Part shown: positions 1-64,000 of the stretch, piece after piece | Layout of the letters: each line of letters begins with the position of its first letter | Numbering within the stretch: position 1 is the stretch's first letter | Assembly: GCA_012841065.1 (NCBI GenBank) | Contig: DUVI01000053.1 | Location: 43,811 to 107,810, forward strand | Source: Bacillota bacterium | GTDB lineage: Bacteria; Bacillota; Sulfobacillia; Fermentithermobacillales; Fermentithermobacillaceae | Reading direction: 5' to 3' | DNA length: 64,000 nucleotides | The notes under the pieces: model-generated | Seen by the model: the letters and a program-made list of their open reading frames with translations, nothing else | The model's database searches: none | What the model was told of the DNA's origin: nothing | Position numbers and translations under genes: made by a program

Positions 1-989
1 CTGCCGATGATGATTTCGCCCTGTTCTTCAAGCCGGCGAATGATAGACACGATACGTTGCTGGGCCTCCTCTACATCCCGCAACCTCACAGGCCCAAGGT
101 AGTCTATGCTTTCCTTCAAAGTCTCCACAGCGCGGGACGACATGTTCCTGAAGAACTTGTTGGCCACATCGTCTGATGCGTTCTTGAGCGCAAGGGGAAG
201 GTCCCTGCTCAAGTCCACATCGCGCAACAACCGCTGCATCGACCTGTCATCGAGGTAGATAATGTCTTCGAACAAGAACATTCGCCGTTTTATTTCTTCA
301 GCCAGTTCCGGAGCTTCCATCTCTAAAGCTCCCAGGATGGTCCTTTCAGTCTGCCGGTCGACGTTGTTGAGGATGTCCACTATAGTGGCGACCCCGCCGG
401 CTTGGGTGTAGTCCTGGCCTGCCAGAGAAAGCACTCTGCGTTCCAGGATGCGTTCGATTTGTTTGACTACATCAGGGCTCGTGCGCTCCATCAGAGAAAT
501 CCGCCTTGCCACTTCCACTTGAAGGTCCGGTTCCAAAGATGCCAGGATTGAAGCAGCCTGTGATGCCGTCAAATAACTCAGTACCAGCGCTATTGTTTGA
601 GGAGATTCGCTTTCAAGAAAATTCAGTATCTGGGCTCCGTCGGATTTTCTCACGGTATCAAAAGGCTTAACCTGTAAAGATGAAGTAAGTCTTCTCAGCA
701 CAGTTTGAGCTTGTTCCGGGCCGAGAGCCTTTTCCAAAAGTTTCTTGGCGTATTCGATGCCGCCTTCTTCCAGATACTCCTGGGCAACGCACATCTCGTT
801 AAACTCTTCAAGTACCTTGTCCTTAACGTCCTGATCAATCTTACGCCTGGAAGCAATTTCTAAAGTGAGTACATCGATATCTTCTTCCCGCAGATGCCTC
901 ATAACTTGAGCTGAAAGGTCGGGCCCAAGGGTAATCAGTAATATCGCGGCCTTTTCCCTGCCTGACAAGTCTCCGATGTAACTGCTCAT
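1..989 (-). CDS. fliG: Flagellar motor switch protein FliG (C-terminally truncated by window edge)
   Basis: Minus-strand ORF running off the window start. ATG at 989 overlaps the fliF stop (TAATG). Translation (MSSYIGDLSGRGKAAILLITLGPDLSAQV...EIIIG) has the typical FliG N-terminus and sits directly downstream of fliF. Confidence 0.85.
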   Translation of the reverse strand, partial: MSSYIGDLSGREKAAILLITLGPDLSAQVMRHLREEDIDVLTLEIASRRKIDQDVKDKVLEEFNEMCVAQEYLEEGGIEYAKKLLEKALGPEQAQTVLRRLTSSLQVKPFDTVRKSDGAQILNFLESESPQTIALVLSYLTASQAASILASLEPDLQVEVARRISLMERTSPDVVKQIERILERRVLSLAGQDYTQAGGVATIVDILNNVDRQTERTILGALEMEAPELAEEIKRRMFLFEDIIYLDDRSMQRLLRDVDLSRDLPLALKNASDDVANKFFRNMSSRAVETLKESIDYLGPVRLRDVEEAQQRIVSIIRRLEEQGEIIIG

Positions 990-2521
990 TATCTCTCATC
1001 CTCCAAGAGCCACGACTTAATCAAGGTAGCAACCAGTTGCGGATTTGTGCGAGCCAGTCTCTCGACGTTGTCCCTGGACCTCTGTCTCGCCATCAGTTCA
1101 GGAGAAACAGCAGGAGCGCTTTCCAAAGCGAGCGAGGGTTCCTCTTCCAACACTGCGGCTATCCCTGCCTCGCGCTTGCGTCTTGCGATAATCAAGATTA
1201 TCGTGCCCAGCACAAGTGCTGCCGCGACTGCAATTGCGTATATGTAGACGCGCGGAAAACCTTCAGCAGGAGCAGGTGATTCATCAAACATCTGAGCCAG
1301 GCTGGTATCGAACACCATCCCGGTAACGGAAATCTGGTCTTGTCTTAAAGGATCCAACCCTAACGCTGCCGTAACCGTCTCGGCGATTGTGTCCCTTTCT
1401 GCTTCATTGAGGTTCTTGTTCACCACAACTGCTACTGAAAGCTGTTCAATCGCCCCGGGCACTATTAGGGTCTCTGTAATCCTCTCGTTGACCTCATAAT
1501 TCCGGAGCACCTCTGTACGCTGGTACTGGGATTCACCTTGTCCGGAGAATGAGTAAGAAGGCACATCGAGAGCTCCTGCTTGCCCGCCAGGAGGACTACC
1601 GGTACCCTGGTACGACTCGCTCGTTTCCTGTGAGCTCCGGAGCACTCCCGGAGGCTCTGATTCATACGTGGTATCGGTGATCCTGATCTGGTCAGCATTC
1701 AGCTTTGCGCGAACCTGGCACACTACGTTTCCCGGGCCCAACACAGGAGTAAGCAGACTAAGCAGCCTGTTTTCCAATTCCCTCTCTGCAGCAAATGTTA
1801 ACTCAAGCAGAGAATTCATGGATATGTCCTCCATACCCTGGCCATACGATACATCTTTTGACAGAAGTTTGCCTGAAGCATCTACCACGGTGACATTTTC
1901 CGGGGTAAGGCCCTCCACCGCCCGCGACACAAGGTTCATTATCCCCCGTACAGAATCTGACGTCAGGTTCTTGCCCGGCGCGGTCTTTACCAGAACTGAC
2001 GCAGTAGGTTGCTGCCTCTGGGACACGAAAACCGTATCCTCCGGCAAGGCAATATGGACCCTGGCATCTTCTATCCCTGACAAGGCTTTAATGGTTCTGG
2101 TGAGCTCCCCTGACAAGGCTCTTATGTACTGGACTCTCCGCTCAAAATCAGTCGACCATATTCCCGTTGAACCCACCGCCTCAAACCCTACAATCCCTGA
2201 CGACGGAAGCCCCATGGTTGCCAGCGACAACCTCACCCTGTGAACCCTGTCTGCGGGCACTCTTATGGTCTGCCCGCCGTCGGTGAGTTCATAGGGCACG
2301 CCTTGCTTCTCAAGTTCGCTGACTATGGCACCTGCATCTGTCGGTTCCAAGTTTGACCACAGGATTTCATAAGCAGGACCTCTTGTTGAATACATCACAA
2401 CAAGCACTATGAAGGCCAGGGCAAGCACACCGCCTGCCAAGACTGCCCATTGCTGCGTCTTGTTTAAGCCGGACCAGGTCTGCTTTATACCATTAGCAAA
2501 AGACGTAACAAACTCTGGCAT
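989..2521 (-). CDS. fliF: Flagellar M-ring protein FliF
   Basis: 510 aa with an N-terminal TM segment, a large periplasmic region and a C-terminal TM segment. Family-typical sequence, and it sits in the flgB-flgC-fliE-fliF-fliG order. Confidence 0.9.
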   Translation of the reverse strand: MPEFVTSFANGIKQTWSGLNKTQQWAVLAGGVLALAFIVLVVMYSTRGPAYEILWSNLEPTDAGAIVSELEKQGVPYELTDGGQTIRVPADRVHRVRLSLATMGLPSSGIVGFEAVGSTGIWSTDFERRVQYIRALSGELTRTIKALSGIEDARVHIALPEDTVFVSQRQQPTASVLVKTAPGKNLTSDSVRGIMNLVSRAVEGLTPENVTVVDASGKLLSKDVSYGQGMEDISMNSLLELTFAAERELENRLLSLLTPVLGPGNVVCQVRAKLNADQIRITDTTYESEPPGVLRSSQETSESYQGTGSPPGGQAGALDVPSYSFSGQGESQYQRTEVLRNYEVNERITETLIVPGAIEQLSVAVVVNKNLNEAERDTIAETVTAALGLDPLRQDQISVTGMVFDTSLAQMFDESPAPAEGFPRVYIYAIAVAAALVLGTIILIIARRKREAGIAAVLEEEPSLALESAPAVSPELMARQRSRDNVERLARTNPQLVATLIKSWLLEDER

Positions 2522-2551
2522 TAGAAATCACACCCACCTTTGCGACACAGC

Positions 2552-2845
2552 CTACAAGGGCATTCTCATAATTTCCTGGTAAGCTTCGATGGCTTTGTTT
2601 CTCACGGATATTACAAGGTCCAAAGCGAGGCTGGCTTTCTCAGCAGCGAGCACCGCGGTATGCATATCACGGGCATTCCCCGTTACCAGGTCAACTTGAG
2701 AAGCCACAAGTTCCTTGTCGAGATTCTCAATCATGTTGAAGGTGTGCCTAAATACATCATTGAAGGAAACGCCTGAGTTTGAACTGGTATTGCGGTCATG
2801 TACAGACGGTCCGGTGACCGGAACAGAAATAGGCCTGATTATCAT
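2552..2845 (-). CDS. fliE: Flagellar hook-basal body complex protein FliE
   Basis: 97 aa, positioned between flgC and fliF. The C-terminal half (LAAEKASLALDLVISVRNKAIEAYQEIMRM) matches the FliE family. Confidence 0.85.
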   Translation of the reverse strand: MIIRPISVPVTGPSVHDRNTSSNSGVSFNDVFRHTFNMIENLDKELVASQVDLVTGNARDMHTAVLAAEKASLALDLVISVRNKAIEAYQEIMRMPL

Positions 2846-2918
2846 TTTGCTACCCCCCGATTAGCGAAAACCTTTGTTGTGAAACACCTGTTCCGCGATG
2901 GCCCATGGCACCACTCTT

Positions 2919-3377
2919 CTATGATCTGAACATGTCCAGCGCCTTCTGTATCATAGCTTTGGCAGCTTCCATGGCTGTAACATTGGCCTCATAAGACCTG
3001 GTTGCTGCCATCATGTCAACCATTTCAGTAACCACGTTTACGTTGGGATAAGTGACGTACCCGTCACTGTCGGCATCAGGGTGTCCCGGAGAATACACCC
3101 TGCGAAGAGGAGATGAATCCTCAATTACACCGGTTACCTTGACGCCTAAAGGATATGAGGGCATTTCTGCAGACGGCATTTGTGAAAGCAGTATGTTCCT
3201 GAAGGGAAAGCGGTCTTCCGTTCTTGGCGAAAATACAGATACCTTCCGCCGGTACGGCTGGCCGCTTTCTGTCCTGGTGCTCTCAGCGTTGGCCAGGTTG
3301 GATGCTATGACATCAAGCCTCAACCTCTGCGCTGTAAGCCCAGATGCGCTTGTTTCCATGGCAGAGAAGACTTTCAC
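2919..3377 (-). CDS. flgC: Flagellar basal-body rod protein FlgC
   Basis: 152 aa, N-terminal rod motif (SGLTAQRLRLDVIASNLANAESTRT), conserved operon position. Confidence 0.9.
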   Translation of the reverse strand: MKVFSAMETSASGLTAQRLRLDVIASNLANAESTRTESGQPYRRKVSVFSPRTEDRFPFRNILLSQMPSAEMPSYPLGVKVTGVIEDSSPLRRVYSPGHPDADSDGYVTYPNVNVVTEMVDMMAATRSYEANVTAMEAAKAMIQKALDMFRS

Positions 3378-3380
3378 CTA

Positions 3381-3794
3381 TTACCTCCTCCCTTCAGTGA
3401 TAGCTCTTCTCAAGAGCGAAAACTCTGCGGTCAATTGGCGGGATACTGCAGTGTAGTAGTAAGCGTTGGCAGATATTTCTGCCATCTCTTTGTCGATATC
3501 TACGCTGTTTCCATCCGGGGTAACGCTGGTCGTGTCAAGAGTAACGGCAATGGTGTCACCATGCCTCCCACGAACATGCATCGGATTTGTGACAGTAAGC
3601 TGTATGCGCGGCCTAAGCGCATCGTACAAATAATCCTCAAAATTGACTCTTGCCGCTTTGTAGCCCGGTGTGTCACTGTTGGCTATGTTGTTAGCCATAA
3701 CCTCATGCCTCAGCCATGCGCCCGTAAGCGCTCTCTGCATGATACTGGTTATGCTCACATCAACCCCCCCTAAGAAGCCAAAAACCTTCCGCAA
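3381..3794 (-). CDS. flgB: Flagellar basal-body rod protein FlgB (likely true start GTG at 3758)
   Basis: Rod-protein N-terminal motif (NNIANSDTPGYKA). The longest ORF begins with TTG at 3794 inside a terminator hairpin and has no RBS. An in-frame GTG at 3758 is preceded by GGGGGGG (3764-3770), which is a better start. Confidence 0.85.
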   Translation of the reverse strand: MRKVFGFLGGVDVSITSIMQRALTGAWLRHEVMANNIANSDTPGYKAARVNFEDYLYDALRPRIQLTVTNPMHVRGRHGDTIAVTLDTTSVTPDGNSVDIDKEMAEISANAYYYTAVSRQLTAEFSLLRRAITEGRR

Positions 3795-3806
3795 GACCGG
3801 AAGGTT
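3776..3806 (-). terminator. Intrinsic terminator (expression platform of the c-di-GMP riboswitch) in the flgB 5' leader
   Basis: Minus strand reads AACCTTCCG-GTCTTG-CGGAAGGTT followed by TTTTT, a perfect 9-bp stem. It lies immediately upstream of the flgB RBS. Confidence 0.7.
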
Positions 3807-3829
3807 TGAGAATCAGTAGCAATAACCTA

Positions 3830-3935
3830 CCGCCCTTCGGTAGCCCGGCTATCGTAGCGGGAAGGACTGTCTTCTCGCCTTAGACCCGTGGCTTTGCGTC
3901 TCTGCCTTTAGGCAGATTTGCCTTTATCGGTTTGC
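3830..3935 (-). ncRNA. Cyclic-di-GMP-I (GEMM) riboswitch aptamer upstream of flgB
   Basis: Minus strand reads CCGATAAAGGCAAATCTGCC-TAAA-GGCAGAGACGCAAAGCCACGGGTCTAAGGCGAGAAGACAGTCCTTCCCGCTACGATAGCCGGGCTACCGAAGG. The GGCAAA...GACGCAAAGCC-CGGG-CU and GAUAGCC-GGG-CUACC blocks match the conserved GEMM-I core. An alternative hairpin (CTACCG-AAGGG-CGGTAG) shares the CUACC strand with the aptamer. Confidence 0.75.
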
Positions 3936-4026
3936 GGTAACCAACATTTTCCTTATTCGGTTGTCTAGGTTTCAGTTTCGACACAAGAGGACAAATTCCT
4001 TCTTCTTGTATCGAAAAACCTCGAAA

Positions 4027-4803
4027 CTATCTTAGTTTTTTCAGTTCTTCCAGAAGTTTGGGGTTCAAAACCTTGATATATGTGCCTTTCATGCCCAGAG
4101 ATCTTGATTCAATGACCCCTGCAGACTCAAACTTGCGCAAAGCATTAACTATGACGGAGCGGGTGATGCCAACTCGGTCTGCCACCTTGGAAGCTACAAG
4201 GCAACCCTCCGTACCACCAAGTTCCTCGAATATATGTTTCATGGCGTTAAGCTCAGAAAACGACAAAGTTCCCAGGGCAACTTGAACTGCTGCACGCTGC
4301 CGGCTTTCTTCTTCGACACTCTCCTGCTTGTATCTGATCATCTCCATGGCAGCTATAGTAGCAGCATGCTCAGCGAGTATAAGATCGGCCGTTTCGAGAG
4401 GCCTTGATGTCCGGGCTAACACAAGGGTTCCCAGCCTGTTCCCACCGCCGACTACCGGCACTATTGTGGTGCACTTTCCCTTATACGGGCACTCGTGTCC
4501 CTCAAGGAACACACATTTGTCGGTGTCATGCTGGACATTTGCAGCAGTATCCCTGTACGTGTACAGTCTTTCTGCGTAAGAATCCGGAAATTCACTCTCT
4601 CTGAGCACTTCATTTTTCAGTACTTGGCAATCAAAATCATCTACAAGTGAATAGCCTAGGATACGGCCAAGTTTGTCCAAGATGTAGACATTACATTCCA
4701 GTGAATCCCGGAGCACCCTCGCGCTTGCCTGAAAGTCTACTTCTGTTGCAGCGATCCTTAGTAATTGGTTCATCTTGCGTGTCTTCTCAAGCAATGTCTG
4801 CAT
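4027..4803 (-). CDS. codY: GTP-sensing pleiotropic transcriptional repressor CodY
   Basis: 258 aa with an N-terminal GAF-like domain and a C-terminal wHTH (ADRVGITRSVIVNALRKFESAGVIESRSLGMKGTYIKVLN). Conserved position after hslU. Confidence 0.95.
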   Translation of the reverse strand: MQTLLEKTRKMNQLLRIAATEVDFQASARVLRDSLECNVYILDKLGRILGYSLVDDFDCQVLKNEVLRESEFPDSYAERLYTYRDTAANVQHDTDKCVFLEGHECPYKGKCTTIVPVVGGGNRLGTLVLARTSRPLETADLILAEHAATIAAMEMIRYKQESVEEESRQRAAVQVALGTLSFSELNAMKHIFEELGGTEGCLVASKVADRVGITRSVIVNALRKFESAGVIESRSLGMKGTYIKVLNPKLLEELKKLR

Positions 4804-4827
4804 TTCTCTCTCCCTTTCCCATATCGC

Positions 4828-6231
4828 CTACAAGATATACCTGGTCAAATCTGTGTCGCTTACCAGGCCTGTTAATCTATCCAGCACGTACTTCCTGTCA
4901 ACTACTAATTCCCCTTGCATACCGTCAGGCGCCTCAAACAAGACTTGCTCGAGCAGTTTTTCCATAACCGTGTGAAGCCGTCTGGCGCCGATGTTCTCGC
5001 TCTTTTGATTCACTGTAAATGCCATCTTTGCTATTTCCATTATGCCGTCAGGCGTGAATTCAAGGTGAACTCCGTCTGTTTCCAGCAGGGCTTTATACTG
5101 ACGGGTGAGTGAGTTTTCAGGCTCAGTGAGGATCCTCACAAAATCTTCTTCTTCGAGGGCATCCAGCTCAACTCTGATGGGAAAACGGCCCTGCAACTCG
5201 GGAATCAGGTCTGATGGCTTGCTCACATGAAATGCGCCTGCGCCTATGAACAATATGTGGTCTGTTCTTACAGGACCGTACTTGGTTATCACGGTTGTTC
5301 CTTCGACTATTGGCAAGAGGTCTCTTTGGACGCCTTCCCGGGAAACGTCGGGGCCTGCACCGGTTTCCCTTCCGGCAATCTTGTCTAGTTCGTCAAGGAA
5401 CACGATTCCCAGCTTCTCACACCGTCTTATGGCTTCTACGACGATGGAATCCTGGTCAACGAGTTTGCCGGCTTCTTCCTGTGTGAGAATTCTCCGGGCT
5501 TCCCTTACCGGAACTCTCCGTTTTCTCGTCCGCTTGGGCAGAAGTCCCCCGAAAATATCTTGCATGTTGATTTCCATTTCCTGCATGCCCATACCGTCGA
5601 AGAACTCTACCCTGGGGGTAGTGGTATCTTCCACTTCAATTTCAATCTCCCGGTCCTCAAGCTCTCCGTTCCTAAGCTGCTGGCGGATAAGTTGTCTTCT
5701 GGCACGGGCCTGGCGGACCTTCTCACTGAAGTCGTCTTCTTCGTCGTGCTCCTGTTCTTGCTGCACAGGGTTGAACAATACTTCAAAAGGATTAGGTGTT
5801 GTTTTCCGCCTCTTCGGCACCGGGCAAAGTATGTCAACAAGCCGATCTTCCGCCAGGCTCTCAGCCCTGTCTTGAACGTTCCGGAGGTTTTCCTTCCTGA
5901 CCATACTCACAGCATTTTCGACAAGATCCCGTACTATCGACTCAACATCCCGGCCAACGTAGCCCACTTCGGTGAACTTTGAAGCTTCCACTTTCACAAA
6001 GGGGGCATTTACGAGTTTGGCCAATCTCCTGCAAATCTCCGTCTTTCCTACCCCAGTAGGGCCAATCATCAGGATATTCTTGGGAATAATGTCGTCCTGC
6101 AAATCACCTGTAACCTTCTGCCGTCTCAACCTGTTCCTGAGAGCTATGGCAACGGCACGCTTGGCCTGGTTCTGTCCCACTATATATTTATCCAGTTCAG
6201 CTACTATCTCCCGAGGAGTCAAGTCTCCCAT
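4828..6231 (-). CDS. hslU: ATP-dependent protease ATPase subunit HslU
   Basis: 467 aa with an AAA+ Walker A ([10 protein letters not shown]) and an I-domain insertion. Family signature throughout. Confidence 0.95.
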
Positions 6232-6265
6232 AGCACACCATCCCCCATAAACCGGGCAATCAAAA

Positions 6266-6823
6266 TCATCCCAATTCTTCGACGATAATATTGTCGTTAG
6301 TATATATGCACAAAGATGCCGCTATCTTCAAAGATTCCCTGGCAATGGAAGCGGCATCCATTTCTGTGAATTTCATAAGCGCCCTGGCAGCTGCTGTAGC
6401 ATATGCCCCTCCTGAACCAATCGCCAGTACAGGCTCGTCAGGTTCAATTACTTCGCCGGTACCCGAAACCAACAGCAAATGGTTCTTGTCCATGCAAAGC
6501 AGCATTGCCTTTAGTTGTCTCAACACCCTGTCAGTGCGCCACTCTTTAGCAAGATTAACTGTAGATTTTAGCAGATCGCCTCTTGTTTCTTCAAGATGGC
6601 CTTCCAGCTTGTCAAACAGCGTAAGCGCATCTCCCACGGATCCTGCAAACCCCGCGATAACGGAATTCTTGTAGAGTTTTCTTACCTTCCTAGCTGTTGA
6701 TTTAAGGATGGTATGGTTTGTCTCAAGAGTGACCTGCCCATCCCCGGCCATTGCCGCTTTGCCACGTACCCTCACGGCAAGCACTGTGGTGCTCAGGATA
6801 CGAGGCTCATGTTCAACTGTCAT
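6266..6823 (-). CDS. hslV: ATP-dependent protease subunit HslV (CodW-type with short N-terminal extension)
   Basis: Ntn-hydrolase motif TTVLAVR...GDGQVT...GSGG. The longest ORF starts at 6853. An internal ATG at 6823, preceded by AAAGGGG, is preferred and overlaps the xerC stop by 11 nt. Confidence 0.9.
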
Positions 6824-7832
6824 GTTTTCCGCCCCTTTCAAAATCGCTTCCATGTATGTCAGGCTGCCCTTCCGGTTGATTCACCTTGGCCCTCGGGTGG
6901 GCACTCTTGTACACTTGCCTCAATCGCTCAGGCATGACATGAGTGTATATCTGGGTGGTCTTGATGCTTGCATGCCCGAGCATCTCCTGAACCGAACGCA
7001 GGTCAGCACCGCCCGACAGCAGGTGGGTGGCAAAAGAATGCCTCAAGGTATGGGGCGAAAGCCCCTCAGGGTCAATTCCGGCACGCAAAATGTACTTGTG
7101 AAGTATCCTCCTAATGGATCTGTCAGACAGCCTTTTGCCAAATCGGTTGATGAAAAGAGGTTTGCTCATTACAGCCAATTCCTGGCTTTGTTTTTCGGTC
7201 TTGCTCTCAAGTAAAGGCCGCCCCTCATCCAGGTAACGTCCAATGGCATCCAAGGCCATTGAACCCAGGGGAACGAACCTTTCCTTGCCGCCCTTGCCTG
7301 TGACCTGCACAAACCCTAGGGAGTAGTCTACGTCGCCTATATTGAGTCCCGCCAATTCGCTAATACGCAGGCCTGAACTGTAAAGCAATTCTACAATCGC
7401 ACGATCACGCTTCCCCAGAGGAGTAGCGGTGTCGATTACCGACAGGATGCGGGCAATTTCGTCCTGAGAAAACACCTTGGGTAAGTAGGTGTGGGTCTTC
7501 CTGGAAGAAACGCGCTTGGCAGGATTCTCATCAATCACGCCCCTGCGCGTCAGAAAACGGCAGAAGCTTCTTACGGCAGACAGTTTCCGGGAAATCGTGG
7601 CGCCTTTGTAATCCTGCCTGCCCAAGTATATAGCGAATCTGCGTATACATTCCGGCGTGATATCTGCTGAAGTCAGATCTTCAACCCGCTTGCCACAGAC
7701 CTTTTCGGTGAGAAAACAAAAAAACTGGCCTAGGTCCTGTGAGTAAGCCTGAACGGTATTATGACTTTGGGTCTTCGATACACTTATTTCTACAAGAAAA
7801 TCTTCCTTCAGTTGAAGTAACGAATGAGTCAT
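6813..7832 (-). CDS. xerC: Tyrosine recombinase XerC (CodV-type)
   Basis: 339 aa with an N-terminal SAM-like domain and the catalytic R..HxxR..Y residues ([24 protein letters not shown]). It is the first gene of a codV-hslV-hslU-codY arrangement. Confidence 0.9.
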
Positions 7833-7915
7833 TTAACCGCCTTCCCAGGAATAATGATGCATAAGCCTATATTAACACTTCGGCGAGTGCTGCATCAACT
7901 ATTTTCAAAATATTC

Positions 7916-9994
7916 TTAGCTTTTCTCAGTGTACCTGCAGTCTGGGTTTCCGCAACGGTATCCTTTAGACCTGCCTCCTGCTTCCACGAGGAAACACCCG
8001 CACATTGGACATTCCTTACCTGGCACCGGCCGGCTCCATGACACAAAGTCGCATTCAGGGTAGTTGAGGCAACCAAAGAACACCCGTCCTTTTCGGGATC
8101 TGCGGACCACAATGTCGCCTTTGCACCTGGGGCATATCGCACCTGTTCTTTCCACAAATGGTTTTGTGTTCTTGCACTCAGGATACCCAGAACACGCAAT
8201 GAACTTACCATACCGGCTGCGCTTTATCACCATGGGCCTGCCGCACTTTTCACAATCCACCCCGGCAAGTTCATCCTGGAGCTTCACCCGCTCTATCTGT
8301 TTCTCAGCACTTTCCAACTGCTTGCTAAAGGGTTTCCAAAACTCCTCTATAACCTGTTCCCATTGGAACGAACCTTCTTCTATTGCGTCCAATTGTTTCT
8401 CCATATCGGCAGTGAAGCCCACATCGACTATAGACGGGAAGTGCTCCCTCAGGATTGAATCCACCAGGCGCCCAAGTTCAGTAGGGACAAGACGCCGTTT
8501 TTCCCTGACCACATACTCCCTCTCAGTTAATGTAGCGATAATCGGAGCGTAAGTGGAAGGCCTCCCGATACCGTTTTGCTCCAGCGCTTTGACCAGGGAA
8601 GCTTCTGTGTATCTTTTCGGAGGCTGAGTGAAATGCTGCAGGGGTTCTATTCGTCTAAGCTCCAGTCTTTCATTTACCGTAAGGGGTACGATTTCTTCAG
8701 CCGCTTCTTCTGAAGTATCTTCACCCTCTTCGTACAACCTGGTGAAACCGGGGAATGCAAGCCTTGACCCGGTAGCCCGGAAAACATGTTTGTTAGCTGC
8801 AATATCGCACGTCACCGTATCATAGATGGCAGAAGCCATTTGGCTTGCAACGAATCTGCTCCAAATGAGCTCATAAAGCTTGTATTGATCCTCAGTCAAA
8901 AAACGCTTGATCTCAGAGGGCAATCGCAATACTTCCGTGGGCCTTATAGCTTCATGGGCGTCCTGGGCACCAGGCGCCGACTTGCCCTTCCTGCCTCTGC
9001 CTATGTATTCCTTTCCGAAGGCGCCATCTATGTATTGCCTTGCCTCCTTGACTGCAACAGGAGAGACCCTTGTAGAGTCTGTCCGCATATAAGTTATGAG
9101 GCCTGCATAACCATGCTCGCCGAGTTCAACTCCTTCATAAAGGGTTTGGGCAACTCTCATGGTCTTCCTCACCGGAAACCCTAGTTTTCTGGATGCTTCC
9201 TGTTGTAGGGTGGAGGTTGTAAAAGGCAAAGGAGGGTTCTTGCGTCTTTCCTTAGGTTTCACTGAGACTACAATGAACTCTGCGTCGTCTATCTCCCGGA
9301 GAACGTTGTCAACGTCTGGCCTGTTCTTGAGTTCACGCTTCTTCCCGTCAAACCCGTAGTACTTGGCTTTCACCACACCTTTTTCGCCTTGCAACTGGGC
9401 TTCAATGGTCCAATACTCCTCGGGTTTGAAACACTCGATTTCAATCTCTCTGTCCACAATGAGCCTGAGCGCGGAAGACTGAACCCTGCCCGCTGACAGG
9501 CCAGGCTTTATCTTCTTCCACAGGAGCGGGCTGAGTGTATAACCCACAAGCCTGTCAAGGATGCGTCGTGCCTGCTGAGCGTCTACCAGACTCTGTTTTA
9601 TGGGCATGGGGTGCCTAAAGGCTTCCTTTACGGCGTTTTCGGTGATCTCGTGAAACGTCACCCTCTGAGCTTCTTGAGGGTTGATGCCAAGCACATGGCA
9701 CAAGTGCCATGATATAGCCTCGCCTTCCCTGTCAGGGTCAGTAGCCAGGTAAACGTGTGAAGCTTGCTTGGCAGCGTCTTTCAGTTCCGTGATTACCTTG
9801 CCCTTACCCCTGATAGTAATGTATTGCGGCTTAAACCCGTCTTCTATATCCACACCAAGCTTGCTCTTGGGAAGATCTCTTACATGCCCCATAGAAGCTT
9901 TCACATCATACTTGGATTTCATGAACCTCAGAATAGTCCTTGCTTTTGTCGGCGACTCAACAATGATGAGAGGGCGTCTCAACTGTTTGTTCAT
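7916..9994 (-). CDS. topA: DNA topoisomerase I
   Basis: 692 aa with a TOPRIM N-terminus (LIIVESPTKARTI), an active-site Tyr region, and C-terminal Zn-ribbon repeats (CEKCGRPMV, CPRCKGD, CPMCG). Confidence 0.95.
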   Translation of the reverse strand: MNKQLRRPLIIVESPTKARTILRFMKSKYDVKASMGHVRDLPKSKLGVDIEDGFKPQYITIRGKGKVITELKDAAKQASHVYLATDPDREGEAISWHLCHVLGINPQEAQRVTFHEITENAVKEAFRHPMPIKQSLVDAQQARRILDRLVGYTLSPLLWKKIKPGLSAGRVQSSALRLIVDREIEIECFKPEEYWTIEAQLQGEKGVVKAKYYGFDGKKRELKNRPDVDNVLREIDDAEFIVVSVKPKERRKNPPLPFTTSTLQQEASRKLGFPVRKTMRVAQTLYEGVELGEHGYAGLITYMRTDSTRVSPVAVKEARQYIDGAFGKEYIGRGRKGKSAPGAQDAHEAIRPTEVLRLPSEIKRFLTEDQYKLYELIWSRFVASQMASAIYDTVTCDIAANKHVFRATGSRLAFPGFTRLYEEGEDTSEEAAEEIVPLTVNERLELRRIEPLQHFTQPPKRYTEASLVKALEQNGIGRPSTYAPIIATLTEREYVVREKRRLVPTELGRLVDSILREHFPSIVDVGFTADMEKQLDAIEEGSFQWEQVIEEFWKPFSKQLESAEKQIERVKLQDELAGVDCEKCGRPMVIKRSRYGKFIACSGYPECKNTKPFVERTGAICPRCKGDIVVRRSRKGRVFFGCLNYPECDFVSWSRPVPGKECPMCGCFLVEAGGRSKGYRCGNPDCRYTEKS

Positions 9995-11103
9995 AACTCG
10001 GATTTCCCACCTTCTTGAGTGATCAACCTCTGCCCGGCAGGCGTCAGTACATACTTGCCGCCTGCAACTGACTTAACATACCCCTTCACCTCAAGGGATG
10101 AAATCAATGACATTATTCTGTATACCGGTATCTCGTTGAGATTGTCGCAAATACCCTCGATTGATTCATAGTGTGCCAAACAGCTTAACACGAGCGATTC
10201 CTCCAGCGATACACACTGGGCTGCCCTGAGCGTTTCCGTCTCAGGCACATATTCATTATCTTTTCTGAGAAAGGATAGCACATCTTCAGCACAAGTTACC
10301 AGATATGCCCCCTCTTGGATGAGGCGGTTGGTTCCCTGGCTGGCGGCAGACTTTACGCTTCCGGGCACACACATAACCGGCCGTCCCTGCTTCAGAGCCC
10401 AATCAGCTGTTATAAGCGCCCCGGACTTGAGTCCGGCTTCTACCACTACCACTCCAAGCGACATGCCTGAAATCAGCCGGTTTCTTTGGGGGAAATGCCA
10501 AGGCTTAGGTTCAGTACCCGGCAAGTATTCAGACAATAACGCACCTGATGCAGGGATTTCCTTGTAAAGAGCCCAATTGGCTTTAGGGTATATAAAGCCC
10601 ACTCCCTGGCCAAGGCATGCTATCGTCCTTCCCTTAGCGTTTAGAGCTGCCCTGTGGACACAAGCATCAATGCCGTATGCCAATCCAGAGACGATGGTAA
10701 CGCCGGCTGCAGCAAGATCGGCAGCGATCTCGGCTGCAACCGATTGCCCAACTGCTGTAGGATTCCTGGTCCCGACTATGGCTACTGCTATACGATCTCC
10801 TGGTGTCAAACGCCCTTTTGCGAAAAGCAACTGCGGGCAATCACGTACATTTCTGAGGTTTTCGGGATATTCAGGATCATCGATACTGATAATGCTTATC
10901 CCCTGTTTTTGACATACATCCAAAACCCGTTTGGCCTGCTGCACCAAATCGTCACACGCCGGCTTGCCGGTACTCTTGTGATTACGGCGACACCTGGTCT
11001 CCAGAAAAGCGACGAGTTTCTGCAGTAATTGACCCAAGAACCCATACCCCCCGGCGGAAGCTAACACAGCCTGATATTTTAGCCAATTTTTCCCATCCCC
11101 CAA
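9991..11103 (-). CDS. dprA: DNA processing protein DprA (Smf)
   Basis: 370 aa with a Rossmann-like core (VAIVGTRNPTAVGQSVAAEIAADLAAAGVTIVSGLAYGIDA). It overlaps the topA start by 4 nt. Confidence 0.9.
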   Translation of the reverse strand: MGDGKNWLKYQAVLASAGGYGFLGQLLQKLVAFLETRCRRNHKSTGKPACDDLVQQAKRVLDVCQKQGISIISIDDPEYPENLRNVRDCPQLLFAKGRLTPGDRIAVAIVGTRNPTAVGQSVAAEIAADLAAAGVTIVSGLAYGIDACVHRAALNAKGRTIACLGQGVGFIYPKANWALYKEIPASGALLSEYLPGTEPKPWHFPQRNRLISGMSLGVVVVEAGLKSGALITADWALKQGRPVMCVPGSVKSAASQGTNRLIQEGAYLVTCAEDVLSFLRKDNEYVPETETLRAAQCVSLEESLVLSCLAHYESIEGICDNLNEIPVYRIMSLISSLEVKGYVKSVAGGKYVLTPAGQRLITQEGGKSEL

Positions 11104-11223
11104 CAGACCTTATCATATTTTGGCAGAAAAGGAAAGTTGTCTACACGCGGGTTTGGATTCATAACCCCGGCAAGGGACGGGAATCATTAGAAACTGAAGC
11201 ACACTTACCAGGCGCAGGATGGA

Positions 11224-12888
11224 GTGATCAGTCTCTTGAGAATTCCCAACCCCTGGCAGAAAGCTTTGAGCCTGATCGTCCCCAAGAGGGGGCGTTCAGA
11301 AAGGGATGCTTTCTCTCTGGGGGAACGCCCGGCTACAAGATTTCAGCAGCCTAAAGCGCAACATCAGGGTACACCGTGGTCAAAGGACTTTGATGCAAAC
11401 GTCGAGCAGCTGAGCAAGATTTTCCACGTGCCTGATTCGTCAGATGTTGTCATAAGAGAAGTATCCTGCGCCAACCCACATATCAGGGTGGCTATAGCTT
11501 TCTTAGATGGATTAGCAAATTCCGACAAGGTAATGACTTCTGTTCTCCAGCCCTTGATGCTTCTTTCCCCCATACGGAAGAGTAACGACGGAGATCCTGT
11601 AGCCCAGATTAAGGACACCCTGCTTGCAAGCACCCAGGTGGAAACAAAGCACACCGTAGATGAATGTGTGGAAGCTATGGTTTCAGGTGATACGGTTGTG
11701 CTCATGCAAGGCCATGACACGGCGCTGGCAGTTGAGACCAAAGGTTGGGAGCACCGGACTGTACAAGAGGCTGTAACAGAACGGATAGTCAGGGGCCCGC
11801 AACAAGGTTTCGTTGAAGTGCTAAGGGCGAATACAGGTTTGCTAAGGTCGATGATCCGGTCGCCGGACCTGGTGGTGGAAAACATCGAAGTCGGACGCAG
11901 GACCAAGACCCAATGTGCCATCGTGTACATGGCGGGAATAGCCAACGACAAAATTGTCACCGAAGTAAGACGCAGAATCACGTCTATAGAGATCGATGCG
12001 GTATTGAGCAGCGGCAGCCTGGAACAGCTTATCGAAACCAGCCATAGTCTGCTTCCCACGATGATCAGCACGGAAAGGCCTGACAGGGCAGCTCATTTTG
12101 TCCTGGAAGGTGCTATTGCAATCTTGGTGGCAGGCGACCCTTTTGCGCTGATCGCTCCGGTAACTTTTTCAGCTTTTCTCCACAGTCCTGAGGATTATTA
12201 TGTGCGCTGGCCCTACGGCAATGTGCTAAGGTTAATCCGGGTGATAGCGCTGCTCATAGCAGTGCTCCTCCCTGGAACGTACATCGCCGTAACCAACTAC
12301 CATCAAGAAATGATTCCTACAGTGCTGCTGTTTTCTATTGCCGCCTCCAGAGAAACGGTTCCTATACCCCTGCCTTTGGAAGTGTTGCTCATGTATTTCG
12401 GATTTGATCTCATACGCGAAGCAGGGATCAGAATACCGTCCCCCTTCGGGCCGACCATAAGCATTGTAGGAGCGCTGTTGATTGGGGAAGCAGCGGTTTC
12501 AGCTTCACTGGTAAGCCCCATCATGGTTATCGTCATCGCCGTAACCGGGGTAGCGTCTTTCACAATACCCAACCTGGAAGTAGGGATGCTCATACGGGTA
12601 GCCACGTTAATCTTCATTGTTGCCGGCTCACTACTTGGTCTGTTCGGAATCGTCGCCACCGTGTATATTATGTTCTGCAAAATGGCTTCCATAACCAGCC
12701 TGGGGGTACCCCTGTTTGCACCTATAGCTCCCAAGCAACGAACTGAAGCTGATGTGCTTACCATTGGGCCGATCTGGACAATGGAAACCAGGCCCAGCTT
12801 CCTCAGACCCAAAGACCTGCGGAGACAACCCGATATAGCAAGGCAATGGGATATAGAATCAACTCAAGACCGGGAGGATAATTCCTGA
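11224..12888 (+). CDS. Spore germinant receptor A subunit (GerAA/GerKA family)
   Basis: 554 aa with a soluble N-terminal domain followed by 4-5 TM helices. Family-typical blocks. First gene of an ABC-type ger operon. Confidence 0.85.
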   Translation: MISLLRIPNPWQKALSLIVPKRGRSERDAFSLGERPATRFQQPKAQHQGTPWSKDFDANVEQLSKIFHVPDSSDVVIREVSCANPHIRVAIAFLDGLANSDKVMTSVLQPLMLLSPIRKSNDGDPVAQIKDTLLASTQVETKHTVDECVEAMVSGDTVVLMQGHDTALAVETKGWEHRTVQEAVTERIVRGPQQGFVEVLRANTGLLRSMIRSPDLVVENIEVGRRTKTQCAIVYMAGIANDKIVTEVRRRITSIEIDAVLSSGSLEQLIETSHSLLPTMISTERPDRAAHFVLEGAIAILVAGDPFALIAPVTFSAFLHSPEDYYVRWPYGNVLRLIRVIALLIAVLLPGTYIAVTNYHQEMIPTVLLFSIAASRETVPIPLPLEVLLMYFGFDLIREAGIRIPSPFGPTISIVGALLIGEAAVSASLVSPIMVIVIAVTGVASFTIPNLEVGMLIRVATLIFIVAGSLLGLFGIVATVYIMFCKMASITSLGVPLFAPIAPKQRTEADVLTIGPIWTMETRPSFLRPKDLRRQPDIARQWDIESTQDREDNS

Positions 12889-14144
12889 TGAGTACCTATG
12901 GCAAGCCGCGGGCCCCGGCAGCCCAATTTGATGTGGTAAAGCTGGGTCACCTCGATTCAAACCAGTTTATGGTAATACTCGGATTCTTGATCGCCACCAA
13001 GGTGTTTCTCACCCTGCCTTCTTATATCACCCAGAGGATAGGCACCGGCGCCTGGATTACCATAGCAATTTCAGCCCTGCTTGCAGCAATTGGGTTATGG
13101 GGATGGGTAGCATGGGCCAAAGCTACAGGCAACTTGGGGTTTGTGCCTTCTGTGCGGCTCACCCTGGGTAGGGCGCTCGCAGATCTGACAACCCTGGCAA
13201 TCACCATGTACTTCCTGCTGGTAACAGCCTTCAGCGTGCGGGTGTTCGCCGGAGGCGCCGTAATTAGCCTGTTGCCCGAGTTCCCCATCGAGATACTCAT
13301 AGTTATTGTCGTAGCTTCAGCCATTTACGCAGCATGGCTGGGACTAGAATCTGTAGCAAGGGCTGCAACCTTCTTTTATCCTCCAATCGTGCTTACTACC
13401 ATCCTTGTTGGCTTGGGCTCTTACAGGCTTTTTGACATTCGTCACCTGCACCCTGTGTTTGGAATGGGCATTCCTGTGATACTTAGGGAGTCTGTCGTAC
13501 AGGTAGGCATATATGGCGGGATTGCCGCAACAGCGATCTTCAAGTCTTACCTTAGAAACCCGGATCACCTGCCAAAAGCCGCTTTCAGCGGGCTGACCCT
13601 GGCCACCGTCTTCATGATTGCTTCTGTAGTATTGGTGTCAGCAATCCTTCCTTACCCAGAGAACACCAGGCATGTCAATTCCTTCGGTGTGATTGCCCGC
13701 ACGGTCTACCTGGGCAGGTTTCTTCAGAAAATCGAAGCCTTGTTCACTTTCACTTGGTTTTTCGGATCGGCAGTTCACGCAAGTATATGCTATATGGTAA
13801 GCCTTGTGCTGCTATGCCAGCTCATGAACACCCGTACCTACAGGCCGCTGGTGCCAGGGGTAGGCCTGCTAACCTTCGGCATTGCTGCCTTACCAAATTC
13901 AATCCATGCCGCAGGCAGGCTTCTTTCTGCAGTATACACTTACATGGGCTCATTCAGCGTAATACTGGGGCCGGTGCTGTACATTATCGCAAGAGCCCGG
14001 GGCACGGAACGGGCAGCCGCACAAGTGTCCGAAATACTAGGAGAGCTCCAACAAAGCCCGGGGTATTCTGAAGACGCCCCAGGTAAACCAACTGGAGAAA
14101 ACCACTGGAATCAGCCTGAAGCGCGAGGAGAGGAACAAACATAG
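12888..14144 (+). CDS. Spore germinant receptor B subunit (GerAB family, APC-like permease)
   Basis: 418 aa polytopic membrane protein whose start overlaps the A-subunit stop (ATGA). Spore-permease-like TM pattern. Confidence 0.8.
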   Translation: MSTYGKPRAPAAQFDVVKLGHLDSNQFMVILGFLIATKVFLTLPSYITQRIGTGAWITIAISALLAAIGLWGWVAWAKATGNLGFVPSVRLTLGRALADLTTLAITMYFLLVTAFSVRVFAGGAVISLLPEFPIEILIVIVVASAIYAAWLGLESVARAATFFYPPIVLTTILVGLGSYRLFDIRHLHPVFGMGIPVILRESVVQVGIYGGIAATAIFKSYLRNPDHLPKAAFSGLTLATVFMIASVVLVSAILPYPENTRHVNSFGVIARTVYLGRFLQKIEALFTFTWFFGSAVHASICYMVSLVLLCQLMNTRTYRPLVPGVGLLTFGIAALPNSIHAAGRLLSAVYTYMGSFSVILGPVLYIIARARGTERAAAQVSEILGELQQSPGYSEDAPGKPTGENHWNQPEARGEEQT

Positions 14145-14179
14145 GCAAACTCACCTGCCGCAAACTTGCAGGAATAATA

Positions 14180-15406
14180 GTGCTCTGGTTGTCGTTGATG
14201 TTCTTGTGTACCAGCGCTTGCGGCTGTTACGGAGCGCACGAACTTGAGCAGTTTTCCTTTGTGACCATTCTAGGAGTTGACAAGGGTAGCCAGAGAGGAC
14301 TCTTGGCTACAGCATCCATAGCACCGCCAAGAAAACTACGCGGGGGCAATATGTCCCAAGGAGGGGGGGACTGGGCATCCTTCATAGTCTCTGTCGAATG
14401 CGACAGTCTGCTTGACGGGCTTGGAAGAATGACCACAATGGCTTCAAGACGGATCACTACGGCCCACACGCAAGTAGTGATACTGGGAGAGGACCTGGCC
14501 CGGGAGGATGCAGGCATAATACTTGACGTGTTTTCGCGGAACCTTGAATTCAGGCAGAACACGTTGGTAGCTGTATGCAAAGGCAGCGCCTCCGAATTCA
14601 TCAGGAATTTCAGGGTACCCGAAGAGACTGAGCCTTCGAATTACCTGGTTAAGCTCATCCAAAGCTGCAACCAGGAGTTGGGCATCTGCCCTTTTACTTC
14701 GATTTACGACTTCCTGGTAGCTTATGGCACAGGGCAAACCGAACCGTGGACACCTTACCTGACCCTTGCCTCCTCCGTTGAACCGGTTCCTGAACAAACG
14801 GAAGAGCCGGATGAGGAGCAGAAAACCGGAAACGAAGAAAATGCACCTGAAAGTATAATCGAGCTCGCCGGTTCAGCCGTCTTTAAGAAAGAAGGCCTCA
14901 AAATGAAGATGATAGGCACCTTAGACCCCAAGGAAACCATGGCAGCTAACATACTAAGCGGCAGGTTTTCCAGGGGATTCTTTGACATTGTCATGCCCCG
15001 GGTCCCGGAAAGAATCGCCACTCTGGTATTCCAACACCGTTCGGTTACAAGGAAGACCAAGATAGACGGCGACAGGGTAAGCGTTACCTTCAAGATAAGA
15101 ATCACCGCTTCCATGGAAGAAACCACCGCCAGAGAAATCCAGCTGTCACCTGGTTACCACGGTGAAATCGTCGAAGCAGCTGAACAGACCCTGGAAGCTC
15201 TCCTAAGCAAAGTGTTCACGAAACTGACTGCCATGGAATCGGATATTCTGGGCCTGGGAATGACAATCCGCGGGCATTTTAGGACCTGGCCTGAATGGAA
15301 GCAATTTGATTGGGAGTCGAAGTTCAGAAACACTGCAGCTGACTACGACCTGAAGATTTTCGTGTTTACTTCAGGATATGCAGACAGTCCTCCTACGCCG
15401 AAATAA
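14180..15406 (+). CDS. Spore germinant receptor C subunit lipoprotein (GerAC family)
   Basis: 408 aa with a signal peptide and lipobox (LCTSACGC). GerAC-type sequence. Third gene of the operon. Confidence 0.8.
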   Translation: MLWLSLMFLCTSACGCYGAHELEQFSFVTILGVDKGSQRGLLATASIAPPRKLRGGNMSQGGGDWASFIVSVECDSLLDGLGRMTTMASRRITTAHTQVVILGEDLAREDAGIILDVFSRNLEFRQNTLVAVCKGSASEFIRNFRVPEETEPSNYLVKLIQSCNQELGICPFTSIYDFLVAYGTGQTEPWTPYLTLASSVEPVPEQTEEPDEEQKTGNEENAPESIIELAGSAVFKKEGLKMKMIGTLDPKETMAANILSGRFSRGFFDIVMPRVPERIATLVFQHRSVTRKTKIDGDRVSVTFKIRITASMEETTAREIQLSPGYHGEIVEAAEQTLEALLSKVFTKLTAMESDILGLGMTIRGHFRTWPEWKQFDWESKFRNTAADYDLKIFVFTSGYADSPPTPK

Positions 15407-15495
15407 CATCTGCTCCTCTAAACTCCGTCCAAAAAAGGAGTTGGCCTTGCTGCGGCGAAATCAGTAGTAGCAGGCACTACAGAGGAGTGTAATGA

Positions 15496-16179
15496 TTGAG
15501 GTCTCACATAGCAGAAATCGCCAGGGTCAACAAGTTATATGAATGGGAAGACCTGAGGCGCCCTAAAGCGCAGCACATAGCTGGTGTGGATGAAGCTGGA
15601 AGAGGACCTGTAGCAGGCCCTTTGGTGGCTGCGGCTGTGATCCTTCCGGCTCATCCGAGAATTCCTAACCTCAACGACAGCAAAAAACTGTCTCAAAAAG
15701 CGCGGGAACGCCTCTTTGACTATATCCTCGACACCAGCCTCGCCGTTGGCGTAGGTATCAGATCTGCCCGGTTTGTCGATGAGTTCGGCATTGTAACCGC
15801 TACCTTTTCAGCAATGAAATCTGCGATTCAGATGCTTGTGTTTAAAGAATGCCCGCCTGACCTTGTTGTCGTAGACGGATACCCTATCCCTGACCTGGAA
15901 ATGGACCAAGAAGCGCTCATAAGAGCTGACAACAGGGTAGCCTCTGTAGCCTGTGCCTCGATTGTGGCCAAAGTCATACGGGACAGGATGATGACTGAAT
16001 TTGAGGAGATATATCCGGGATATGGCTTTGCTAAGCATAAAGGATATTGCACCGAGGAGCATGTAGAATGCCTCAGGCAAATGGGCCCGTGTCCCATCCA
16101 CAGGCGTTCATTTGAGCCGGTAAAGAGCTTGTTGCCCGATGGACGCTCCTACAACGCAGTATCCTCTTACCAGGGGTGA
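15496..16179 (+). CDS. rnhB: Ribonuclease HII
   Basis: 227 aa with the catalytic motif GVDEAGRGPVAGPLVAAAV and NDSKKLS. Confidence 0.95.
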   Translation: MRSHIAEIARVNKLYEWEDLRRPKAQHIAGVDEAGRGPVAGPLVAAAVILPAHPRIPNLNDSKKLSQKARERLFDYILDTSLAVGVGIRSARFVDEFGIVTATFSAMKSAIQMLVFKECPPDLVVVDGYPIPDLEMDQEALIRADNRVASVACASIVAKVIRDRMMTEFEEIYPGYGFAKHKGYCTEEHVECLRQMGPCPIHRRSFEPVKSLLPDGRSYNAVSSYQG

Positions 16180-16183
16180 AAGT

Positions 16184-16954
16184 ATGACGCAGGGGATGTA
16201 CAGTGGCTTCTTCACTGAGTTTTACGACATACTCCACGCCGGTTTGCCCGACGTGGATTCATATCTAGAGTTCGCACGTAAGTTTGGCCCTGAAGTCTTG
16301 GAATTGGGTTCAGGGACCGGCAGAATACTGATACCCCTGGCCAGAGCAGGTTTTCACGTTACCGGGGTAGACTGTTCCGACGATATGCTCCTCCGTTGCC
16401 AAGCCAAACTAGGCATGGAGGATGAGACTGTTAGATCCAGAGTGACAGTTATCAAGCAAGACATCACCCAATTGCACCTGAAAAAGCAATTCGACCTAAT
16501 CATCGCCCCATGCAACATGATCAATCACTTTCTGGAACACACCACGCTCATCAAAGCACTGCAAAGTGTCAAACGCCACCTGAAGCCGACAGGGGTTTTC
16601 ATTCTGGACAACAGCATTCCGGATATCCCCTACATGGTAGACATCAACCGCGTTGAAAGAATTGCAGCTTTTGAGCACCCTCTCACAGGCACCACGATTA
16701 TTGACAGGTTTACAACCATGTATGATTTCGTCAACCAGCTTGAGCACAATGTCATACGCCTTGAAGAGTACGATGAAGCAGACAATTTGTTGCGAGAAGC
16801 ATCTTACTCTTGTACCATGACGTACTACTTCCCCAGGGAGCTAAAGCTGATACTTGAAATATCAGGGTTGGAGGTGTTTCATGAACAAGAATCCTTACAT
16901 GTAGATTCTCCGATAGGTGTTGACTCTACCCAAATGGTGTTCTTTGCCAGGTGA
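16184..16954 (+). CDS. Class I SAM-dependent methyltransferase
   Basis: Motif I VLELGSGTGRILIPLA. The ORF track starts at 16139 inside rnhB. ATG 16184 with RBS GGGGTG is the likely start. Confidence 0.75.
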   Translation: MTQGMYSGFFTEFYDILHAGLPDVDSYLEFARKFGPEVLELGSGTGRILIPLARAGFHVTGVDCSDDMLLRCQAKLGMEDETVRSRVTVIKQDITQLHLKKQFDLIIAPCNMINHFLEHTTLIKALQSVKRHLKPTGVFILDNSIPDIPYMVDINRVERIAAFEHPLTGTTIIDRFTTMYDFVNQLEHNVIRLEEYDEADNLLREASYSCTMTYYFPRELKLILEISGLEVFHEQESLHVDSPIGVDSTQMVFFAR

Positions 16955-17084
16955 GCATGTCTTCACTTGTTGCATTCAATTACCGAAAACATGTAATATC
17001 AGGAGCAACGGTTGTTAACGGTGTTTCCCAAGGCAGGAATTGTCACAAGAAGGCGCTTGTCTGAATCCATTGGAGGTATGACTC

Positions 17085-18317
17085 GTGAACAGGCCCGGAG
17101 CTGCCCACAACAACCGCTGGATATCAACTCGACTGACAGGCACTGAACGGAAGTGGTTGATCGCATACATGGGCTTAGTGGCAGGAGTGGGGCTGAGTTT
17201 CTCGGCTTTGGTGCTCATAGACTACAACCCGCCGGACCCATACACCACAGCAATTTTCGCAATACTGGGCATCATAAGCTTCAACCAACCCATAAAACTC
17301 GCGCCTAAAGTCGAGCTACATGCAACATGGCCCATTCTGTTTGCCGCCCTTTATTGTTACGGCCTCCCCCTGGCCATCCTTACAGGGGTGCCGGCTATGC
17401 TTTCTCAAAGCATTTTCCTGCAGAAGGCTCTGCTTACCTCCTTATTTAACGGCGGGCAGTTGGCGATCAGCCTTGGCGTGGCAAACATCACCGCTCAACT
17501 TGTGAGGAGTATTGCGCCTCCCACGATAACCTGTGAAATAATCGCCCTGGTGCTGGGTATGAGCGTCTTCGACCTGTGCAATATTATCCTGGTAAGCATA
17601 GCTGTGTGTAAGGAACAGCAAGTAAGCTGGAGGGCTTGCTTTGAACAGATGACCTTTGTGAACAGACGTTGCCTTCTCCCCCTTATGTACCTCCTCTCCC
17701 TGACAAGCGCGCTGCTGTGCTCCTTCATTGGGAACGTTGGGCTTTTGCTGACTTTTGCCCATGTGCTTGTAGTATCACATCTAATGCGGTTCCAGCGGGA
17801 ACTAGATTTGAGAACCGAGGAATCCCGCACCGATCCTTTGACTAAGGCGCTAAACTACAGATACCTGGAAGACTGGTTGAACTTCGAGTTCCCTAAATTG
17901 GCGGCGGAGAACACCCCGTGTAGCTTCGTGTTCATCGACTTAGACGGTCTTAAGCGGATTAACGATACCTTCGGGCATGAAGCCGGAGATTCAGTATTGG
18001 TTGACGTAACAAAAGCCCTGTCCGCCACTACCAGGCCGCAAGATGTGATCATCCGGTACGGCGGCGACGAATTCGTGATAATCTGTCCGGGCACTGACAT
18101 AGAAACTGCAGAAGCAATAGGCAAGAGCCTTATTGCCGTTTGCAGCACACCTGTATACTATAAAGACTCCTCTTTTAACATCGGCTTAAGCGTCGGCATA
18201 GCATCTTACCCTGAAGATTCAACAGTCGGCAGAGACCTTATCCGGCTGGCTGACTGGGCGATGTACCATGCCAAGAAGTGCGGCGGCAACATTGTGTGCA
18301 AGGCCAGTGACCTGTAA
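17085..18317 (+). CDS. Membrane-anchored diguanylate cyclase (polytopic N-terminal domain + GGDEF)
   Basis: 410 aa with about 6 predicted TM helices followed by a GGDEF domain carrying an intact active site (RYGGDEFVI) and DPLT..NRR. GTG start with RBS GGAGG. Confidence 0.9.
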   Translation: MNRPGAAHNNRWISTRLTGTERKWLIAYMGLVAGVGLSFSALVLIDYNPPDPYTTAIFAILGIISFNQPIKLAPKVELHATWPILFAALYCYGLPLAILTGVPAMLSQSIFLQKALLTSLFNGGQLAISLGVANITAQLVRSIAPPTITCEIIALVLGMSVFDLCNIILVSIAVCKEQQVSWRACFEQMTFVNRRCLLPLMYLLSLTSALLCSFIGNVGLLLTFAHVLVVSHLMRFQRELDLRTEESRTDPLTKALNYRYLEDWLNFEFPKLAAENTPCSFVFIDLDGLKRINDTFGHEAGDSVLVDVTKALSATTRPQDVIIRYGGDEFVIICPGTDIETAEAIGKSLIAVCSTPVYYKDSSFNIGLSVGIASYPEDSTVGRDLIRLADWAMYHAKKCGGNIVCKASDL

Positions 18318-18324
18318 TCCCGTT

Positions 18325-18711
18325 TCAAAACTCGATAATCCCTTGAATTATCGTAAAACCCGGTGAGGGCGAATCTTTAGGTTCCGACGCGCATATCAGA
18401 TCCACACGCATGCTGTCGTAGTCCTGTACAATCCGGCTGTGCTTGTACAGGAAGTCACGTATGGCCAGTTTAAGCCTATGTATCTTTGTCCTGTTCACTG
18501 ATTCTTGGGGTGTAACCAAGGAACCGCGCTTCCGGTAACGGACTTCAACAAACACAAGCACCGAACGCTGGCCCGCGACTATGTCAATCTCCCCATATCG
18601 CGAACGGTAGTTACGGCAAATGATGCAATAATCCTTTTGACGCAAGTAATCGCATGCCTGGTCTTCTATGATATGACCCACGCAATAGGGCGCCAACTTG
18701 TGCCCGTTCAT
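18325..18711 (-). CDS. yraN: YraN-family (UPF0102) endonuclease
   Basis: 128 aa with the core motif DYLRQKDYCIICRNYRSRYGEIDIVA. Overlaps comM by 4 nt, which is the conserved pairing. Confidence 0.85.
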   Translation of the reverse strand: MNGHKLAPYCVGHIIEDQACDYLRQKDYCIICRNYRSRYGEIDIVAGQRSVLVFVEVRYRKRGSLVTPQESVNRTKIHRLKLAIRDFLYKHSRIVQDYDSMRVDLICASEPKDSPSPGFTIIQGIIEF

Positions 18712-20228
18712 TCAAGAATCCGTTGCCTGTAGGACAACGCTTCAGCCACATGCTCCTCTTCGATCCTCGATGACAGCGCCAGGTCGGCTATGGAAGCGGC
18801 AACCCTCATCACCCTGTAGTATGCTCTGGCAGACAGTCCCATCCGGCTGTAAGCGTCAAGCAGTAGTTTTCGCCCTGATGCAGAAATGCTGAGCAAGGTT
18901 GACAGTTCCCTGGGGCCCATCTCAGAGTTCGTGGTAAGGCCAACGCTTTCAAGCCGCTGCCTTTGTAGTTTTCTTGCCTCTTTAACCCTTTGCTTTACCG
19001 ATTCTGACGTTTCGTCGTAGCAGTCCCGGGCCAAGTCTTCGACATCCACTCTCTGCACAGGCATAAAGATATCTATCCTGTCCAGCAGGGGTCCGTTGAC
19101 TTTGGAAATGTATCGGCGCCGTTGGTAAGGGGTACATTGGCAGTGTTGCAGGTCGCTGCCCCAATACCCGCATTGGCAGAAGTTCATGGCAGCAGCAAGA
19201 AGCATCCGGCACGGGAAACGGTAGGTGCCCCCTCCGCGGGTGATGTTGACCACCCCGTCTTCAAGGGGTTGGCGAAGTGCGTTAATTACCTGGGAAGAGA
19301 ATTCCGGGAGCTCATCCAGGAACAATACACCCCTGTGGGCGAGGGTTATTTCACCGGGTCTGGGGATTGCCCCGCCCCCAACCATTGCAACAGGAGTCAC
19401 CGTATGATGGGGAGCCCTGAAAGGACGCTGTCTCAAGAGCCCGCTTCCATTTGGAAGCAGTCCCGCCACACTGTGAATCTTAGTCACGGTCACCGCCTCC
19501 TCAAGGCTCAGATCCGGCATTATTTCCGGAAGCGCTTTAGCTAGCAAGCTTTTCCCCGCCCCCGGAGGCCCTGCCAAGAGGATGCTATGTTCGCCCGCTG
19601 CCGCTATCTCCAAGGCCCTTTTTGCCGCACGCTGTCCCCTGATTTGGTCATATGCTGCAGAACCGGAAGGAGTATTATCCTGGGGCGTAGGTGCCATGGC
19701 ACAGGGAAGGCATGCCTCTTGACTCACAAATCGGGCCACTTGGGTGAGATTCGACGCAACCCGTATGTCGAACCCCTTCAGGAAGGCTACCTCACCCTGG
19801 TTGTCTACAGGAATAACGGCTCCTTGATGACCTGATTCGTAAAGCGCCAACACCATCGCAAGTACTCCGGGAACAGGCCTGATGCTGCCATCTAGTGCTA
19901 ACTCGCCCAGGAAGCCGTAGTCTTGAACGGCGTTTGCGGCCGGAAGCCCACCGGACGCAACCAACAGAGACATTGCCATTGCCAAGTCAAGTTGCGTCCC
20001 TGCTTTGTGAAGCCCGGCCGGAGCCAAATTCACTGTAATCCTGCGCGATGGGAGTGAAAACCCGGAGTTTCTGATAGCTGACCGCACACGGTGCTTAGCT
20101 TCTTTTACCGAAGCTGCAGGCATTCCTACGATTTCAAGGCAAGGCAAACCACCTGAAACGTCAGTCTCGACTATGACACGAAGCCCGTCTACGCCAGACA
20201 CCGTTGCGCTGAACACAGAAGAAAGCAA
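18708..20228 (-). CDS. comM: ComM/YifB-family Mg-chelatase-like AAA+ ATPase
   Basis: N-terminal Lon-like region, AAA+ core (LLAGPPGAGKSLLA) and a C-terminal MgChl-like domain. The ORF track start is 20249. A TTG at 20228, preceded by GGAGG with an 8-nt spacer, is more likely. Confidence 0.9.
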   Translation of the reverse strand: MLSSVFSATVSGVDGLRVIVETDVSGGLPCLEIVGMPAASVKEAKHRVRSAIRNSGFSLPSRRITVNLAPAGLHKAGTQLDLAMAMSLLVASGGLPAANAVQDYGFLGELALDGSIRPVPGVLAMVLALYESGHQGAVIPVDNQGEVAFLKGFDIRVASNLTQVARFVSQEACLPCAMAPTPQDNTPSGSAAYDQIRGQRAAKRALEIAAAGEHSILLAGPPGAGKSLLAKALPEIMPDLSLEEAVTVTKIHSVAGLLPNGSGLLRQRPFRAPHHTVTPVAMVGGGAIPRPGEITLAHRGVLFLDELPEFSSQVINALRQPLEDGVVNITRGGGTYRFPCRMLLAAAMNFCQCGYWGSDLQHCQCTPYQRRRYISKVNGPLLDRIDIFMPVQRVDVEDLARDCYDETSESVKQRVKEARKLQRQRLESVGLTTNSEMGPRELSTLLSISASGRKLLLDAYSRMGLSARAYYRVMRVAASIADLALSSRIEEEHVAEALSYRQRILE

Positions 20229-20351
20229 GCACACTACCTCCGGTCGCATTTAGTGTTGCCTGGCGAATGCTCATGTCACAATATCGCAAGGTGTGACATC
20301 GCTTGCCCCATCATAGCAATTATTGTAAATTATGGCAATGCCTATTACGCA

Positions 20352-21362
20352 CTAACGCAATTTCCGACCCACGGGATCAGCGAGTAATGAAAGCCCCATC
20401 CTCTGTTTTGCCCGCTTAAGCACTTGGGAGCTCACTTCGTTGGCCTTTGCCGCTCCTTGCTTGAGAATGGTTGCAACCATCCCCGACTCTGCATATCGGC
20501 GGTACTTCTCATGTATTGGCGCAAGGGCCTCGATTATTGCGTCGGCAAGCGCTTGTTTGAAATCTGCATATCCCCTACCTTCAAACTCTCTTTCGATCTC
20601 GGAAAACTCGAGCCCGGTACACAAGGAATAGATGGTTATAAGGTTGGCTATTGCCGGCTTGTCTTCAGGTGAATACACTATTTCCCGCCCTGAATCTGTG
20701 ACCGCCCTCCGGACCTTGTTTACGATCTCATCTTTGGAATCAGACAAGCTAATGTAACCCAAAGGATTCGGATCCGATTTCGACATTTTCTTCTCAGGGT
20801 CCTGAAGAGACTTTATCCGTGCCCCGAACTTAGGGATTATGGCCTCGGGTATCTTGAAAGTCTCTCCGTAACGGCTGTTGAAGCGCTGTGCGACATTTCT
20901 GCACAGCTCAACATGCTGCTTCTGGTCTTCACCTACAGGAACCACATCGGCATCATATAGCAAAATGTCTGCGGCCATAAGTACCGGGTATGTAAACAGC
21001 CCCGACGAAAATGACTCGTTACCTTTCGACTTCTCTTTGAACTGAGTCATCCTTGATAACTCACCGAAAGTAGCTACGCACTCAAGCATCCACGAAAGCT
21101 CAGCATGGCACGGCACGTCTGACTGAACGAACAGCGTAGACTTTTCCGGGTCGAGTCCCGCAGCAAGATAGTATAGCGCAGTGTCGTTTATCAGACGTGG
21201 TAATTCCTTTGGATCTTGATACACGGTTATCGCATGGAGATCTACGATGCAATAATAGCAGTCATACTCATCCTGGAAATCTGTAAACCTCTTGATTGCA
21301 CCGAAGTAATTCCCTAAGTGCAAAACTCCTGACGGCTGAACGCCTGAAAATGCTCTCTTCAA
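20352..21362 (-). CDS. trpS: Tryptophan--tRNA ligase
   Basis: 336 aa with HIGH-like (QPSGVLHLGNY) and KMSKS motifs. TTG start with RBS AGGAGGGTGG. Confidence 0.95.
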   Translation of the reverse strand: MKRAFSGVQPSGVLHLGNYFGAIKRFTDFQDEYDCYYCIVDLHAITVYQDPKELPRLINDTALYYLAAGLDPEKSTLFVQSDVPCHAELSWMLECVATFGELSRMTQFKEKSKGNESFSSGLFTYPVLMAADILLYDADVVPVGEDQKQHVELCRNVAQRFNSRYGETFKIPEAIIPKFGARIKSLQDPEKKMSKSDPNPLGYISLSDSKDEIVNKVRRAVTDSGREIVYSPEDKPAIANLITIYSLCTGLEFSEIEREFEGRGYADFKQALADAIIEALAPIHEKYRRYAESGMVATILKQGAAKANEVSSQVLKRAKQRMGLSLLADPVGRKLR

Positions 21363-21730
21363 AGACCACCCTCCTACTTAGCAGCGCCGGCTGCGTGTTG
21401 CAGACGGCCAGCGTTGTTATTGTATCATCACCCGCCGGGTTTCAAGCATTGTACACCCTTGATGCATATCCACCAAGACAAGTGCGAACTACTAGATTAT
21501 GCACATAATAGGAGTGATTGTTTCGATTATCATAGGTGTCTACACCCTGTCCTGGTCATGGATATTGCTCAGAGACAATAACCGTGCCGGTGCAGCCTGG
21601 TCCTTCTTGCTGGCCATAAGTTCAGTGGCCACATCCCTTTACTACTTCATCCAACACGGCTTCTTCCCCTAAGCAGGCTATACCCTTCAAAGGTGTCCCA
21701 AATGACATACTTAGATTATAGATGAGTTCC

Positions 21731-21764
21731 ATACAGAGAAAAAGCCTGGAGCTAAACCCCAGGC
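21731..21764 (-). terminator. Intrinsic terminator downstream of the LuxR-type regulator gene
   Basis: Minus strand reads GCCTGGGG-TTTAG-CTCCAGGC followed by TTTTTCTCTGT. Confidence 0.65.
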
Positions 21765-21849
21765 CAAAAAGTGTAGCTGTCGCATCTCGGGGGGTGATCT
21801 GCGGCAACCATTACAACTCAATTACATAATCGAGCCAAGGCACATTTTT

Positions 21850-22572
21850 TTATATAGGACCAAAAGACCTATTTTGAGCCGAGCAAAGCGCCTTAAGTAC
21901 AGCAATGGCTGCCTGGGTCCTATCCCGGACCCCCAATTTCTTGTAAACATTGTAAAGGTGGTTCTTCACAGTTTTTTCGCTGATAAACAGTCGTTCAGCA
22001 ATTGCCTTGTTGGACATGCCCTTGGCTACAAGATTAAGAGTTTCCAGCTCCCGTTCGCTGAGTTTGCTGATGTCGCCCAGAGTCGACTCGACGCAACCGA
22101 AAATCTCATAGAAATTGGGTACACTAGTGACTGCCAGCCGGTCCATTATTGAAGACGACACGTACAAGTCGTTTCTCGCAGCTGCAGAGATGGCTGAAGC
22201 AATCTGGTCCTCGGTTGCATGTTCGTCAACGAACCCGTATACACCCACCCGACAGTACTCTGCTATGCTGAACCACTCCAAACCTTGAGCCATGAGCACA
22301 AAGCTTGAATTTGCATATCGCCGTTTCAGCGCAGATATTCTCTCTAATGTCAGTTGCTTGTCAGAGCGGTTGCTGCAAACCACTATTACGTCGTAGCAGG
22401 CAGCAGTGGCAGGCCGCCTGGAATCAGGGTACGCGCCACCTTTATACCATAGGCGCACGTCGCCCCTCTCATGGAACATGGCCTGAAATCCCCTTGGCAT
22501 TGAAGGTTGGTCTACTGCAATCAGAATGTCAAGCATACAATGCCTCCAATGAAAAGTCTCACTAGGTATCAT
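21850..22572 (-). CDS. LuxR/FixJ-family transcriptional regulator with atypical receiver-like N-terminal domain
   Basis: C-terminal HTH_LuxR (LSERELETLNLVAKGMSNKAIAERLFISEKTVKNHLYNVYKKLGV). The N-terminal approx 150 aa is receiver-like but lacks the canonical conserved K and the P..G after the Asp position. Confidence 0.75.
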   Translation of the reverse strand: MIPSETFHWRHCMLDILIAVDQPSMPRGFQAMFHERGDVRLWYKGGAYPDSRRPATAACYDVIVVCSNRSDKQLTLERISALKRRYANSSFVLMAQGLEWFSIAEYCRVGVYGFVDEHATEDQIASAISAAARNDLYVSSSIMDRLAVTSVPNFYEIFGCVESTLGDISKLSERELETLNLVAKGMSNKAIAERLFISEKTVKNHLYNVYKKLGVRDRTQAAIAVLKALCSAQNRSFGPI

Positions 22573-22587
22573 CGTACAAAAACCTGG

Positions 22588-23598
22588 CTAGATAAGACCT
22601 TCATCGGATAAACGTTGCTTGCTTGATTCAAGCGTTTTCATTCCGTATTTGCCACCTGCAGCTATAAGATCCTTAATTCGAGGGAACCTGCCTTCCCTCA
22701 GAAGGTTACGTACAGGTTCTGTGCCTACGAGAAACTCTATAGCAGGCACTGGGGACTTAACTCCCTGGATGAGTTCTTGATAGAGAGCTCCACTGAACAC
22801 CCGGGAAAGCCTGGCGGCAAATTCCTGGCGGGAAGCTGAACTCACAGTATTAGCCAGGTTTTCAAGCCCAGCTACGGCATCTGATGCCGGAACCACCATC
22901 AGCACACTTGCGCCTCTTTCCGCAGCACTCACCGCCTGCCACGCCAGGTTCTCATCTATCCGTATGTCCAACGCGACAACATCGGCGCCTATCCAGACCG
23001 CCCTTTGAGTCACGTCAAACACCTTCCCCAAGTACCCGGTTTCAATCTGGTTCACAAAACTCCTGGAAGGTCCCAGCAAGTATTCGCTTGCCTCACAAAT
23101 CCAAACGATATGATTGAAAAATGTTCGGTTTATCTTCTGCAGGATTGAAGCAAGCGTGGTGGTTTTCCCCGCCCGGGGCTTTCCGCAAATCAAGAATACC
23201 CCTGAGCTAGCAGCAGCAAACTCTATAACCTTTCCGGGAACATTCAGCATATCAATACCCGGCAAGGCGTCGGGCAAGAAGTGCATGACAGCAGAAGGCC
23301 CGTCCACGGTCATGATCAGATCAACCCTGCACCTCGCTCCCGGACACAGGGCAAACGCGAAACGGGCAAACCCTGTTGAAGCGAAAGCCTCCTTATGGGG
23401 CGAGGGTACTTGGCTATCGAGGAACTCCTCTATGTGGGTCTTCTCAAGCGGCGAGTCGCCAAAGGGAACCGGTTGGTCCAGACCTATCCTGGCAAGGGGC
23501 TTGTTTTCAGGCATTATATACACATACGAAGCGCCATGTTCGAAACACGCCCGGGCGATACCGGTAAGGTAAGACCTGCCTGAACCGTCATGTGACAT
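22588..23598 (-). CDS. PilT-like (type IV pilus retraction ATPase family) protein with degenerate catalytic motifs
   Basis: 336 aa that aligns along its length to PilT. The Walker A region is retained as GKPRAGKTTTL. The Asp-box, Walker B Glu and His-box positions are substituted (WICEASEY, DVVALDIRID, MVVPA). Confidence 0.7.
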   Translation of the reverse strand: MSHDGSGRSYLTGIARACFEHGASYVYIMPENKPLARIGLDQPVPFGDSPLEKTHIEEFLDSQVPSPHKEAFASTGFARFAFALCPGARCRVDLIMTVDGPSAVMHFLPDALPGIDMLNVPGKVIEFAAASSGVFLICGKPRAGKTTTLASILQKINRTFFNHIVWICEASEYLLGPSRSFVNQIETGYLGKVFDVTQRAVWIGADVVALDIRIDENLAWQAVSAAERGASVLMVVPASDAVAGLENLANTVSSASRQEFAARLSRVFSGALYQELIQGVKSPVPAIEFLVGTEPVRNLLREGRFPRIKDLIAAGGKYGMKTLESSKQRLSDEGLI

Positions 23599-23613
23599 CG
23601 TGCTTGCCTCCTC

Positions 23614-24144
23614 TCACACTGTGCCCATACGCCTTTTTACCAGTTTCTCAAGCAATCTCATGAACTTGGTGCCCACAAACTCCTTGTGTCCGATGCGCTC
23701 CACAAGCACCGTGTGGCAACCTACAATATTCCCACCAAGTACATCGGTAAAGATCTGGTCACCGATGACGCATGTTTCATGTGGCTTTGAATCAAGTAAC
23801 TCAAGGGCTCTTCTGAAGAAACGGGAAATGGGCTTCCTGGCTCCCACAATCAGTTCGGTATTTAGTCTATGTGACACTTCTACAATGGTAGGAGCAGGCC
23901 TGGCATTTGTGAGTATCAGAGTCTTAAACCCGCTTCGGTGCAGGGAATCGAACCAATCAGCCAGTTCTTCAGCCACTCTGTAATCCCGCCATGGAACAAG
24001 AGTGTTGTCAAGATCGGTGATAATAGACGTAATTGCCCGTTCCTTAAGCCAGGCAGAGGGCAAGTCATATATTGTCTCAATGTGCAAAGACGGAGTCAGA
24101 AGTTGCATGATAGATCTACGGCGAACCTGTGTATTGCTTGACAC
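23614..24144 (-). CDS. yqeG: YqeG-family HAD-IIIA phosphatase
   Basis: 176 aa with HAD motifs (ITDLDNTL ... LTNA ... GDQIFTDVLGGN). GTG start. Confidence 0.85.
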   Translation of the reverse strand: MSSNTQVRRRSIMQLLTPSLHIETIYDLPSAWLKERAITSIITDLDNTLVPWRDYRVAEELADWFDSLHRSGFKTLILTNARPAPTIVEVSHRLNTELIVGARKPISRFFRRALELLDSKPHETCVIGDQIFTDVLGGNIVGCHTVLVERIGHKEFVGTKFMRLLEKLVKRRMGTV

Positions 24145-24238
24145 TATCTAAGACACCCCTCCCTATATTACCCAATTTCAACCCGGTAGTTAATCATATC
24201 CTGCAATGGGCTCTATAGGAAGGGGCGGTTCGCATGGC

Positions 24239-24961
24239 CTAGGTTGCACAAGACCTGCACACTTTGGCAAGTTTGGCAAGGGCCCGCTTTTCAATGCGAC
24301 TCACATAGGAGCGGGATATTCCAAGCATATTGGCGATTTCTCTTTGAGTCTTCTGGAAGTTGCCGTTCAGTCCATACCGGTACTGCAAAACCTGCTTCTC
24401 CTTATCATCCAGCAGATCAAACCGTGCAAGCACGTTTTCAGCCTGAACCTTAGCAGTAACCACATCTGCAATATCAGGTTCCTGATCTTTGATGATATCG
24501 ATGTAAGACACATCGCCGTCGTCTGAATCAGAAGTCAAAGGTTCAAACAGGTGGACTTCACTTCTGCTGTTCTTGGTGGCTCTTAGATGCATGAGGATTT
24601 CGTTTTCAATGCACTTTGATGCGTATGTTGCCAGCCTGGTCCCCCTGTCCTGGCAAAAAGTGTCGATGGCCTTAACAAGCCCTATGCTCCCGATAGATAT
24701 CAGATCTTCTACATCCTGGGGGTTCGGGTCAAATTTCTTCACGATATGGGCCACCAACCTCAAGTTATGTTCCACCAGCACGTTCCTGCTGGCCATGTTG
24801 CCTTCCTTTACTCCGTCTAAGTGAAAAGACTCGTCAGCTTCTGAGAGGGGCGGGGGAAAATGGTTGCCTGTAAGATATCCGAAGCAATTCAGGACTGCCT
24901 CGAGAATAATTGCAGCAATGCCAAGAAGCAGTTGATGCAAGCTTATGTTCCCTCCGGTCAA
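24239..24961 (-). CDS. sigK: Pro-sigma-K (mother-cell late sporulation sigma factor), uninterrupted
   Basis: 240 aa with a hydrophobic pro-sequence ending GNHFPPPLS (compare B. subtilis NNAFPQPLS), then NVLVEHNLRLVAHIVKKF and the C-terminal ISRSYVSRIEKRAL, in one continuous ORF. Confidence 0.9.
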   Translation of the reverse strand: MTGGNISLHQLLLGIAAIILEAVLNCFGYLTGNHFPPPLSEADESFHLDGVKEGNMASRNVLVEHNLRLVAHIVKKFDPNPQDVEDLISIGSIGLVKAIDTFCQDRGTRLATYASKCIENEILMHLRATKNSRSEVHLFEPLTSDSDDGDVSYIDIIKDQEPDIADVVTAKVQAENVLARFDLLDDKEKQVLQYRYGLNGNFQKTQREIANMLGISRSYVSRIEKRALAKLAKVCRSCAT

Positions 24962-25034
24962 ACAGATTGGGCCTGATATAGCACATCTATATACTATTGC
25001 GCCGGGCCCATCTGTGTGCGTGTCCCGGAGAAAA

Positions 25035-26507
25035 TCACACAGTATCAGAGAGGTTTGACGGTTTGCGCCTCACGACCACTATCGGGGTTTGTTGTTCCTG
25101 GTTACCTGCAGGATTACACGACATCACTTCTTCAAGCCATGCAGGGTCAACTCCTGAAGAATATCCCACAGCCCACGCCACCCCAAGATCGTTGGCATCT
25201 ACGATAGCAGCTTCGCACCCTAACTCCCGGGCCATCCTATTTGACAGCCCTGAAGGATCCTCAGGCCCCATAATCACGTAATAGTCATAGGGCGGCAGGC
25301 TGCCCAACACATCGTCGATTTGCCCTGCATCCTGGCCCCCGACAACATAGAACCAACCCTTCCTGCCGAGAAGCTTGCCCACTGCGCCTGCTGCCGCTGC
25401 AACAAGCGTTCTTAACGTTCCAATCTCCTCGAGCAATACTTGCATTGACAAAGGGTTAGCCATAGGTGCAGCGCCGCCAAAGGGGACGTCTTTCTGATCT
25501 ACGAAGCGCGACAGGGTCTTGGCGACAAAACCAGGTTCAACTGCGCCTTCCATGAAAATACGCCCTTCCATGAGCCCTGCCACACATGAAGATAGGGTTG
25601 CTATGTCTTTAGGCTGGGGTTGGGTCACGTGTTGCTTCATTGCCTCAACAGGGTCATCGTTCTCCACAAACAATTTGGTCTTCACAGGTATTAACTCAAC
25701 ATCTGAAGGAGGCGCCTTGCCCCGCATAGGAATTGGAGGCAAGTCTTCTTGTTGTCCAAACCCAAGGGTCTCCCAGGCCTGCCTCAGCAACAAACTTCTG
25801 GGATACGCCTTTATGCCCAGGGACAGGATATCCCGGGCCTTGTCCCTCTGCCCCCTGTCAATCAAGCCGCTGACAAGTATGTGAAATTCATGGTCGTGAA
25901 AGTTTGATGACTCCAACTTGATGAACTCGGCCAGATGGTCGATGAGTTCATCTTCCATGCCCTTTTCCTCCAAGATACGGCACACCCGCTTGTAAGCCAC
26001 TTTCAGCGGGTTCTTCTTATTGAGTTGCCTGCATATGTCAAGCGCTTGCTTGAACGACTCAAAAGCGCTGTCGGTGTCTTTCAGGAAAAAGTACTGGATA
26101 TCTCCTATGAGCAGATAAGGCCAAGGGTTCTCAGGTTCAATCTGTGACAGACGCTGCGCCACATTGAGCGCGCTGTGGTACTGTTTGTCTTTGATAAACA
26201 CATGGATAAGCAGCCGGCCGCATCTAAGTGAGGGCCTTTTTTCAAGGGATTTCTCGAGCAGCACCTTTGCCTCTTGCCTGTTGCCGGAACGAATCCGCTG
26301 CTTAGCTGCCATGTACACGACATATGGATGATGTTCGGGCCTAGCGTATTTGGCAAACCCTTTGGAGGCAACCGACTTCAGGCCGAGCACATCAAGGAAC
26401 CACAACCAGTAGACTATCGCTGAGCCCAATAGGAAGAACCCCTTTCTATCCACGCATCTACTCACAAATGGTACCACATGAACAGTGTGCGGTCTACCTG
26501 CAACCAA
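25035..26507 (-). CDS. Membrane-anchored TPR-repeat protein with C-terminal CofE-like (F420-0:gamma-glutamyl ligase family) domain
   Basis: N-terminal TM helix, TPR-like repeats (about residues 60-260), and a C-terminal about 180 aa with GPEDP...D.NDLG.AW.VG and TPIVVVRRK blocks resembling the CofE fold family. Domain assignment is by eye. Confidence 0.5.
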   Translation of the reverse strand: MVAGRPHTVHVVPFVSRCVDRKGFFLLGSAIVYWLWFLDVLGLKSVASKGFAKYARPEHHPYVVYMAAKQRIRSGNRQEAKVLLEKSLEKRPSLRCGRLLIHVFIKDKQYHSALNVAQRLSQIEPENPWPYLLIGDIQYFFLKDTDSAFESFKQALDICRQLNKKNPLKVAYKRVCRILEEKGMEDELIDHLAEFIKLESSNFHDHEFHILVSGLIDRGQRDKARDILSLGIKAYPRSLLLRQAWETLGFGQQEDLPPIPMRGKAPPSDVELIPVKTKLFVENDDPVEAMKQHVTQPQPKDIATLSSCVAGLMEGRIFMEGAVEPGFVAKTLSRFVDQKDVPFGGAAPMANPLSMQVLLEEIGTLRTLVAAAAGAVGKLLGRKGWFYVVGGQDAGQIDDVLGSLPPYDYYVIMGPEDPSGLSNRMARELGCEAAIVDANDLGVAWAVGYSSGVDPAWLEEVMSCNPAGNQEQQTPIVVVRRKPSNLSDTV

Positions 26508-28200
26508 GCAACTGCTCAGCTATCTTTCTGAAGAGGGGGGCAGCTATAGAAGGCCCGTCACCGGATCTTTCACAAAACACGCAGATCACATACTTAGGCG
26601 ACAGGATTGGAGTCCAGCCTACGAACCACGCCTGGTTTGAAGCAGGGCCATCGTTCATTTCTGCTGTTCCCGTCTTGCCTGCACTGCCGAAACCTGGCAC
26701 CCAAGCTGCCTTGCCTGTACCTTCTAGGGTAGAAAGCAGCAGCGCTTCCTGCAAAAACTGGGATACCTTCCCGGAAAACAAGGTCTTTTCCGGGAAGTCT
26801 GCACCTGCAACGAGCCCTGGATTCTTCCATTTCCCGCCGCATGCGACGGCTCTGTAAAAACACGCTGCTTGAACCGGGGTAACTGTAAGATAGCCTTGGC
26901 CAATAGAGAAATTGCCCACATCACCTGAGAACATCGAGTTTGGTTCAGGCAGGATCCCGGCAGATTGCTGGGAAAGGGGCAGGTGCAACTTATTGCCAAA
27001 GCCACATTCTACAGCCCAGTCAATCAACTCTTGAGGCGGTATCCTCAACCCGACCTGAATCAGGGTGCAATTGCACGACTGGGCCAGTGCTTGCTTTACC
27101 GTAATGCTCCCGTGACCTTCAGGCGAAGAACCACACCTTATTACGGTAGAGCCAATCTCGATCCGGCCGTCGCACTCAAACACTTCGTCAGGAGTTACAT
27201 AACCCTTCTCAAGGGCCAAGGCCAGCACCACAGTTTTCCAAATCGAGCCTGGGGTAAAATCGCTGATATTTCTGTTGACGAAAGGAGCATCGGGAAGGAG
27301 GAAGTACTCTTCAGGATTGTTTTGATCGTACTGGGGCCTGGACGCCATTGCAAGGATTTCACCGCTCATTGCATCCAATACAACCACGCCACCCCTCCCC
27401 ATCCCCTCTTGGTCCAAGACACGCTCCACCTTGTACTGGATATTGACATCCAGCGTAGTAAGTAGATCTTGAGGATACTCTCCTGTGAAACCCATCCTCA
27501 CACCTGTTCCGGGGATCTCAGAACCATCTCCCGTGACCAGGGTTCCCACCCATGCAGAGGTCCCTCCTGCAAGGCTGGTTTGGAACCAGCTTTCAAGCCC
27601 GCTCTCTCCCACGTTGTCCTTTGGGTTGACGTATGCATTGGGCCTTATGTGTCCCACCACATGCCTTGCCAGAGATCCGGGTCCGTATCTGATTTCCTCC
27701 GGGATCACAACAAGCCCAGGAATGGATTTATGCATTATCGCTGCTATCTGCTCAGGAGGCAACCCTCTCAACAGTTTGAACGGAGCACTGTGAGCATCCA
27801 GGATTGCTCGAAGGCTGTCTTCATCCATCCCTGTAAGTGCTGCAACCTCGTCTACAAACCTCTGCTTATCTTCTATCTTAGAAGGGAAAACAGCCAGAAC
27901 TGAGTGCCAGGACGGGTAATGAAGCGGCACACCGTTTATGTCAAGTATCCGGCCCCTAGCCAAAGCTACAGGCACGCTTTCCCGCCTTTGCAACGAAGCA
28001 GGCCTTATGTACCTGATCCCGCTAATAGAATCGATGATCTGGTAATTGGCCAGCAAACCCAGGAAAAACAAAAACACGCAGCCGAACGCAAACAGCACTT
28101 GCTTTATCCTGGAACAGGTGCCGGGGCAGCAGTCTTCTTCGTTTCCGCACACTCCAGACCTCTCAACCTTGCTCACACTGGCCTCCCCAAGCATGAACAA
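26494..28200 (-). CDS. Class B penicillin-binding protein (SpoVD/FtsI-like transpeptidase), no PASTA domain
   Basis: TM anchor, dimerisation domain, and transpeptidase motifs SxxK (GSIWK), SxN (SCN) and KTG (KTGTAE). Adjacent to sigK, so spoVD-like. Confidence 0.85.
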   Translation of the reverse strand: MFMLGEASVSKVERSGVCGNEEDCCPGTCSRIKQVLFAFGCVFLFFLGLLANYQIIDSISGIRYIRPASLQRRESVPVALARGRILDINGVPLHYPSWHSVLAVFPSKIEDKQRFVDEVAALTGMDEDSLRAILDAHSAPFKLLRGLPPEQIAAIMHKSIPGLVVIPEEIRYGPGSLARHVVGHIRPNAYVNPKDNVGESGLESWFQTSLAGGTSAWVGTLVTGDGSEIPGTGVRMGFTGEYPQDLLTTLDVNIQYKVERVLDQEGMGRGGVVVLDAMSGEILAMASRPQYDQNNPEEYFLLPDAPFVNRNISDFTPGSIWKTVVLALALEKGYVTPDEVFECDGRIEIGSTVIRCGSSPEGHGSITVKQALAQSCNCTLIQVGLRIPPQELIDWAVECGFGNKLHLPLSQQSAGILPEPNSMFSGDVGNFSIGQGYLTVTPVQAACFYRAVACGGKWKNPGLVAGADFPEKTLFSGKVSQFLQEALLLSTLEGTGKAAWVPGFGSAGKTGTAEMNDGPASNQAWFVGWTPILSPKYVICVFCERSGDGPSIAAPLFRKIAEQLLGCR

Positions 28201-28305
28201 AATACTTCGTATACACCTTAGTATGTTTTGTCCTAGCTCCGCTGCTTTATTCTTAGGGGCCGCAAGGTTGTAGCAGGCCGTTGCGGAGGGCTTAAGACAT
28301 CTTCG

Positions 28306-29184
28306 TTACAGCAGATCTCGTTTCCGGACTAACTGAACCAGATACTGTTCAAGTTCCTCACCCAGGTCTGTCCGGGCCAATGCCATCTCAATCGTGGCAA
28401 TAAGCAGCCCTTTGGGAGTCCCCACATCATATCTTATGCCTTGAAACTCGTAGCCGATGATGGGTTCCTCCTGAGCAAGTACCCTCAGGGCATCTGTGAG
28501 CTGAATCTCACCGCCTCTTCCAGGCTCCAGGCTCTCAAGTATGGGAAATATTGCCGGCGGCAATATGTAACGGCCGATAACTGCCATATCCGACGGAGCT
28601 TCTTCGGGACGGGGCTTTTCCACCAGGTCTGTAACTTCCCACAACCCGTCGCCCAAAGGTTTCCCTTGTATTATGCCGTAGGACGAAATCTCTTCCCTGG
28701 GAACCCGGCGTATAGCAATCACGGGCCTTTTGGTCTGCTCGTACACTTCTACCATTTGCTTTAAGCAGGGCTTATCAGACTCTACGATGTCATCGCCTAA
28801 TAGCACTGCAAAACACTCGTCGCCTATATGCTGCTTGGCACACCATACCGCATGCCCCAACCCCAGGGGCTTTTTCTGCCTTACGTAATATATCTGGCAC
28901 ATGCAAGCTATGTTACGGACCAGTTCCAAGAGGTCGGTCTTTCCCTGTTTCTCCAAATGGTGTTCAAGTTCGCCTGAATGATCGAAGTAGTCTTCCAATG
29001 GCCGCTTATCTTTCCCTGTAATGAACAGGAAGTCCTCGATTCCGGACTGAACTGCTTCTTCGACAACATATTGGATTGCAGGTTTATCTACTATGGGCAG
29101 CATTTCCTTTGGCTGTGCTTTGGTCACCGGCAAAAACCTTGTGCCCAATCCGGCCACAGGGAAAATCGCCTTCTTAATTGACAT
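28306..29184 (-). CDS. galU: UTP--glucose-1-phosphate uridylyltransferase
   Basis: Core motif KAIFPVAGLGTRFLPVTKAQPKEMLPIVDKPAIQYVVEEA. ATG 29184 with RBS AAAGGAG is preferred over the track start 29322. Confidence 0.9.
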   Translation of the reverse strand: MSIKKAIFPVAGLGTRFLPVTKAQPKEMLPIVDKPAIQYVVEEAVQSGIEDFLFITGKDKRPLEDYFDHSGELEHHLEKQGKTDLLELVRNIACMCQIYYVRQKKPLGLGHAVWCAKQHIGDECFAVLLGDDIVESDKPCLKQMVEVYEQTKRPVIAIRRVPREEISSYGIIQGKPLGDGLWEVTDLVEKPRPEEAPSDMAVIGRYILPPAIFPILESLEPGRGGEIQLTDALRVLAQEEPIIGYEFQGIRYDVGTPKGLLIATIEMALARTDLGEELEQYLVQLVRKRDLL

Positions 29185-29311
29185 TTGGAAAATGCTCCTT
29201 TCGCCTAGTGCTATACCTATTCTAACCTCATAGGCTTGAAAAATGAAATTCCCGCCTACCCAACCATATCCCTGCGCCTTGTGTTCCGGCAGAAAACGGA
29301 ACATAATAGAT

Positions 29312-30460
29312 ATGGTGAGCAACGTGCGTATATCAATGTGGACTGACAGTTACTATCCTTATATTTCAGGTGTTACTCGCTCTGTAGCAACCACCAAAGA
29401 ATCCTTGGAGCTTATGGGCCACGACGTTACAGTGTTCTGTCCTTCCTATCCGGGGACCACTCACGAGGATAAGATTTATCGCTTCCAGTCCATAAAAGCG
29501 CCCACCAAACCTGACTATTACATAGCTTTTCCTGCGAATCCCAAGCATCTAATCGCCCTAAGCGAAATCTCGCCTGAAATCATCCATATTCATTCGCCGT
29601 TTAACCTTGGTAAGATGGGACTAAGGATGGGCAAACTCCTCAAGATCCCGGTGGTGTTTACTTACCACACAATGTACACCCTGTACTCACACTACCTACC
29701 TGTCATAGGGCCAATGGCATCTGAACTTATCGAAGCAGGGTCTTTCATGACCGCCAAGCAGGCAAACGCAGTAATAGCCCCGTCCACTGCAATCAGAGAC
29801 TATCTTATCGAGCACAAGGTGAAAACCAAAATCTTCGTAATCCCGACCGGCATTGATGTTAACCGTTTCCGCCAAGGAGACCCGGGCTACATACGTAACA
29901 CGTTCAATGTTCCGTCCGGCGTTCCGGTGCTCCTCAGCTGCGGGAGGTTAGGGCCTGAAAAGAATCCTGAGACCCTAATCAAAGCGTTTGCCCTAATCCA
30001 GAGACACATAGACTGCTACCTTGTGATGGTGGGCGACGGGCCCTTGCACGAAACCCTTGTCGAACTTGCCAACAAGCTAAACGTAAGCCACAGGATCATA
30101 TTCACGGGCAAAACACCTCCTGATATCATGCCCCACATGTATGCAAGTTCAGATGTGTTCTTGTTTGCATCTGTAACAGAAACCCAGGGGCTGGTCATAG
30201 TTGAGGCAAAATCAGCCGGTGTTCCGTGTGTAGCGGTAGGGGCGCTTGGTGTCAGAGATATGGTCGAACATGATGTAGACGGATACTTGTGCGAAAACGC
30301 CCCTGAAGCCATTGCTGAAAAAACCCTGGCCTTGCTGGAAGACCAGGAGTTGCTGACTACCATGAAATCCAACGCATTGGCCAATGCATCAAAGTTTTCA
30401 TTGGAAACAACCTGCAGCAGGCTCGTTGACTGCTACATGGAAACCGCCCAACACTTGTAA
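29312..30460 (+). CDS. GT4-family glycosyltransferase
   Basis: GT-B fold with an EX7E motif (TETQGLVIVEA) and an N-terminal (R)ISMWTDSYYPYISGV. The start is ambiguous between 29243, 29312 and 29321. Confidence 0.8.
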   Translation: MVSNVRISMWTDSYYPYISGVTRSVATTKESLELMGHDVTVFCPSYPGTTHEDKIYRFQSIKAPTKPDYYIAFPANPKHLIALSEISPEIIHIHSPFNLGKMGLRMGKLLKIPVVFTYHTMYTLYSHYLPVIGPMASELIEAGSFMTAKQANAVIAPSTAIRDYLIEHKVKTKIFVIPTGIDVNRFRQGDPGYIRNTFNVPSGVPVLLSCGRLGPEKNPETLIKAFALIQRHIDCYLVMVGDGPLHETLVELANKLNVSHRIIFTGKTPPDIMPHMYASSDVFLFASVTETQGLVIVEAKSAGVPCVAVGALGVRDMVEHDVDGYLCENAPEAIAEKTLALLEDQELLTTMKSNALANASKFSLETTCSRLVDCYMETAQHL

Positions 30461-31921
30461 TCAAGCAGGCCTTTCAATCCGCCCCTTGCGTGCAAGTGCC
30501 TCCATGTAGAGCTCAGTGTACAGGGCCGCTGACCTGTTCCACGAGAAGTCCCGCTGCATTACATTGACTACAAACGCTTGCCATGCCTCCTTGTTGTTGT
30601 ACGCCCTAACCGCCCTGGATACAGCGCCCACTAGGTCGTCTGCAGAGTAATCCCAGAACACAAAGCCGCTACCTGTCCCGCTATTGGCATCGTAATCCAG
30701 TACAGTGTCCTGGAGGCCTCCGGTCCTGCGAACTATGGGGACTGAGCCGTATCTCATGGCAATCAGCTGGCCTAGTCCGCACGGCTCGTATCTTGAAGGC
30801 ATGAGGAACATGTCGGAACCTGCATAGATTTTCTGAGCCAGTACCCCGCTGAAGCCGATTATTGCGGCCATTTTGTCGGGATAGCGCTCCTTTACGGAGA
30901 CAAACGCTTGTTCATAATGGGGATCTCCTGTCCCCAACAGCACAAACTGCACATCCATGGACAGTACCCTATGGATCGATTCGAGGAGTATATCAAGGCC
31001 TTTCTGATCTACAAGCCGGGAGACCATCCCGATGAGGGGACGCTCCGATATGGGCAATCCAAGTTCTCTCTGCAAGGCGCACTTGTTTTCCTTTTTCTTG
31101 TCTATGCTTTGGGAATCATACGTCTTGTAAATTCTCGGATCAGTGCTGGGGTCAAACTCATGGTAGTTGATCCCGTTCACAATTCCAAACAGGTCCCTGC
31201 CGCGCTTTCTGAGAATCCCATCGAGGCCTTCACCGAACTCGGGTGTCTGTATTTCCCGGGAATATGTCTCTGATACCGTGTTCAGTACATCCGCGTACAC
31301 TATGCCGGCCTTCATGAAGTTTACTTGGCCGTAATACTCTACTCCTTCAGGGTGGAAATAGCGTTCCGGGACACCCAAGAAATGAAGCGTCTGCTTTGGG
31401 AAATTACCTTGATACCGCAGGTTGTGTATGGTGTAGCAAGTAGCCACATCTTCCCATACCGGATTACCGGGCACCCTTTCCCTTATAAGAAGAGGCACAA
31501 ATCCGGACTGCCAATCGTTGCAGTGAACTACATCCGGGATGAAGTTAAGATGCTCACACATAGTCAACACTGCCCGGTTGAAGAAGCTGAACCTCTCTGC
31601 TTCATCCGGATAACCATAATACCCTTCCCTGTCAAAATAATGGTAGTTGTCCAGGAAATACACGGGAACATGTTTTACCCCATCCGGGCTCTTAGCCTCG
31701 ATGAAGCTTGTGCGTACGATGCACGTTACTTTCCTCTGCCCCACTTGAACGGGAAAATCGCCGATGGTGCGAAAATCAGATATGCTACGGTAGCGGGGCA
31801 ACACAACCCGCACATCATTGCCTTGCAGGAGAAGTGCTTTCGGCAGCGAACCGGCTACATCTGCCAATCCACCCGTCTTGGCGAAAGGAGCTACTTCAGA
31901 TGACACTATCAGAATCTTCAT
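30461..31921 (-). CDS. glgA: Glycogen/starch synthase (GT5, ADP-glucose type)
   Basis: N-terminal MKILIVSSEVAPFAKTGGLADV (KTGGL motif) and a C-terminal EPCGL motif. Its stop abuts the GT4 stop with zero spacer. Confidence 0.9.
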   Translation of the reverse strand: MKILIVSSEVAPFAKTGGLADVAGSLPKALLLQGNDVRVVLPRYRSISDFRTIGDFPVQVGQRKVTCIVRTSFIEAKSPDGVKHVPVYFLDNYHYFDREGYYGYPDEAERFSFFNRAVLTMCEHLNFIPDVVHCNDWQSGFVPLLIRERVPGNPVWEDVATCYTIHNLRYQGNFPKQTLHFLGVPERYFHPEGVEYYGQVNFMKAGIVYADVLNTVSETYSREIQTPEFGEGLDGILRKRGRDLFGIVNGINYHEFDPSTDPRIYKTYDSQSIDKKKENKCALQRELGLPISERPLIGMVSRLVDQKGLDILLESIHRVLSMDVQFVLLGTGDPHYEQAFVSVKERYPDKMAAIIGFSGVLAQKIYAGSDMFLMPSRYEPCGLGQLIAMRYGSVPIVRRTGGLQDTVLDYDANSGTGSGFVFWDYSADDLVGAVSRAVRAYNNKEAWQAFVVNVMQRDFSWNRSAALYTELYMEALARKGRIERPA

Positions 31922-31942
31922 TCCTGTATCCAGCAATTTACC

Positions 31943-33001
31943 TCATCCTTTCCCACCGAATTGAAGCGCTGCTAACTCAGGAGGAACTGGGTTTATCCAG
32001 ACTGCAGCGCCCTTCTCCAACCCCGCTTCTACATTGAGCCGCGGATATACGTGGATATGCCAATGGTCGGTTGGGTGCTTCCTGGACCGCTTAGGAGGAG
32101 GAAGAGTGTGAAAAACAATGTTGTACGAAAGGGACGAGAACATATTTTCGTAAGCACGAAACAACGATGTAAACACTTCTGCAAGTTGCGTTGCCTTTTC
32201 ATTGTCCAGTTCCGAAAATGTCACACAATGCTTTCTGGGCACTATCAGAGTTTCAAACGAGAATCTTGAAGCGAAAGGGCAGAGCACGATGAATTCATCA
32301 TTTTTCAGTGCCACCCTCTCATCCTTCTCCGTTTCCCGTTCTATGTAATCGCACATGAGGCACCGTCCGGTCTTTGACTCGTACTCCCTGAAATGCGATA
32401 CCTCCCTGGACACTTCAGGCGGCATGAGCGGCAATCCTATTATCTGAAAATGAGGATGCAACAAGGAAGCGCCGCCTTCAGGCCCCCAGTTCCGGAAGAT
32501 TTGCACATAGCTGATGTATTTGTCATCGCTGAGCACCCTGTACCGCTGCTTGAGGGTTTCAAGGATTACTGCCATCTCCTCTACGGTATATGTGCCCAAG
32601 GTGCCGTTGTGCTTGACTGACTCAACTACTACCTCATGGGCCCCGATGCCGGGCATGCGCCAATACATGGAGGTATCATCCGCTTCCGGTGCGGCCTCTG
32701 TGTCAATCATCCCTGAGTCGATCTCTGCCGTTTCTGCAGAACGCAATGCAGGGAACTTGTTGGGAACCACCCGCACACGCCAACCTGGCTGGTTTGCTTC
32801 GCCGGCATCGCGCAGCGCATACACTTCAGGAGGGGTCTCATTCTCGTTGCCTACGCAGAACGAGCAATTAGGATCGATCTCGGGAACCGGGCCCTCATAT
32901 TTCTGGGCCGCCTTGAAGTCGTTCGGCCTTTTTGCCCGGTCTGAGGCGATTATGGTACAGGTTCCGGACAAAATGTCATATCGTAGTTCGGGCAAGTGCA
33001 T
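31943..33001 (-). CDS. galT: Galactose-1-phosphate uridylyltransferase-like (GalT/HIT class I)
   Basis: 352 aa with a zinc motif (CSFCVGNE) and an active-site HPHFQ (HxHxQ). Confidence 0.8.
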   Translation of the reverse strand: MHLPELRYDILSGTCTIIASDRAKRPNDFKAAQKYEGPVPEIDPNCSFCVGNENETPPEVYALRDAGEANQPGWRVRVVPNKFPALRSAETAEIDSGMIDTEAAPEADDTSMYWRMPGIGAHEVVVESVKHNGTLGTYTVEEMAVILETLKQRYRVLSDDKYISYVQIFRNWGPEGGASLLHPHFQIIGLPLMPPEVSREVSHFREYESKTGRCLMCDYIERETEKDERVALKNDEFIVLCPFASRFSFETLIVPRKHCVTFSELDNEKATQLAEVFTSLFRAYENMFSSLSYNIVFHTLPPPKRSRKHPTDHWHIHVYPRLNVEAGLEKGAAVWINPVPPELAALQFGGKG

Positions 33002-33022
33002 CGTCCTTTCGGAAGAAACTTA

Positions 33023-33053
33023 TGAATCAAAAAGGGGTAGCTAACTACCCCTT
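33023..33053 (-). terminator. Intrinsic terminator after the CotF-like gene
   Basis: Minus strand reads AAGGGGTAG-TTAG-CTACCCCTT followed by TTTTGATTC. Perfect 9-bp stem. Confidence 0.75.
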
Positions 33054-33067
33054 AACGACTTAGCTGC

Positions 33068-34138
33068 CTATCTCCACTGTCCCTGGGTTGCTGGCTGGGA
33101 CTGGATCCAGCTCGGCTGTCCGCCCCACCGGGCCCATTGAGCCAGACTGCTGGGCCCCATGCCACTCTGGCCTTCACCGGCCTGGGTGCCGGTCCACTGG
33201 GGAGTCTGGCTGTAAGTTGGTTGCCAGCCTGTGCCCGTCTGGTATGGCTGGGCCGACGACGTCACGCCTGTAGTGTAACCGCCGTATCCGTGAGTCTGGG
33301 TGCCGTAAGATGCCCCCTGGCTCCCATAGACGTTGTGAAGCCCTTGCGTCCCGCTTTGCATCCAACTCGGCTGGCCGCCCCACGATGTCCATTGAGCCAG
33401 ACTGCTGGGTCCCATGCCGCTTTGGCCCTCACCCCGCTGGGTGCCGGTCCACTGTGGGGTCTGGCTGTAAGTCGGTTGCCAGCCTGTACCTGTTCCGCTT
33501 TGCATCCAACTCGGCTGCCCGCCCCATGATGCCCACTGGCCGAGGCTGCTTGGTCCCATGCCGCTTTGGCCTTCGCCGCGCTGGGTGCCGGTCCACTGTG
33601 GGGGCTGGCTGTAAGTCGGCTGCCATCCGGTTCCCGGTTGAAACGATTGTGTCCTCATGTAAGACTGCTGGCCTGTACCTGTCTGGAACCCCTGGGACTG
33701 GGGCTGGGAATACCACCCGCCAGGCTGTGACTGCCATCCGCCGCCGGGCAGGTTTGATGAACTTCCGTAGGAATACACGTTCGGGTTGCCAATCATGTTG
33801 CTTTTTCCTCCTATATCAGACATTTCCCCGGCAATCGATGCAAGGATCTGTTTCGATTCCTGTGCTGTATTTCTCAGATCATTCACAGATTGAGCATCAG
33901 CTTGCCTGGGTTTGTACCAACCTTTCGAATTCAGGTAATCGAACACTTGCTTAGCTTGGGATTGGGTTTCGTTGTGCATCTGCTGGAACGTGTTTCTCAG
34001 GTTCGGATCCATCGACTCCAAAACCGCAGGAGCGTAGTAGTAGTTTGATATGTACTTCTGGCTCGTGAGGATGTCTTCTGCAATTTCCCTGTCAGTGAGC
34101 GTACCTTGCTTCTGCCCTGCCCCTAACGTGTGAGACAT
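33068..34138 (-). CDS. CotF-family spore coat protein with Gln/Gly/Trp/Ser-rich repetitive C-terminal region
   Basis: N-terminal about 80 aa Coat_F domain (LTDREIAEDILTSQKYISNYYYAPAVLESMDPNLRNTFQQMHNETQSQAKQVFDYLNSKGWY). The C-terminus carries three copies of a 48-aa unit. Confidence 0.8.
   Translation of the reverse strand: MSHTLGAGQKQGTLTDREIAEDILTSQKYISNYYYAPAVLESMDPNLRNTFQQMHNETQSQAKQVFDYLNSKGWYKPRQADAQSVNDLRNTAQESKQILASIAGEMSDIGGKSNMIGNPNVYSYGSSSNLPGGGWQSQPGGWYSQPQSQGFQTGTGQQSYMRTQSFQPGTGWQPTYSQPPQWTGTQRGEGQSGMGPSSLGQWASWGGQPSWMQSGTGTGWQPTYSQTPQWTGTQRGEGQSGMGPSSLAQWTSWGGQPSWMQSGTQGLHNVYGSQGASYGTQTHGYGGYTTGVTSSAQPYQTGTGWQPTYSQTPQWTGTQAGEGQSGMGPSSLAQWARWGGQPSWIQSQPATQGQWR
33095..33637 (-). 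repeat. Three copies of a 144-bp (48-aa) coding repeat inside the CotF-like gene
   Basis: Unit TGTGWQPTYSQTPQWTGTQRGEGQSGMGPSSLAQWxSWGGQPSWMQSG. Two tandem copies lie at 33350-33637 and a third at 33095-33238, all near-identical at the DNA level. Confidence 0.85.
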
Positions 34139-34157
34139 ACAATCCTCCTCCTTTGAG

Positions 34158-34340
34158 TTAGCTTACGTGGCCCATAAGCATATCAACGTGCTGCCTGCAA
34201 CTTCTTTGCAGTTCAAGAACAAGTTTGCGCAACTCAGGATCCTGTACTTGGTTGAGGTAGTTGGCCAGTTTTTGGCCCATCAGAGTTTCGCCTTTGATCG
34301 ATTCAGAAAGATACCAGGTTTCCGTTTGAGTGAGCGCCAA
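34158..34340 (-). CDS. Small (60 aa) helical protein co-transcribed upstream of the CotF-like gene
   Basis: TTG start at 34340 with a strong RBS AAGGGGGTG. Its stop lies 19 nt before the CotF-like start, which has RBS AGGAGGAGG. Loosely resembles a four-helix Coat_F-type fold, but the call is uncertain. Confidence 0.5.
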   Translation of the reverse strand: MALTQTETWYLSESIKGETLMGQKLANYLNQVQDPELRKLVLELQRSCRQHVDMLMGHVS

Positions 34341-34413
34341 TCAGCCATCACCCCCTTTCACACATCAAACTTAGGATTCCTCGGGAAATGTTCCGATATT
34401 CTCCGCTGACCCT

Positions 34414-35799
34414 TTACATTGTGAGGGAACCGGTTTCGTCGATTACCATCTGAAGCACCATTTCTTCTTGCCCGGTCATGGCATTTATGTAGATGAGGTA
34501 AGTATCTTGTGCGTGTGTAACCCGGAATTCCCACGCCATAACCGCCCTTCCTGCAACCAAGGGAATAACCGTCAACCTTGGCTCGCCTTGCCTGACCAGC
34601 TCAGGGTTAAGGACTTCGCCGGCTTGTTTTGCGGAAACCAAGGGAGGCCTGAGTTCTGTAGATACAGCATTTGTCAGGTAGGCTACCGCATCATAGCCAA
34701 TGATGTCGCCGGTATCCAAGGCCACCTCGACCTTGACCATTTCCGGGAAAAGCACTACCTGGACGGGTTTTGAGTCTACCGTAACAGATCCTGTGCCGGC
34801 ATAGGTAAACACTGCCCTGTCACCGTGGGTTTCCGGCTTGCGCCACCCTGTCTCAATGAGCCGGTTCATGCCCAACCTATCCAAGAATGCCGTTGCGGCT
34901 TGCCTTGCAGCATCTACGTCCAACTGCGGGTTTGTCCTGGCCTTCTGACCCACGCCCCACAAAACCGCGCCTCCGGCCTTGGCCACTGCAACCGACACTT
35001 CACTCCCGTCGTCTCTCGTGCCGGTTACCAGAAAAGCAGGAACCACTCCGTCAATGTTGTCAACTCGCACAGCGGTGAAATCATCTTTCTCATTCATGAA
35101 ACCAAGGGCAATCCTCTCGGCTTCTTGGGGGGAGATTTCAGGGCCCGGATTGGCAAGGGGCTTCGACTCGAGCGCCCGGTCGGAAAAGGGGCCGTCATAT
35201 GCCGGCGAAGGTACGCTTTGTACAAGGCTTTCGATTTCCGAAAACCCCCTGAACCATGCGTCATCGGTTGAAGGAACCGGTGAGGCCAATCTCAGAGATA
35301 ACAGCCCCGCCTGGGAGCCTCCACCCTTGAAAGCATTGGCCCCTGTTTCTGCAAGTGCCCTGGCAAGATCTTTCACTCCGGTTTCGCAGGTGCTGAGCAC
35401 TTCCCATTCTGAAGGTGTCACAGTATCGCCTCTCGCGAGTTTCTGGGACAATACCATGCAGTAATCCCCCACCTGGGCAACGAACTTCTGCATAGCTGAA
35501 AGGTCTACTGTCGTCATCCCCATGACCGATAGGTTTTCCTGAGCTGCCTGAGAATGGGACCAGGTAGCAGTCAAGAAACCACTGCGTTGGGCAGGTGTCG
35601 ACGAAGCTCTTGCCTTGGCAAGGTTCCCTTCCATGTTCTCAACATGGGACAGTAAGTTGAAGAACGCCCGCTGCCTGGCCACTTCACCTAGGATTCTAAA
35701 CTTTTGGGCCTGCCGGTACTGGACTATACCAAAAATAATGGCTGCAATGGCAATCGCCGTAGTTATCCAAAGGGCATATCTTTCCCGTCTGACTTCCAT
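34414..35799 (-). CDS. ypeB: Spore germination protein YpeB (PepSY-domain protein)
   Basis: 461 aa with an N-terminal TM helix. YpeB-like blocks are present (ARQRAFFNLLSHVENMEGNL; C-terminal TYLIYINAMTGQEEMVLQ). Directly downstream of sleB. Confidence 0.85.
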   Translation of the reverse strand: MEVRRERYALWITTAIAIAAIIFGIVQYRQAQKFRILGEVARQRAFFNLLSHVENMEGNLAKARASSTPAQRSGFLTATWSHSQAAQENLSVMGMTTVDLSAMQKFVAQVGDYCMVLSQKLARGDTVTPSEWEVLSTCETGVKDLARALAETGANAFKGGGSQAGLLSLRLASPVPSTDDAWFRGFSEIESLVQSVPSPAYDGPFSDRALESKPLANPGPEISPQEAERIALGFMNEKDDFTAVRVDNIDGVVPAFLVTGTRDDGSEVSVAVAKAGGAVLWGVGQKARTNPQLDVDAARQAATAFLDRLGMNRLIETGWRKPETHGDRAVFTYAGTGSVTVDSKPVQVVLFPEMVKVEVALDTGDIIGYDAVAYLTNAVSTELRPPLVSAKQAGEVLNPELVRQGEPRLTVIPLVAGRAVMAWEFRVTHAQDTYLIYINAMTGQEEMVLQMVIDETGSLTM

Positions 35800-35819
35800 G
35801 AATAATCATCCTCCCCAAC

Positions 35820-36308
35820 CTAACGGCCGAAAACGTGAGACCCGATTTGAACTATAATCGAGCGCGACCATATCCACGGGCTGACCGGCTTTGACGGGTT
35901 CCAGAAAAAAAGCGCTCCATAAGTTGGGTCCCACCCGTTTAGCGCAAGTTCAGCAGCCCGGATGTTCTCAGGCGATGGGTCCCTGGTCCATATCAGCCCG
36001 TTTTCCACCGATTCAAACGCCCAGGGATCATACACTACACCGGCAACTGTATTTGGAAATTCAGGGCTCCTAGCCCGGTTGAGGATGACGGCGGCCACAC
36101 CTACCTGGCCGGTAAGAGGTTCACCTGTGGCCTCGCCCATGATGAGCCTGGCGATAAGGTTTACCTCATCCAACCACGTTTGCGGTGCGGCCAACGCCCA
36201 TTCAGGGGCTGCCATGCACTGAGGAATATCTGATCTGAGGAACACAGTGCAAAACAAGAGCAAGCCTACTACGGTCGCTAAGGAGAATATCTTTCTTGAC
36301 ATAGACAT
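35820..36308 (-). CDS. sleB: Spore cortex-lytic enzyme SleB-type hydrolase (catalytic domain only)
   Basis: 162 aa with a signal peptide and a Hydrolase_2 domain (VAAVILNRARSPEFPNTVAGVVYDPWAFESV...GALFFWNPSKPVSPWIW). It lacks the N-terminal PG-binding repeats. Confidence 0.8.
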   Translation of the reverse strand: MSMSRKIFSLATVVGLLLFCTVFLRSDIPQCMAAPEWALAAPQTWLDEVNLIARLIMGEATGEPLTGQVGVAAVILNRARSPEFPNTVAGVVYDPWAFESVENGLIWTRDPSPENIRAAELALNGWDPTYGALFFWNPSKPVSPWIWSRSIIVQIGSHVFGR

Positions 36309-36383
36309 CCCTTCCCAGTGAACTCTTAGTTTTTCTTAGAGTTCCTGAAAAGGCAGTGGAATTATTCACATACCATGGGCTTA

Positions 36384-37388
36384 CTAGTTACCCTGGTACA
36401 GTTCGACATTCCGGTTATGTTCGTCGAGGGTGCGGGAAAACGCGTGGGTCCCGTCGTTCTTTGAGACAAAATAGAGGTAATCCACATCTGCGGGGTTCAG
36501 GACCGCCTCTAATGAGGCCTTTCCGAAATTGGATACAGGCCCGGGAGGCAGTCCCGTATACCTATAAGTATTGTAGGGAGAGTCGACATCCAGTTCCTTG
36601 AGCAACAAAGTGCCGCTCGACCTACCCAATGCATAAAGCACAGTGGGACAGGCACCCAAGTGCATTCCGATCCTGAGCCGGTTCAAGTAGACAGCTGCAA
36701 TCATGGACCTTTCTTCATCTACCATAGCTTCCTTCTCGACAAGCGCGGCAAGAGTTGAAACCTGGTGCACAGACAACCCCATCTGTTTGGCTTTATCCCG
36801 GAGTTCCTGATTGAACACCTGACCAAAACGGTCAATCATCATTGCAATAAGCTGTTCTTCAGTCGTGCCCTTGGATATGTTGTAGGTATCAGGAAACAGA
36901 TAACCTTCCACAGGATATACTGTCTCAGCCAGTTCCTCAGATTCTGCAAGGGAAACTACCCATTCTGGGTTCTTAGCCAGTTCCAAGAACCTTTGTTTAT
37001 CTCCGAATCCCTTTTCTTCAATAACAGCAGCTATGTCTTCAACGCGTAAACCTTCCCTGATGGTAAGCGGATAATACACAACCTTGCCTTCTACGAGGAC
37101 CGATATGGCATCCCACACGAAAACTCCGGGTTCAAAACTAAACTCTCCGGCTTTCATCTTGCCGTCAGCTTTGAGCGCTTTAGAAACAAGGCGGAATAAG
37201 AGGGGGCTTCTGATCACTCCCGCCTGATATAAGGTATCTGCAATATCCCTGGAAGAAGCGCCCGGCTGGATGACCACATCGACCGGAGGCGAATCCGCAG
37301 GGAGCGGGCATGAGCTCAAATGCACCAGACCGGCAACGCAACACAATAGCAGAAGCCCAATTGCAACAGCCCTAATCACTGACTTCAT
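36384..37388 (-). CDS. mltG: Endolytic murein transglycosylase MltG (YceG family)
   Basis: 334 aa with a signal/TM N-terminus and a YceG domain (YLFPDTYNISKGTT...YNTYRYTGLPPGPVSNFG). Confidence 0.9.
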   Translation of the reverse strand: MKSVIRAVAIGLLLLCCVAGLVHLSSCPLPADSPPVDVVIQPGASSRDIADTLYQAGVIRSPLLFRLVSKALKADGKMKAGEFSFEPGVFVWDAISVLVEGKVVYYPLTIREGLRVEDIAAVIEEKGFGDKQRFLELAKNPEWVVSLAESEELAETVYPVEGYLFPDTYNISKGTTEEQLIAMMIDRFGQVFNQELRDKAKQMGLSVHQVSTLAALVEKEAMVDEERSMIAAVYLNRLRIGMHLGACPTVLYALGRSSGTLLLKELDVDSPYNTYRYTGLPPGPVSNFGKASLEAVLNPADVDYLYFVSKNDGTHAFSRTLDEHNRNVELYQGN

Positions 37389-37427
37389 CCCGCGCCCGCT
37401 CCCTCCGGCTCTCTCACGCCTTACGCT

Positions 37428-38255
37428 TCAAACCCCGGGCTCTTCATCATCATCTTCGTAATCTTCCACTTCAATATCATCTTCAAGGTCTAATTCATAG
37501 AGGGCCCCGATTACCTCTTCCCATTCATCTTCCTCATCTATGGTGCAGAGAGTAGCTCCATCTTCACCCAACCTGTCTACGCGCAAGATTACGATTTCCG
37601 GTTGATCATCTTCTTCACTATCTGCCGGCATAAGCACAACGTATTGCCTGTCTCCTACAAATAAGCCGTCCAACAGGAGTTTGAATTCCTCTTCGTTACC
37701 GTCCTCGTCAGACAACACTATTACATCATCAAAGGCCTGCTCTCCTAAGTTGTCGGTTTTCCGGTCATCTCGGTTGTTCACGTTCTCACTGCCTTTCGGG
37801 TTTCCGTGCGTGTTTGACACACTACGAAGATAGTTTTCGAGAATCAGTACCGAAGCCGCCTCATCAATTGCCGTCCGGCGCCTTCGTCTTGACATTCCCA
37901 AGCCTATCATTTCCCGTTCAGCTTGTGAAGTAGTTAATCTCTCATCCCAAAGCACAACAGGCAGGCCGCTTCTGGCCTCCAATTTACGTGCAAAATTGAG
38001 GGCCCTTCTGGCTGATTCACCAAAGCTTCCGTCCATATTCTTGGGGATACCGACTACAAAGCCTACCGCTTTGTAGGTCGCTGCAAGACTCATGGTTTCT
38101 TCAAGCACCTGTTCCAGGTTCCGGTAGGGTATGGTGCAAAGCGGATGAGCAAAACACGCCAGTTCATCGCTTATGGATACCCCGACGCGTCTCAGCCCCA
38201 AGTCTATTCCTATCAGTCTTCCTTCAGGAACGTCAGTCTTTGACCTCAGAATCAT
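37428..38255 (-). CDS. ruvX: Holliday-junction resolvase-like RuvX (YqgF) fused to a C-terminal DUF1292 (YrzB-like) acidic domain
   Basis: Residues 1-145 form a YqgF RNase H-like domain (LIGIDLGLRRVGVSISDE). Residues about 175-275 form a DUF1292-like domain (IVLSDEDGNEEEFKLLLDGLFVGDRQYVVLMPADSEEDDQPEIVILRV...EEDEWEEVIGALYEL). The two domains sit in one uninterrupted frame. Confidence 0.8.
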   Translation of the reverse strand: MILRSKTDVPEGRLIGIDLGLRRVGVSISDELACFAHPLCTIPYRNLEQVLEETMSLAATYKAVGFVVGIPKNMDGSFGESARRALNFARKLEARSGLPVVLWDERLTTSQAEREMIGLGMSRRRRRTAIDEAASVLILENYLRSVSNTHGNPKGSENVNNRDDRKTDNLGEQAFDDVIVLSDEDGNEEEFKLLLDGLFVGDRQYVVLMPADSEEDDQPEIVILRVDRLGEDGATLCTIDEEDEWEEVIGALYELDLEDDIEVEDYEDDDEEPGV

Positions 38256-38270
38256 TCACCGCCTTGGTTT

Positions 38271-39221
38271 CTAGATGACCTTAAGGCAAAAATGGGGGCA
38301 CACCCTGGCACAATATCCGCATAGCATACACCTGGACCGGTCTAGCTCAGCTTTGCCTCCGGTTACTGAAATCGCGCCGAACCCACACATTTCTTGGCAC
38401 TTGCCGCACCCTTGGCACCAATCTTCCACAATCAAGCGTTTCTTGGTTGTCCCGGCAACCGGGGCCAATGTCCCGGCTTGTTCAGGCGAAATATCCGAAC
38501 ACAAGACTTCGCACGCGAAGTCAAGTTCTGCCTTGTTTTTCACGCCCACGCACACGCTGTCCTTGTGGGGGAAGTCCCTGACGTAACACAAAGCTTCATG
38601 GCTCCTGAGAAACAGGTGGCCTCCTCCCAGCGCTTTCATGATATATACTCCCTTCCCCATGTAACGGGCAAAGGCGAGGGCTTCTTCCATGTCTTGTCGT
38701 GAACCATCGACGATACCAAGCCCATCTATGTTGAGGATGGCAAAAATCACATCTACTTCGGGCAAGAGTGCTGCAGATCTTACGCAAGCCACATAGTGGG
38801 TGGAAACGGATACAGCGTCGATCAGGCCTTTTTCACGCGCCTCTGCAAGATACTCAAGTGCTTGCCTGTGGCCTTTCAGGGTGAGTCCCGATTCTTGCTC
38901 ATGCAATCCGAAAATCTCAACCTTGTCCCTGTTCATTTCGCGTCTAGCCATTTCCAGACTTGCCTTCATCTCATCTCCGGAAACGGCATAGCTCCTCGAA
39001 GAAATCACGATATCACTCTTGCCGCTCAGACATCTCAGATGCGGGTATACCCCGTATAGTTCGCTGGTATCGAAGAAGTTGACCCCTCTTGACACCGCAT
39101 ATCCGATTAGGTCCCGGCTCTCGTCGCCGGAGAGGTTGTACTGAGCAGGGCCCAACACTAATGAACCCATGCAAAGAACCGATACCTTGAGCCCGGTGTT
39201 CCCGAGCACTGAATATTTCAT
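38271..39221 (-). CDS. Aldo/keto reductase fused to a C-terminal 2x[4Fe-4S] ferredoxin domain (paralog 1)
   Basis: AKR motifs (FFDTSELYGVYPH) followed by two Cys clusters (CQGCGKCQEMC and CMLCGYCARVCP). Confidence 0.8.
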   Translation of the reverse strand: MKYSVLGNTGLKVSVLCMGSLVLGPAQYNLSGDESRDLIGYAVSRGVNFFDTSELYGVYPHLRCLSGKSDIVISSRSYAVSGDEMKASLEMARREMNRDKVEIFGLHEQESGLTLKGHRQALEYLAEAREKGLIDAVSVSTHYVACVRSAALLPEVDVIFAILNIDGLGIVDGSRQDMEEALAFARYMGKGVYIMKALGGGHLFLRSHEALCYVRDFPHKDSVCVGVKNKAELDFACEVLCSDISPEQAGTLAPVAGTTKKRLIVEDWCQGCGKCQEMCGFGAISVTGGKAELDRSRCMLCGYCARVCPHFCLKVI

Positions 39222-39278
39222 CTAAATCACACCTGACTCCAATCCAATCGTGTGCTTTACCATAGGTTTCTTCATTCC

Positions 39279-40379
39279 CTAGTCTATTGGTTCAAATCTT
39301 TCAGCCAGTTTCTCCATGACCTGAGGCATGGTGGTATATTCAAGTTCTTCGAGCCCCAACCGGTGAGGTTCAAAGGGTCCAAGTGAACGCATATAATCTG
39401 CAATTTGATTTGCCTTCCGCCTGGCCTCGTCGTATGCAGGGTCAGCGAAAAAGTCCTGGGGCCCGACAAGTTTGCCGTGGCACAGCTGGAATCCCAGCGC
39501 CACGACTCTGGGAGGGCCGTCAAACCTTGTAGGGGTACTCCGGTGGACGCTGCACGGCATGAGCGGCCCGTAATGAGAGCCCCTCATCCAACCAGCAACC
39601 AGGTGGGGATGGGAAAACGGCTCCAAAACCTCGCCTACTGCAGGCATACCGCTTTGGCACCGTACTATACACACAGGATCATCCTTCCCCACATACCGGC
39701 CTGCCATGAGGTTGAGCCGTTGTGTAGAAGACACTGCAGCCATCTCATTGAGGGTTCTCGAATACACCGATTTGATGGAATACCGTCCCATTGCACCTAT
39801 GAAGACCAGCATATCGTATAATTCTTCAGGACAATGGAACACGATCTTCTGGTTTTGGATCAGGTCATGCACCTCAAAATCAAATCCCCTGTGCATCTTA
39901 GGATCTATGACCAGGCCAGCTGTATTGAACGGATCGGCAAAAATCTTGTAAAGGGGCATATTCCAGGCTCCTGGTTCTGTCTTGTCAGCCAAGAACACTA
40001 CCACCGGCTCTGAAGGCCTTTCTTCAAATTCAATTTCTGCTATCCCAGGCCCCATCCCTTTGATATTGCCTGAGAAGGAATCGGATAACAGGTCCTGGCC
40101 TGCACCATACAGTTTGAGTTGCCGGGCTTTGTGGGTGGCTTGCATAAATGTATCCCATGCCAGTTCGTGAATTTCTCCATGGTCGGTTCCGCGTTCGTGG
40201 GTTAAGATCAGAACCAGGTCATCGCCTACATGGGTAACCAGGTAGTCAATCAGGAGCTCTTTGCCCTTGCCGTCCAAGCATTGTTCAGCCGTCTCCATGA
40301 GTTCAGGATGAACACACGAGTGCCCTACATAGCTTCCCACATCCGCCTTAATCACAGAAAGGGTTACCTTAGGCATCAA
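39279..40379 (-). CDS. Bifunctional fructose-1,6-bisphosphate aldolase/phosphatase (class V, archaeal type)
   Basis: 366 aa with the characteristic N-terminus (KVTLSVIKADVGSYVGHSCVHPE). The full-length family match is distinctive. Confidence 0.85.
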   Translation of the reverse strand: MMPKVTLSVIKADVGSYVGHSCVHPELMETAEQCLDGKGKELLIDYLVTHVGDDLVLILTHERGTDHGEIHELAWDTFMQATHKARQLKLYGAGQDLLSDSFSGNIKGMGPGIAEIEFEERPSEPVVVFLADKTEPGAWNMPLYKIFADPFNTAGLVIDPKMHRGFDFEVHDLIQNQKIVFHCPEELYDMLVFIGAMGRYSIKSVYSRTLNEMAAVSSTQRLNLMAGRYVGKDDPVCIVRCQSGMPAVGEVLEPFSHPHLVAGWMRGSHYGPLMPCSVHRSTPTRFDGPPRVVALGFQLCHGKLVGPQDFFADPAYDEARRKANQIADYMRSLGPFEPHRLGLEELEYTTMPQVMEKLAERFEPID

Positions 40380-40488
40380 AAATCCCTCCGCTTCTCATTT
40401 GCCTTTGGAGGCAAAAATCCCTTCATAAAAGAGTAGTTGGGCTGCTGAAGCTGTATGACCCGGCCTGCACTGATTCCGGTACCGGCTT

Positions 40489-41340
40489 TCAGCTTAACCT
40501 GTGCCTTGGACGCCAAATAACTGACAACACAATCCCAACAACAAATCCGCCTATATGGGCCCACCAAGCTACACCGCCCTGAGCCTGGACCCCTAAGGAA
40601 GCTACCCCTGAAAGCAGGTTGGTGAAGAACCAGAGGAAAAGGAACACTATTGAAGGCACTTCAACCACCGGCAGAAACACACCCACCGGAATCAATGCCA
40701 ACACCCTCGAACGGGGAAAATTGACGAAGTAGGCTCCGAGCACACCGGCAACTGCACCGCTGGCGCCTACTGTAGGGACTACTGACGCAGGATTGAACAG
40801 GATGTGAGCGATTGAGGACGCAACGCCACAGGCAAGGTAAAAAACCAGATACCTCCCGTGACCCAAAAGGTCTTCGACGTTATCTCCGAAGATGAAAAGG
40901 TAAAGCATGTTTCCTATGAGGTGTACCCAGCCCACATGTATGAAAAGGGAAGTAAAGATCGCCAACGCGCCGGAAGTCTGGACCACTACTCCTGGAGCAA
41001 ACCTGCCAGGATTGGTAATCACACCTGGGACAATTCCCCATTTGACTATGAAAGACTGCAGTTGCGGCTCTGTAAGCGTCAGCTGGAACCCGAACACCAA
41101 AATGTTGAGCAAGATTAGCATCCAGTTAACAAAGGGCCGTCTATGGGACCTTTGAGTATCTCTTATAGGTATCATGCAGCATCCCTTCTTACTGAGCAAA
41201 TATGGCGCCGTAACGGGTCCTACTCTAGTTTGCTCATTACTCCAACCATAATCGCTATGCGGCCCTACTTGGTGAAAAGATGTGCGTACGTGCGGTTGAG
41301 GAAACATGGCAGGAATCACGGGAAGATCCATTATTGTCAA
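40489..41340 (-). CDS. Rhomboid-family intramembrane serine protease
   Basis: 6-7 TM helices with the catalytic GASGAV serine motif and a His in the last TM helix (WAHIGGFVVG). The true start is probably internal (MIPIRDTQ..., about 41175). Confidence 0.8.
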   Translation of the reverse strand: MTIMDLPVIPAMFPQPHVRTSFHQVGPHSDYGWSNEQTRVGPVTAPYLLSKKGCCMIPIRDTQRSHRRPFVNWMLILLNILVFGFQLTLTEPQLQSFIVKWGIVPGVITNPGRFAPGVVVQTSGALAIFTSLFIHVGWVHLIGNMLYLFIFGDNVEDLLGHGRYLVFYLACGVASSIAHILFNPASVVPTVGASGAVAGVLGAYFVNFPRSRVLALIPVGVFLPVVEVPSIVFLFLWFFTNLLSGVASLGVQAQGGVAWWAHIGGFVVGIVLSVIWRPRHRLS

Positions 41341-41398
41341 GGTGACGCAATGGAGTATATTACCGTCATTGCGCCACCCTTATGTCAAAATGGTACGG

Positions 41399-41695
41399 CT
41401 ATTGCTCGTACTGCCCGACATAAACCCGTATTAGTTCCTCCAGGATCTCATCGCGCTCAACTTTCCTGACCAAGCTCCGGGCATTAGCGTGACTGGTGAT
41501 ATATGTAGGATCGCCAGACAAAAGGTACCCGGCTATCTGGCTCACCGGATTATGCCCTTTTTGCTTAAGCGCATCGTAGACTTTCAGGATGATCTCCCTG
41601 GTCTTGTTTTCTTTTTCAGTTTTGACCTCAAAAAATCTGGTTTCCTCAAACTCAGCCATAGTCGAGTCCCCCCATAAGTAACAATTCTCTGTCAA
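41399..41695 (-). CDS. ireB: IreB-family (UPF0297/YrzL) regulatory phosphoprotein
   Basis: 98 aa, family-typical sequence, in the conserved position between alaS and ruvX. Confidence 0.8.
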
Positions 41696-41728
41696 AGGGG
41701 CGTATCCTCTTACTCCACGCAGATAGCC

Positions 41729-44413
41729 TCAGATTCTGCTCAAGACTGCTGCAGCTTCTCCTGCTGCAAGTTCCAAAGCTTGGTCAATCTCTTGGTAATA
41801 CTTACCTCCTGCCTGGGCAAGATGCTTCTTGCCGCCGCCGGAGCCCCCCAGAGCCTTTGCACCGGCCCTGACTATGGATACAGCATCTACCCCTGCCTGT
41901 GCAAGTTCAGAGTCAACCATAACCATAAGGAGTCCCCTAGGTCCCTTGCCTGAGCCAAGGATCACAACCGAAGCCCCTTGTTCCTTGAGGAGATCCCCTA
42001 GGTGACGCAGTTCCTCAGGATTCATATCATCTTGACGAGAGACAATCACCTTACGGTTCCCCGTTTCCCTGGAAGTCCCCTCATCTTCCATGAGCCTCGC
42101 TGCAACATTTCTGACCCTTTCAGCTTTGAGCCTTTCGACTTCCTTTTGGAGAGCGTTTATCGTATCCTTGAGCCCCTGGATTTTGGCCAATGCATCGTCG
42201 GCCCCTGAATCCAGCGCTTTGGAAATCCGCTTAAGACTTCCGGACATTTCCAGGGTCCTGAGTACCGCACTCATGCCTGCAACTGCTTCAATCCGGCGTA
42301 CCCCGGCCGCCACTGAAGACTCGGCGTTAATCATAAAACACCCGATCTCACCTGTGCGGGATACATGGGTGCCTCCGCACAATTCTGCTGAAAAGCCCTG
42401 TATTTCCACAACTCTTACCTTGTCTCCGTACTTCTCCCCAAAGAGCGCGATGACGCCCTTGTCCTTCGCCTCTTCCAACGAGGTCTCGTATGTGATCACC
42501 GGAGCATCTTCCATTATGATCTTATTTACGAGTTTCTGAACCGATTCAATCTCTTCATCTGACAAAGCACGCGAACAGCTAAAGTCGAACCTCAGGTAGG
42601 AATCTTCCACAAGCGAACCTGACTGCTCAACCTCATCTCCTAACACCTTCTTGAGCGCTCTGTGCAGCAAGTGAGTAGCCGTATGATGGCGCTTGAGCCC
42701 GTCACGGCGCTCCTTGTCTACCTTGGCTATGACCGGCTGTCCCGACACAATGCCAGGGCCTGAATCACTCGCTCTTATCACGTGGAAGATTATCCCGTCG
42801 GGAGCCTCCAGGACGTCTGTGACCTCGGCCAAGACATACTTCCCGTCCGGGCCAAACAGGATGCCGGTATCGTGTTCCTGGCCCCCTCCCGTTGCGTAAA
42901 ACGGTGTGCGGGTAAGCGCCACCATTGCCGTAGACCCAGGTTCAACTTCAGTCTGCCTGGAATCCCCGGCGATTATGGCGACCACTTCCCCCTGGCTTTC
43001 CAGGGTTTCGTAACCTGTAAATATTGTAGGCTGTATGTCTTTTAGCAGTTCAAGCATCTGGGCAGCATCGTACGAAACTTGCCGGTGAGCTTTGCGGCTT
43101 CTGCTCCTCTGCTCCTCGAGTGCTTCGGCAAACCCCTCTTCATCAACTGCAAGCCCTTGTTCCCGTGCCATGTCCTTTGTAAGATCTATGGGAAACCCGA
43201 AGGTATCATATAGCAGGAAGGCTTCCTTACCCGGCAACACACGGCATCCCTGCTCCTTTGCGGCAGCAATCATCTGGATTGCCCGTGCCTGGCCCTCTTC
43301 AAGAGTGTTGAGGAACCGTTGTTCATCCCGGGTGAGGATCTGCTTAATATACTCTTCTCTTGCCCTAAGTTCCGGGTAAGCATCTTCCATTATGTCAACT
43401 ACAACCGGCACCAGTTCAGCGAGGAAGGGGCGTTGGATACCCAGGTTCCTTCCGAACCTCACAGCCCGCCTGAGCACACGCCGCATTACATACCCTCGTC
43501 CCTCATTGGAAGGATGAACCCCGTCAGCTGCCAGGAAAGCGCATGCCCTTATGTGGTCAGCTATTACCCTCGACGCAAACACATGGTCTCGGGTCTCAAA
43601 GCGTCCCCCTGCGATTTGCTGCACTTTGTCTATGATGGGGATAAACAAATCTGTGTCGTAATTGGTATCTCCGCCTTGCAGCACCGACGCCATCCTTTCA
43701 AGCCCCATCCCGGTATCAATGCCGGGCTTTGCCAGCGGCGCCAACTTGCCTTGCTCATCGCGAACATACTGTATGAACACCAAGTTCCAAATCTCAAGCC
43801 ATCTATCGCAATCGCATCTGCCCATGCCACATCCCGGGCCGCAACTCACCTGCTCACCCCTGTCGAACATTACCTCAGAGCATGGGCCACAGGGTCCTGT
43901 TTCGCCCATAGCCCAGAAGTTATCCTCTTCGTCAAGCCGCACGATTCTGGATGACGGAATTCCGGCAATCTGCTTCCACAGTTGCTCAGCCTCGTCGTCC
44001 TCCCTGAAAACCGTAACCCACAAGCGTTCAGCCGGTAGTTCCAATACTCGAGTGAGAAACTCCCAGGCATATTGGATGGCCTCTTGCTTGAAGTAGTCTC
44101 CAAAAGAGAAGTTGCCGAGCATTTCGAAAAAGGTGTGGTGGCGTCCGGTAAAACCTACATTGTCCAGATCGTTGTGCTTACCGCCGGCCCTGATGCATTT
44201 CTGAGCGGTAACAGCCCTGGGATATGGGCTCGTCTGAAGCCCCATGAACACGTCTTTGAACTGAACCATTCCTGCGTTAGTGAATAACAGGGTAGGATCT
44301 CCGTAAGGCACCAGGGATGAACTGTCGACGATCTTGTGGCCCCGCCGTTCGAAGTAAGTCAAGAACAGTCTGCGAATTTCAGCCGACTTAAGGTTTTTTC
44401 CAATCTGCTCCAT
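41729..44413 (-). CDS. alaS: Alanine--tRNA ligase
   Basis: 894 aa with class II motifs, an editing domain and a C-terminal DHHA1 domain. Only 14 nt separate it from the proS stop, and its RBS GAGGAGG lies within that gap. Confidence 0.95.
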   Translation of the reverse strand: MEQIGKNLKSAEIRRLFLTYFERRGHKIVDSSSLVPYGDPTLLFTNAGMVQFKDVFMGLQTSPYPRAVTAQKCIRAGGKHNDLDNVGFTGRHHTFFEMLGNFSFGDYFKQEAIQYAWEFLTRVLELPAERLWVTVFREDDEAEQLWKQIAGIPSSRIVRLDEEDNFWAMGETGPCGPCSEVMFDRGEQVSCGPGCGMGRCDCDRWLEIWNLVFIQYVRDEQGKLAPLAKPGIDTGMGLERMASVLQGGDTNYDTDLFIPIIDKVQQIAGGRFETRDHVFASRVIADHIRACAFLAADGVHPSNEGRGYVMRRVLRRAVRFGRNLGIQRPFLAELVPVVVDIMEDAYPELRAREEYIKQILTRDEQRFLNTLEEGQARAIQMIAAAKEQGCRVLPGKEAFLLYDTFGFPIDLTKDMAREQGLAVDEEGFAEALEEQRSRSRKAHRQVSYDAAQMLELLKDIQPTIFTGYETLESQGEVVAIIAGDSRQTEVEPGSTAMVALTRTPFYATGGGQEHDTGILFGPDGKYVLAEVTDVLEAPDGIIFHVIRASDSGPGIVSGQPVIAKVDKERRDGLKRHHTATHLLHRALKKVLGDEVEQSGSLVEDSYLRFDFSCSRALSDEEIESVQKLVNKIIMEDAPVITYETSLEEAKDKGVIALFGEKYGDKVRVVEIQGFSAELCGGTHVSRTGEIGCFMINAESSVAAGVRRIEAVAGMSAVLRTLEMSGSLKRISKALDSGADDALAKIQGLKDTINALQKEVERLKAERVRNVAARLMEDEGTSRETGNRKVIVSRQDDMNPEELRHLGDLLKEQGASVVILGSGKGPRGLLMVMVDSELAQAGVDAVSIVRAGAKALGGSGGGKKHLAQAGGKYYQEIDQALELAAGEAAAVLSRI

Positions 44414-44427
44414 GAAAATTGTCCTCC

Positions 44428-46170
44428 TCAGCTTTCAGGCATGAACCGTGAAAACTCCTGCCTTACGAGCCCGACAATCTTATCCTCAAACTCATCCAGG
44501 TTTACTATGGTTGACTGTGTTTCAGCCCTGAGTTTGACTTCAACACCGCCGGCTTCAAAGCTTCGTTTGGAAACGGTCACGCGGATAGGCATCCCTAGAA
44601 GGTCGGCATCGTTGAATTTGACGCCGGCTGATTCATCCCTGTCATCATACAACACTTCAATCCCAAGTTGCCCAATCTTTTCATATAAGTCCTCAGCGGC
44701 ATCCAACACTTGGCTTCCGGTCCCCAGGCTCAACAGGTGAACGTGGTAGGGTGCCACCGTTATTGGCCAGATTATGCCCTTCTCATCCCTGTTCTCCTCA
44801 ACCACGCATGCCAGGAGCCTGCCTACACCCATTCCATAGCATCCCATCACCAGAGGTTTGAGCGTTCCGTCCTCATCCTGGAAATTGGCACCCATCGACT
44901 TGGAGTATCTTGTGCCCAGCATAAATGTGTTGCCCACTTCAATGCCCCTTGCCTGAACCAGCGGCGCGTTACATGTGGGGCATAGGTCGTCTTCCCTTGC
45001 AGCTGCAATATCAGCCACTGATTCCATTGGAAAATCCCTGCCCGGAACCACGTTGATGAAGTGATAGTCTGGCTCGTTGGCTCCTGCAACGTATGAGTAC
45101 TCCGGTAAGATGCTGTCGTCCACCACTACCTTCAATTGCTTGATGCCAACGGGAGACATGTATCCTTGTACCAGCCCATGGGCCTCCAGTTCCTCATGGG
45201 AAGCCAGCCTCACTTCAGATGTACCGAGGAAATTAGCAAGTTTGCGTTCGTTGATGTCAAGATCGCCCCTTATCAGGGCCATGACAAGCTTGTTGTCTTC
45301 CTGGGTGAAGTATGCCATGGTCTTGATGCTCAGTACCGGGCTTACACCCAGGTATCCGGTGACAGCTGCGATGGTGTCTTTCCCCGGCGTGTGCACTTTT
45401 TCAGCAGGGGCTTGGGTTTGCCCGGTGGATCCTATGTCTTGTCCCGGTGCCTTGTTGAACGTGGCAACCTCACGGTTGGCCGCATATCCGCACTCGGGAC
45501 ACAAGATCAAAGTGTCTTCCCCCGAGTCGGTCACATATATGAACTCGTGGGCCATACTTCCTCCCATCATACCCACGTCAGAAAGCACCTTCACCACAGG
45601 AACTCCGCATGTCCTGCAAATCCTTTCATATGCCGCGCACATGTAAGGGTAGTACCGGTCCAGATCGGCTTGGTCCGTATGAAAACTGTACACGTCTTTC
45701 ATGGTGAATTCCCTTACCCGGACCAGCCCACCCCTTGCCCGGGGTTCATCGCGGAACTTGGTCTGGATATGGTACACCACACACGGAAGCTGCCTGTATG
45801 AGTCAATGAAACGCCTGGCAAGATCGGTAACAGGCTCTTCATGGGTCATGGCCAGGCACATATCCCTGCCTGACCTGTCCTTAAACCTCGCCATCTCAGG
45901 ACCTATTTCATGCCATCTGCCCGATTCCTTCCAAATATCACCAGGGCTTACCACAGGCATGTTTATCTCCTGCCCGCCGATGGCGTTCATTTCCTTCCGC
46001 ATCACATCCTGGATTTTCTTGACGCTCCGCCAGCCAAGGGGCATATAACTGTAGATACCTGATGCAAGTTTAGATATCAGCCCTGCCCGCAGCATAAGGC
46101 CGTGAGAGGCCATCTCCACCTCGGCAGGCTGCTCTCGCAATGTCTTTCCAAAAGTTTGGCTCAATCTCAT
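44428..46170 (-). CDS. proS: Proline--tRNA ligase (bacterial type with INS editing domain)
   Basis: Starts MRLSQTFGKTLRE at ATG 46170 with RBS GGAGGT. Class II motifs and an INS domain. Confidence 0.95.
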   Translation of the reverse strand: MRLSQTFGKTLREQPAEVEMASHGLMLRAGLISKLASGIYSYMPLGWRSVKKIQDVMRKEMNAIGGQEINMPVVSPGDIWKESGRWHEIGPEMARFKDRSGRDMCLAMTHEEPVTDLARRFIDSYRQLPCVVYHIQTKFRDEPRARGGLVRVREFTMKDVYSFHTDQADLDRYYPYMCAAYERICRTCGVPVVKVLSDVGMMGGSMAHEFIYVTDSGEDTLILCPECGYAANREVATFNKAPGQDIGSTGQTQAPAEKVHTPGKDTIAAVTGYLGVSPVLSIKTMAYFTQEDNKLVMALIRGDLDINERKLANFLGTSEVRLASHEELEAHGLVQGYMSPVGIKQLKVVVDDSILPEYSYVAGANEPDYHFINVVPGRDFPMESVADIAAAREDDLCPTCNAPLVQARGIEVGNTFMLGTRYSKSMGANFQDEDGTLKPLVMGCYGMGVGRLLACVVEENRDEKGIIWPITVAPYHVHLLSLGTGSQVLDAAEDLYEKIGQLGIEVLYDDRDESAGVKFNDADLLGMPIRVTVSKRSFEAGGVEVKLRAETQSTIVNLDEFEDKIVGLVRQEFSRFMPES

Positions 46171-46236
46171 AAGAAATGTACCTCCAGTAACCGTACACAC
46201 GCATTACGCGCCAGCTCAGGTGTATGTATTAACGGA

Positions 46237-46266
46237 ATTATATCTTCCAGAATGTATGAGGATCAA
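46237..46266 (-). promoter_or_regulatory. Putative sigma-A promoter for proS-alaS
   Basis: Minus strand reads TTGATC, then 18 nt, then TATAAT, about 70 nt upstream of the proS ATG. Confidence 0.45.
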
Positions 46267-46310
46267 GCTTCACAAGAAGAGCAGGCCTGCTGTCAGATCA
46301 GGCCTGCTCT
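46266..46310 (-). terminator. Intrinsic terminator downstream of metQ
   Basis: Minus strand reads AGAGCAGGCCTG-ATCTGACAG-CAGGCCTGCTCT followed by TCTTGTG. Perfect 12-bp stem. Confidence 0.75.
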
Positions 46311-46353
46311 CAACTACTCTGCCGGTTAGCTTGAGTTCCTATGCGTCACCGGC

Positions 46354-47178
46354 CTAGAATGCGGGGATGACCCCTCCTTCATAATTGTCTTCTATGAACT
46401 GCTTCACCTCAGGACTGGTGAGCACCTCAACCAGTTTCTTGATACCTTCGTTGTCCTTATCTTCAGTCCTGACAGCTATCACGTTTGCATAGGGAGAGTC
46501 CCCGCCTTCGAGGAACAACGCGTCCTTAGTTGGCGACAATCCGGCCTGCAGCGCGTAATTGCCGTTAATCACCGCAATATCAACATCGGGCAATACCCTG
46601 GGAAGCATAGCTGCATCGAGTTCCTCAAACTTCAGGTTCTTGGGATTGTCTTGAATGTCGTAAATGGTAGCCAAGACGTCTGCACCTTCCTTGAGGGTCA
46701 CGAGGCCGGCTTTTTCCAGAAGCATGAGTGCCCTGCCCCCGTTGGTGGCGTCATTGGGAATACCCACCTTAGCCCCGTTTTGCAAATCAGATAGGGAGTC
46801 TATCTTTTCTGAATATATGCCCAAGGGCTCAATGTGAATCTTGGCAACCCATGTAAGGTCAAGGCCTCTTTCCTCAACCATATTCTCAAGGTAAGGAATG
46901 TGCTGGAAGAAGTTGGCGTCCAATTGCTTGTCAGCAAGCTGCAAGTTGGGCTGGACATAATCGGAAAACACTACGATCTCAATTTCAACGCCTGCTTTTT
47001 CGAGCAAAGGTTGTGCAAACTCCAGTATTTGAGCGTGGGGAACTTCGGTAGCTCCTATCTTGAGAGCTTCCGCCTTCTTTGAACATCCGGACAACCCTAT
47101 CACACTCACGAGCACAAGCGCACCTAGGATCAACGCGATATGCTTAACTGCCTTAATTGTTTGCTTCAATTCCCACAC
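46354..47178 (-). CDS. metQ: Methionine ABC transporter substrate-binding lipoprotein MetQ (NlpA family)
   Basis: 274 aa with a lipobox (LSGCS) and an NlpA-family sequence. Confidence 0.9.
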   Translation of the reverse strand: MWELKQTIKAVKHIALILGALVLVSVIGLSGCSKKAEALKIGATEVPHAQILEFAQPLLEKAGVEIEIVVFSDYVQPNLQLADKQLDANFFQHIPYLENMVEERGLDLTWVAKIHIEPLGIYSEKIDSLSDLQNGAKVGIPNDATNGGRALMLLEKAGLVTLKEGADVLATIYDIQDNPKNLKFEELDAAMLPRVLPDVDIAVINGNYALQAGLSPTKDALFLEGGDSPYANVIAVRTEDKDNEGIKKLVEVLTSPEVKQFIEDNYEGGVIPAF

Positions 47179-47225
47179 CTCCGGGGTCTCTCGTGTAGGG
47201 ATACCGGTTCAGCCGGCATCTCTGT

Positions 47226-47906
47226 TTATTTCCAGATATAGCGCCTGGCGACGCTGTCGCCTATATACTGAATGCCTTGGACCAGGCATATGAGTACAAC
47301 TACACACATTGTCATAATGACAGGTTCAAAACCCTGGTAACCGTACCTGATTGCCAGATTGCCCAAACCACCCCCTCCTATTGCACCTGCCATGGCTGAG
47401 TAGCCGACCAGATTCACAGCGGTTATGGCTGCGCCTGATATCAGCGAAGCTAAGCATTCAGGAACAAGCACATACTTGACTATCTGGTACCATGAAGCTC
47501 CCATGGAAATGCATGCATCGACCACACCAGGTTCCACAGTGAGCATGGCAGACTCAGTAATCCTCGCTACAAAGGGGATTGCCGAAATGGTAAGCGGCAC
47601 CATGGCCGCCACCGTCCCGACAGATGTGCCTGTAATAAGCCTTGTAAAAGGGACGATGGCTACCATCAGGATCACAAAGGGAATGGATCTTCCTATATTG
47701 ACTACTGTGGTCAAGACCGAGTAAGTTGCGTCGTTGCTGGCCAAACCCCGTGGTCCGCTTAGAACAAGCCAAATCCCCAAAGGAGTCCCTATGAGTTCAG
47801 CAAACACCAGGGAAACCAGTACCATAGCTATTGTCTCGCCGGTGGCAACGGCCACAGGTTTCAGCACACTCTGGGATAACGATGAACTCCAGGCCAAAGT
47901 CAGCAT
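47226..47906 (-). CDS. metI: Methionine ABC transporter permease MetI
   Basis: 5-TM BPD-type permease. ATG 47906 overlaps the metN stop. The ORF track start 48008 is an upstream extension. Confidence 0.9.
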   Translation of the reverse strand: MLTLAWSSSLSQSVLKPVAVATGETIAMVLVSLVFAELIGTPLGIWLVLSGPRGLASNDATYSVLTTVVNIGRSIPFVILMVAIVPFTRLITGTSVGTVAAMVPLTISAIPFVARITESAMLTVEPGVVDACISMGASWYQIVKYVLVPECLASLISGAAITAVNLVGYSAMAGAIGGGGLGNLAIRYGYQGFEPVIMTMCVVVLICLVQGIQYIGDSVARRYIWK

Positions 47907-48628
47907 GATATTGTCTCTCCCGCCCTGGGGGTTGCCAGCAGACCTGTGTCGGGGACATATCCCGGCTCCGACAACACCCCGTTGTTTATATAGATGTGTC
48001 TGTTGCATATGGCGCCCACCAGTTCCGTTTGATGGGTGACTATCAAGACGGTAATCCCGGTGCTCCGGTTAATCCCTTGTATGAGTTCAAGAATTGACTC
48101 TGCAGTTTGCTTATCAAGGGCAGAGGTAGGCTCGTCCAGGATGAGTACTTCGGGCTGGGTAACCAATGCCCGTGCAATAGCTACCCTTTGCTTCTCCCCT
48201 CCCGATAGATGGGACGGCATAAACTGTTTCCTGTGGGAAAGCCCGACCATGTCAAGGGCCGTAGAAGCCAGCCCAGACGCTTCTTGCTTATCGTACCCCT
48301 GAATCTCCAGGGGAAGCATCACGTTCCTCAGAGCTGTCCTCGAAAACAACAGGTTATAACCTTGAAACACCACTCCGATTTTCATTCTCAGCCTTCTCAG
48401 TTCTTCTCCCGAAACCAGCAGCACATTGCTTCCCTTGAACAGGATCTGCCCTGAATCAGGGGTTTCAAGCAGAGCCAGACATCTTAGCAGGGTGGTTTTG
48501 CCTGCACCCGAAGGTCCGTAAATCCCCAGCACTTCGCCTGCTTCAGCCGAAAAGGTCACATTATCCAGCGCATGTACCGGTTCTGATGAAGTGTGAAATG
48601 TCTTGCTTAGTCCTTTGACAGATATCAC
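47900..48628 (-). CDS. metN: Methionine ABC transporter ATP-binding protein MetN (short form lacking C-terminal NIL domain)
   Basis: 242 aa with Walker A (GPSGAGKTT), the ABC signature (LSGGEKQRVAIARAL) and Walker B (ILILDE). GTG start with RBS AAGGGGGTGG. Confidence 0.9.
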   Translation of the reverse strand: MISVKGLSKTFHTSSEPVHALDNVTFSAEAGEVLGIYGPSGAGKTTLLRCLALLETPDSGQILFKGSNVLLVSGEELRRLRMKIGVVFQGYNLLFSRTALRNVMLPLEIQGYDKQEASGLASTALDMVGLSHRKQFMPSHLSGGEKQRVAIARALVTQPEVLILDEPTSALDKQTAESILELIQGINRSTGITVLIVTHQTELVGAICNRHIYINNGVLSEPGYVPDTGLLATPRAGETISC

Positions 48629-48644
48629 CGAGACACCACCCCCT

Positions 48645-48804
48645 TAAACAAAAAGCCTCTCTGACAAGAAGAGAGGCATGGTGTAAACCCCTTATCTGTC
48701 AGAACCAAGTCCTCTTACAGGTTCTGTTGGAGTTGGCACCTTCGCACTAAGTGCGGGTTGCCGCAGGGTCATTGGGCCAATTCCCTCACCTGCTCTGGAT
48801 AAGG
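48645..48804 (-). ncRNA. SAM-I (S-box) riboswitch with intrinsic terminator, leader of metNIQ
   Basis: Minus strand reads CCTTATCCAGAGCAGGTGAGGGAATTGGCCCAATGACCCTGCGGCAACC...AAGGTGCCAACTCCAACAG...GACAGATAAGG. This matches the S-box core (CUUAUCAAGAG.GG.GGAGGGA.UGGCCC.AUGA..CCC.GCAACC ... GGUGC.AA.UCC ... GAUAAG). It is followed by GCCTCTC-TTCTTGTCA-GAGAGGC and TTTTTGTTT. A TTGACA -35 lies at 48860-48865. Confidence 0.9.
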
Positions 48805-48949
48805 ACCAGATAATATTCAGTTGTTATATGAGTTAATACTTAGCACAACAAATGCGCACTGTCAACACCGGTTCCCGGTTTCTCCCGGTGACGAGCTCCC
48901 CTGGCCTCATTGGCCTCATCAAACACCCGCGGGGAAACGGCAGCCCAGG

Positions 48950-49906
48950 CTACACCAACCTAATGGCAAACTCCGGACATACGGGAGCACAGTAGCCGCA
49001 CAAGATGCACTTCTCTGCATGGTTGCCGGCCTTTCCGTCAATCACTTCCATAGCCATGTTGGGACAGATTTCTACGCAACGCCCACAACCCTTGCAAAAG
49101 ACCTGCACAATGAGTTTTTTCTCGCGAAGCGTAGTCTCCGCCAACTCCTCAGCAACCTCCTGATCGTTGAAAATGCACAGGTTCATGGTGAGCTCATCCC
49201 GGTTCACCATTCCAATTGCCACAGAACTCACGCCCGGCAAGTTCCTGACGTAATCTATGGCACCTCTTCTGTCGTCAAGCAGGTTCCCGCCTCCAAGCGC
49301 CTTCATCGCATAAACTCCCTTGCCTCTGAGAGAAGCCTGCCTTATGGCGCCTGCCATTTCGTCCCTGGTCCCATGCAAGATACCCAGGCCTTCTTTATTG
49401 ATAATGGGGAAAATCACATCAATTTCGCTAATGTCCATGGCCGCGCGAACCGCCGACACAGAATGGGTGGATATTCCTACTGCCCTGATAACACCCTTTG
49501 ACTTGCTGTCAACCAGGCATTCAAGGGCGCCTTGCCTTTCTTTAAACACGCTCGCATCTACCCTGGCTGCGTGAAGGTGGAAAATATCGATTACATCCCT
49601 GTCAAGCGCCGCTCTGGCTTCCTCTACTGCGGCTTTCATTTCCTCATATGTTGAAGCGGTTGATTTGGTTGCGATAACAACGTCATCCCGTTTGTGCTTG
49701 AGACTGTCTAAAGCTTGCCTGATATGGGGATAAGTCCCGTAGCTCTGGGCGGTATCCAAGAAGTTTATCCCGCTCAAAATCCCTTCCCGGATCAGTTGTC
49801 CGCCTTCTTCAGGGGAAAGCCCGAATTGGTTCGGTCCCATAGGCAGTACACCGAAACAAAGCTGGCTTACGCTGATTCCCGTGCCTCCAAGTACGTTGTG
49901 TTTCAT
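48950..49906 (-). CDS. Aldo/keto reductase fused to C-terminal 2x[4Fe-4S] ferredoxin domain (paralog 2)
   Basis: Same architecture as 38271-39221 (FLDTAQSYGTYPH ... CKGCGRCVEICP ... CILCGYCAPVCP). ATG 49906 with RBS GGAGGT. The track start 49978 is an extension. Confidence 0.8.
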   Translation of the reverse strand: MKHNVLGGTGISVSQLCFGVLPMGPNQFGLSPEEGGQLIREGILSGINFLDTAQSYGTYPHIRQALDSLKHKRDDVVIATKSTASTYEEMKAAVEEARAALDRDVIDIFHLHAARVDASVFKERQGALECLVDSKSKGVIRAVGISTHSVSAVRAAMDISEIDVIFPIINKEGLGILHGTRDEMAGAIRQASLRGKGVYAMKALGGGNLLDDRRGAIDYVRNLPGVSSVAIGMVNRDELTMNLCIFNDQEVAEELAETTLREKKLIVQVFCKGCGRCVEICPNMAMEVIDGKAGNHAEKCILCGYCAPVCPEFAIRLV

Positions 49907-49991
49907 CTTGATACCTCCGGGTGCAAAGCCTTCTATTGACTTCCTCGGTACCATTATAATGGAATCAACAGCAGACAAGGGATGATCTTGT

Positions 49992-51176
49992 GTGGTTGCA
50001 CCTGAAACTGATTACAGATGCATAATTCACATTGATGCAGATGCCTTCTTCGCCTCTGTGGAACAAAGAGACAACCCGGATCTCAAGGGAAAGCCGGTAA
50101 TCATAGGTTTTCCCCACGGCAGAGGCGTGGTATCTACTTGCTCGTATGAGGCCAGGGTGTACGGGGTGCGCTCCGCAATGCCTGCAGTCCAAGCGTACCG
50201 GTTATGCCCGAACGGAATCTTCATCAAGCCACGTATGGAAAGGTACAAGCAAGTCTCCGATGCCATGTTCGATATCTTTGACAGGTACTCTCCGGTAATT
50301 GAGAAGCTGTCCATCGACGAAGCTTTCATAGATGCATCAGGAGAAGACGGGGTACAAATCGCAGCTGCCATACGCAGGGATGTGAAGCACGAACTTGGAA
50401 TCACGGTGTCAGCCGGTGTGTCGTATTGCAAGTTCGTGGCCAAACTCGCATCAGACTCATGCAAGCCAGACGGGCTCAGGCGCGTTTCCAGGGAAGAAGC
50501 CCAGAGTTTTCTCGACAACCTGCCTGTATCTCGCCTCCCGGGGATCGGCCCCAAGACAAAATCCAAATTAGACACCCTGGGAATATCTACAATCGGCGCC
50601 CTGAGGCAAATGCCCGAAACTTGGTTTGTAAGGGTTTTTGGCAAGTCCGCCAAACGGTTTCAGGATATGGCGAGGGGCATCGATAATGAGCCTGTAACTC
50701 CCTGGAGAGAGCCAAAGTCCGTAAGTGAGGAAAATACCTTCGAGAAGGATATAGACAGCACGGAGGCGCTCAAAGGGCACCTTGCTATACTGGCTCAAAA
50801 TGTTGCATTCAGGCTGCGGAAGGCACGCCTCAAGTGCAGGACTGTAGGCATCAAAATCCGGTTCCACAACTTCTCCACAATAACAAGGGAACACACACTG
50901 TCGGAACCGGTATCGTCCGACGCAGAGATATTTCACGAGGCCAAGGCCCTTCTAGAAGCAGCCGCACCTGAAAAACCAGTAAGGTTGCTTGGCGTTACTG
51001 CAAAAGGGCTGGTTCCGGAAACTTCGAGGCAAGCACCGCTTTTTGAGCCCCCTGAATCTCCTTGGGACGATATCTCCAGATCAATGGACCGGTTGCGCAA
51101 CAAATACGGCAAACCTGTAGTTCTGCTGGGTTCTTGCTTAAGGTCACGCACAGAAAAAGAGCAAGACACGGGCTAA
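49992..51176 (+). CDS. dinB: DNA polymerase IV (Y-family)
   Basis: 394 aa containing IIHIDADAFFASVEQ and SIDEAF motifs. GTG start. Confidence 0.9.
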   Translation: MVAPETDYRCIIHIDADAFFASVEQRDNPDLKGKPVIIGFPHGRGVVSTCSYEARVYGVRSAMPAVQAYRLCPNGIFIKPRMERYKQVSDAMFDIFDRYSPVIEKLSIDEAFIDASGEDGVQIAAAIRRDVKHELGITVSAGVSYCKFVAKLASDSCKPDGLRRVSREEAQSFLDNLPVSRLPGIGPKTKSKLDTLGISTIGALRQMPETWFVRVFGKSAKRFQDMARGIDNEPVTPWREPKSVSEENTFEKDIDSTEALKGHLAILAQNVAFRLRKARLKCRTVGIKIRFHNFSTITREHTLSEPVSSDAEIFHEAKALLEAAAPEKPVRLLGVTAKGLVPETSRQAPLFEPPESPWDDISRSMDRLRNKYGKPVVLLGSCLRSRTEKEQDTG

Positions 51177-51285
51177 GTAGACAGCAGGCCTTCCGAAAAA
51201 CCGGGGAGTCTGATACGGGTCTTCCGGAAAGCCTGGAAGTCTTGCAATGTGCTTCAAGGGACGTACCGGCTGTGCCTGCGTCAAC

Positions 51286-52464
51286 TTACCTCTCAACTAT
51301 CACCGCTATCCCCATTCCCCCGCCGATACACATGGTGGCCAGGCCCTTCTTTGCGCCACGTTTCTTCATCTCATGCAGCAAAGTAACAAGTATCCTGGCA
51401 CCGCTGGCTCCGATGGGGTGTCCCAGGGCGATTGCACCTCCGTTGACGTTCACTATGGAAGGGTCGAGCCCCAGGTCTCTTATGCCTGCAAGAGTAGTGG
51501 AGGTAAAAGCTTCGTTTAGCTCTATCAGGTCGATGTCAGCAATATCTAGCCCGGCCTTTTTCAAGGCCTTCAAAGTTGCAGGCACAGGCCCTGTACCCAT
51601 TATTTCGGGCTGCACACCTGCCGATGCGTAAGCTTTGATGGTAGCCATAGGCTCTATGTTGAGTTGCCTTGCCTTTTCAGCTGACATTACCACCAATGCC
51701 GCAGCGCCATCGTTTATTCCCGAGGCGTTGCCGGCGGTTACCGTACCGTCTTTCTTGAAAGCCGGACGCAACCTGGCCAGTTTCTCCGCTGTAGTGCCAA
51801 ACCGTGGGTATTCATCCTGGTCAAAAACCACCGGGTCTGCTTTTCTTTGGGGAACCTCGACAGGCACAATCTCATCTTCGAAACGGCCTGACTTGATAGC
51901 TTCCTCTGCCCTGTTTTGGCTGAGCGCCGCGTAGGCATCTTGCTCCTCCCGGGTGATGCCCCACTTTTCTGCAACATTTTCCGCGGTGATCCCCATGTGA
52001 GTATCACCGAAAATGCACCACAGCCCATCCAAGATCATGGAATCGATGAGTTCAGCGTGGCCCATCCTATACCCGTACCTGGCCTTGGGCAACAAGTAGG
52101 GCGCCATGTTCATGTTCTCAGTGCCGCCGGCCACTACTACGTCAGCATCTCCTGCAGCAATGGCCTGGGCAGCCATAACAACCGCTTTCAATCCTGAGCC
52201 ACACACCTTGTTTACCGTCATACACGGAACCTCAACTGGAACACCTGCATACAAAGCGGCCTGCCTTGCGACGTTCTGCCCCTGCCCTGCGCCTATCACG
52301 TTCCCCATTATCACTTCGTCCACCATGGAAGCATCGATGCCTGCACGCTTGACAGCTTCCTTGACCACGATTGCACCCAGGCGGCTTGCAGGCATATTAG
52401 ACAGAGTGCCTCCAAATGCCCCTATAGCAGTCCTCACTCCACTTACTATCACGGCTTGCCTCAC
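51286..52464 (-). CDS. Acetyl-CoA C-acetyltransferase (thiolase II)
   Basis: 392 aa with an active-site Cys region ([10 protein letters not shown]) and a C-terminal GGGMGIA. Confidence 0.9.
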
Positions 52465-52479
52465 TGTGTTCCGCCCCCT

Positions 52480-53253
52480 TCAGCTTGCCTGACGTCCAAT
52501 GATATACCTCATGGGATCTACTTCTTCCCTGAGTATCCTCAACTCCTGCCCGGTAGGCGCCAAAGATGTCTTGAGATCCTCATCCCACAGCAGTTGGAAA
52601 CCAGTGTTCTTGATGATATCTTCCTTGGTTATCCCCGGATGGACTGATTCCACCTTCATCTGCTTGGTCTCATCATCGAACCCCATCACACACAAATTGG
52701 TGATCACTTTGTAAGGACCGGTACCAGGCGGAAGCCCCGCTTCCTTTCTTGCCCCGGGGCCCGTCAGGTATCCGGGTGTTGTGATGAAATCCACCTTCTC
52801 GACAAACCGCCTCACGTCGTGGGGTGTGATTACAAGCGTGTGCCAGCACAGGGAAGCCAAATCATTCGCGCCTCCCGAGCCTGGAAAACGAACCTTCGGC
52901 CGTCTGAAATCGCCGATCACCGTGGAGTTTATGTTTCCATACTTGTCGATTTGGGCTCCGCCCAAGAAGCAGTAGTCGATGAGGCCCCGTTGGCACGTCT
53001 CCATGATTTCAGGCATACTGGAGGCCATAATCGCCTTGTGGAACGTGCGTGAATCGCCTACCGAAATCGGCATAGTGGGCAGCTGCGGCCCTATCCCCCC
53101 TGCCTCAAACAAGATCATCAGGTTAGGTGCATGGGTTTTCTGGGCCAGCATTGCTGCGGCACACGGTGCACCTGTGCCGACAACCACAGTAGATCCGTCT
53201 TCCAGGATTCTGGAAGCCAGGCAAATCATGAGTTCCATGGGATTGTAGTCCAC
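52480..53253 (-). CDS. CoA-transferase subunit B (family I, AtoA/GctB-like)
   Basis: 257 aa with a beta-subunit sequence (ESVHPG, catalytic Glu region). Confidence 0.85.
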   Translation of the reverse strand: MDYNPMELMICLASRILEDGSTVVVGTGAPCAAAMLAQKTHAPNLMILFEAGGIGPQLPTMPISVGDSRTFHKAIMASSMPEIMETCQRGLIDYCFLGGAQIDKYGNINSTVIGDFRRPKVRFPGSGGANDLASLCWHTLVITPHDVRRFVEKVDFITTPGYLTGPGARKEAGLPPGTGPYKVITNLCVMGFDDETKQMKVESVHPGITKEDIIKNTGFQLLWDEDLKTSLAPTGQELRILREEVDPMRYIIGRQAS

Positions 53254-53318
53254 GGAGAACCCCCCTTTCCTATTTCAGGACCACGCGCCCTGTACGTCAA
53301 TCCGGTTACAAAACGCCG

Positions 53319-54332
53319 TTACATGGCAACCTGGTCAGGCTCTTGTTCATGAATGAACTCGAGTTTGCGCAGTTCAAGCAACTTTTCCCATCCGCCGCAT
53401 AGTTCAATATACTCACTGAAGTTCTTGGTGCCGAAAACATACTTCTGCAAGAAAGGCTCCAATGTGCTTGCATGCCCGTCAGACGCCAGCCATTGTCTTA
53501 GGTGCTCCTCGTCAGAGAAATACTCATAGGGCATATTTCCGGGATAACTGCCGTAGGGCACATGACACACCGCATCGACGCAGTAATAAGGGATGAGCGT
53601 GCGCGATGGGTCTTTCCGTATCTCCTCGTTGTCTATGATTCTCTCGGTGGTGAGGATCACCCGCTTGGCAGCCCTGGCGACATCGAAGTCAGAAACGGTA
53701 ATTCCGTCGATTTGTGCGTTTCCGAACTTGTCTGCCCTGTGAACATGGATGATGGCCACATCAGGGTACAGCGCCGGAAGCGCCAAGAGTTTCTTGCCTG
53801 TGAACGGGCAGTGTATTTGTTTCGCTGCACTGTACTTGAATGTATCAGTGCCAAACATCACCCTGGCGGGCATGAAAGGGATCCCCATGGCCGCAGCCCT
53901 GTACCGCCACGCAAGAGCTGCGTTCGTCCACTCGCACACTTCTATATGCGCCTCTTCAAACAGCCGCCTGGCGGCCTTGGAGAGCCCCCTGGCTTCCAAT
54001 CCTACGACATAAGCCACATCAACCCGGTTTATGGCCCCGCCTGCAGCCAGGATTTGAAAATCATGCGTGGCGGTGTGGCCTGAGAGACCCAACTCCTTCT
54101 TCCCCTGCCTCAAAATCTCGTGAAGCACCGCTGTGGGGATACGGTTGGTTCCAAACCCTCCGATGGCTACATAGTCGCCGTCGCTTATGAACAAAGAAAC
54201 CGCCTGGCTCACATCCATAAGCTTGTCTTTCATTACCCTGGACTTGGAGCGGAAATACTCCCTGGCTTTATCCGGATCAGGATCGGTAAAAAGCTTTCCG
54301 ACTCCCACGTCGCTTGCCAAGTCCTCAGACAT
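53319..54332 (-). CDS. CoA-transferase subunit A (family I, AtoD/GctA-like)
   Basis: Starts MSEDLAS at ATG 54332 after RBS GAAGGAGG. The longer ORF to 54380 would run through the sigma-54 promoter. Confidence 0.85.
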   Translation of the reverse strand: MSEDLASDVGVGKLFTDPDPDKAREYFRSKSRVMKDKLMDVSQAVSLFISDGDYVAIGGFGTNRIPTAVLHEILRQGKKELGLSGHTATHDFQILAAGGAINRVDVAYVVGLEARGLSKAARRLFEEAHIEVCEWTNAALAWRYRAAAMGIPFMPARVMFGTDTFKYSAAKQIHCPFTGKKLLALPALYPDVAIIHVHRADKFGNAQIDGITVSDFDVARAAKRVILTTERIIDNEEIRKDPSRTLIPYYCVDAVCHVPYGSYPGNMPYEYFSDEEHLRQWLASDGHASTLEPFLQKYVFGTKNFSEYIELCGGWEKLLELRKLEFIHEQEPDQVAM

Positions 54333-54363
54333 GATGCGCACCTCCTTCAGCAACATCCATACA

Positions 54364-54379
54364 TGCAACTTGCATGCCA
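54364..54379 (-). promoter_or_regulatory. Sigma-54 (-24/-12) promoter for the CoA-transferase/thiolase operon
   Basis: Minus strand reads TGGCAT-GCAAG-TTGCA, a canonical GG-N10-GC element with correct spacing. It lies 32 nt upstream of the ctfA-like start codon and downstream of the sigma-54 activator gene. Confidence 0.8.
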
Positions 54380-54508
54380 AGGTTGCGAACTCACCGGATA
54401 AACAGGCTTATGCCCTTTTGCTGCTGAGAAAACGCAGTGCTGTCTTGTATACCGATGTGGGTCTGTGGGAAGCCAAGTAAGCTCAGTGTGTAGTAGGCTT
54501 CACAGTCA

Positions 54509-55936
54509 TCACTTGATGCCGTACTCTCTGAGCTTGGTGTAAAGGGTCCTCCTGGACACTTTCAGGTATTCGGCAGCCAGTGTGCGGTTGCCTTGGAACT
54601 TGTCCAAAGCGTGGCATATCAGGTGCTTTTCAATGCGAGCCCAGGCACGTTGTCTGATCTGGGTCAGCCCCAAACCAGGCTCACACTCAAGAAATTCCTC
54701 AAGACTTCCGCCAGGCTTCATCCGGGAAGGTCCTGCTGAAAGGTCCCGGGCTTGGGAAGGCCAATCAGGGTCCCACAGAAATGCCGGCAGATCCTTCTTG
54801 CTTACAACCGGCCCATTGCACAGCAGCGACAGCTGCTGCATTATATTCTTAAGCTCCCTCACATTCCCGGGCCACGGGTATGACACGAGAACGTCCATTG
54901 CATCGTCTTCAATCGTCAAAGGGGCGGTGTTCCGTTTGCCTGCAAATTCCTTGAGAAAATGCTTGGCAAGCACTGGAATGTCTTCTTTTCGCTCTCTCAA
55001 AGGCGGGATGGTTATGGGAAACACTGCAAGCCGGAAATACAGGTCTTGCCTGAACTTCCCCGTCCGGACCTCTTCGCGAAGATCCTTGTTGGTGGCGGCT
55101 ACTATCCTTACATCGATTGGCAACCGCCTGGTGCCGCCAAGCCGGTCGATTTGGTTCTCTTCCAATGCCCGTAAGATCTTAGGTTGCATGGGCAAAGGCA
55201 GTTCCCCCACTTCATCCAGGAACACCGTGCCACCATGAGCGAGTTCGAACTTGCCTGGTTTTGTCCTCCGCGCTCCTGAAAATGCCCCTTCTTCGTAACC
55301 GAAAAGCTCGCTTTCAAGCAGATGCTCCGGGAGGGCAGCGCAGTTGACCGGCACAAACGGCTTATCCTTCCTCGCTGACGCGTAATGGATCGCTTTGGCC
55401 ACAATTTCTTTCCCGGTTCCGCTTTCGCCCTGCACCAGGACGCATACGTCGCTGGTTGAAACCCGCTCGATTACAGAAAACATCTTTATCATCTTAGGAG
55501 AAACGGTGATGATGTTCTTGAGGTGAAACTTGTCTTCAAGTTCCCGCCGCAAGCGAGTAACTTCAACAGTGAGCCTGGCATACCTGAGCGCACCTTGGAC
55601 GACGTGCTTGAGTTCTTCAACATCAAAGGGTTTGGTGATGTAATCGTAAGCTCCGGACTTCATGGCTTGGACGGCAGTTTTCACTTCGCCGTAAGCCGTC
55701 ATGATTATCACAGGGCCCTGATATCCTTGGAGTTTGATTCGCTCAAGCGCCTGCAGGCCGCTCATACCGGGCAGCCTGAGATCGAGCATCACAAGATGAA
55801 CTTCCTGATCCCGTACGGTTTGTATCCCTTCCTCTGCGGTTTGGGCGCCCAGCACTTCGAAGCCATCTCCGAAGATCTCGCGAAACAGCCACACTATGTT
55901 GCTCTCGTCGTCGATCACCAGTATCCTCTCTCTCAT
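54509..55936 (-). CDS. Sigma-54-dependent response regulator (NtrC/AtoC family: REC + AAA+ + Fis-HTH)
   Basis: A receiver domain (ILVIDDE...LVMLDLRLPG), an AAA+ region with GESGTGKE and the GAFSGA (GAFTGA-type) sigma-54 contact motif, and a C-terminal HTH. ATG 55936. Confidence 0.9.
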   Translation of the reverse strand: MRERILVIDDESNIVWLFREIFGDGFEVLGAQTAEEGIQTVRDQEVHLVMLDLRLPGMSGLQALERIKLQGYQGPVIIMTAYGEVKTAVQAMKSGAYDYITKPFDVEELKHVVQGALRYARLTVEVTRLRRELEDKFHLKNIITVSPKMIKMFSVIERVSTSDVCVLVQGESGTGKEIVAKAIHYASARKDKPFVPVNCAALPEHLLESELFGYEEGAFSGARRTKPGKFELAHGGTVFLDEVGELPLPMQPKILRALEENQIDRLGGTRRLPIDVRIVAATNKDLREEVRTGKFRQDLYFRLAVFPITIPPLRERKEDIPVLAKHFLKEFAGKRNTAPLTIEDDAMDVLVSYPWPGNVRELKNIMQQLSLLCNGPVVSKKDLPAFLWDPDWPSQARDLSAGPSRMKPGGSLEEFLECEPGLGLTQIRQRAWARIEKHLICHALDKFQGNRTLAAEYLKVSRRTLYTKLREYGIK

Positions 55937-55953
55937 TTCTCCTCCTGAGACTA

Positions 55954-57669
55954 TCACTGTGCAGACACTACGGGCAGCCTGATCCAAAAGCAACTGCCCT
56001 TGCCCGGAGTTGAATCCACTTCCAGAAAACCTTGATGCTCATAGATAATCCTCTGTACCAGTGGAAGCCCAAGCCCGGTGCCATCCTTTCTCGTGGTGAA
56101 GAACATATCGAAAATTTGAGGCCTGTGTTCAGGAGGCATACCGATGCCCGTGTCTTCGATCGAAACGGTAAGGTACTTCGAATCAGCAACCCAATGCGCC
56201 CTCACGCTGAGGATCCCTCCTCCGGGCATGGCCTGTATACCGTTGATAAACAAGTTCATGAACGCCTGTATGAGATGTTCCGAATCAGCCATAACATCCG
56301 GAATATAGTCTGACGCAGTAAATTCAACGACAGTGTTGTTTATCTTGGCGTAGGGCGAAATCAGGTCGCACGCACGCTTGAGGATAGGAATCACATCTAC
56401 CCGGGACATTTGAGGTTGGGAAAACCTTGAAAAATTCAGCAGTGAGTCAATAGTCCTGTCTATTCTCTCGATCTCGTCCAGCACTATCGCCGAAAACTTG
56501 CGTAAGAAACCGCGGTCATCCAAGCGTTCAGGCAATAGGGACACGGCACCTTTCACCACTGTCAGAGGGTTCCTTACTTCATGGGCAATAGCAGCGGCCA
56601 GCTCGCCTACTGTTGCCAGCCTTTCGATACGCTCCAAACGCTCTTCCTGGGCCCTTGCTTCTTTTAGGTCTTCCAAGATTATTATGTGGCCGTAGTTTTC
56701 AGCATTCCCCGATCCAGAACCCTCCCGTTGAGGCATGGCCACCCCGGTAGTCACCATGGTTACCAGTCTCTCCGCCCCGCCGGCGAGCACAGGCACATTC
56801 ACAAACCTGTTCTTGGCGCCCTCTACAGGATCATCCAGGGCAAAATGGGGATCGATACCGAACCTGGGCAGCATGTCCCGTACAGGCATTGAGACAATCT
56901 CGTCAGGAGGGATGCCTAATATGTCTCTGATGCCCGATGAAGCAAAGCTTATGAGTCCGTCAGGTTCAACAAGAATCACCGCAAGGCTCAGGCTGTCAAG
57001 GAAAAGCTTGAGATAGCTTTCGAGCCGTTCGAGCCCTGCGATCATGCTGCCCGGCCCGTCGCCCGATCCTTCTGCTTTGAACAGGAGCACCCGCGATGCA
57101 AACAAGAGCAGCCCTGTGAGCCCTAGCAGGGGTTCGATGTTTTCTGAAAAGAACACTTCCCTGGCGCCCATCCGTATCTGGGAATACACGTCTTCCAGGG
57201 TTTCATTGGCCCAAACAAAGCCTATGGCTTCACCGTTGCGGATGAGGGGCCGCATGCAGTTCATTATTTCCCCGCGGACCATGGATCCTATGCCTACAGT
57301 TTCTTTGCCTGAAGCCATGGCCTGCCAGCCGATGTGATCCGGGCCAAGGTCCATCCCCACTTTGGAACCGAACCGTTCACTTGGCCCATATGCGACTATG
57401 GCCCGCAACTCTTTCGAGTAATATCCTGCTCCCACTCCACGATAGGAGGAAGATACCATGTCTGCAAAAGGCGCAAGCGTCTTGTTCAAAGCGGCAATCT
57501 TGTATTCCCGGCTCCCGTCCTCGACAATGTCATCAAAACCGCCTGCCAGGTAACAATCCAGGAGCCTCGTGATGCCAAACAGTTTTTCTGCTTTCTCCTC
57601 AATGAGGGCAGCCTCAGCTTTTTGAACGAGAAGATACCTTGATTTCACCTTGGCATTCACCTGTCCCAC
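55954..57669 (-). CDS. Sensor histidine kinase (GAF-like/PAS sensory region + HisKA + HATPase_c)
   Basis: H-box (ELAAAIAHEVRNPL), N-box and G-boxes (DTGIGMP, GTGLGLPLV). No obvious TM segment, so probably cytoplasmic. Confidence 0.85.
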   Translation of the reverse strand: MGQVNAKVKSRYLLVQKAEAALIEEKAEKLFGITRLLDCYLAGGFDDIVEDGSREYKIAALNKTLAPFADMVSSSYRGVGAGYYSKELRAIVAYGPSERFGSKVGMDLGPDHIGWQAMASGKETVGIGSMVRGEIMNCMRPLIRNGEAIGFVWANETLEDVYSQIRMGAREVFFSENIEPLLGLTGLLLFASRVLLFKAEGSGDGPGSMIAGLERLESYLKLFLDSLSLAVILVEPDGLISFASSGIRDILGIPPDEIVSMPVRDMLPRFGIDPHFALDDPVEGAKNRFVNVPVLAGGAERLVTMVTTGVAMPQREGSGSGNAENYGHIIILEDLKEARAQEERLERIERLATVGELAAAIAHEVRNPLTVVKGAVSLLPERLDDRGFLRKFSAIVLDEIERIDRTIDSLLNFSRFSQPQMSRVDVIPILKRACDLISPYAKINNTVVEFTASDYIPDVMADSEHLIQAFMNLFINGIQAMPGGGILSVRAHWVADSKYLTVSIEDTGIGMPPEHRPQIFDMFFTTRKDGTGLGLPLVQRIIYEHQGFLEVDSTPGKGSCFWIRLPVVSAQ

Positions 57670-57742
57670 AAGGGCTTTACATGTTCACCTGTTCTACGCG
57701 CTCCGGAAAGTTCCCTTGTACGATCAAGAAATAATAAGCACT

Positions 57743-58369
57743 ATGGGGTGGATATTAGGGTACAATAGTCATGAGGTGGCGATTGACGTGGTGCCAAGAG
57801 GTAAAAAACTTGAAGTTTTGCACAATTTCAGCCTCATGGTTATAAGACACCCACTTATCAGTTACTTGATGGGGTTTCTGACCGGACAGGTAGACCGGGT
57901 CCACTTCGTGGCCGACCTCAAAGGAGCTGAGGTGGCGGTGAAGCTCACCATGAGAAGGAAGGCGCTGTGGCCAAATGAGCCTTTCCAGGCAACTGTATCA
58001 GGCGTTTCCATGCCGAACCCTGTGGCTTTTGTGCAAGCGGTGAGCGGCAAACAATCGGATATCTGCGTTATGCTGGATTTCGACAACGCGGAAGACACCC
58101 CGTGGTACCAGGAAGTGCTGCTCCCTGATGTTTCGTACGTGAAAGACACACTGGAAGCAGCCCAAGAGGAATCATCCCGTCTGAAACGGGAGATGGACAG
58201 AGTATTGGACATTTATCGCGAATGCAAAGCTATGCTTAATGCTGCCACCCCTGAGAAGAAAAAGGAAATGGAATTCTACATAGGCGTTGCTGAACAGCAG
58301 CTTAAGCAACTAAGCAGCCAATTGGATGAACTAAACGCAAAAATGAAACAGCTGAGCGACCAAGCATGA
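57743..58369 (+). CDS. Hypothetical protein with C-terminal coiled-coil
   Basis: The 239-aa ORF track start (57650) overlaps the divergent kinase start. ATG 57743 (MGWILGYN...) is more likely. The C-terminal 70 aa is heptad-rich (EQQLKQLSSQLDELNAKMKQL). No recognisable domain. Confidence 0.45.
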   Translation: MGWILGYNSHEVAIDVVPRGKKLEVLHNFSLMVIRHPLISYLMGFLTGQVDRVHFVADLKGAEVAVKLTMRRKALWPNEPFQATVSGVSMPNPVAFVQAVSGKQSDICVMLDFDNAEDTPWYQEVLLPDVSYVKDTLEAAQEESSRLKREMDRVLDIYRECKAMLNAATPEKKKEMEFYIGVAEQQLKQLSSQLDELNAKMKQLSDQA

Positions 58370-58387
58370 CCTGGTCATCCATGGGCT

Positions 58388-58984
58388 CTAGAACTCTATG
58401 CCTTCCCTTGCCGCTATCCCTTCGGTGTAATGATGCTTGACTTGCTTTACTTCAGACACCATATCTGCAATATCCATGATCTCTGCAGGACAGTACCTCC
58501 CGGTAAGCACCACGTCTGTACCCTCAGGTACTCGGGCCAGAAGTGGCTTCACTTGGTCTGGTGAAACCAATCCGCAAGCAAGGGCCACGCAGATTTCGTC
58601 AAGCACCACAAGTCCATACTGCTTTGACTCAAGCGCCTGGGCTGCCCGCTTTAGGCCCTTTTGGGCCAGCTCTTTGTCTATGGGCTCCGGGTTTGAAAAA
58701 TCTACAAACTCTTCCCGACCACACTGCTCTATCTCCAAAAGCGGCAGGTATTTCTCAGCGGCAATCCGTTCGCCATATACGTTACCCTTGCCTTTCATGA
58801 ATTGAAGGACTAACACTCTCCTGCCCCATCCGATTTGCCTGAGCGCCAATCCCAAGGCTGCAGTGGTCTTGCCCTTGCCGTCTCCGGTATAGACCATTAT
58901 CAAACGCTTGCTAGCGTTTTCCAAATTCCACACCTCCTGTCGTTTAGGGTCCCTGCGGATTCTGCCAAATCTGCTTTGCAGCAT
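58388..58984 (-). CDS. cobO: Cob(I)yrinic acid a,c-diamide adenosyltransferase (CobO/BtuR type)
   Basis: P-loop block VYTGDGKGKTTAALGLALR preceded by a basic helix, as in CobO. Start ambiguous between ATG 58984 and ATG 58897. Confidence 0.8.
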   Translation of the reverse strand: MLQSRFGRIRRDPKRQEVWNLENASKRLIMVYTGDGKGKTTAALGLALRQIGWGRRVLVLQFMKGKGNVYGERIAAEKYLPLLEIEQCGREEFVDFSNPEPIDKELAQKGLKRAAQALESKQYGLVVLDEICVALACGLVSPDQVKPLLARVPEGTDVVLTGRYCPAEIMDIADMVSEVKQVKHHYTEGIAAREGIEF

Positions 58985-59168
58985 TAGTACCTGCGCTCTA
59001 TACTGTAAACTAAGGGTGCACAGGTTCATCCACATTCAGCCGGCTTAGACGTATTTTACACTCAAACAGAAGGAATTCGTGCACACTTCCAGGAAATTTA
59101 CTTGAAGCAGGCGTAAATAATCCGAGGTTACTATATAGAACCTTTAGAACCTTGTTGGAGGGTTATCA

Positions 59169-61511
59169 TTGGCGAGACGGAGAAGGACAAGTACCAAGGA
59201 GCCAGAATCAAAACCTACAAGATGGCCGTGGATAGCCAGCCTTGTCTTGGGGGTGTTTTTCGTGACCGCCCTGGGTGTGTCAACTTCCAAGCCCTCAGGG
59301 CACGGATGGGCGATTACGCTGACCCTTTGGATCGCAAGACGCATTGCATCCATAACGGGAGATCTGGCCATGTACTTGTGTTTCCTGATTGTGCTTACGT
59401 CACTTGTCAAGATTGCAAAGCCTGAAGCTACCCTTCCCAGGCCTATTGGCGGGCTTTGGGTGCTCCTCATAGCCTCCTCCACCCTTTGGCACGATATCAA
59501 GATTCCTTGGAACAACACCTTTGAAATGGCCAGGATGGGCGCAGGCGGCGGGCTTATAGGCGCAGCTTTGGATTGGTTCCTGAGAGTATCCCTCGGCAGG
59601 GCCGGGGCCATTGCTGTGATTGCCTTGGGGATGTGGTCAGGGTTTAGCCTGATGCTAAACAAACCCGCCCACACACCGCTTAGTGTGCTGTGGCTGCTGT
59701 GGCTGACCGGCTGGCGCAAAGCACACACATTTTTTGCGGACCTGTTCAGGCCGCAGGGACCTCCCGAAGAAGACATTGAGTATGAGGTCTTGGAGGGTTT
59801 TGGCCGCCGGGCACACGACAGCGGCGACGAATCCCCATTTGAGGAAGCACCGGTGAGCTCGTTTTCAGCTACTGTGTCACAGATACAAGAGCGCCTGTCG
59901 GCCCGGGATAAATCTGATGATCCTGTAGAACAGGCGGCTGCAAATGAATCTGAGGACGAAGACGCATTTATTCCGCCCAGCATTGAACAGCGTCCGCTTA
60001 GCGAAGAGCTGTTTTACGAGTTGCCGCCCCTGTCTCTGCTGGAAAAACCGCAACCAAAGAAGCGTGTGCAGCACTCCCAGGCACTCGAGGAGAAAGCCAA
60101 GATAATCGAGAAGACTTTGCATTCCTTCGGCGTCACTGCCAAAGTAGTGAACTTGGCCAAGGGACCCGCTGCTACCCGATTTGAGTTGCAGCCAGGCCCA
60201 GGAGTGAAGGTGTCCAGCATAGTCAACCTGTCCCAAGACCTGGCCCTTGCCCTGGCTGCTCAAGACGTCCGGATTGAAGCGCCGATTCCGGGGAAGTCAG
60301 CAGTGGGAATCGAAGTGCCAAACAAAGATATATCAATAGTTCACATAAGGGAAGTGCTTGAATCGAAACCGTTCAGAAGCGGCTCTTCCCCTCTGACCAT
60401 AGCTCTTGGCAAAGACATCTCAGGGCGACCTGTGGTAACCACTCTGGAACAATGCGTTCATCTACTCATAGCAGGAGCTACAGGCGCAGGCAAGAGCGTG
60501 TGTATAAATTCATTAATAGCCAGCATATTGTTTAAGGCCCGTCCTGACCAGGTCAAACTTCTGCTCATCGATCCCAAACGTGTGGAGCTTTCTGCATGGT
60601 CCCAAGTGCCACACCTGATTTCACCTGTGGTTACCGATCCGAAAAAAGCTGCGTCAGCCCTTAGATGGGCGATTAAGGAAATGGAATCCCGGTATGAGCA
60701 ATTCACTAAAGTGGGCACCCGTGATGTGGAACGATACAACGAGATAGCCACCCCTCCCGGCAGCGTAAAACCTGCCCTTCCCTACATTGTGATTATCATC
60801 GATGAGCTGTCTGATCTGATGATGGTTGCCCCGGCTGAAGTAGAAGATTCAATTTTCCGCCTTGCGCAAATGGCTAGGGCGGCAGGCATCCACCTGGTGG
60901 TTGCGACCCAGCGGCCCTCTGTGGACGTAATCACCGGTACCATCAAAGCCAACATCCCTTCACGGATTGCGTTTGCAGTATCTTCACAAACAGACTCGAG
61001 GACCATTTTGGACATGGGTGGCGCGGAGAAACTACTGGGCCGCGGCGACATGCTGTTCTTCCCCGTGGGGGCAATCAAGCCCTTGAGGGCACAAGGCTCA
61101 TACATATCCGAGCGGGAGATCGACGAAATAGTGTCGTTTGCATCGGGCCAGGCCAAGCCCCAATTCGCCCAGGGAGTGCTGTCAGCTCCTGAAACTAGCT
61201 CACAGGCACCTCAAGTACAAGATGATCCGTTGTTTGCCCAAGCTCTCAGGATTGTCGTCGAAGCTAAGCAGGCATCTGTTTCACTGCTTCAGCGGAGGCT
61301 CCCCATCGGGTATTCAAGAGCTGCCAGACTGATCGACGCCATGGAACTGAAGGGATACATCGGTCCTTACGAAGGCTCAAAACCCAGGGAAGTCAAGATG
61401 ACCATGAGCGAATACATGCGGCTGTTTGAAAATCAAGGCCAAGAGTACAACACCCAGCCTGAAGCCACAAACGGACCCGGCCAGCCACATCAACAAGGCA
61501 ATAGCCGGTAG
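59169..61511 (+). CDS. ftsK: DNA translocase FtsK/SpoIIIE
   Basis: 780 aa with 4 N-terminal TM helices, a linker, a motor with Walker A (GATGAGKSV) and a gamma (KOPS-binding wHTH) domain at the C-terminus. Confidence 0.95.
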
Positions 61512-61545
61512 CGGCATGTGCAGAGCATAACTGTTATGAGTACTG

Positions 61546-62871
61546 TCATGAGCCTGTCAGGCTCTCGATAAACCCTACCGGGTTGACCAGTCGCGTGTTC
61601 CCTTCAAAGGGAGTGGCTGTATCCCATAGTGCTTCAAGTACCTCTTGCTCGGTTACTTCGGGCTTTACCTGAACTCCCAGGGTTGCCAGGCCGCCAATGT
61701 AACCTGTGGCCCAGCTCAGTGCCCCTGTACCGTAATAAGTATACTCGTCTGCGCCCTGTGAATTCGGTACTGTGACATAATCCACGGGCACAGCCAGTGC
61801 CTCTTCCGATTCATCAAGCACCATGGCCATCCAGTCGTGGAACTTCAAGTAGTCCTGGTATGTGTAGGCGATGCCAATGAAAGTGTCTATGGCTGCGGCC
61901 TGGAGCGAATCCAGCGAATCCTTATACACAAGCAGCTGCTTGAGTATGTACACTGCGTCCTCCCACGAGTCAGCGGATCTGGCCTTGAGCTCCCCGGCGA
62001 TATCGCGTTTGGCACCGGTCCAAGACCACACTTCATAGTTTTCGGGAAGATCCCTGTTAAGGTAAGGCGGGCAGCCTGCACCTGTCACCTCGAGGGCTGA
62101 CATCGCCGGATATATCACAATAATCCCTTGCTGCCTTGCCTTGGTAATCGCTTCAAATAGTTCAGGGGCTCCCTCGGTGAGACGGACGTTCTCTACTCCT
62201 TGGGCAATCACTGCTACGCGGATTTTGTCTTCATCAGGAAGCTCTTGCTGAATCTCAAGCATCTTGTGTATGGCCTCTGCATACTGAAAATACGGGGTTT
62301 CTCCCTCGTGGACCGCGAAGTAATACAAGCCGGCATCCGGAGCTATTCCATCCTTGCCTGCAAAAAGCCCGGCAACATGGGCACCGCGATAAGAAAGCTC
62401 TCCTGTGCCTAAATCATCAGACCCCACTTCTATGTACTTGATGCGGGAACCAAACGCCTCGTGGTCTTGCAGGAGCGGTCTGTCTATCACTGCAACAGAA
62501 ACCCCCTGCCCTGTTATTCCTGTTTGTTTGAGGGCACTCAGCCCCAATCCCAAGTATCTGCCCTGGTTAAGCAGTTTTCCAGGCAGACCCGGCTCGGGGA
62601 GGTTTTCATCATCCGGCCACTGTGTTGCCGTATCAAAGGTGAAAGTGTGGAATATTTCACCGTCACCGGTAAAATCGGCCAAGGGTACATCCAGGCCTCT
62701 CAAGTCGAGAAAGCGGTTAGATCTGATGACCGGTTGAGGAATATCTGAGAACGGATCCTGGCCGCGGTTATCATCCTTTTGCAAATACGAATAAATGTAG
62801 ATCGTAACTAAAGGCCCCACGAGCATAGCTGCCACAAGTAGTAAGACCACCGTCTTCCTCAAAGGATACAC
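61546..62871 (-). CDS. Membrane-anchored subtilase (S8)-like protein with non-canonical Ser motif
   Basis: An N-terminal TM helix, an Asp block (GQGVSVAVIDRPL), a His block (SYRGAHVAG), and then GTGALSWATGY in place of GTSMAAP. Confidence 0.4.
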   Translation of the reverse strand: MYPLRKTVVLLLVAAMLVGPLVTIYIYSYLQKDDNRGQDPFSDIPQPVIRSNRFLDLRGLDVPLADFTGDGEIFHTFTFDTATQWPDDENLPEPGLPGKLLNQGRYLGLGLSALKQTGITGQGVSVAVIDRPLLQDHEAFGSRIKYIEVGSDDLGTGELSYRGAHVAGLFAGKDGIAPDAGLYYFAVHEGETPYFQYAEAIHKMLEIQQELPDEDKIRVAVIAQGVENVRLTEGAPELFEAITKARQQGIIVIYPAMSALEVTGAGCPPYLNRDLPENYEVWSWTGAKRDIAGELKARSADSWEDAVYILKQLLVYKDSLDSLQAAAIDTFIGIAYTYQDYLKFHDWMAMVLDESEEALAVPVDYVTVPNSQGADEYTYYGTGALSWATGYIGGLATLGVQVKPEVTEQEVLEALWDTATPFEGNTRLVNPVGFIESLTGS

Positions 62872-62921
62872 CCCCTTAGAGGCAAGTATAGCACGTTTGC
62901 CTCATCGAGGGTTAGTAATTC

Positions 62922-63329
62922 TCAATATCTTCCATATCTGTAACCAGGGTAGCTGCCTTGTATATCCACAGGAGTGCCCAGAACCACCAGGGGGTATATG
63001 GTTTCCACATGGGCATTGTGCATTCTGATGCATCCATTCGACACATAGTGACCGATGCTCCACGGAGCATTGGTGCCATGGATACCGTAGTCACCCCAGG
63101 GAACATCCAAGCCCATCCAGCGCGAGCCCAATACTTCCCACCAGGGATTCGGATCTTTTTCAACCACGATCCAATTCCCGGCAGGCGTCGGCGTAGAGGG
63201 CTTCCCCAATGCCACTGGATACGGCCCATATACACGGCCTGAATAATAGAAAGTCAGATGTCTGGCAGGTATATCTATGATTATCCTCCCAAGGTTGGGA
63301 GCATATGACCAAGTTTGCGGACGGTACAT
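62922..63329 (-). CDS. L,D-transpeptidase (YkuD domain)
   Basis: 135 aa with catalytic His/Cys in HGTNAPWSIGHYVSNGCIRM. Confidence 0.85.
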   Translation of the reverse strand: MYRPQTWSYAPNLGRIIIDIPARHLTFYYSGRVYGPYPVALGKPSTPTPAGNWIVVEKDPNPWWEVLGSRWMGLDVPWGDYGIHGTNAPWSIGHYVSNGCIRMHNAHVETIYPLVVLGTPVDIQGSYPGYRYGRY

Positions 63330-63471
63330 AGCTCTCCCCCATACATGCGCCTACTGTGAACGCACGGCTGATGTGCTCTCAACGCTTCTCTCCATGCTAT
63401 GCTGTACCGCCGTCAACATGTTACACCCATTGAGTTCAGGCCTCTTGCAAGTAGGCTATCACACATACAGA

Positions 63472-64000
63472 CTAACGCCCGGTCAAAGCCAGAACCAAGA
63501 AACACGTTCCCACTGCCCAGCAGTAGTAGGAGAACTTCCATAATTCGCCTTTACGGACCGTCTTTAGCACGAATCCCAAGGCAAACAGCCCTGTCAGGAA
63601 GGAAATGAAGCACCCTATCAATCCGTGAGGAGTAACCACGGGAACTTGCGCTGCCAAAGCTGAACTCACATCCAAAAGTGCCGACCCAAACACTGCAGGT
63701 AACGACAGCAAGAAGGAAAACCTTGCCGCATCTTCCCTTGACATCCCTGACATAAGTCCGGTGGTTATGGTTAAGCCCGACCGTGATATCCCCGGTATGA
63801 CAGCTATGGCTTGAGATATGCCTACCATAACCGATCTTGAAAACGTAACAGTAGGAAGTGCTTCAGAGAGCCCGGCGATAACCTTGGCCGGCCGGCCGTT
63901 TCTGCGTGTAGTTCGAAGCACACATCCTGTAACGATCAACCCAAGAGAAGCAACCAAGGTGGAGGAAAAAGCAGACTCGACCAGTTCCCCAAGCAGAAGC
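63472..64000 (-). CDS. uppP: Undecaprenyl-diphosphatase UppP/BacA (N-terminally truncated by window edge)
   Basis: C-terminal part carrying the conserved GISRSGLTITTGL and PAVFGSALL blocks. The reading frame continues past position 64000. Confidence 0.85.
   Translation of the reverse strand, partial: LLLGELVESAFSSTLVASLGLIVTGCVLRTTRRNGRPAKVIAGLSEALPTVTFSRSVMVGISQAIAVIPGISRSGLTITTGLMSGMSREDAARFSFLLSLPAVFGSALLDVSSALAAQVPVVTPHGLIGCFISFLTGLFALGFVLKTVRKGELWKFSYYCWAVGTCFLVLALTGR

Follow-up and report, generated by a model that had tools for sequence, protein, structure and literature searches.

Class I c-di-GMP aptamer with a downstream intrinsic terminator in the codY–flgB spacer: a probable transcriptional OFF riboswitch of the flagellar operon in Fermentithermobacillaceae

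The analyzed 64,000-nt stretch of DNA (hereafter, the window) contains a class I c-di-GMP aptamer followed by an intrinsic terminator, both located between codY and flgB on the minus strand. Modeling of the competing RNA folds suggests that they act together as a transcriptional OFF c-di-GMP riboswitch in the leader of flgB-flgC-fliE-fliF..., and the probability of this reading was estimated at about 0.7. That high c-di-GMP represses the flagellar operon had been proposed in the original prediction and appears probable after the present analysis, in which we infer the direction of the switch from the folds and from the precedent of the Cd1 riboswitch.

Aptamer, terminator and genes around the spacer

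On the minus strand, the gene order is topA, xerC, hslV, hslU, codY, a non-coding spacer, flgB, flgC, fliE and fliF, and the flagellar operon continues past the edge of the window. The features of the spacer and of its flanks are listed below; the short elements were read directly from the sequence.

4027–4803, minus strand: codY (NF003170 CodY, 354 bits)
3836–3932, minus strand: c-di-GMP-I (GEMM-I) aptamer (RF01051, 83.4 bits; pair conservation and compensatory changes)
3922–3917, minus strand: GGCAAA
3921–3920/3897–3896 and 3916–3911/3906–3901, minus strand: aptamer helix P2, with the loop UAAA at 3910–3907
3916–3901, minus strand: hairpin UCUGCC-UAAA-GGCAGA
3900–3890, minus strand: GACGCAAAGCC
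3895–3893, minus strand: AAA linker between the two hairpins
3893–3883 with 3853–3842, minus strand: aptamer helix P3, extended by a distal stem
3853–3839, minus strand: GAUAGCCGGGCUACC
3807–3782, minus strand: intrinsic terminator, consisting of AAACCUUCCG (3807–3798), the loop GUCUUG (3797–3792) and CGGAAGGUUU (3791–3782), with U5 at 3784–3780
3764–3770, minus strand: GGGGGGG, the ribosome-binding site, at a distance of 5 nt from the downstream GTG codon
3381–3758, minus strand: flgB with corrected GTG start, 125 aa (TIGR01396 FlgB, 87 bits)
3377–2919, minus strand: flgC (NCBIfam equivalog match)
2845–2552, minus strand: fliE (NCBIfam equivalog match)
2521–989, minus strand: fliF (NCBIfam equivalog match)

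These matches confirmed the flanks between which the riboswitch and its terminator had been placed. The spacer had been described as free of ORFs; no ORF of at least 50 aa was found inside it, and the only mechanical ORFs that overlap it are 20–49 aa long. The genes following the aptamer had been called the late part of the flagellar operon, a description that has to be corrected, since flgB–fliF are early (basal-body) genes. The aptamer lies on the same strand as flgB, in its 5' leader, with the flagellar operon downstream. In addition, a diguanylate cyclase with MASE9 and GGDEF domains is encoded in the same window (17085–18317), which indicates that c-di-GMP is made in the organism.

The whole window was compared with 4227 Rfam families. 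At the gathering thresholds, two matches were found, namely a distant SAM riboswitch and the c-di-GMP-I aptamer. The latter was a full-model match to RF01051 (c-di-GMP-I, GEMM-I; model positions 1–87 of 87) at 3932–3836 on the minus strand, with a score of 83.4 bits (gathering score, 35) and an E-value of 6e-15; RF01051 also outscored the variant models of its clan at this site. This search had been suggested as a check of the prediction, and its result is far beyond chance. On the minus strand, all of the GEMM-I hallmarks named beforehand were found where they had been predicted. In the first hairpin, stems of 2 bp and 6 bp are separated by an internal loop of 3 nt, and AAA joins this hairpin to the second one. 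Using anchors in Vc2 numbering (PMC11705072), which were mapped onto the window in this analysis via the Rfam alignment, the equivalents of the ligand-contacting nucleotides G20, A47 and C92 were found to be G3922, A3895 and C3840. The equivalents of the tertiary pairs A48-U90 and C44-G83 are present as well.

In the original description of GEMM, the loop of the first hairpin is almost always GNRA and docks into a receptor in the second hairpin. The second hairpin of the window aptamer contains a receptor of the 11-nt type (UCUAAG...UACGA) with one deviation, the relatives reading UAUGA, and the loop of the first hairpin is UAAA rather than GNRA. Because the model score is far above the threshold, the UAAA loop was regarded as a deviation and not as an exclusion; together with the deviation in the receptor, it could lower the affinity of the aptamer. 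The sequence and its predicted pairing identify the aptamer as that of a class I c-di-GMP riboswitch with very high confidence. As a whole, the leader does not stand out in folding energy (z = -1.35), which counts against the proposed switch.

The terminator had been described as a perfect 9-bp hairpin with a T5 tract in front of the flgB ribosome-binding site, and it was found at 3807–3780 as 9–10 perfect pairs with U5, the outer A-U pairs taking up part of the T tract. A simple consensus scan for terminators did not list the hairpin at 3807–3782 and listed the small CUACCG/CGGUAG hairpin instead, probably because the maximal stem of the former absorbs part of the T run. The hairpin was therefore evaluated directly, which gave an energy of -14.7 kcal/mol. 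It starts 29 nt after the aptamer without overlapping it, and both structures coexist in the minimum free energy (MFE) fold, i.e., the terminator is intrinsic, downstream of the aptamer and compatible with it. Its sequence is identical in four close leaders. Control of termination by this leader is assumed with high confidence.

TTG 3794, from which the longest flgB ORF is read, falls within the loop of the terminator. This codon had been considered a wrong start, and the comparison with homologs agrees with GTG 3758: the FlgB HMM match starts at residue 17 of the 137-aa ORF (profile position 6), and ATG stands at the alignment column of GTG 3758 in the related loci L001 and L002 described below. 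Lengths of 105, 125 or 137 aa are assigned to the identical flgB gene by public gene callers, whose inconsistently placed start is corrected here. The ribosome-binding site of the relatives reads GGGGGGG, GGGGGGGG or AGGAG.

Conservation in related loci and the upstream motif

Related loci were retrieved on the basis of CodY from one genome per species and from metagenomes, giving 160 loci in total; they were screened with a covariance model built from the aptamers, and a subset of the loci was also searched with Rfam. The aptamer was found in only five of the 160 loci, always between codY and flgB.

L081: CodY 93% identical; RF01051, 85.9 bits
L001, Ca. Fermentithermobacillaceae MAG: CodY 88% identical; RF01051, 84.6 bits
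L002: CodY 83% identical; RF01051, 83.5 bits
L008, Symbiobacterium MAG: CodY 59% identical; RF01051, 75.4 bits
L031, another Bacillota MAG: CodY 55% identical; best match to the RF03167 'GGC' variant model

Assignment of L031 to the RF03167 'GGC' variant was rejected, its signature being contradicted by the A that is kept at the A47 position.

Covariation was assessed in five of the six copies, i.e., the window, L001, L002, L008 and L031; L081 was added later and confirmed by Rfam. All 20 modeled aptamer pairs form in every one of the five copies. Seven pairs are changed on both sides in a compensatory manner, a number that none of 500 shuffles reached, and when partner columns were slid, pairing was found in only 23–43% of cells versus 100% for the real pairs. 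A common order was revealed in all six loci: a bipartite motif is followed by the aptamer, by a hairpin ending in a U tract, by the ribosome-binding site and by flgB. The five related loci come from three Bacillota lineages. In L008 and L031, the hairpin and U tract at the equivalent position have different sequences, which argues that structure, rather than sequence, is under selection.

A scan of metagenomes added L081 as the only full-length close homolog, and 18 contigs of several metagenomes were found to encode an identical CodY. In six strain-level copies, the riboswitch and terminator are identical and the sole SNP of the leader (position 3999) lies outside the riboswitch; therefore, no covariation can be obtained from these copies. 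From its relatives, the window was assigned to the class DTU015 (Ca. Fermentithermobacillia), which is uncultured, thermophilic and predicted to be motile and spore-forming; the first complete genome of this class appeared in 2023.

The window, L081 and L002 share a UAAA loop in P2; in L001 this loop is AAAA, and GAAA is confined to L008 and L031. The equivalents of G20, A47 and C92 are conserved in L001, L002 and L081, and L008 carries A at the G20 position. The last substitution bears on whether the aptamer may respond to another cyclic dinucleotide (e.g., 3',3'-cGAMP) or to a variant ligand, as some members of GEMM-I, at first annotated as sensing c-di-GMP, are sensors of cGAMP. We consider this very improbable for the window, as its aptamer and those of the three close relatives carry the c-di-GMP signature G (3922), A (3895) and C (3840), RF01051 prevailed over the variant models, and a GGDEF cyclase is encoded nearby. 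Binding of c-di-GMP by the aptamer is predicted.

Upstream of the aptamer, the following element was found:

3977–4000, minus strand: bipartite motif AGGAATTT-N10-TGTCGAA, candidate promoter, conserved in divergent leaders

The key positions of the motif are invariant in five divergent leaders. It occurs once in the window (zero expected) and seven times in 1.03 Mb of fetched loci, five of these copies being in riboswitch loci. A further copy is located in the Hydrogenibacillus locus L036, between the codY terminator and flgB and without a riboswitch; the seventh is elsewhere. This conservation and occurrence pattern makes it most probable that the flagellar operon is transcribed from the motif as its promoter. 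The -10 box resembles those of sigma-D/sigma-28 promoters, with the best fit in L031 (GCCGAAAA), which makes sigma-D/sigma-28 a candidate for the sigma factor. Readings of the motif as a sigma-54 promoter or a CodY box fitted poorly by eye, and a small ORF was rejected, its frame and length differing in each relative. In the consensus promoter scan, the minus strand of the spacer yielded no sigma-70 promoter. The terminated leader had been expected to measure approximately 150 nt; it would be about 190 nt long if the bipartite motif is the promoter.

A simple terminator scan revealed no terminator-like site on the minus strand at 3944–4026, between codY and the aptamer. Because such a terminator is lacking in the clade of the window, the riboswitch terminator may also end codY transcripts.

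Competing folds and direction of the switch

The strands that take part in the alternative folds are as follows.

3934–3940, minus strand: candidate 5' strand of distal P1, UUACCGC, pairing with GCGGUAG at 3833–3827
C3929-G3838 and G3928-C3839, minus strand: candidate proximal P1, abutting the ligand pocket
3827–3833, minus strand: switching strand GCGGUAG, with partners at 3940–3934, 3843–3838 (hairpin A) or 3819–3814 (hairpin B)
3843–3838 with 3832–3827, minus strand: hairpin A, CUACCG/CGGUAG
3814–3820, minus strand: 3' strand of hairpin B, GCUACUG, pairing with CGGUAG(G) at 3832–3826
3833–3841, minus strand: aptamer 3' tail ACCGAAGGG, candidate upstream strand of the antiterminator, including C92 and the 3' strand of proximal P1
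3804–3796, minus strand: candidate downstream strand of the antiterminator, identical with the 5' half of the terminator

P1 as a whole (UUACCGC/GCGGUAG and CG/CG, 2 + 7 bp) adds -9.3 kcal/mol to the aptamer. Its distal strand is the MFE partner of GCGGUAG at a prefix length of 125 and can pair in all four close leaders, an A-U pair being replaced with G.U in L002. The location of the proximal CG/CG pairs matches that of P1 annotated in the RF03167 model and of the G14-C93 pair of Vc2. Hairpin B is part of the MFE fold from prefix 120 onward; across the four close leaders, its six pairs are invariant and its closing pair is G.G, C-G, U-A or U.G. Another 5' hairpin of the MFE fold, GUUGGUU/AACCGAU, was dropped, as it is not conserved in L001 or L002.

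Prefix folding of the unliganded RNA was examined at the decision length, at which the 5' strand of the terminator has been transcribed and its 3' strand is still missing. Here, ACCG-AAGG of the tail (3841–3833) is predicted to pair with CCUU-CCGGU (3804–3796), so that an antiterminator forms around hairpin B; in the clade of the window, this candidate comprises 8 pairs with an interior loop. The energies at this length are -31.1 kcal/mol for the aptamer alone, about -34.7 kcal/mol for the aptamer with hairpin A, -40.4 kcal/mol for the aptamer with P1 and -44.3 kcal/mol for the aptamer with hairpin B and the antiterminator. The contribution of the last fold is thus -13.2 kcal/mol versus -9.3 kcal/mol for P1, and the two folds are mutually exclusive and about 4 kcal/mol apart. 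In these models, ligand binding can easily provide the energy to bridge such a gap, and since both folds share strands, binding should free the terminator. The CUACCG/CGGUAG hairpin had been put forward as the alternative structure; it is indeed present (hairpin A), but it adds only about -3.5 kcal/mol and is therefore probably a transient fold and not the main competitor.

The tail of the aptamer is paired with the 5' strand of the terminator with a probability of 0.65 at the decision length. In the four close leaders, the terminator strand pairs with upstream nucleotides of P1 or of the junction with probabilities of 0.66–0.84. One compensatory pair was found in L002, where the outer antiterminator pair A3841-U3796 is replaced with G-C. 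In L001, the partner in the tail is weakened (GAAAG), and the 5' flank AAACCG..AAGG pairs with the terminator strand instead (probability 0.83), i.e., the partner is swapped. In L008, a strong helix joins the aptamer 3' strand GGGUUGCCGG to CCUGGUGACC and displaces the terminator, which is formed only in folds with the aptamer kept in place. No clean antiterminator was found in L031, where both constrained folds keep the terminator. All candidate helices of the platform can pair in the four close leaders; these are 85% identical, so platform covariation rests on single events. In a control with shuffled 10-nt tails, the occupancy of 0.59 was not clearly separated from the shuffles (mean 0.33, maximum 0.88). 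Support for the modeled expression platform is modest.

At full length, the terminator folds reach -53 to -56 kcal/mol and are ahead by about 9–11 kcal/mol even without ligand. Because of this stability, read-through of the apo RNA must be kinetic, as has been published for Cd1.

The following working of the switch can be proposed. A transcript starting at a promoter near 3977–4000, or reading through from codY, would make the class I aptamer. At high c-di-GMP, the ligand would be held by G3922, A3895 and C3840, and P1 would close through C3929-G3838, G3928-C3839 and the pairing of UUACCGC (3940–3934) with GCGGUAG (3833–3827). This closure would sequester the aptamer tail together with the GCGGUAG strand; the hairpin at 3807–3782 with U5 would then form, and transcription would end about 20 nt before the start of flgB. 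At low c-di-GMP, GCGGUAG would pair with CUACUG in hairpin B, and the tail ACCG-AAGG would pair with the 5' half of the terminator (CCUU-CCGGU). The antiterminator would delay the terminator, so that the polymerase may pass and the basal-body genes be made. The exact pairs of the antiterminator are those predicted by prefix folding.

For the opposite direction, an ON switch, binding of c-di-GMP would prevent termination and the basal-body genes would be induced at high c-di-GMP. Class I aptamers can operate in both directions, with Vc1 and Cdi1_1 responding positively. An ON switch also agrees with the result for L031 and with the full-length leader, in which the terminator is already formed at equilibrium without ligand. 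However, because the terminator stem and the aptamer have no nucleotide in common, the terminator cannot be blocked by an aptamer that is kept in place; in ON-type GEMMs, the terminator overlaps the last hairpin. Moreover, all alternative partners of the 5' strand of the terminator lie in P1 or in the junction, where they would be sequestered upon ligand binding, the fold of L008 points clearly to OFF, and induction of flagella by c-di-GMP runs counter to Cd1 and to the motile-to-sessile logic. An ON switch is thus considered unlikely. A terminator that coexists with the aptamer without overlapping it, as in Cd1 and unlike ON-type GEMMs, supports the OFF direction, which the models and the analogy with Cd1 make probable (about three in four).

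It was also considered that the structure at 3807–3780 could be mainly a constitutive terminator of hslVU-codY, with little or no control by the aptamer, which would be decaying or act by another route, e.g., via RNA stability. The clade of the window has no other terminator after codY, whereas L008, L031 and L036 have one; the antiterminator is weak and the terminator thermodynamically dominant, and the non-GNRA loop may weaken the aptamer. Against this, the aptamer is kept at 75–86 bits, with compensatory changes, down to a CodY identity of 55–59%, and the single SNP of the six strain-level leaders spares the riboswitch. Being located 10 nt before the flgB ribosome-binding site, a constitutive terminator would silence the operon behind a conserved promoter-like motif, and the near-balanced energies of P1 and the antiterminator look designed. 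These facts make a constitutive terminator improbable, and an OFF riboswitch remains the preferred reading.

Comparison with known riboswitches and significance

The nearest counterpart among known systems, the Cd1 riboswitch (Cdi-1-3) of Clostridioides difficile, is located in the leader of flgB; its aptamer belongs to class I, and high c-di-GMP leads to premature termination. In vitro transcription, northern blots, reporters and RNA-seq showed it to be an OFF switch; its aptamer and terminator coexist and are opposed by an antiterminator that consists of the aptamer 3' strand and the terminator 5' strand. The architecture of the window had been said to match Cd1. This is the case for the aptamer class and for flgB as the first regulated gene, with which the early flagellar operon begins, and probably for the type of platform, as predicted here from sequence; it is not the case for the length of the leader and for P1. 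Cd1 has a 496-nt leader with a terminated product of about 160 nt that ends far from flgB and with an invertible flagellar switch downstream, whereas the leader of the window is compact and its terminator ends about 10 nt before the ribosome-binding site. Cd1 reportedly lacks a P1 helix, and the window leader can form a P1 worth -9.3 kcal/mol. In addition, the element of the window directly follows codY, a Bacillus-like gene order, without a codY terminator, and its P2 loop is UAAA instead of GNRA.

Similarity was also found with Vc2 from the tfoY leader of Vibrio cholerae, a class I aptamer of solved structure. It includes the three-helix fold, the equivalents of G20, A47 and C92 and of the pairs A48-U90 and C44-G83, the 11-nt-type receptor in P3 and the top pairs of P1 following C92. 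Vc2 is also an OFF switch; however, it is described as repressing translation and affecting RNA stability and not as a simple terminator switch, and it has a GAAA loop and another gene context.

The families flgB, flgC, fliE and fliF were among those following GEMM in more than one genome (Weinberg et al. 2007). This catalogue predates the DTU015 lineage and does not describe the expression platform of the window. The association of GEMM with flgB has therefore been in the literature since 2007 and the mechanism is known from C. difficile; the leader described here is a new example from a poorly studied lineage, and the known working of such switches is unchanged by it. It would extend RNA-level control of flagella by c-di-GMP from C. 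difficile to Ca. Fermentithermobacillia (DTU015), to Symbiobacterium-like bacteria and to other Bacillota MAGs, and the element occupies a Bacillus-like codY-flgB junction. With a length of about 190 nt and a well-defined choice between P1 and antiterminator, the leader is a compact test object.

A further, tentative reading, whose chance we put well below even, is that the riboswitch terminator may be the sole one between the hslVU-codY unit and the flagellar operon, acting with a UAAA or AAAA loop and with a platform in which the 5' strand of the terminator is captured by either side of P1. If true, this would imply an atypical tertiary contact, in which the UAAA or AAAA loop replaces the near-universal GNRA while the 11-nt-type receptor is kept, and a platform that lets either side of P1 capture the terminator. 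c-di-GMP would then decide whether transcripts from hslVU-codY and from the sigma-D-like promoter enter the flagellar genes, and the transcription unit of a nutritional regulator would be coupled to motility via one RNA gate.

Promoter-like motif and transcription into the flgB leader

A promoter-like motif lies upstream of flgB in the window and in its relatives; in the window, an inverted repeat spans it:

3977-4000, (-): bipartite motif GGAnTTY-N9-11-TGyCGAW, conserved 5' of flgB
Same motif in close relatives (L001 4805, L002 4814, L081 3305), a Symbiobacterium MAG (L008 4562), another Bacillota MAG (L031 4867) and Hydrogenibacillus (L036 4925)
4016-4004 and 3988-3976, (-): 13-nt inverted repeat TTTCGATACAAGA...TCTTGTGTCGAAA, arms 15 nt apart

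The motif is common to four lineages, including Hydrogenibacillus, whose locus has no riboswitch. Its -10 box is similar to sigma-D/sigma-28 boxes, and the motif is likely the promoter of the flagellar operon. One of the metagenomic strain-level copies of the window locus (L161) carries the substitution G3999A within it. Only the TCGATA and GTCGAA cores of the inverted repeat are kept in the relatives; the repeat could be an operator, or else two promoter boxes.

An intrinsic terminator 3' of codY was not found in the Fermentithermobacillia leaders (window 3944-4026, (-)). A clear one follows codY in the Symbiobacterium (L008 4490-4540), DJKA57 (L031 4775-4835) and Hydrogenibacillus (L036 4800-4832) loci. 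Because this terminator is absent in the window, the riboswitch there would also receive read-through transcripts from codY.

Sequence variation of the flgB-leader aptamers

The following aptamers and aptamer segments were compared:

3907-3910, (-), window: first-hairpin loop UAAA (AAAA in L001)
3851-3855, (-), window: receptor segment UACGA (vs UAUGA)
4610-4700, L008: aptamer of the Symbiobacterium sp. MAG (DYEP01000053.1)
4960-5044, L031: aptamer of the Bacillota MAG (JASKKP010000002.1)

The first-hairpin loops of the window and L001 differ from the GNRA loop that is near-universal in GEMM-I aptamers, and the window aptamer retains an 11-nt-type tetraloop receptor despite this change. In the L008 aptamer, the G20 ligand-contact position (Vc2 numbering) is A, not G (AAAAGCAAA); this substitution has been linked to GEMM-I variants that are promiscuous or sense cGAMP. 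Within the set, the antiterminator/terminator pair is clearest at this locus. The top-scoring model for the L031 aptamer was the RF03167 "c-di-GMP-I-GGC" variant (72.3 bits), but its A47 position is still A, so that the defining change of this variant is absent.

Gene starts and c-di-GMP synthesis

For the identical flgB genes of the window (3381-3794, (-)) and L161-L165, public gene calls place the start at three positions, giving 105, 125 and 137 aa. The start at GTG-3758 (125 aa) is the sole call that agrees with both the homologs and the RBS. The longest hslV ORF (6266-6853, (-)) shares 41 nt with the end of xerC (6813-7832), and its match to HslV models begins only at residues 19-22; the true start is probably 3' of the listed ATG.

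Two further features were annotated in the window:

48689-48805, (-): full-length SAM-I riboswitch (RF00162, 90.7 bits vs gathering score 44.4)
17085-18317, (+): MASE9-GGDEF protein, 410 aa; the MASE9 domain is a membrane sensor, and the GGDEF diguanylate cyclase domain is intact (131 bits)

The MASE9-GGDEF protein shows that this organism makes c-di-GMP.

Follow-up and report, generated by a model that had tools for sequence, protein, structure and literature searches.

The window, by which we mean the whole 64-kb stretch of DNA that was analyzed, carries on its minus strand a run of three genes coding for a YqeG-type phosphatase, a PilT-like protein and a LuxR-type regulator. The original prediction had placed three minus-strand ORFs at this position, and all three were present and intact at the coordinates given here, together with the following features.

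26494..28200, minus strand: PBP2/SpoVD-like transpeptidase gene (context), conserved 5' of sigK in relatives and outgroups
24239..24961, minus strand: sigK (context), 297.9 bits against NF004471 (cut-off 252)
24156..24173, minus strand: conserved element TGGGTAATATAGGGAGGGG immediately 5' of yqeG, found by intergenic alignment
23614..24144, minus strand: yqeG (HAD-IIIA phosphatase), first gene of the unit, GTG start at 24144
22588..23598, minus strand: pseudo-PilT gene, 336 aa, ATG start, two-domain PilT fold
23158..23184, minus strand: retained P-loop of pseudo-PilT, G139-K-P-R-A-G-K145-T-T147
22566..22574, minus strand: conserved 9-mer CGAT(G/T)ATAC in the pseudo-PilT/luxR spacer, about 30 nt 5' of the luxR start codon
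21850..22536, minus strand: luxR-type gene for a NarL/FixJ-type regulator, 228 aa, pseudo-receiver plus LuxR/GerE helix-turn-helix
21743..21765, minus strand: intrinsic-terminator-like hairpin and T run that closes the unit

The genes had been described as separated by 15 nt each. This held for yqeG and the pseudo-PilT gene, whose 15-nt gap contains the ribosome-binding site GAGGAGG. The second gap is 15 nt only if the luxR-type gene starts at the first ATG of its longest ORF (22572), and this start was rejected: four relatives have ATT at this codon, and no ribosome-binding site precedes it. Conservation instead pointed to the ATG at 22536, with GGAGG 7 nt upstream at 22547-22543, and the spacer measured from it was 51 nt. 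The terminator claimed for the end of the unit was found as a hairpin of 10 pairs followed by a T run (21765-21743), its first base 84 nt beyond the luxR stop. Neither intergenic spacer contained a terminator-like structure on the minus strand, thus yqeG, the pilT-derived gene and the luxR-type gene probably form one transcription unit. A weak 5-pair terminator match (23076-23063) fell within the coding part of the pilT-like gene. The search for RNA families in 21300-24300 gave nothing, neither a T-box 5' of trpS nor any other.

Two elements in the noncoding parts of the unit were conserved. The element TGGGTAATATAGGGAGGGG, which holds TAATAT at 24170-24165 and the ribosome-binding site GGGAGGGG at 24163-24156, was conserved in an intergenic alignment of nine lineages, including those that carry the luxR-type gene without pseudo-PilT, and could function in transcription, as an extended -10, or as a signal for translation. 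The spacer 9-mer CGAT(G/T)ATAC was matched in all eight aligned lineages, even in one at 37% protein identity, and is a candidate promoter or operator element. By-eye comparison of the conserved upstream elements with sigma-A, E, K and G promoters gave no convincing match.

The first gene was correctly identified as yqeG: its product scored 118.5 bits against TIGR01668, above the cut-off of 89.1, and HAD motif I (DLDNT) and motif IV (GDQIFTD) were intact. The second gene product, as predicted, is a full-length PilT-type protein. It aligned end to end with solved PilTs (2ewv, E=7e-27), and its AlphaFold (AF2) model (pLDDT 89, pTM 0.88) superposed on PilT4 and P. aeruginosa PilT with TM 0.87-0.89 in Foldseek. 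It shares the length class and two-domain fold of PilT/PilU (2EWV of A. aeolicus, 3JVU/3JVV of P. aeruginosa and 6OJX, PilT4 of G. metallireducens), and also the P-loop, the N-domain Arg-x-Arg pair, the AIRNLIRE-like helix and the GxKxGMxT block. The PilT-specific C-terminal region (E288...PVRNLLREGKF...GxKYGMxT) was the best-conserved block of the family; the AIRNLIRE motif reads PVRNLLRE in it, with N298, L299 and L300 invariant or nearly so. The scores against family models were, however, low for a PilT: 157.8 bits against TIGR01420, half of the cut-off of 319.1, and 22.8 against PF00437 (T2SSE), under the gathering score of 24.9.

Unlike PilT/PilU, the protein has lost its catalytic residues. 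Alignment with canonical PilTs confirmed the replacements noticed in the original prediction: the Asp box changed from IEDPIE to ICEASE with loss of the acidic pair, Walker B from VGEMRD to LDIRID with loss of the catalytic Glu, and the His box from GHLV..LHT to GASV..VPA with loss of both histidines. The C-terminal tail, about the last 25 residues of PilT, was also missing. The same classes of Asp-box, Walker-B-Glu and His-box loss were seen in 12 of 12 family members. Asp211, a Walker-B-like Asp that closes the Walker B strand, was invariant in the family, and the residue following it was never Glu (it is Asp in P0137). With the catalytic Glu, the Asp-box pair, the His-box histidines and the tail all lost, the protein is almost certainly incapable of ATP-driven motor work, and the expectation that it is unlikely to hydrolyze ATP agrees with the absence of the residues needed for hydrolysis.

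Nucleotide binding should be considered separately. The window protein retains Walker A as GKPRAGKT (pattern GxxxxGK[ST]), and the P-loop Lys/Thr and two N-domain arginines were kept in most lineages, the window included. The Walker Lys was, however, replaced by Arg in two lineages (P0135/L022 and P0140) and the first Gly of the P-loop by Ser in three; the Arg fingers were lost in P0143. The loss of the arginine pair in one lineage was accompanied by that of the Asp-box Glu. Nucleotide binding by the family as a whole is not secure on this pattern, and the P-loop that had been taken as the basis of a nucleotide sensor is not a constant feature.

The pseudo-PilT family consisted of about 12 lineages with intact reading frames of 331-353 aa, down to 30% identity. 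It is small: only seven clusters were found among 5.8 billion proteins, and about seven cluster representatives among 1.84 billion. Six GTDB species were found to carry it, three of them named Ca. Fermentithermobacillaceae and the others unclassified Bacillota or Eubacteriales MAGs; organisms of this kind occur in thermophilic digesters. The named carriers are assigned to DTU015 ('Ca. Fermentithermobacillia'), an uncultured class of thermophilic, spore-forming bacteria (PMC10215811). The yqeG/pseudo-PilT/luxR triplet recurred within a single uncultured class, in about 10 lineages that have diverged from each other, which answers the concern that it might be an accident of one genome. A metagenome scan with the family alignment gave 80 loci, 77 of which were ordinary pilT loci; its back-translated patterns fell on motifs common to canonical PilTs, so the scan was useless as a census of the family and its loci served as outgroups. 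Matches of 708-1024 aa that ranked just below the family were rejected as relatives, since those inspected were fused pairs of canonical PilT modules, whose two scores add up.

The genes of the unit were intact and syntenic across about 12 diverged lineages, with dN/dS of 0.12-0.23. For pseudo-PilT the ratio was 0.16-0.23 and for trpS 0.05-0.09, rough values because dS was near or beyond saturation (about 0.9-1.7 in the closer pairs, more in distant ones). Pseudo-PilT identity among relatives was 37-69%, compared with 77-86% for trpS, and the protein evolves 2-3 times faster than its neighbours. These alignments and ratios show a gene under purifying selection and not a pseudogene.

The third gene product scored 80.1 bits against PF00196 (GerE/LuxR helix-turn-helix), a block that was invariant in the family alignment. 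It gave no Pfam match to the receiver family PF00072, and its AF2 model had a (beta-alpha)5-like, CheY-like receiver fold, with LiaR/VraR, RcsB and VpsT as the nearest structures and DesR as a further Foldseek match. Compared with canonical relatives, DD is replaced by V-D, the phospho-acceptor Asp by Cys, Thr by Ala and Lys by Glu, which bears out the earlier description of a LuxR-type pseudo-receiver lacking the Lys and other phosphorylation residues. Within the regulator family, which is confined to the same uncultured clade as pseudo-PilT, the phospho-acceptor Asp was kept only in P0031 and P0033. A conserved F(V/I)DE(H)A motif lies at the Lys position, and the C-terminus ends in a conserved FGP tail. 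The best NCBIfam match was CsgD, at 71.7 bits, far under the cut-off. No cognate histidine kinase was found within the conserved neighbourhood of the regulator; the only kinase of the window (55954-57669) adjoins its own sigma-54 response regulator. The best explanation of the alignments and the model is that the gene codes for a phosphorylation-independent transcription factor of NarL/FixJ type that stays in the same conserved neighbourhood.

Like VpsT and CsgD, and like the structural neighbours LiaR/VraR and RcsB, the regulator combines a receiver fold with a LuxR/GerE helix-turn-helix, and like VpsT and CsgD it is missing the phospho-acceptor chemistry. VpsT binds c-di-GMP through a W[F/L/M][T/S]R motif after its receiver domain. 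A site of this kind in the regulator was rejected, as the window protein has LYVSS there and W..R is not conserved in the family; unlike VpsT, the regulator carries the F(V/I)DE(H)A motif and the FGP tail described above. Elsewhere in the window, a riboswitch and a GGDEF protein represent c-di-GMP signalling.

The three genes were not equally tied to each other. Directly upstream of pseudo-PilT, yqeG was present in every lineage examined, with a 4-nt overlap in place of the gap in lineage L031. Pseudo-PilT with yqeG and without luxR was found in two lineages (L031 and L029/L030), and sigK-yqeG-luxR without pseudo-PilT in three (L024/25, L026/27 and L114). Each of the two was thus found without the other, so they are not an obligate pair, and on gene content the regulator is a facultative partner of pseudo-PilT, contrary to the dedicated pairing that had been proposed. 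The evolutionary distances of pseudo-PilT and LuxR correlated with r=0.88 (partial r=0.78) and those of YqeG and pseudo-PilT with a partial r of 0.68; distances of the three proteins thus co-varied beyond those of neighbours (partial r 0.68-0.78 vs 0.21-0.24 for SigK), in correlations that use non-independent pairs. This co-variation could reflect a tighter coupling among all three than our best explanation below assumes.

The position of the unit beside sigK and spoVD had been read as a hint of a role in sporulation. Outgroup loci argued for a different origin of this position. One metagenomic locus (L086) has the order PBP-sigK-yqeG-x-pilB-pilT-pilC with a canonical pilT, where x is a 161-aa ORF and yqeG lies 120 nt upstream of this ORF and pilB-pilT-pilC. 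The order yqeG-pilB-pilT-pilC was also found in L037/L038 and L034, and PBP-sigK-pilT in L045, L051, L055, L060 and L092, with L045 continuing into ftsZ-spoIIGA-sigE. As in L045 and L086, pseudo-PilT is downstream of a SpoVD-like PBP gene and sigK, but the pilT genes of the sigK-linked outgroup loci keep canonical catalytic residues and pseudo-PilT does not. By this comparison, the address of pseudo-PilT is inherited synteny and not a new association, where the 'ancestral' status of the sigK-yqeG-pilT order rests on synteny parsimony. Since the position is inherited, it is by itself little reason to expect that the dead copy has a sporulation role of its own. A locus carrying pilB-pilT-pilC (L035) contained beside them a semi-degenerate PilT paralogue (Asp box EN, GELPD, GH..FPA, short tail), which could be an intermediate state.

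The pilus genes themselves were not found around pseudo-PilT. As the original prediction had it, none was nearby: a scan of the approximately 45 largest ORFs of the 64-kb window gave no pilus gene, and none was found in the flanks of pseudo-PilT relatives. From these gene contents, pilB, pilC and the pilin genes are gone from this locus, and pseudo-PilT seems to be what remains there of a former pilus gene cluster. In the description of the closed DTU015 genome ('Ca. Fermentithermobacillus carboniphilus' Bu02), flagella, spores and gas vesicles are named, whereas pili appear neither in the text nor in its supplements (PMC10215811), which is absence of mention and not evidence of absence. A pilT gene apart from the main pilus locus is known from C. 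perfringens in a pilT-ftsA-ftsZ operon (PMC6958937), but that gene serves a real pilus system, and neither ftsA/ftsZ, as in C. perfringens, nor a sigE cluster, as in L045, adjoins pseudo-PilT.

We favour, with moderate confidence, the explanation that pseudo-PilT is a catalytically dead positional descendant of pilT that has been kept for a non-motor role. In the proposed course of events, the pilT gene of a cluster of the PBP-sigK-yqeG-pilB-pilT-pilC type would have turned into pseudo-PilT in place, while pilB, pilC and the pilin genes were lost from the locus. The product may be a non-hydrolyzing ring or adaptor still able to hold nucleotide, would be made together with YqeG through translational coupling, and would act in the cell in some way other than as a motor. 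There is precedent for a PilT-type fold acting without hydrolysis or in signalling: ATPase-dead PilT serves as an adaptor of PilU, and PilB regulates exopolysaccharide depending on its nucleotide state (reviewed in PMC11656802). Unlike the engineered dead PilT or the active PilB motors, which belong to pilus systems, the loss in pseudo-PilT is natural and lineage-wide, and no pilus context was seen.

The same precedent can be read in another direction. A type IV or competence pilus might be encoded at another site of the genome, and pseudo-PilT, docked on its PilC-type platform, would be an inactive adaptor or brake for an active ATPase, in the way that ATPase-dead PilT still supports PilU-driven retraction in Vibrio cholerae. 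That the PilT-specific C-terminal region is the best-conserved block of the family would fit such a role, as would the semi-degenerate PilT adjoining pilB-pilT-pilC in L035 and the reported finding that a Walker-box-dead PilT works through PilU (PMC11656802). However, the window and the flanks of relatives yielded no pilus gene, and the silence of the DTU015 genome description on pili points weakly the same way; we consider this role unlikely.

Quite unlikely, in our estimate, is the originally proposed arrangement in which pseudo-PilT is a nucleotide sensor (of ATP, c-di-GMP or similar) that binds and controls the LuxR pseudo-receiver as a dedicated two-protein module. In about 10 lineages the two genes follow each other on one strand without an intervening terminator, the window pseudo-PilT keeps its P-loop, and a receiver that is unphosphorylatable needs some other input; the correlated distances and the c-di-GMP riboswitch and GGDEF protein of the window could be counted in its favour as well. 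Against this, several lineages carry only one of the two genes, parts of the family have no Walker Lys, and the VpsT-type W[FLM][TS]R is absent. Moreover, luxR has its own ribosome-binding site, the conserved spacer element could be its own promoter, and the distance correlation was also seen with YqeG, again among non-independent pairs.

If the correlation with YqeG is taken at face value, YqeG and not LuxR might be the partner, and the dead ring would, for example, present or sequester the substrate of the HAD phosphatase in a link between yqeG and pilus ATPases that predates the clade. This would explain why yqeG is the sole invariant neighbour of pseudo-PilT, at a 15-nt gap or a 4-nt overlap, and why it directly precedes pilB-pilT-pilC in the unrelated loci L034 and L037/L038 and lies near these genes in L086. 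But the adjacency may be mere inherited gene order, yqeG persists without a PilT gene in the three LuxR-only lineages, and we know of no report that connects YqeG functionally with pilus ATPases. We regard this partnership as improbable. An equally improbable combination is that a whole class that has lost type IV pili kept a retraction-ATPase paralogue as a pseudoenzyme with a new function, a nucleotide-loaded, non-hydrolyzing ring, co-translated with YqeG, that feeds a phosphorylation-independent LuxR-type regulator of a late developmental or envelope programme; were it true, no earlier natural example would exist of a PilT fold recruited to signalling away from a pilus.

The last alternative, a functionless remnant decaying as a slow pseudogene, would fit the fast evolution, the missing catalytic motifs and the P-loop eroding in some lineages, but is effectively refuted by alignments and dN/dS: the frame is intact across about 12 lineages, dN/dS is about 0.2, 24 alignment columns are invariant across the family, the fold is confidently predicted, and conservation extends to the ribosome-binding site and to the coupling with yqeG.

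Should pseudo-PilT, as the dead descendant of pilT that we favour, truly function independently of pili, the secretion ATPase superfamily would have in it a natural pseudoenzyme with which one could ask what a PilT ring does besides hydrolysis. The outgroup loci further suggest that pilT, often with yqeG and pilB, has had a long-standing address beside sigK and a SpoVD-like PBP gene in loci of spore-former-like bacteria, which bears on the unexplained linkage of pilT with ftsA and ftsZ in Clostridium. For annotation, 'twitching motility protein PilT' and 'response regulator' are unsuitable names for these genes.

An upstream gene coding for a TPR protein co-occurred with pseudo-PilT in all loci. 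It was rejected as a functional partner, since the pattern needs only two events and was not taken as a functional link. The C-terminal domain of the TPR protein belongs to the widespread CofE/F420-ligase-like family PF01996, and the fusion of this domain with TPR was also found in Caldisericum.

The region 21850-24144 holds three ORFs, all on the minus strand, which are the yqeG, PilT-like and LuxR-type genes of the original prediction. These genes and the elements around them are as follows.

24156-24173, minus strand, conserved non-coding element upstream of yqeG, a candidate signal
23614-24144, minus strand, yqeG, YqeG-family HAD-IIIA phosphatase (TIGR01668, 118.5 bits; cut-off 89.1)
22588-23598, minus strand, pseudo-PilT gene, 336 aa, matching the PilT/PilU model over its whole length
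22566-22574, minus strand, 9-mer CGAT(G/T)ATAC in the spacer between the pseudo-PilT gene and luxR, kept in eight lineages
21850-22536, minus strand, luxR regulator, LuxR/GerE helix-turn-helix (80 bits), start at ATG 22536
21765-21743, minus strand, terminator-like hairpin of 10 pairs with a T run, beginning 84 nt after the luxR stop

The genes had been described as separated by 15 nt each, which held only for the first junction: the pseudo-PilT ATG lies 15 nt past the yqeG stop, with GAGGAGG within that gap. The second 15-nt gap arose because the longest ORF had been called, and is an artefact. ATG 22572, the luxR start that creates it, was rejected: it lacks a ribosome-binding site, and four relatives have ATT there. 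ATG 22536 is preceded by GGAGG 7 nt upstream and is kept in closer relatives, which gives a regulator of 228 aa and a spacer of 51 nt. The hairpin corresponds to the clean terminator described after the unit, and no terminator-like structure was found in either intergenic spacer. The 9-mer persists even where, in one lineage, identity of the flanking proteins is down to 37-43%, and may be a luxR promoter or operator. Neither this 9-mer nor the element upstream of yqeG matched a sigma-factor promoter well enough to be assigned. Between the luxR terminator and trpS sits a 57-aa ORF (21499-21672, plus strand) with two hydrophobic stretches; it is called as a gene and is conserved in loci L001-L004, L025 and L030 of relatives, with 54% identical residues even in the distant L030. 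Firmicute tryptophanyl-tRNA synthetase genes often have a T-box, and it was therefore unexpected that the trpS leader of about 380 nt (21363-21740, minus strand) gave no T-box or other Rfam match even at E<=1.

The pseudo-PilT protein scored 157.8 bits with the PilT/PilU model, half of the family cut-off of 319.1, and fell slightly below the Pfam T2SSE threshold. In a phmmer search of the PDB it aligned end to end with PilT of Aquifex, Thermus, Geobacter and Pseudomonas (E=7e-27 to 1e-18). The AlphaFold model, built on ten sequences (pLDDT 89, pTM 0.88), superposed on PilT4 and P. aeruginosa PilT with TM 0.87-0.89. The alignment bore out the predicted substitutions: Walker A is kept (GPTGSGKS in PilT, GKPRAGKT here), the Asp box IEDPIE is ICEASE, Walker B VGEMRD is LDIRID with the catalytic Glu replaced by Ile, and the His box GHLV..LHT is GASV..VPA. 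The protein ends in ...GLI, and the last ~25 residues of PilT are missing. Retained are the N-domain Arg-x-Arg pair (R89, R91), the last Asp-box Glu (E172), D211, an invariant Asp at the end of the Walker B strand, and the PilT-specific C-terminal block PVRNLLRE...GxKYGMxT. These results showed that the fold is intact and that neither the general base nor the gamma-phosphate-sensing histidines remain; the protein is very probably catalytically dead. Its length, AIRNLIRE-like motif, absent N1 domain and profile ranking assign it to PilT, not PilB.

Among 5.8 billion proteins, seven clusters had 46-100% identity, followed by a drop to ordinary PilTs at <=28%, and a profile search of 1.84 billion representatives gained four more distant clusters (P0135, P0136, P0137, P0140 and P0143 being among those found). 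Matches of 708-1024 aa ranked directly under the family; those inspected were tandem canonical PilTs. The same motif losses were present in 12/12 family members. The Walker Lys is Arg in P0135 (locus L022) and in P0140, the first P-loop Gly is Ser in three lineages, and the arginine pair and E172 are both lost in P0143. In a GTDB scan, three of six species carrying the gene belonged to 'Candidatus Fermentithermobacillaceae', and the rest were unclassified Bacillota or Eubacteriales MAGs. The class of the named carriers, DTU015, consists of anaerobic thermophilic fermenters predicted to be flagellated spore-formers (PMC10215811).

Pairwise dN/dS, rough because dS was ~0.9-1.7 in closer pairs, was 0.16-0.23 for pseudo-PilT, 0.12-0.20 for the regulator, 0.10-0.14 for yqeG, 0.05-0.09 for trpS and 0.03-0.08 for sigK. 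Reading frames of pseudo-PilT were intact down to 30% identity. Together these results exclude that it is a pseudogene, and show that it is maintained by selection. The gene is also coupled to yqeG.

No receiver domain was detectable by sequence in the regulator. Its AlphaFold model (pLDDT 77) showed the beta-alpha pattern of a receiver-like domain and, after it, an HTH of four helices, with LiaR/VraR, RcsB, VpsT, NarL and DesR as structural neighbours. When 27 family members were aligned with four canonical relatives, the loss of phosphorylation residues was confirmed: the acidic pair DD is V-D/E, Thr is Ala, Leu or Val, and the Glu that replaces Lys is part of a conserved F(V/I)DE(H)A motif. 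At the phospho-acceptor position the window protein has Cys, and other members have Ser, Gly, Leu or others; only P0031 and P0033 retain the Asp. The c-di-GMP motif of VpsT is absent.

The triplet recurs in relatives. The order PBP-TPR-sigK-yqeG-pseudo-PilT-luxR-trpS-yifB was shared by the window, L009-L013 and L022; L007 and L028 agreed over their available extent, and the short contig L112 contained at least the triplet. In L014/L032, sigK is missing from this spot. In L014/L032/L033, the most divergent triplet-bearing lineage, no sigK lies between the TPR gene and yqeG (~6000-7000), indicating that sigK adjacency is not universal even inside the clade. The yqeG-pseudo-PilT pair occurs without luxR in L031 (P0140) and L029/L030 (P0143); in L030 it is followed by the small 57-aa ORF and trpS. 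Conversely, L024/25, L026/27 and L114 have PBP-sigK-yqeG-luxR-trpS with neither pseudo-PilT nor the TPR gene. As pseudo-PilT and luxR are each found without the other, yqeG is the one constant neighbour of both. Distances of the three genes co-vary (partial r 0.68-0.78, against 0.21-0.24 for sigK), which is only suggestive of coupling, given that the pairs are non-independent and that correlation is common among fast genes.

The TPR gene (25035-26507, minus strand) overlaps the PBP gene by 14 nt and encodes a highly conserved (dN/dS 0.06-0.09) membrane-anchored protein. Its ~240-aa C-terminal domain had no Pfam or PDB sequence match; PF01996 (CofE/F420-0:gamma-glutamyl-ligase-like) is found in its homologues, among them TPR fusions from Caldisericum. 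Every pseudo-PilT locus with an available upstream flank has the gene, and the three LuxR-only lineages lack it.

The metagenome scan for pseudo-PilT yielded mostly canonical pilT loci, which served as outgroups. L086 has the order PBP2/SpoVD-like, sigK (362.6 bits), yqeG, a 161-aa ORF, pilB, canonical pilT, pilC; L037/L038 and L034 have yqeG-pilB-pilT-pilC, and L080 has pilT with yqeG a few kb upstream. PBP-sigK-pilT was found in L045, L051, L055, L060 and L092, running on into ftsZ-spoIIGA-sigE in L045, and C. perfringens is known to have a pilT-ftsA-ftsZ operon (PMC6958937). This synteny indicates that, in other bacteria with sigK, the address 3' of a SpoVD-like PBP, sigK and yqeG is that of pilT. 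Read most parsimoniously, the DTU015 gene is this pilT, left after the locus lost pilB, pilC and pilins. L035 (JAALLR010000263.1) has a half-degenerate PilT paralogue at 6941-7987, with EN in the Asp box, GELPD in Walker B, GH..FPA in the His box and a short C-terminus. This gene lies 4.5 kb past yqeG and directly precedes pilB, a canonical pilT and pilC, and it may represent a stage in the evolution of the dead form. In these outgroups, the pilB genes that come after yqeG all carry an N-terminal MshE-type c-di-GMP-binding domain (MshEN, 59.6-71.4 bits; L086 5267-6961, L037 4497-6968, L034 5271-6974).

Except for the second gap, the original description of the triplet was in essence correct. 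We concluded that pseudo-PilT is a lineage-restricted PilT pseudoenzyme variant at the old address of pilT, beside an orphan pseudo-receiver regulator. The proposal that the two proteins form a dedicated sensor-regulator pair, and that their position implies a role in sporulation, was only partly supported, since the two genes are separable and the sigK address is that of pilT; direct regulation of the LuxR protein by pseudo-PilT is unlikely. In most lineages the P-loop Lys/Thr, the two arginines, D211 and E172 could still be enough to bind Mg-nucleotide and to close the inter-domain cleft without turnover; the protein would then be a static ring or switch, not a motor. For the protein in the window, the chances of nucleotide binding appear evenly balanced.

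The C-terminal block is needed for retraction in P. aeruginosa and dispensable for ATPase activity. Because this PilT-specific block is strongly conserved in pseudo-PilT, docking of the protein on a platform protein somewhere is kept as a live alternative. As originally noted, no pilus genes are nearby (none among the ~45 largest ORFs across the 64-kb window), and pili are not mentioned in the DTU015 genome paper or its supplements (PMC10215811).

Elsewhere in the window, a membrane diguanylate cyclase gene (MASE9 + GGDEF; 17085-18317, plus strand) is located at a distance of 3.5 kb from the triplet; the relatives L001, L002 and L004 have it in the corresponding position, and L003 and L005 do not. 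A c-di-GMP-I riboswitch (3836-3932, minus strand, 83 bits), immediately preceded by codY (4027-4803), lies directly upstream of flgB-flgC...fliF (3381-3794, 2919-3377, 989-2521), so that c-di-GMP probably turns this flagellar operon off. The flagellar operon of C. difficile is shut off by c-di-GMP, and the arrangement appears to be of an already known kind. A SAM riboswitch (48689-48805, minus strand, 90.7 bits) precedes the genes for a methionine-type ABC transporter (NlpA lipoprotein, 46354-47178; permease, 47226-48008), an ordinary arrangement.

Follow-up and report, generated by a model that had tools for sequence, protein, structure and literature searches.

In the window (the whole stretch of DNA analysed, 64,000 nt long), two neighboring ORFs on the minus strand, taken from the ORF list, encode proteins of 60 aa (34158-34340) and 356 aa (33068-34138). 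The features of the locus and its surroundings are, in the order of transcription:

36367-36337, minus strand: promoter-like site of sleB, GAATA-N19-AACTCTA; the motif is conserved upstream of sleB in related loci
34414-36367, minus strand: sleB-ypeB germination operon, given as context (Pfam and NCBIfam hits)
35820-36308, minus strand: sleB (Pfam/NCBIfam)
34414-35799, minus strand: ypeB (Pfam/NCBIfam)
34372-34401, minus strand: forespore-type promoter footprint, with -35 GAATA (34401-34397), an 18-nt spacer and -10 AATCCTA (34378-34372)
34348-34356, minus strand: Shine-Dalgarno sequence AGGGGGTGA of the 60-aa gene, 7 nt ahead of the TTG start
34158-34340, minus strand: gene of the 60-aa protein, TTG start; predicted helical hairpin, placed like YraG/YraE and similar to a split CotF's N-terminal half
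34144-34154, minus strand: Shine-Dalgarno sequence AAAGGAGGAGG of the Coat_F gene, inside the 19-nt intergenic gap, read from the sequence
33068-34138, minus strand: CDS, including the stop codon, of the Coat_F-domain protein with repeat tail, 356 aa (ORF, Pfam and homologues)
33821-34096, minus strand: helical N-terminal domain, residues 15-106 (Pfam Coat_F at 15-77 plus a third helix)
33071-33820, minus strand: low-complexity tail, residues 107-356, predicted disordered (AF2 pLDDT 30-40 throughout)
33494-33637, minus strand: repeat unit 1, residues 168-215 (profile-HMM domain 180-215, 60.8 bits)
33350-33493, minus strand: repeat unit 2, residues 216-263, in tandem with unit 1 (HMM domain 228-263, 62.4 bits)
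33239-33349, minus strand: spacer of 37 aa, rich in G/Y/S/T, residues 264-300
33095-33238, minus strand: repeat unit 3, the terminal copy, residues 301-348, orthologous across species
33032-33053, minus strand: intrinsic terminator AAGGGGTAG-TTAG-CTACCCCTT followed by TTTTGATT, with a 9-bp stem

The locus is a self-contained two-gene operon consisting of promoter, 60-aa gene, 356-aa gene and terminator. The 60-aa ORF is a real gene, as the first-pass annotation had claimed: it lies directly upstream of the Coat_F gene at 24/24 genome loci, with 54-88% identity, and its GG[A/G]GGTG sequence and TTG start are invariant in an alignment of 12 loci. The strict translational coupling claimed with it did not hold, as a gap of 19 nt separates the genes and each has its own ribosome binding site. 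The two genes are packed closely and probably transcribed together, without overlap or strict coupling. The terminator described earlier was confirmed, and its GGGGTAG/CTACCCC stem is found 3' of the gene in most related loci, with differing loops. Two plus-strand ORFs lie antisense to the repeats (33137-33529 and 33310-33954); they were rightly regarded as by-products of the stop-free, GC-rich repeat DNA (GC of 0.63-0.645 in the tail versus about 0.50 in the flanks). A scan of 33000-34400 for inverted repeats or mobile-element features yielded none.

The N-terminal part of the 356-aa protein was assigned to Pfam Coat_F (PF07875) at residues 15-77 with 72.3 bits (cut-off 25.7, E = 3.7e-20), covering model positions 1-62 of 63. 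AF2 predicted three helices in this domain (16-41, 45-71 and 82-106; pLDDT 70-88). The 60-aa protein was predicted as two helices (5-29 and 35-59; pLDDT 95.4), and it did not match Pfam Coat_F at E <= 0.1. Its relatives gave sub-threshold matches to DUF3231 (15/16 members), DUF2383 (14/16) and Coat_F (12/16; best E 2e-4), and also to DUF4142. The HMM check proposed at the outset was borne out by these sub-threshold Coat_F/ferritin-like matches of relatives. When aligned by hhalign to the partner's Coat_F domain, the 60-aa family gave no significant match (probability 2.6%), and NCBIfam models matched neither the 60-aa nor the 356-aa protein. The 60-aa protein is at best a hairpin of the ferritin-like clan, not a demonstrable Coat_F member.

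In a fold search with both models, which served as a consistency check only, half-ferritins and the CotF-family structure 2RBD were recovered, all with E > 0.03. The folds nearest to the N-terminal domain were encapsulated half-ferritins and 2RBD, at non-significant E-values. The helical hairpin is a generic fold. Searching PDB sequences with the full protein and with the profiles of two family alignments (A2 and A3) returned chance matches only (hydramacin with E = 0.1, MARK2, SMC1). No invariant Glu/His set of the kind expected for ferritin-like di-iron ligands (E...ExxH) was present in A2 or A3. The invariant columns of A3 (I19, A20, D22, L24, K28, N32, Y33, Y35, A36, P37, A38, L40, E41, R48, F66, Y68, G73, Y75, A80, D81, L88 and N90) include no His, and in two members of A2 an Arg stands in place of His51.

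The tail of the 356-aa protein is rich in G (20%), Q (17%; 16.8%), S (14%), T (11%), P (8%) and W (7%). G, Q, S, T and P together account for 70% of its residues, W, Y and F for 12.8% and D, E, K and R for 4%; it contains a single Lys (0.4%) and no Cys. At the DNA level, three copies of 143-144 nt were found (33093-33235, 33348-33490 and 33492-33634). The array is not fully tandem, since units 1 and 2 are adjacent and unit 3 lies beyond the 37-aa spacer; in the close relative P0002, the spacer is located between units 1 and 2 instead. The three repeats reported earlier as near-identical are present, but their DNA identity is only 76-86% (20, 24 and 34 differences in 144 nt). The codons changed between copies were mostly synonymous (synonymous to nonsynonymous 14:4, 13:5 and 19:7), which argues that the copies are old and under selection. 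In addition, unit 3 groups with the terminal copies of three related loci (L009, L010 and L012; 81-86% nucleotide identity). A recent expansion, as had been suggested from the DNA-level similarity, is contradicted by the mostly synonymous divergence and by the orthology of the terminal copy across species.

The units share a core motif of 30-34 aa, WTGTQxGEGQSGMGPSSLAQ[W/G]ARWGGQPSW, to which no Pfam model corresponds. Among 1.84 billion protein representatives, matches to this motif were confined to the family of the 356-aa protein; two weak matches from an exhaustive profile scan (P0080 and P0081) were unrelated repeat proteins. The repeat family is so far unannotated and confined to one uncultured thermophilic class. 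The median identity to the window protein was 85% for the motif core and 60% for the helical domain; purifying selection acts on the motif, which is better conserved than any other part of the protein. Copy number varies from 1 to at least 6 motifs per protein, and clean indels of whole units distinguish otherwise identical proteins, as had been anticipated for relatives. P0004 and P0006, for example, have 3 and 2 copies, respectively. Copy number changes by unit-wise recombination, and some copy-number differences among near-identical proteins could reflect collapse in short-read assembly. A folded repeat domain in the tail is not supported by the AF2 model, although the disorder predicted there may be a product of the shallow alignment of 26 sequences.

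The 356-aa protein has 57 homologues, nearly all of one architecture, and the protein-database search revealed no close relatives without repeats. Only Coat_F proteins of the class DTU015 (Ca. Fermentithermobacillaceae) carry the motif, in agreement with the earlier view that such an extension is atypical for the family. The DTU015 lineage is uncultured (PMC10215811). The class is thermophilic, spore-forming and common in anaerobic digesters. The gene order sleB-ypeB-small ORF-CotF gene was found in 24/24 species-representative genomes of this class, and galT is the next gene after the CotF gene where the contig reaches far enough (all loci but three). Four loci have lost the helical module. 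None of them has the small gene; of the Coat_F domain, L034 keeps a degenerate version, and L033, L035 and L036 keep no more than 'SSYYYAPP'. All four retain the repeats and the -10 box, and the lineages without the helical module still adjoin sleB-ypeB. This co-loss of the 60-aa gene with the Coat_F domain represents two evolutionary events only.

Upstream of the 60-aa gene, a footprint of the form GAATA-N18-[C/A]ATnCTA is conserved across relatives. In 25 loci, G[A/C]ATA and [A/C/T]ATnnTA were (nearly) invariant, and the 18-nt spacer was fixed in length and variable in sequence. At the -35, the invariant positions read G-[A/C]-A-T-A, and the C that follows is variable (T in the window, G in L014). 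The sigma-G consensus of B. subtilis is G[AC]AT[AG]-N17-18-CAT[AT][AC]TA, which the -10 sequence AATCCTA of the window fits at 5/7 positions, and sleB is sigma-G-dependent in that organism. The strict promoter pattern occurs only twice in the 64-kb window, upstream of the 60-aa gene and upstream of sleB. Since a relaxed sigma-G pattern occurred in the window no more often than expected (7 matches, 8.5 expected), single-sequence motif matching was rejected and the cross-species footprint was used. Mapped forespore promoters of C. difficile look alike, e.g., that of CD3489 (TGAATAA...GCATCCTA), and the spacers of 18-19 nt exceed those of the C. difficile forespore promoters compared by 1-2 nt. 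In C. difficile, sleB is sigma-F-dependent (PMC3789822). The upstream region fits neither a sigma-E promoter (-35 ATA) nor a sigma-K promoter (-35 AC, -10 CATA---TA), and the -10 of the footprint lacks the CATA---TA spacing. Instead of the sigma-K or sigma-E elements that were to be looked for upstream of 34340, the conserved footprint is of the sigma-G/F type and recurs at sleB. Judged from sequence, this pattern suggests that a forespore sigma factor of the sigma-G/F type, and not one of the mother-cell coat sigma factors, drives the operon together with sleB-ypeB. For the two-gene coat module described by the first-pass annotation, the minus-strand small ORF, the Coat_F protein and the three 48-aa repeats were recovered; its placement in the coat is at odds with the forespore-type footprint.

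With slightly better than even confidence, the locus as a whole is best explained as a forespore split-CotF operon with a conserved multivalent repeat tail. Judged by gene layout, predicted fold and co-loss, the two halves of a split CotF would be the 60-aa hairpin and the Coat_F domain, which probably associate into one ferritin-like helical bundle. This bundle may act as an oligomerisation or anchoring module. More tentatively, the motifs might serve as multivalent aromatic 'sticker' sites that attach to one another or to a shared partner and so build a structural spore matrix, and their valency might be tuned by copy number. A bolder version, which we regard as distinctly unlikely, would make the repeat unit itself a new spore-building module: a forespore-made, nearly uncharged 'sticker-spacer' protein whose motifs self-associate or bind glycan. 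In thermophile spores, they would form a gel- or glass-like matrix, located in the core or in the innermost integument, with material properties tuned by copy number. There, the split-CotF bundle would be just a dispensable nucleation or anchor device, because two lineages dropped the bundle and kept the repeats.

The expression compartment also bears on two other explanations. According to one, considered unlikely, the pair is a mother-cell (sigma-K/E) module of the outer coat, in which the Q/G/W/Y repeats are substrates of transglutaminase or oxidative cross-linking or self-assemble. The significant Pfam Coat_F domain, the label 'spore coat protein' that NCBI gives to some family members and the composition of the tail (17% Gln, plus Tyr and Trp) would fit such a role; moreover, CotF proper is a sigma-K coat protein in B. 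subtilis, and a cotF-like gene of C. difficile is under sigma-E or sigma-K. However, the footprint reads G[A/C]ATA / CATnCTA instead of a mother-cell AC or ATA -35 with a CATA---TA -10, the same motif precedes sleB, and the Coat_F domain occurs in forespore-specific proteins too. With one Lys in 250 aa and no Cys, the tail could only donate Gln, and a forespore product would miss the coat enzymes of the mother cell; transglutaminase cross-linking, as originally proposed, is therefore unattractive, and outer-coat cross-linking is weakly supported. A forespore-type promoter, an N-terminus in whose sequence neither a signal peptide nor a hydrophobic segment was found, and a Gln/Gly/Ser-rich, repetitive tail of predicted disorder and variable copy number would all suit a protein that is stored in, or protects, the spore core. 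Such a protein would play a part like that of gamma-type SASP or of disordered proteins that protect against desiccation, and its breakdown at germination would supply amino acids and nitrogen. This explanation is quite improbable, as a reserve should drift, yet the 30-aa motif with its three costly Trp is about 85% identical class-wide and better conserved than the folded domain; furthermore, by eye, no cleavage motif resembling the SASP protease site is visible.

The neighborhood of the operon suggests another role, namely that of an accessory of the SleB-YpeB cortex-lytic machinery, with Trp/Gly motifs that might attach to glycan strands or that might hold SleB in place or keep it inactive during dormancy. 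The pair adjoins sleB-ypeB in all 24 genomes, the repeats do so in lineages without the helical module, both units have a common promoter motif, and the spaced aromatic residues, which are typical of carbohydrate-binding surfaces, would fit. Nevertheless, SleB and YpeB work outside the inner spore membrane, whereas the pair has no signal peptide or membrane anchor; the module has a promoter and a terminator of its own; and synteny alone does not prove a link, given that galT and glycogen-type genes downstream are equally syntenic. This role is accordingly rated as very improbable. Finally, repeats of 144 nt are open to short-read mis-assembly, and some near-identical proteins differ by one unit only, so that an artefact of this kind, or a low-complexity expansion without function, was considered as well. 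However, the exact 356-aa protein was assembled independently from 3 samples and a same-length variant with 3 substitutions from 5 further samples, and this recovery from at least 8 independent samples argues against a one-off artefact of assembly as the source of the three-copy structure. Reads can tell the copies apart, as 14-24% of nucleotides differ between them; most of the changes are synonymous, and the class as a whole conserves the motif. As a general explanation of the repeats, artefact or idle expansion is hardly conceivable, and for the window this explanation is effectively refuted.

The locus is a natural dissection of a CotF-like pair: the two-gene helical module is kept or lost as a unit, and the class-specific motif array outlives it. 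If the promoter assignment is true, the annotation 'Coat_F' need not mean a coat protein. The repeat family may serve as a lineage marker and is a candidate determinant of spore material properties. To our knowledge, CotF-like proteins are widespread in spore formers and none has a known molecular role, forespore Yra-type pairs being especially obscure.

A close parallel is provided by the Yra pairs, whose proteins are short (about 65-120 aa). The cluster yraG-yraF-adhB-yraE-yraD of B. subtilis is sigma-G-controlled, and the similarity to CotF covers the N-terminal half in YraG and YraE and the C-terminal half in YraF and YraD (PMC6878958). Another publication lists a Coat F domain in YraD and YraF but none in YraG (PMC7725329). 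Likened by layout and published description, both systems have a small helical-protein gene upstream of a co-oriented Coat_F gene; Pfam Coat_F was seen in the second window protein only, as in YraD/YraF, and the forespore-specific expression known in B. subtilis would apply here according to the promoter footprint. The Yra pairs differ in having no repeat tail, and the window pair instead follows sleB-ypeB. CotF proper is a single chain that comprises both halves, and it is a mother-cell product under sigma-K control (PMC6878958). The likeness to CotF and 2RBD (BH2358) lies in the Coat_F domain, with 72 bits, and in the helical-bundle fold resembling 2RBD, whereas the WTGTQ...GPSS...W repeat occurs in no Coat_F protein outside DTU015. 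Encapsulated ferritins (EncFtn; Rru_A0973 and M. xanthus EncB), in which two-helix half-ferritin hairpins pair into a four-helix bundle, were the top structural neighbours of both window proteins, with TM scores of about 0.6-0.9 as normalised to the shorter partner; they differ in that the E-values were non-significant, identity was 14-21%, and neither a metal-ligand set nor an encapsulin context was present.

The tail itself may be compared with other low-complexity spore proteins, such as CotG and CotB with their repeats, GerQ with its Gln-rich region, BclA with its collagen-like repeats and gamma-type SASP. Low-complexity repeats and variable copy number are common to all of them, but sequence kinship is lacking (Pfam is blank in the tail). 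The window tail lacks both Gly-X-Y periodicity and phosphorylation repeats rich in Lys or Arg; specifically, the repeat TGTGWQPTYSQTPQWTGTQRGEGQSGMGPSSLAQW... is without triplet periodicity, and no Pfam collagen match was obtained. The expression compartment probably also differs from that of coat and exosporium proteins. With regard to mode of action only, the tail resembles eukaryotic FUS-type prion-like domains in being G/S/Q/T-rich, with regularly spaced aromatics, about 4% charged residues and predicted disorder. FUS-type domains, however, are conserved in composition, whereas the motif of the window protein is conserved as a specific 30-aa sequence.

The two-gene feature is genuine and has clear boundaries. 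On the minus strand at 33068-34340, two genes separated by 19 nt encode a protein of 60 aa and, downstream, a protein of 356 aa. The elements of this pair in the window are as follows.

34401-34372, minus strand: GAATA-N18-AATCCTA, in the 73 nt that separate ypeB from the 60-aa gene
Before the ORF 34158-34340, minus strand: Shine-Dalgarno sequence AGGGGGTGA of the 60-aa gene
34158-34340, minus strand: 60-aa ORF with TTG start (ORF call)
Before the ORF 33068-34138, minus strand: Shine-Dalgarno sequence AAAGGAGGAGG of the 356-aa gene
33068-34138, minus strand: 356-aa ORF with ATG start (ORF call)
33093-33235, 33348-33490 and 33492-33634, minus strand: three repeat units of 143-144 nt (repeat finders)
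33053-33032, minus strand: terminator with 9-bp stem and T-run
33137-33529 and 33310-33954, plus strand: ORFs antisense to the Coat_F-repeat gene (ORF call)

The 356-aa protein gave a full-length match to Pfam Coat_F at residues 15-77 (72.3 bits; cut-off 25.7). At the protein level, the repeat units comprise residues 168-215, 216-263 and 301-348, i.e., two tandem copies, a 37-aa spacer and a third copy. The three copies differed at 20, 24 and 34 of 144 nt, and most changed codons were synonymous (14:4, 13:5 and 19:7, synonymous versus other). The repeat peptide is conserved while silent sites drift. The first-pass annotation had described the pair, the Coat_F domain, the repeats and the terminator largely correctly; since the copies differ to this extent and mostly synonymously, its "near-identical" DNA was overstated and its recent expansion was not supported. 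Assembly artefact was ruled out as the source of the three-copy structure by independent assemblies: the exact 356-aa protein was recovered from three separate samples and a same-length variant with three substitutions from five further samples. The plus-strand ORFs within 33137-33954, already called spurious in the first-pass annotation, are antisense to a conserved coding sequence and owe their existence to the high GC content of the repeat DNA (0.63-0.645 vs. about 0.50 in the flanks) and to its lack of stop codons. Gene callers were likewise misled in related contigs, where the database proteins P0049, P0052 and P0078 are chimeric or frame-shifted calls: their first part reads a different frame or the antisense strand of the repeat DNA, and the remainder is in the true frame.

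Homology search yielded 57 relatives of the 356-aa protein, all from uncultured Bacillota MAGs and nearly all with a Coat_F N-terminus followed by the same repeats. A genome scan with one genome per GTDB species gave 24 loci titled Candidatus Fermentithermobacillaceae, 'Bacillota bacterium' or uncultured Eubacteriales, among them the closed genome of Ca. Fermentithermobacillus carboniphilus Bu02. The lineage carrying the pair is the uncultured class DTU015, which comprises about 30 species of thermophilic anaerobic fermenters with predicted sporulation, known only as MAGs (PMC10215811). The pair has an operon structure and is conserved class-wide: the order sleB, ypeB, 60-aa gene, Coat_F-repeat gene was found at 24/24 loci, with a galT-like gene next wherever the contig was long enough. 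Identity to the window was 54-88% for the 60-aa protein vs. 44-85% for YpeB, so that conservation of the former equals or exceeds that of the latter. Downstream, galT-like, GT5 glycogen-synthase-like, divergent GT4 glycosyltransferase and NTP_transferase genes (window about 28300-33001, minus strand; 7138-11833 in the related locus L001; also in related loci with sufficient contig) may function in glycogen metabolism or in the synthesis of spore polysaccharide. Elsewhere, RuvX (Holliday-junction resolvase-like) and DUF1292 form a single fused ORF of 275 aa in the lineage of the window (37428-38255, minus strand) and are two adjacent separate genes of 146 and 116 aa in L033 (855-1654).

The repeat has the core consensus WTGTQ[Y/A]GEGQSGMGPSSLAQ[G/W]ARWGGQPSW, for which there is no Pfam model. 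When 1.84 billion representative proteins were scanned exhaustively with an HMM, only 26 matched at E <= 1e-3, all of the window-type repeat family save two weak unrelated repeat proteins; the motif therefore is a class-specific invention. It is under purifying selection. Median identity to the window across the family was 85% for the 30-aa core vs. 60% for the helical domain; the regular expression locating the core fixes 10 of the 30 positions, and without those the identity was still about 77%. A profile built from the family detected between one and at least six units per protein, in support of the suggested copy-number variation, and close species carried 2, 3 or 4. Changes in number and order involve whole units: P0004 and P0006 differ solely by one 79-aa unit and P0020 and P0079 solely by 78 aa, there is a difference of 82 aa between P0012 and P0016, and the spacer of P0002 separates units 1 and 2 in place of units 2 and 3. 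Short-read assembly collapse could account for part of this variation. The C-terminal copies group across species, which indicates that this copy is orthologous, while internal copies turn over. The more distant family members P0018, P0029, P0038, P0042 and P0054 have a second short motif that is conserved, [N/T]LP[S/P/A]W[T/A][R/Q]G, in the stretches separating the core repeats. In the window protein, each core is preceded by GWQPTYSQTPQ instead.

Upstream of the 60-aa gene, G-[A/C]-A-T-A and [A/C/T]-A-T-n-n-T-A were invariant or nearly so in 25 loci, as were the Shine-Dalgarno sequence and the TTG, while the 18-nt spacer kept its length and varied in sequence. The -10 reads CATTCTA in many loci, and by sequence these match the consensus that Nicholson in 1989, Sun in 1991 and Wang in 2006 are said to have given for B. 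subtilis sigma-G, G[AC]AT[AG]-N17-18-CAT[AT][AC]TA. The same bipartite motif was conserved upstream of sleB at every locus, which provided an internal control, and the strict pattern occurred in the 64-kb window only at these two sites. The gene sleB is expressed in the forespore and in B. subtilis depends on sigma-G. In C. difficile, it is sigma-F-dependent, whereas sigma-E and sigma-K promoters carry ATA and AC, respectively, at -35 (PMC3789822). Experimentally mapped C. difficile forespore promoters resemble this bipartite motif, e.g., CD3489 with TGAATAA...GCATCCTA. The expected sigma-K/E element was not borne out, as neither type of -35 was present in the invariant columns upstream of the 60-aa gene and the conserved footprint is sigma-G-like and common to sleB. 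From this footprint we infer forespore expression of the pair; the window's own -10 fits the consensus at only 5/7 positions, the spacer exceeds the listed C. difficile promoters by 1-2 nt, and the relaxed motif was not enriched in the 64-kb window. Since the terminator stem GGGGTAG/CTACCCC was conserved 3' of the Coat_F-repeat gene at most loci, the pair probably is a discrete transcription unit. A further forespore-sigma-like bipartite motif, GAATAAAGCAGCGGAGCTAGGACAAAACATA, lies at 28222-28252 (minus strand) just upstream of a PBP_dimer/Transpeptidase gene (26494-28200, minus strand), which may for this reason encode a sporulation-specific penicillin-binding protein.

AF2 predicted helices at residues 16-41, 45-71 and 82-106 of the 356-aa protein (pLDDT 70-88) and no confident structure for residues 107-356 (pLDDT 30-40). 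Thus, a helical module and a disordered tail (G/Q/S/T/P 70%, aromatic 13%, charged 4%) are both predicted. The helical part is similar to 2RBD, a CotF-family structure, and to half-ferritins. A di-iron site is unlikely, as the family alignments of both proteins contained no invariant His/Glu ligand set. The 60-aa protein was modelled as a two-helix hairpin (pLDDT 95), with encapsulated 'half-ferritins' as closest solved folds (TM 0.85-0.9, non-significant E-values). It had no significant match in Pfam or NCBIfam. The suggested relationship to Coat_F and ferritin-like families emerged only below threshold: of 16 members scanned singly, 15 matched DUF3231, 14 DUF2383, 13 DUF4142 and 12 Coat_F (best E 2e-4), all of which we take to belong to the Pfam ferritin-like clan. 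Profile-profile comparison with the neighbor's Coat_F domain was not significant. The TTG start was invariant in 12 aligned loci and seen in 25/25 extracted sequences (window 34340 and related loci L009-L032), an unusually strict conservation for a weak start codon; it may determine the ratio of this product to that of the downstream gene, which begins with ATG.

The 60-aa gene was absent from two divergent lineages, in both of which the repeat gene still follows ypeB. In L034 (2971-4251), the repeat gene starts 29 nt after ypeB and its Coat_F region has decayed (35% identity to the window, Pfam match lost), while GAATA-N18-TATGCTA and four good repeats are retained. The gene caller placed the L034 ORF start inside the -10 box. 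In L033, L035 and L036, the helical domain is cut to 'MSSYYYAPP' (repeat gene at 4776-5798 in L033 and 2888-3906 in L035), and the -10 CATGCTA and four repeats remain. Wherever the Coat_F domain was intact, the small gene was present. This co-loss, which comprises two evolutionary events only, argues for joint action of the hairpin and the Coat_F domain and for a tail that can function in their absence.

In the mechanism we favor, a forespore sigma factor would drive expression of the pair, the hairpin and the Coat_F helices would hetero-associate into a ferritin-like bundle, and the tail would mediate multivalent interaction or assembly. No signal peptide is present, so that a product made in the forespore would be retained at the inner membrane face or within the core. 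A substrate of the mother-cell coat is unlikely, and the outer-coat placement of the first-pass annotation was not supported; the Coat_F domain stands on its side and the sigma-G-like footprint against it. A storage or protective protein of the core is rather less probable. Least probable of these three readings is an accessory of SleB/YpeB, the products of the adjacent genes.

The pair has probable counterparts in B. subtilis, where the yraG-yraF-adhB-yraE-yraD operon is sigma-G-controlled and forespore-specific and contains two such pairs; YraG and YraE are similar to the N-terminal half of CotF, YraF and YraD to its C-terminal half (PMC6878958). YraF is described as forespore-specific (PMC7352945), and a Coat F domain is assigned to YraD and to YraF, not to YraG (PMC7725329). 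Since gene order, domain distribution and, by inference, compartment match, we read the window pair as a Yra-type split CotF. The repeat tail, in contrast, is without precedent. Thus, the Coat_F/Yra-type pair is known and the class-specific repeat module on it is new; this module, conserved and clean in structure, represents a new motif family.
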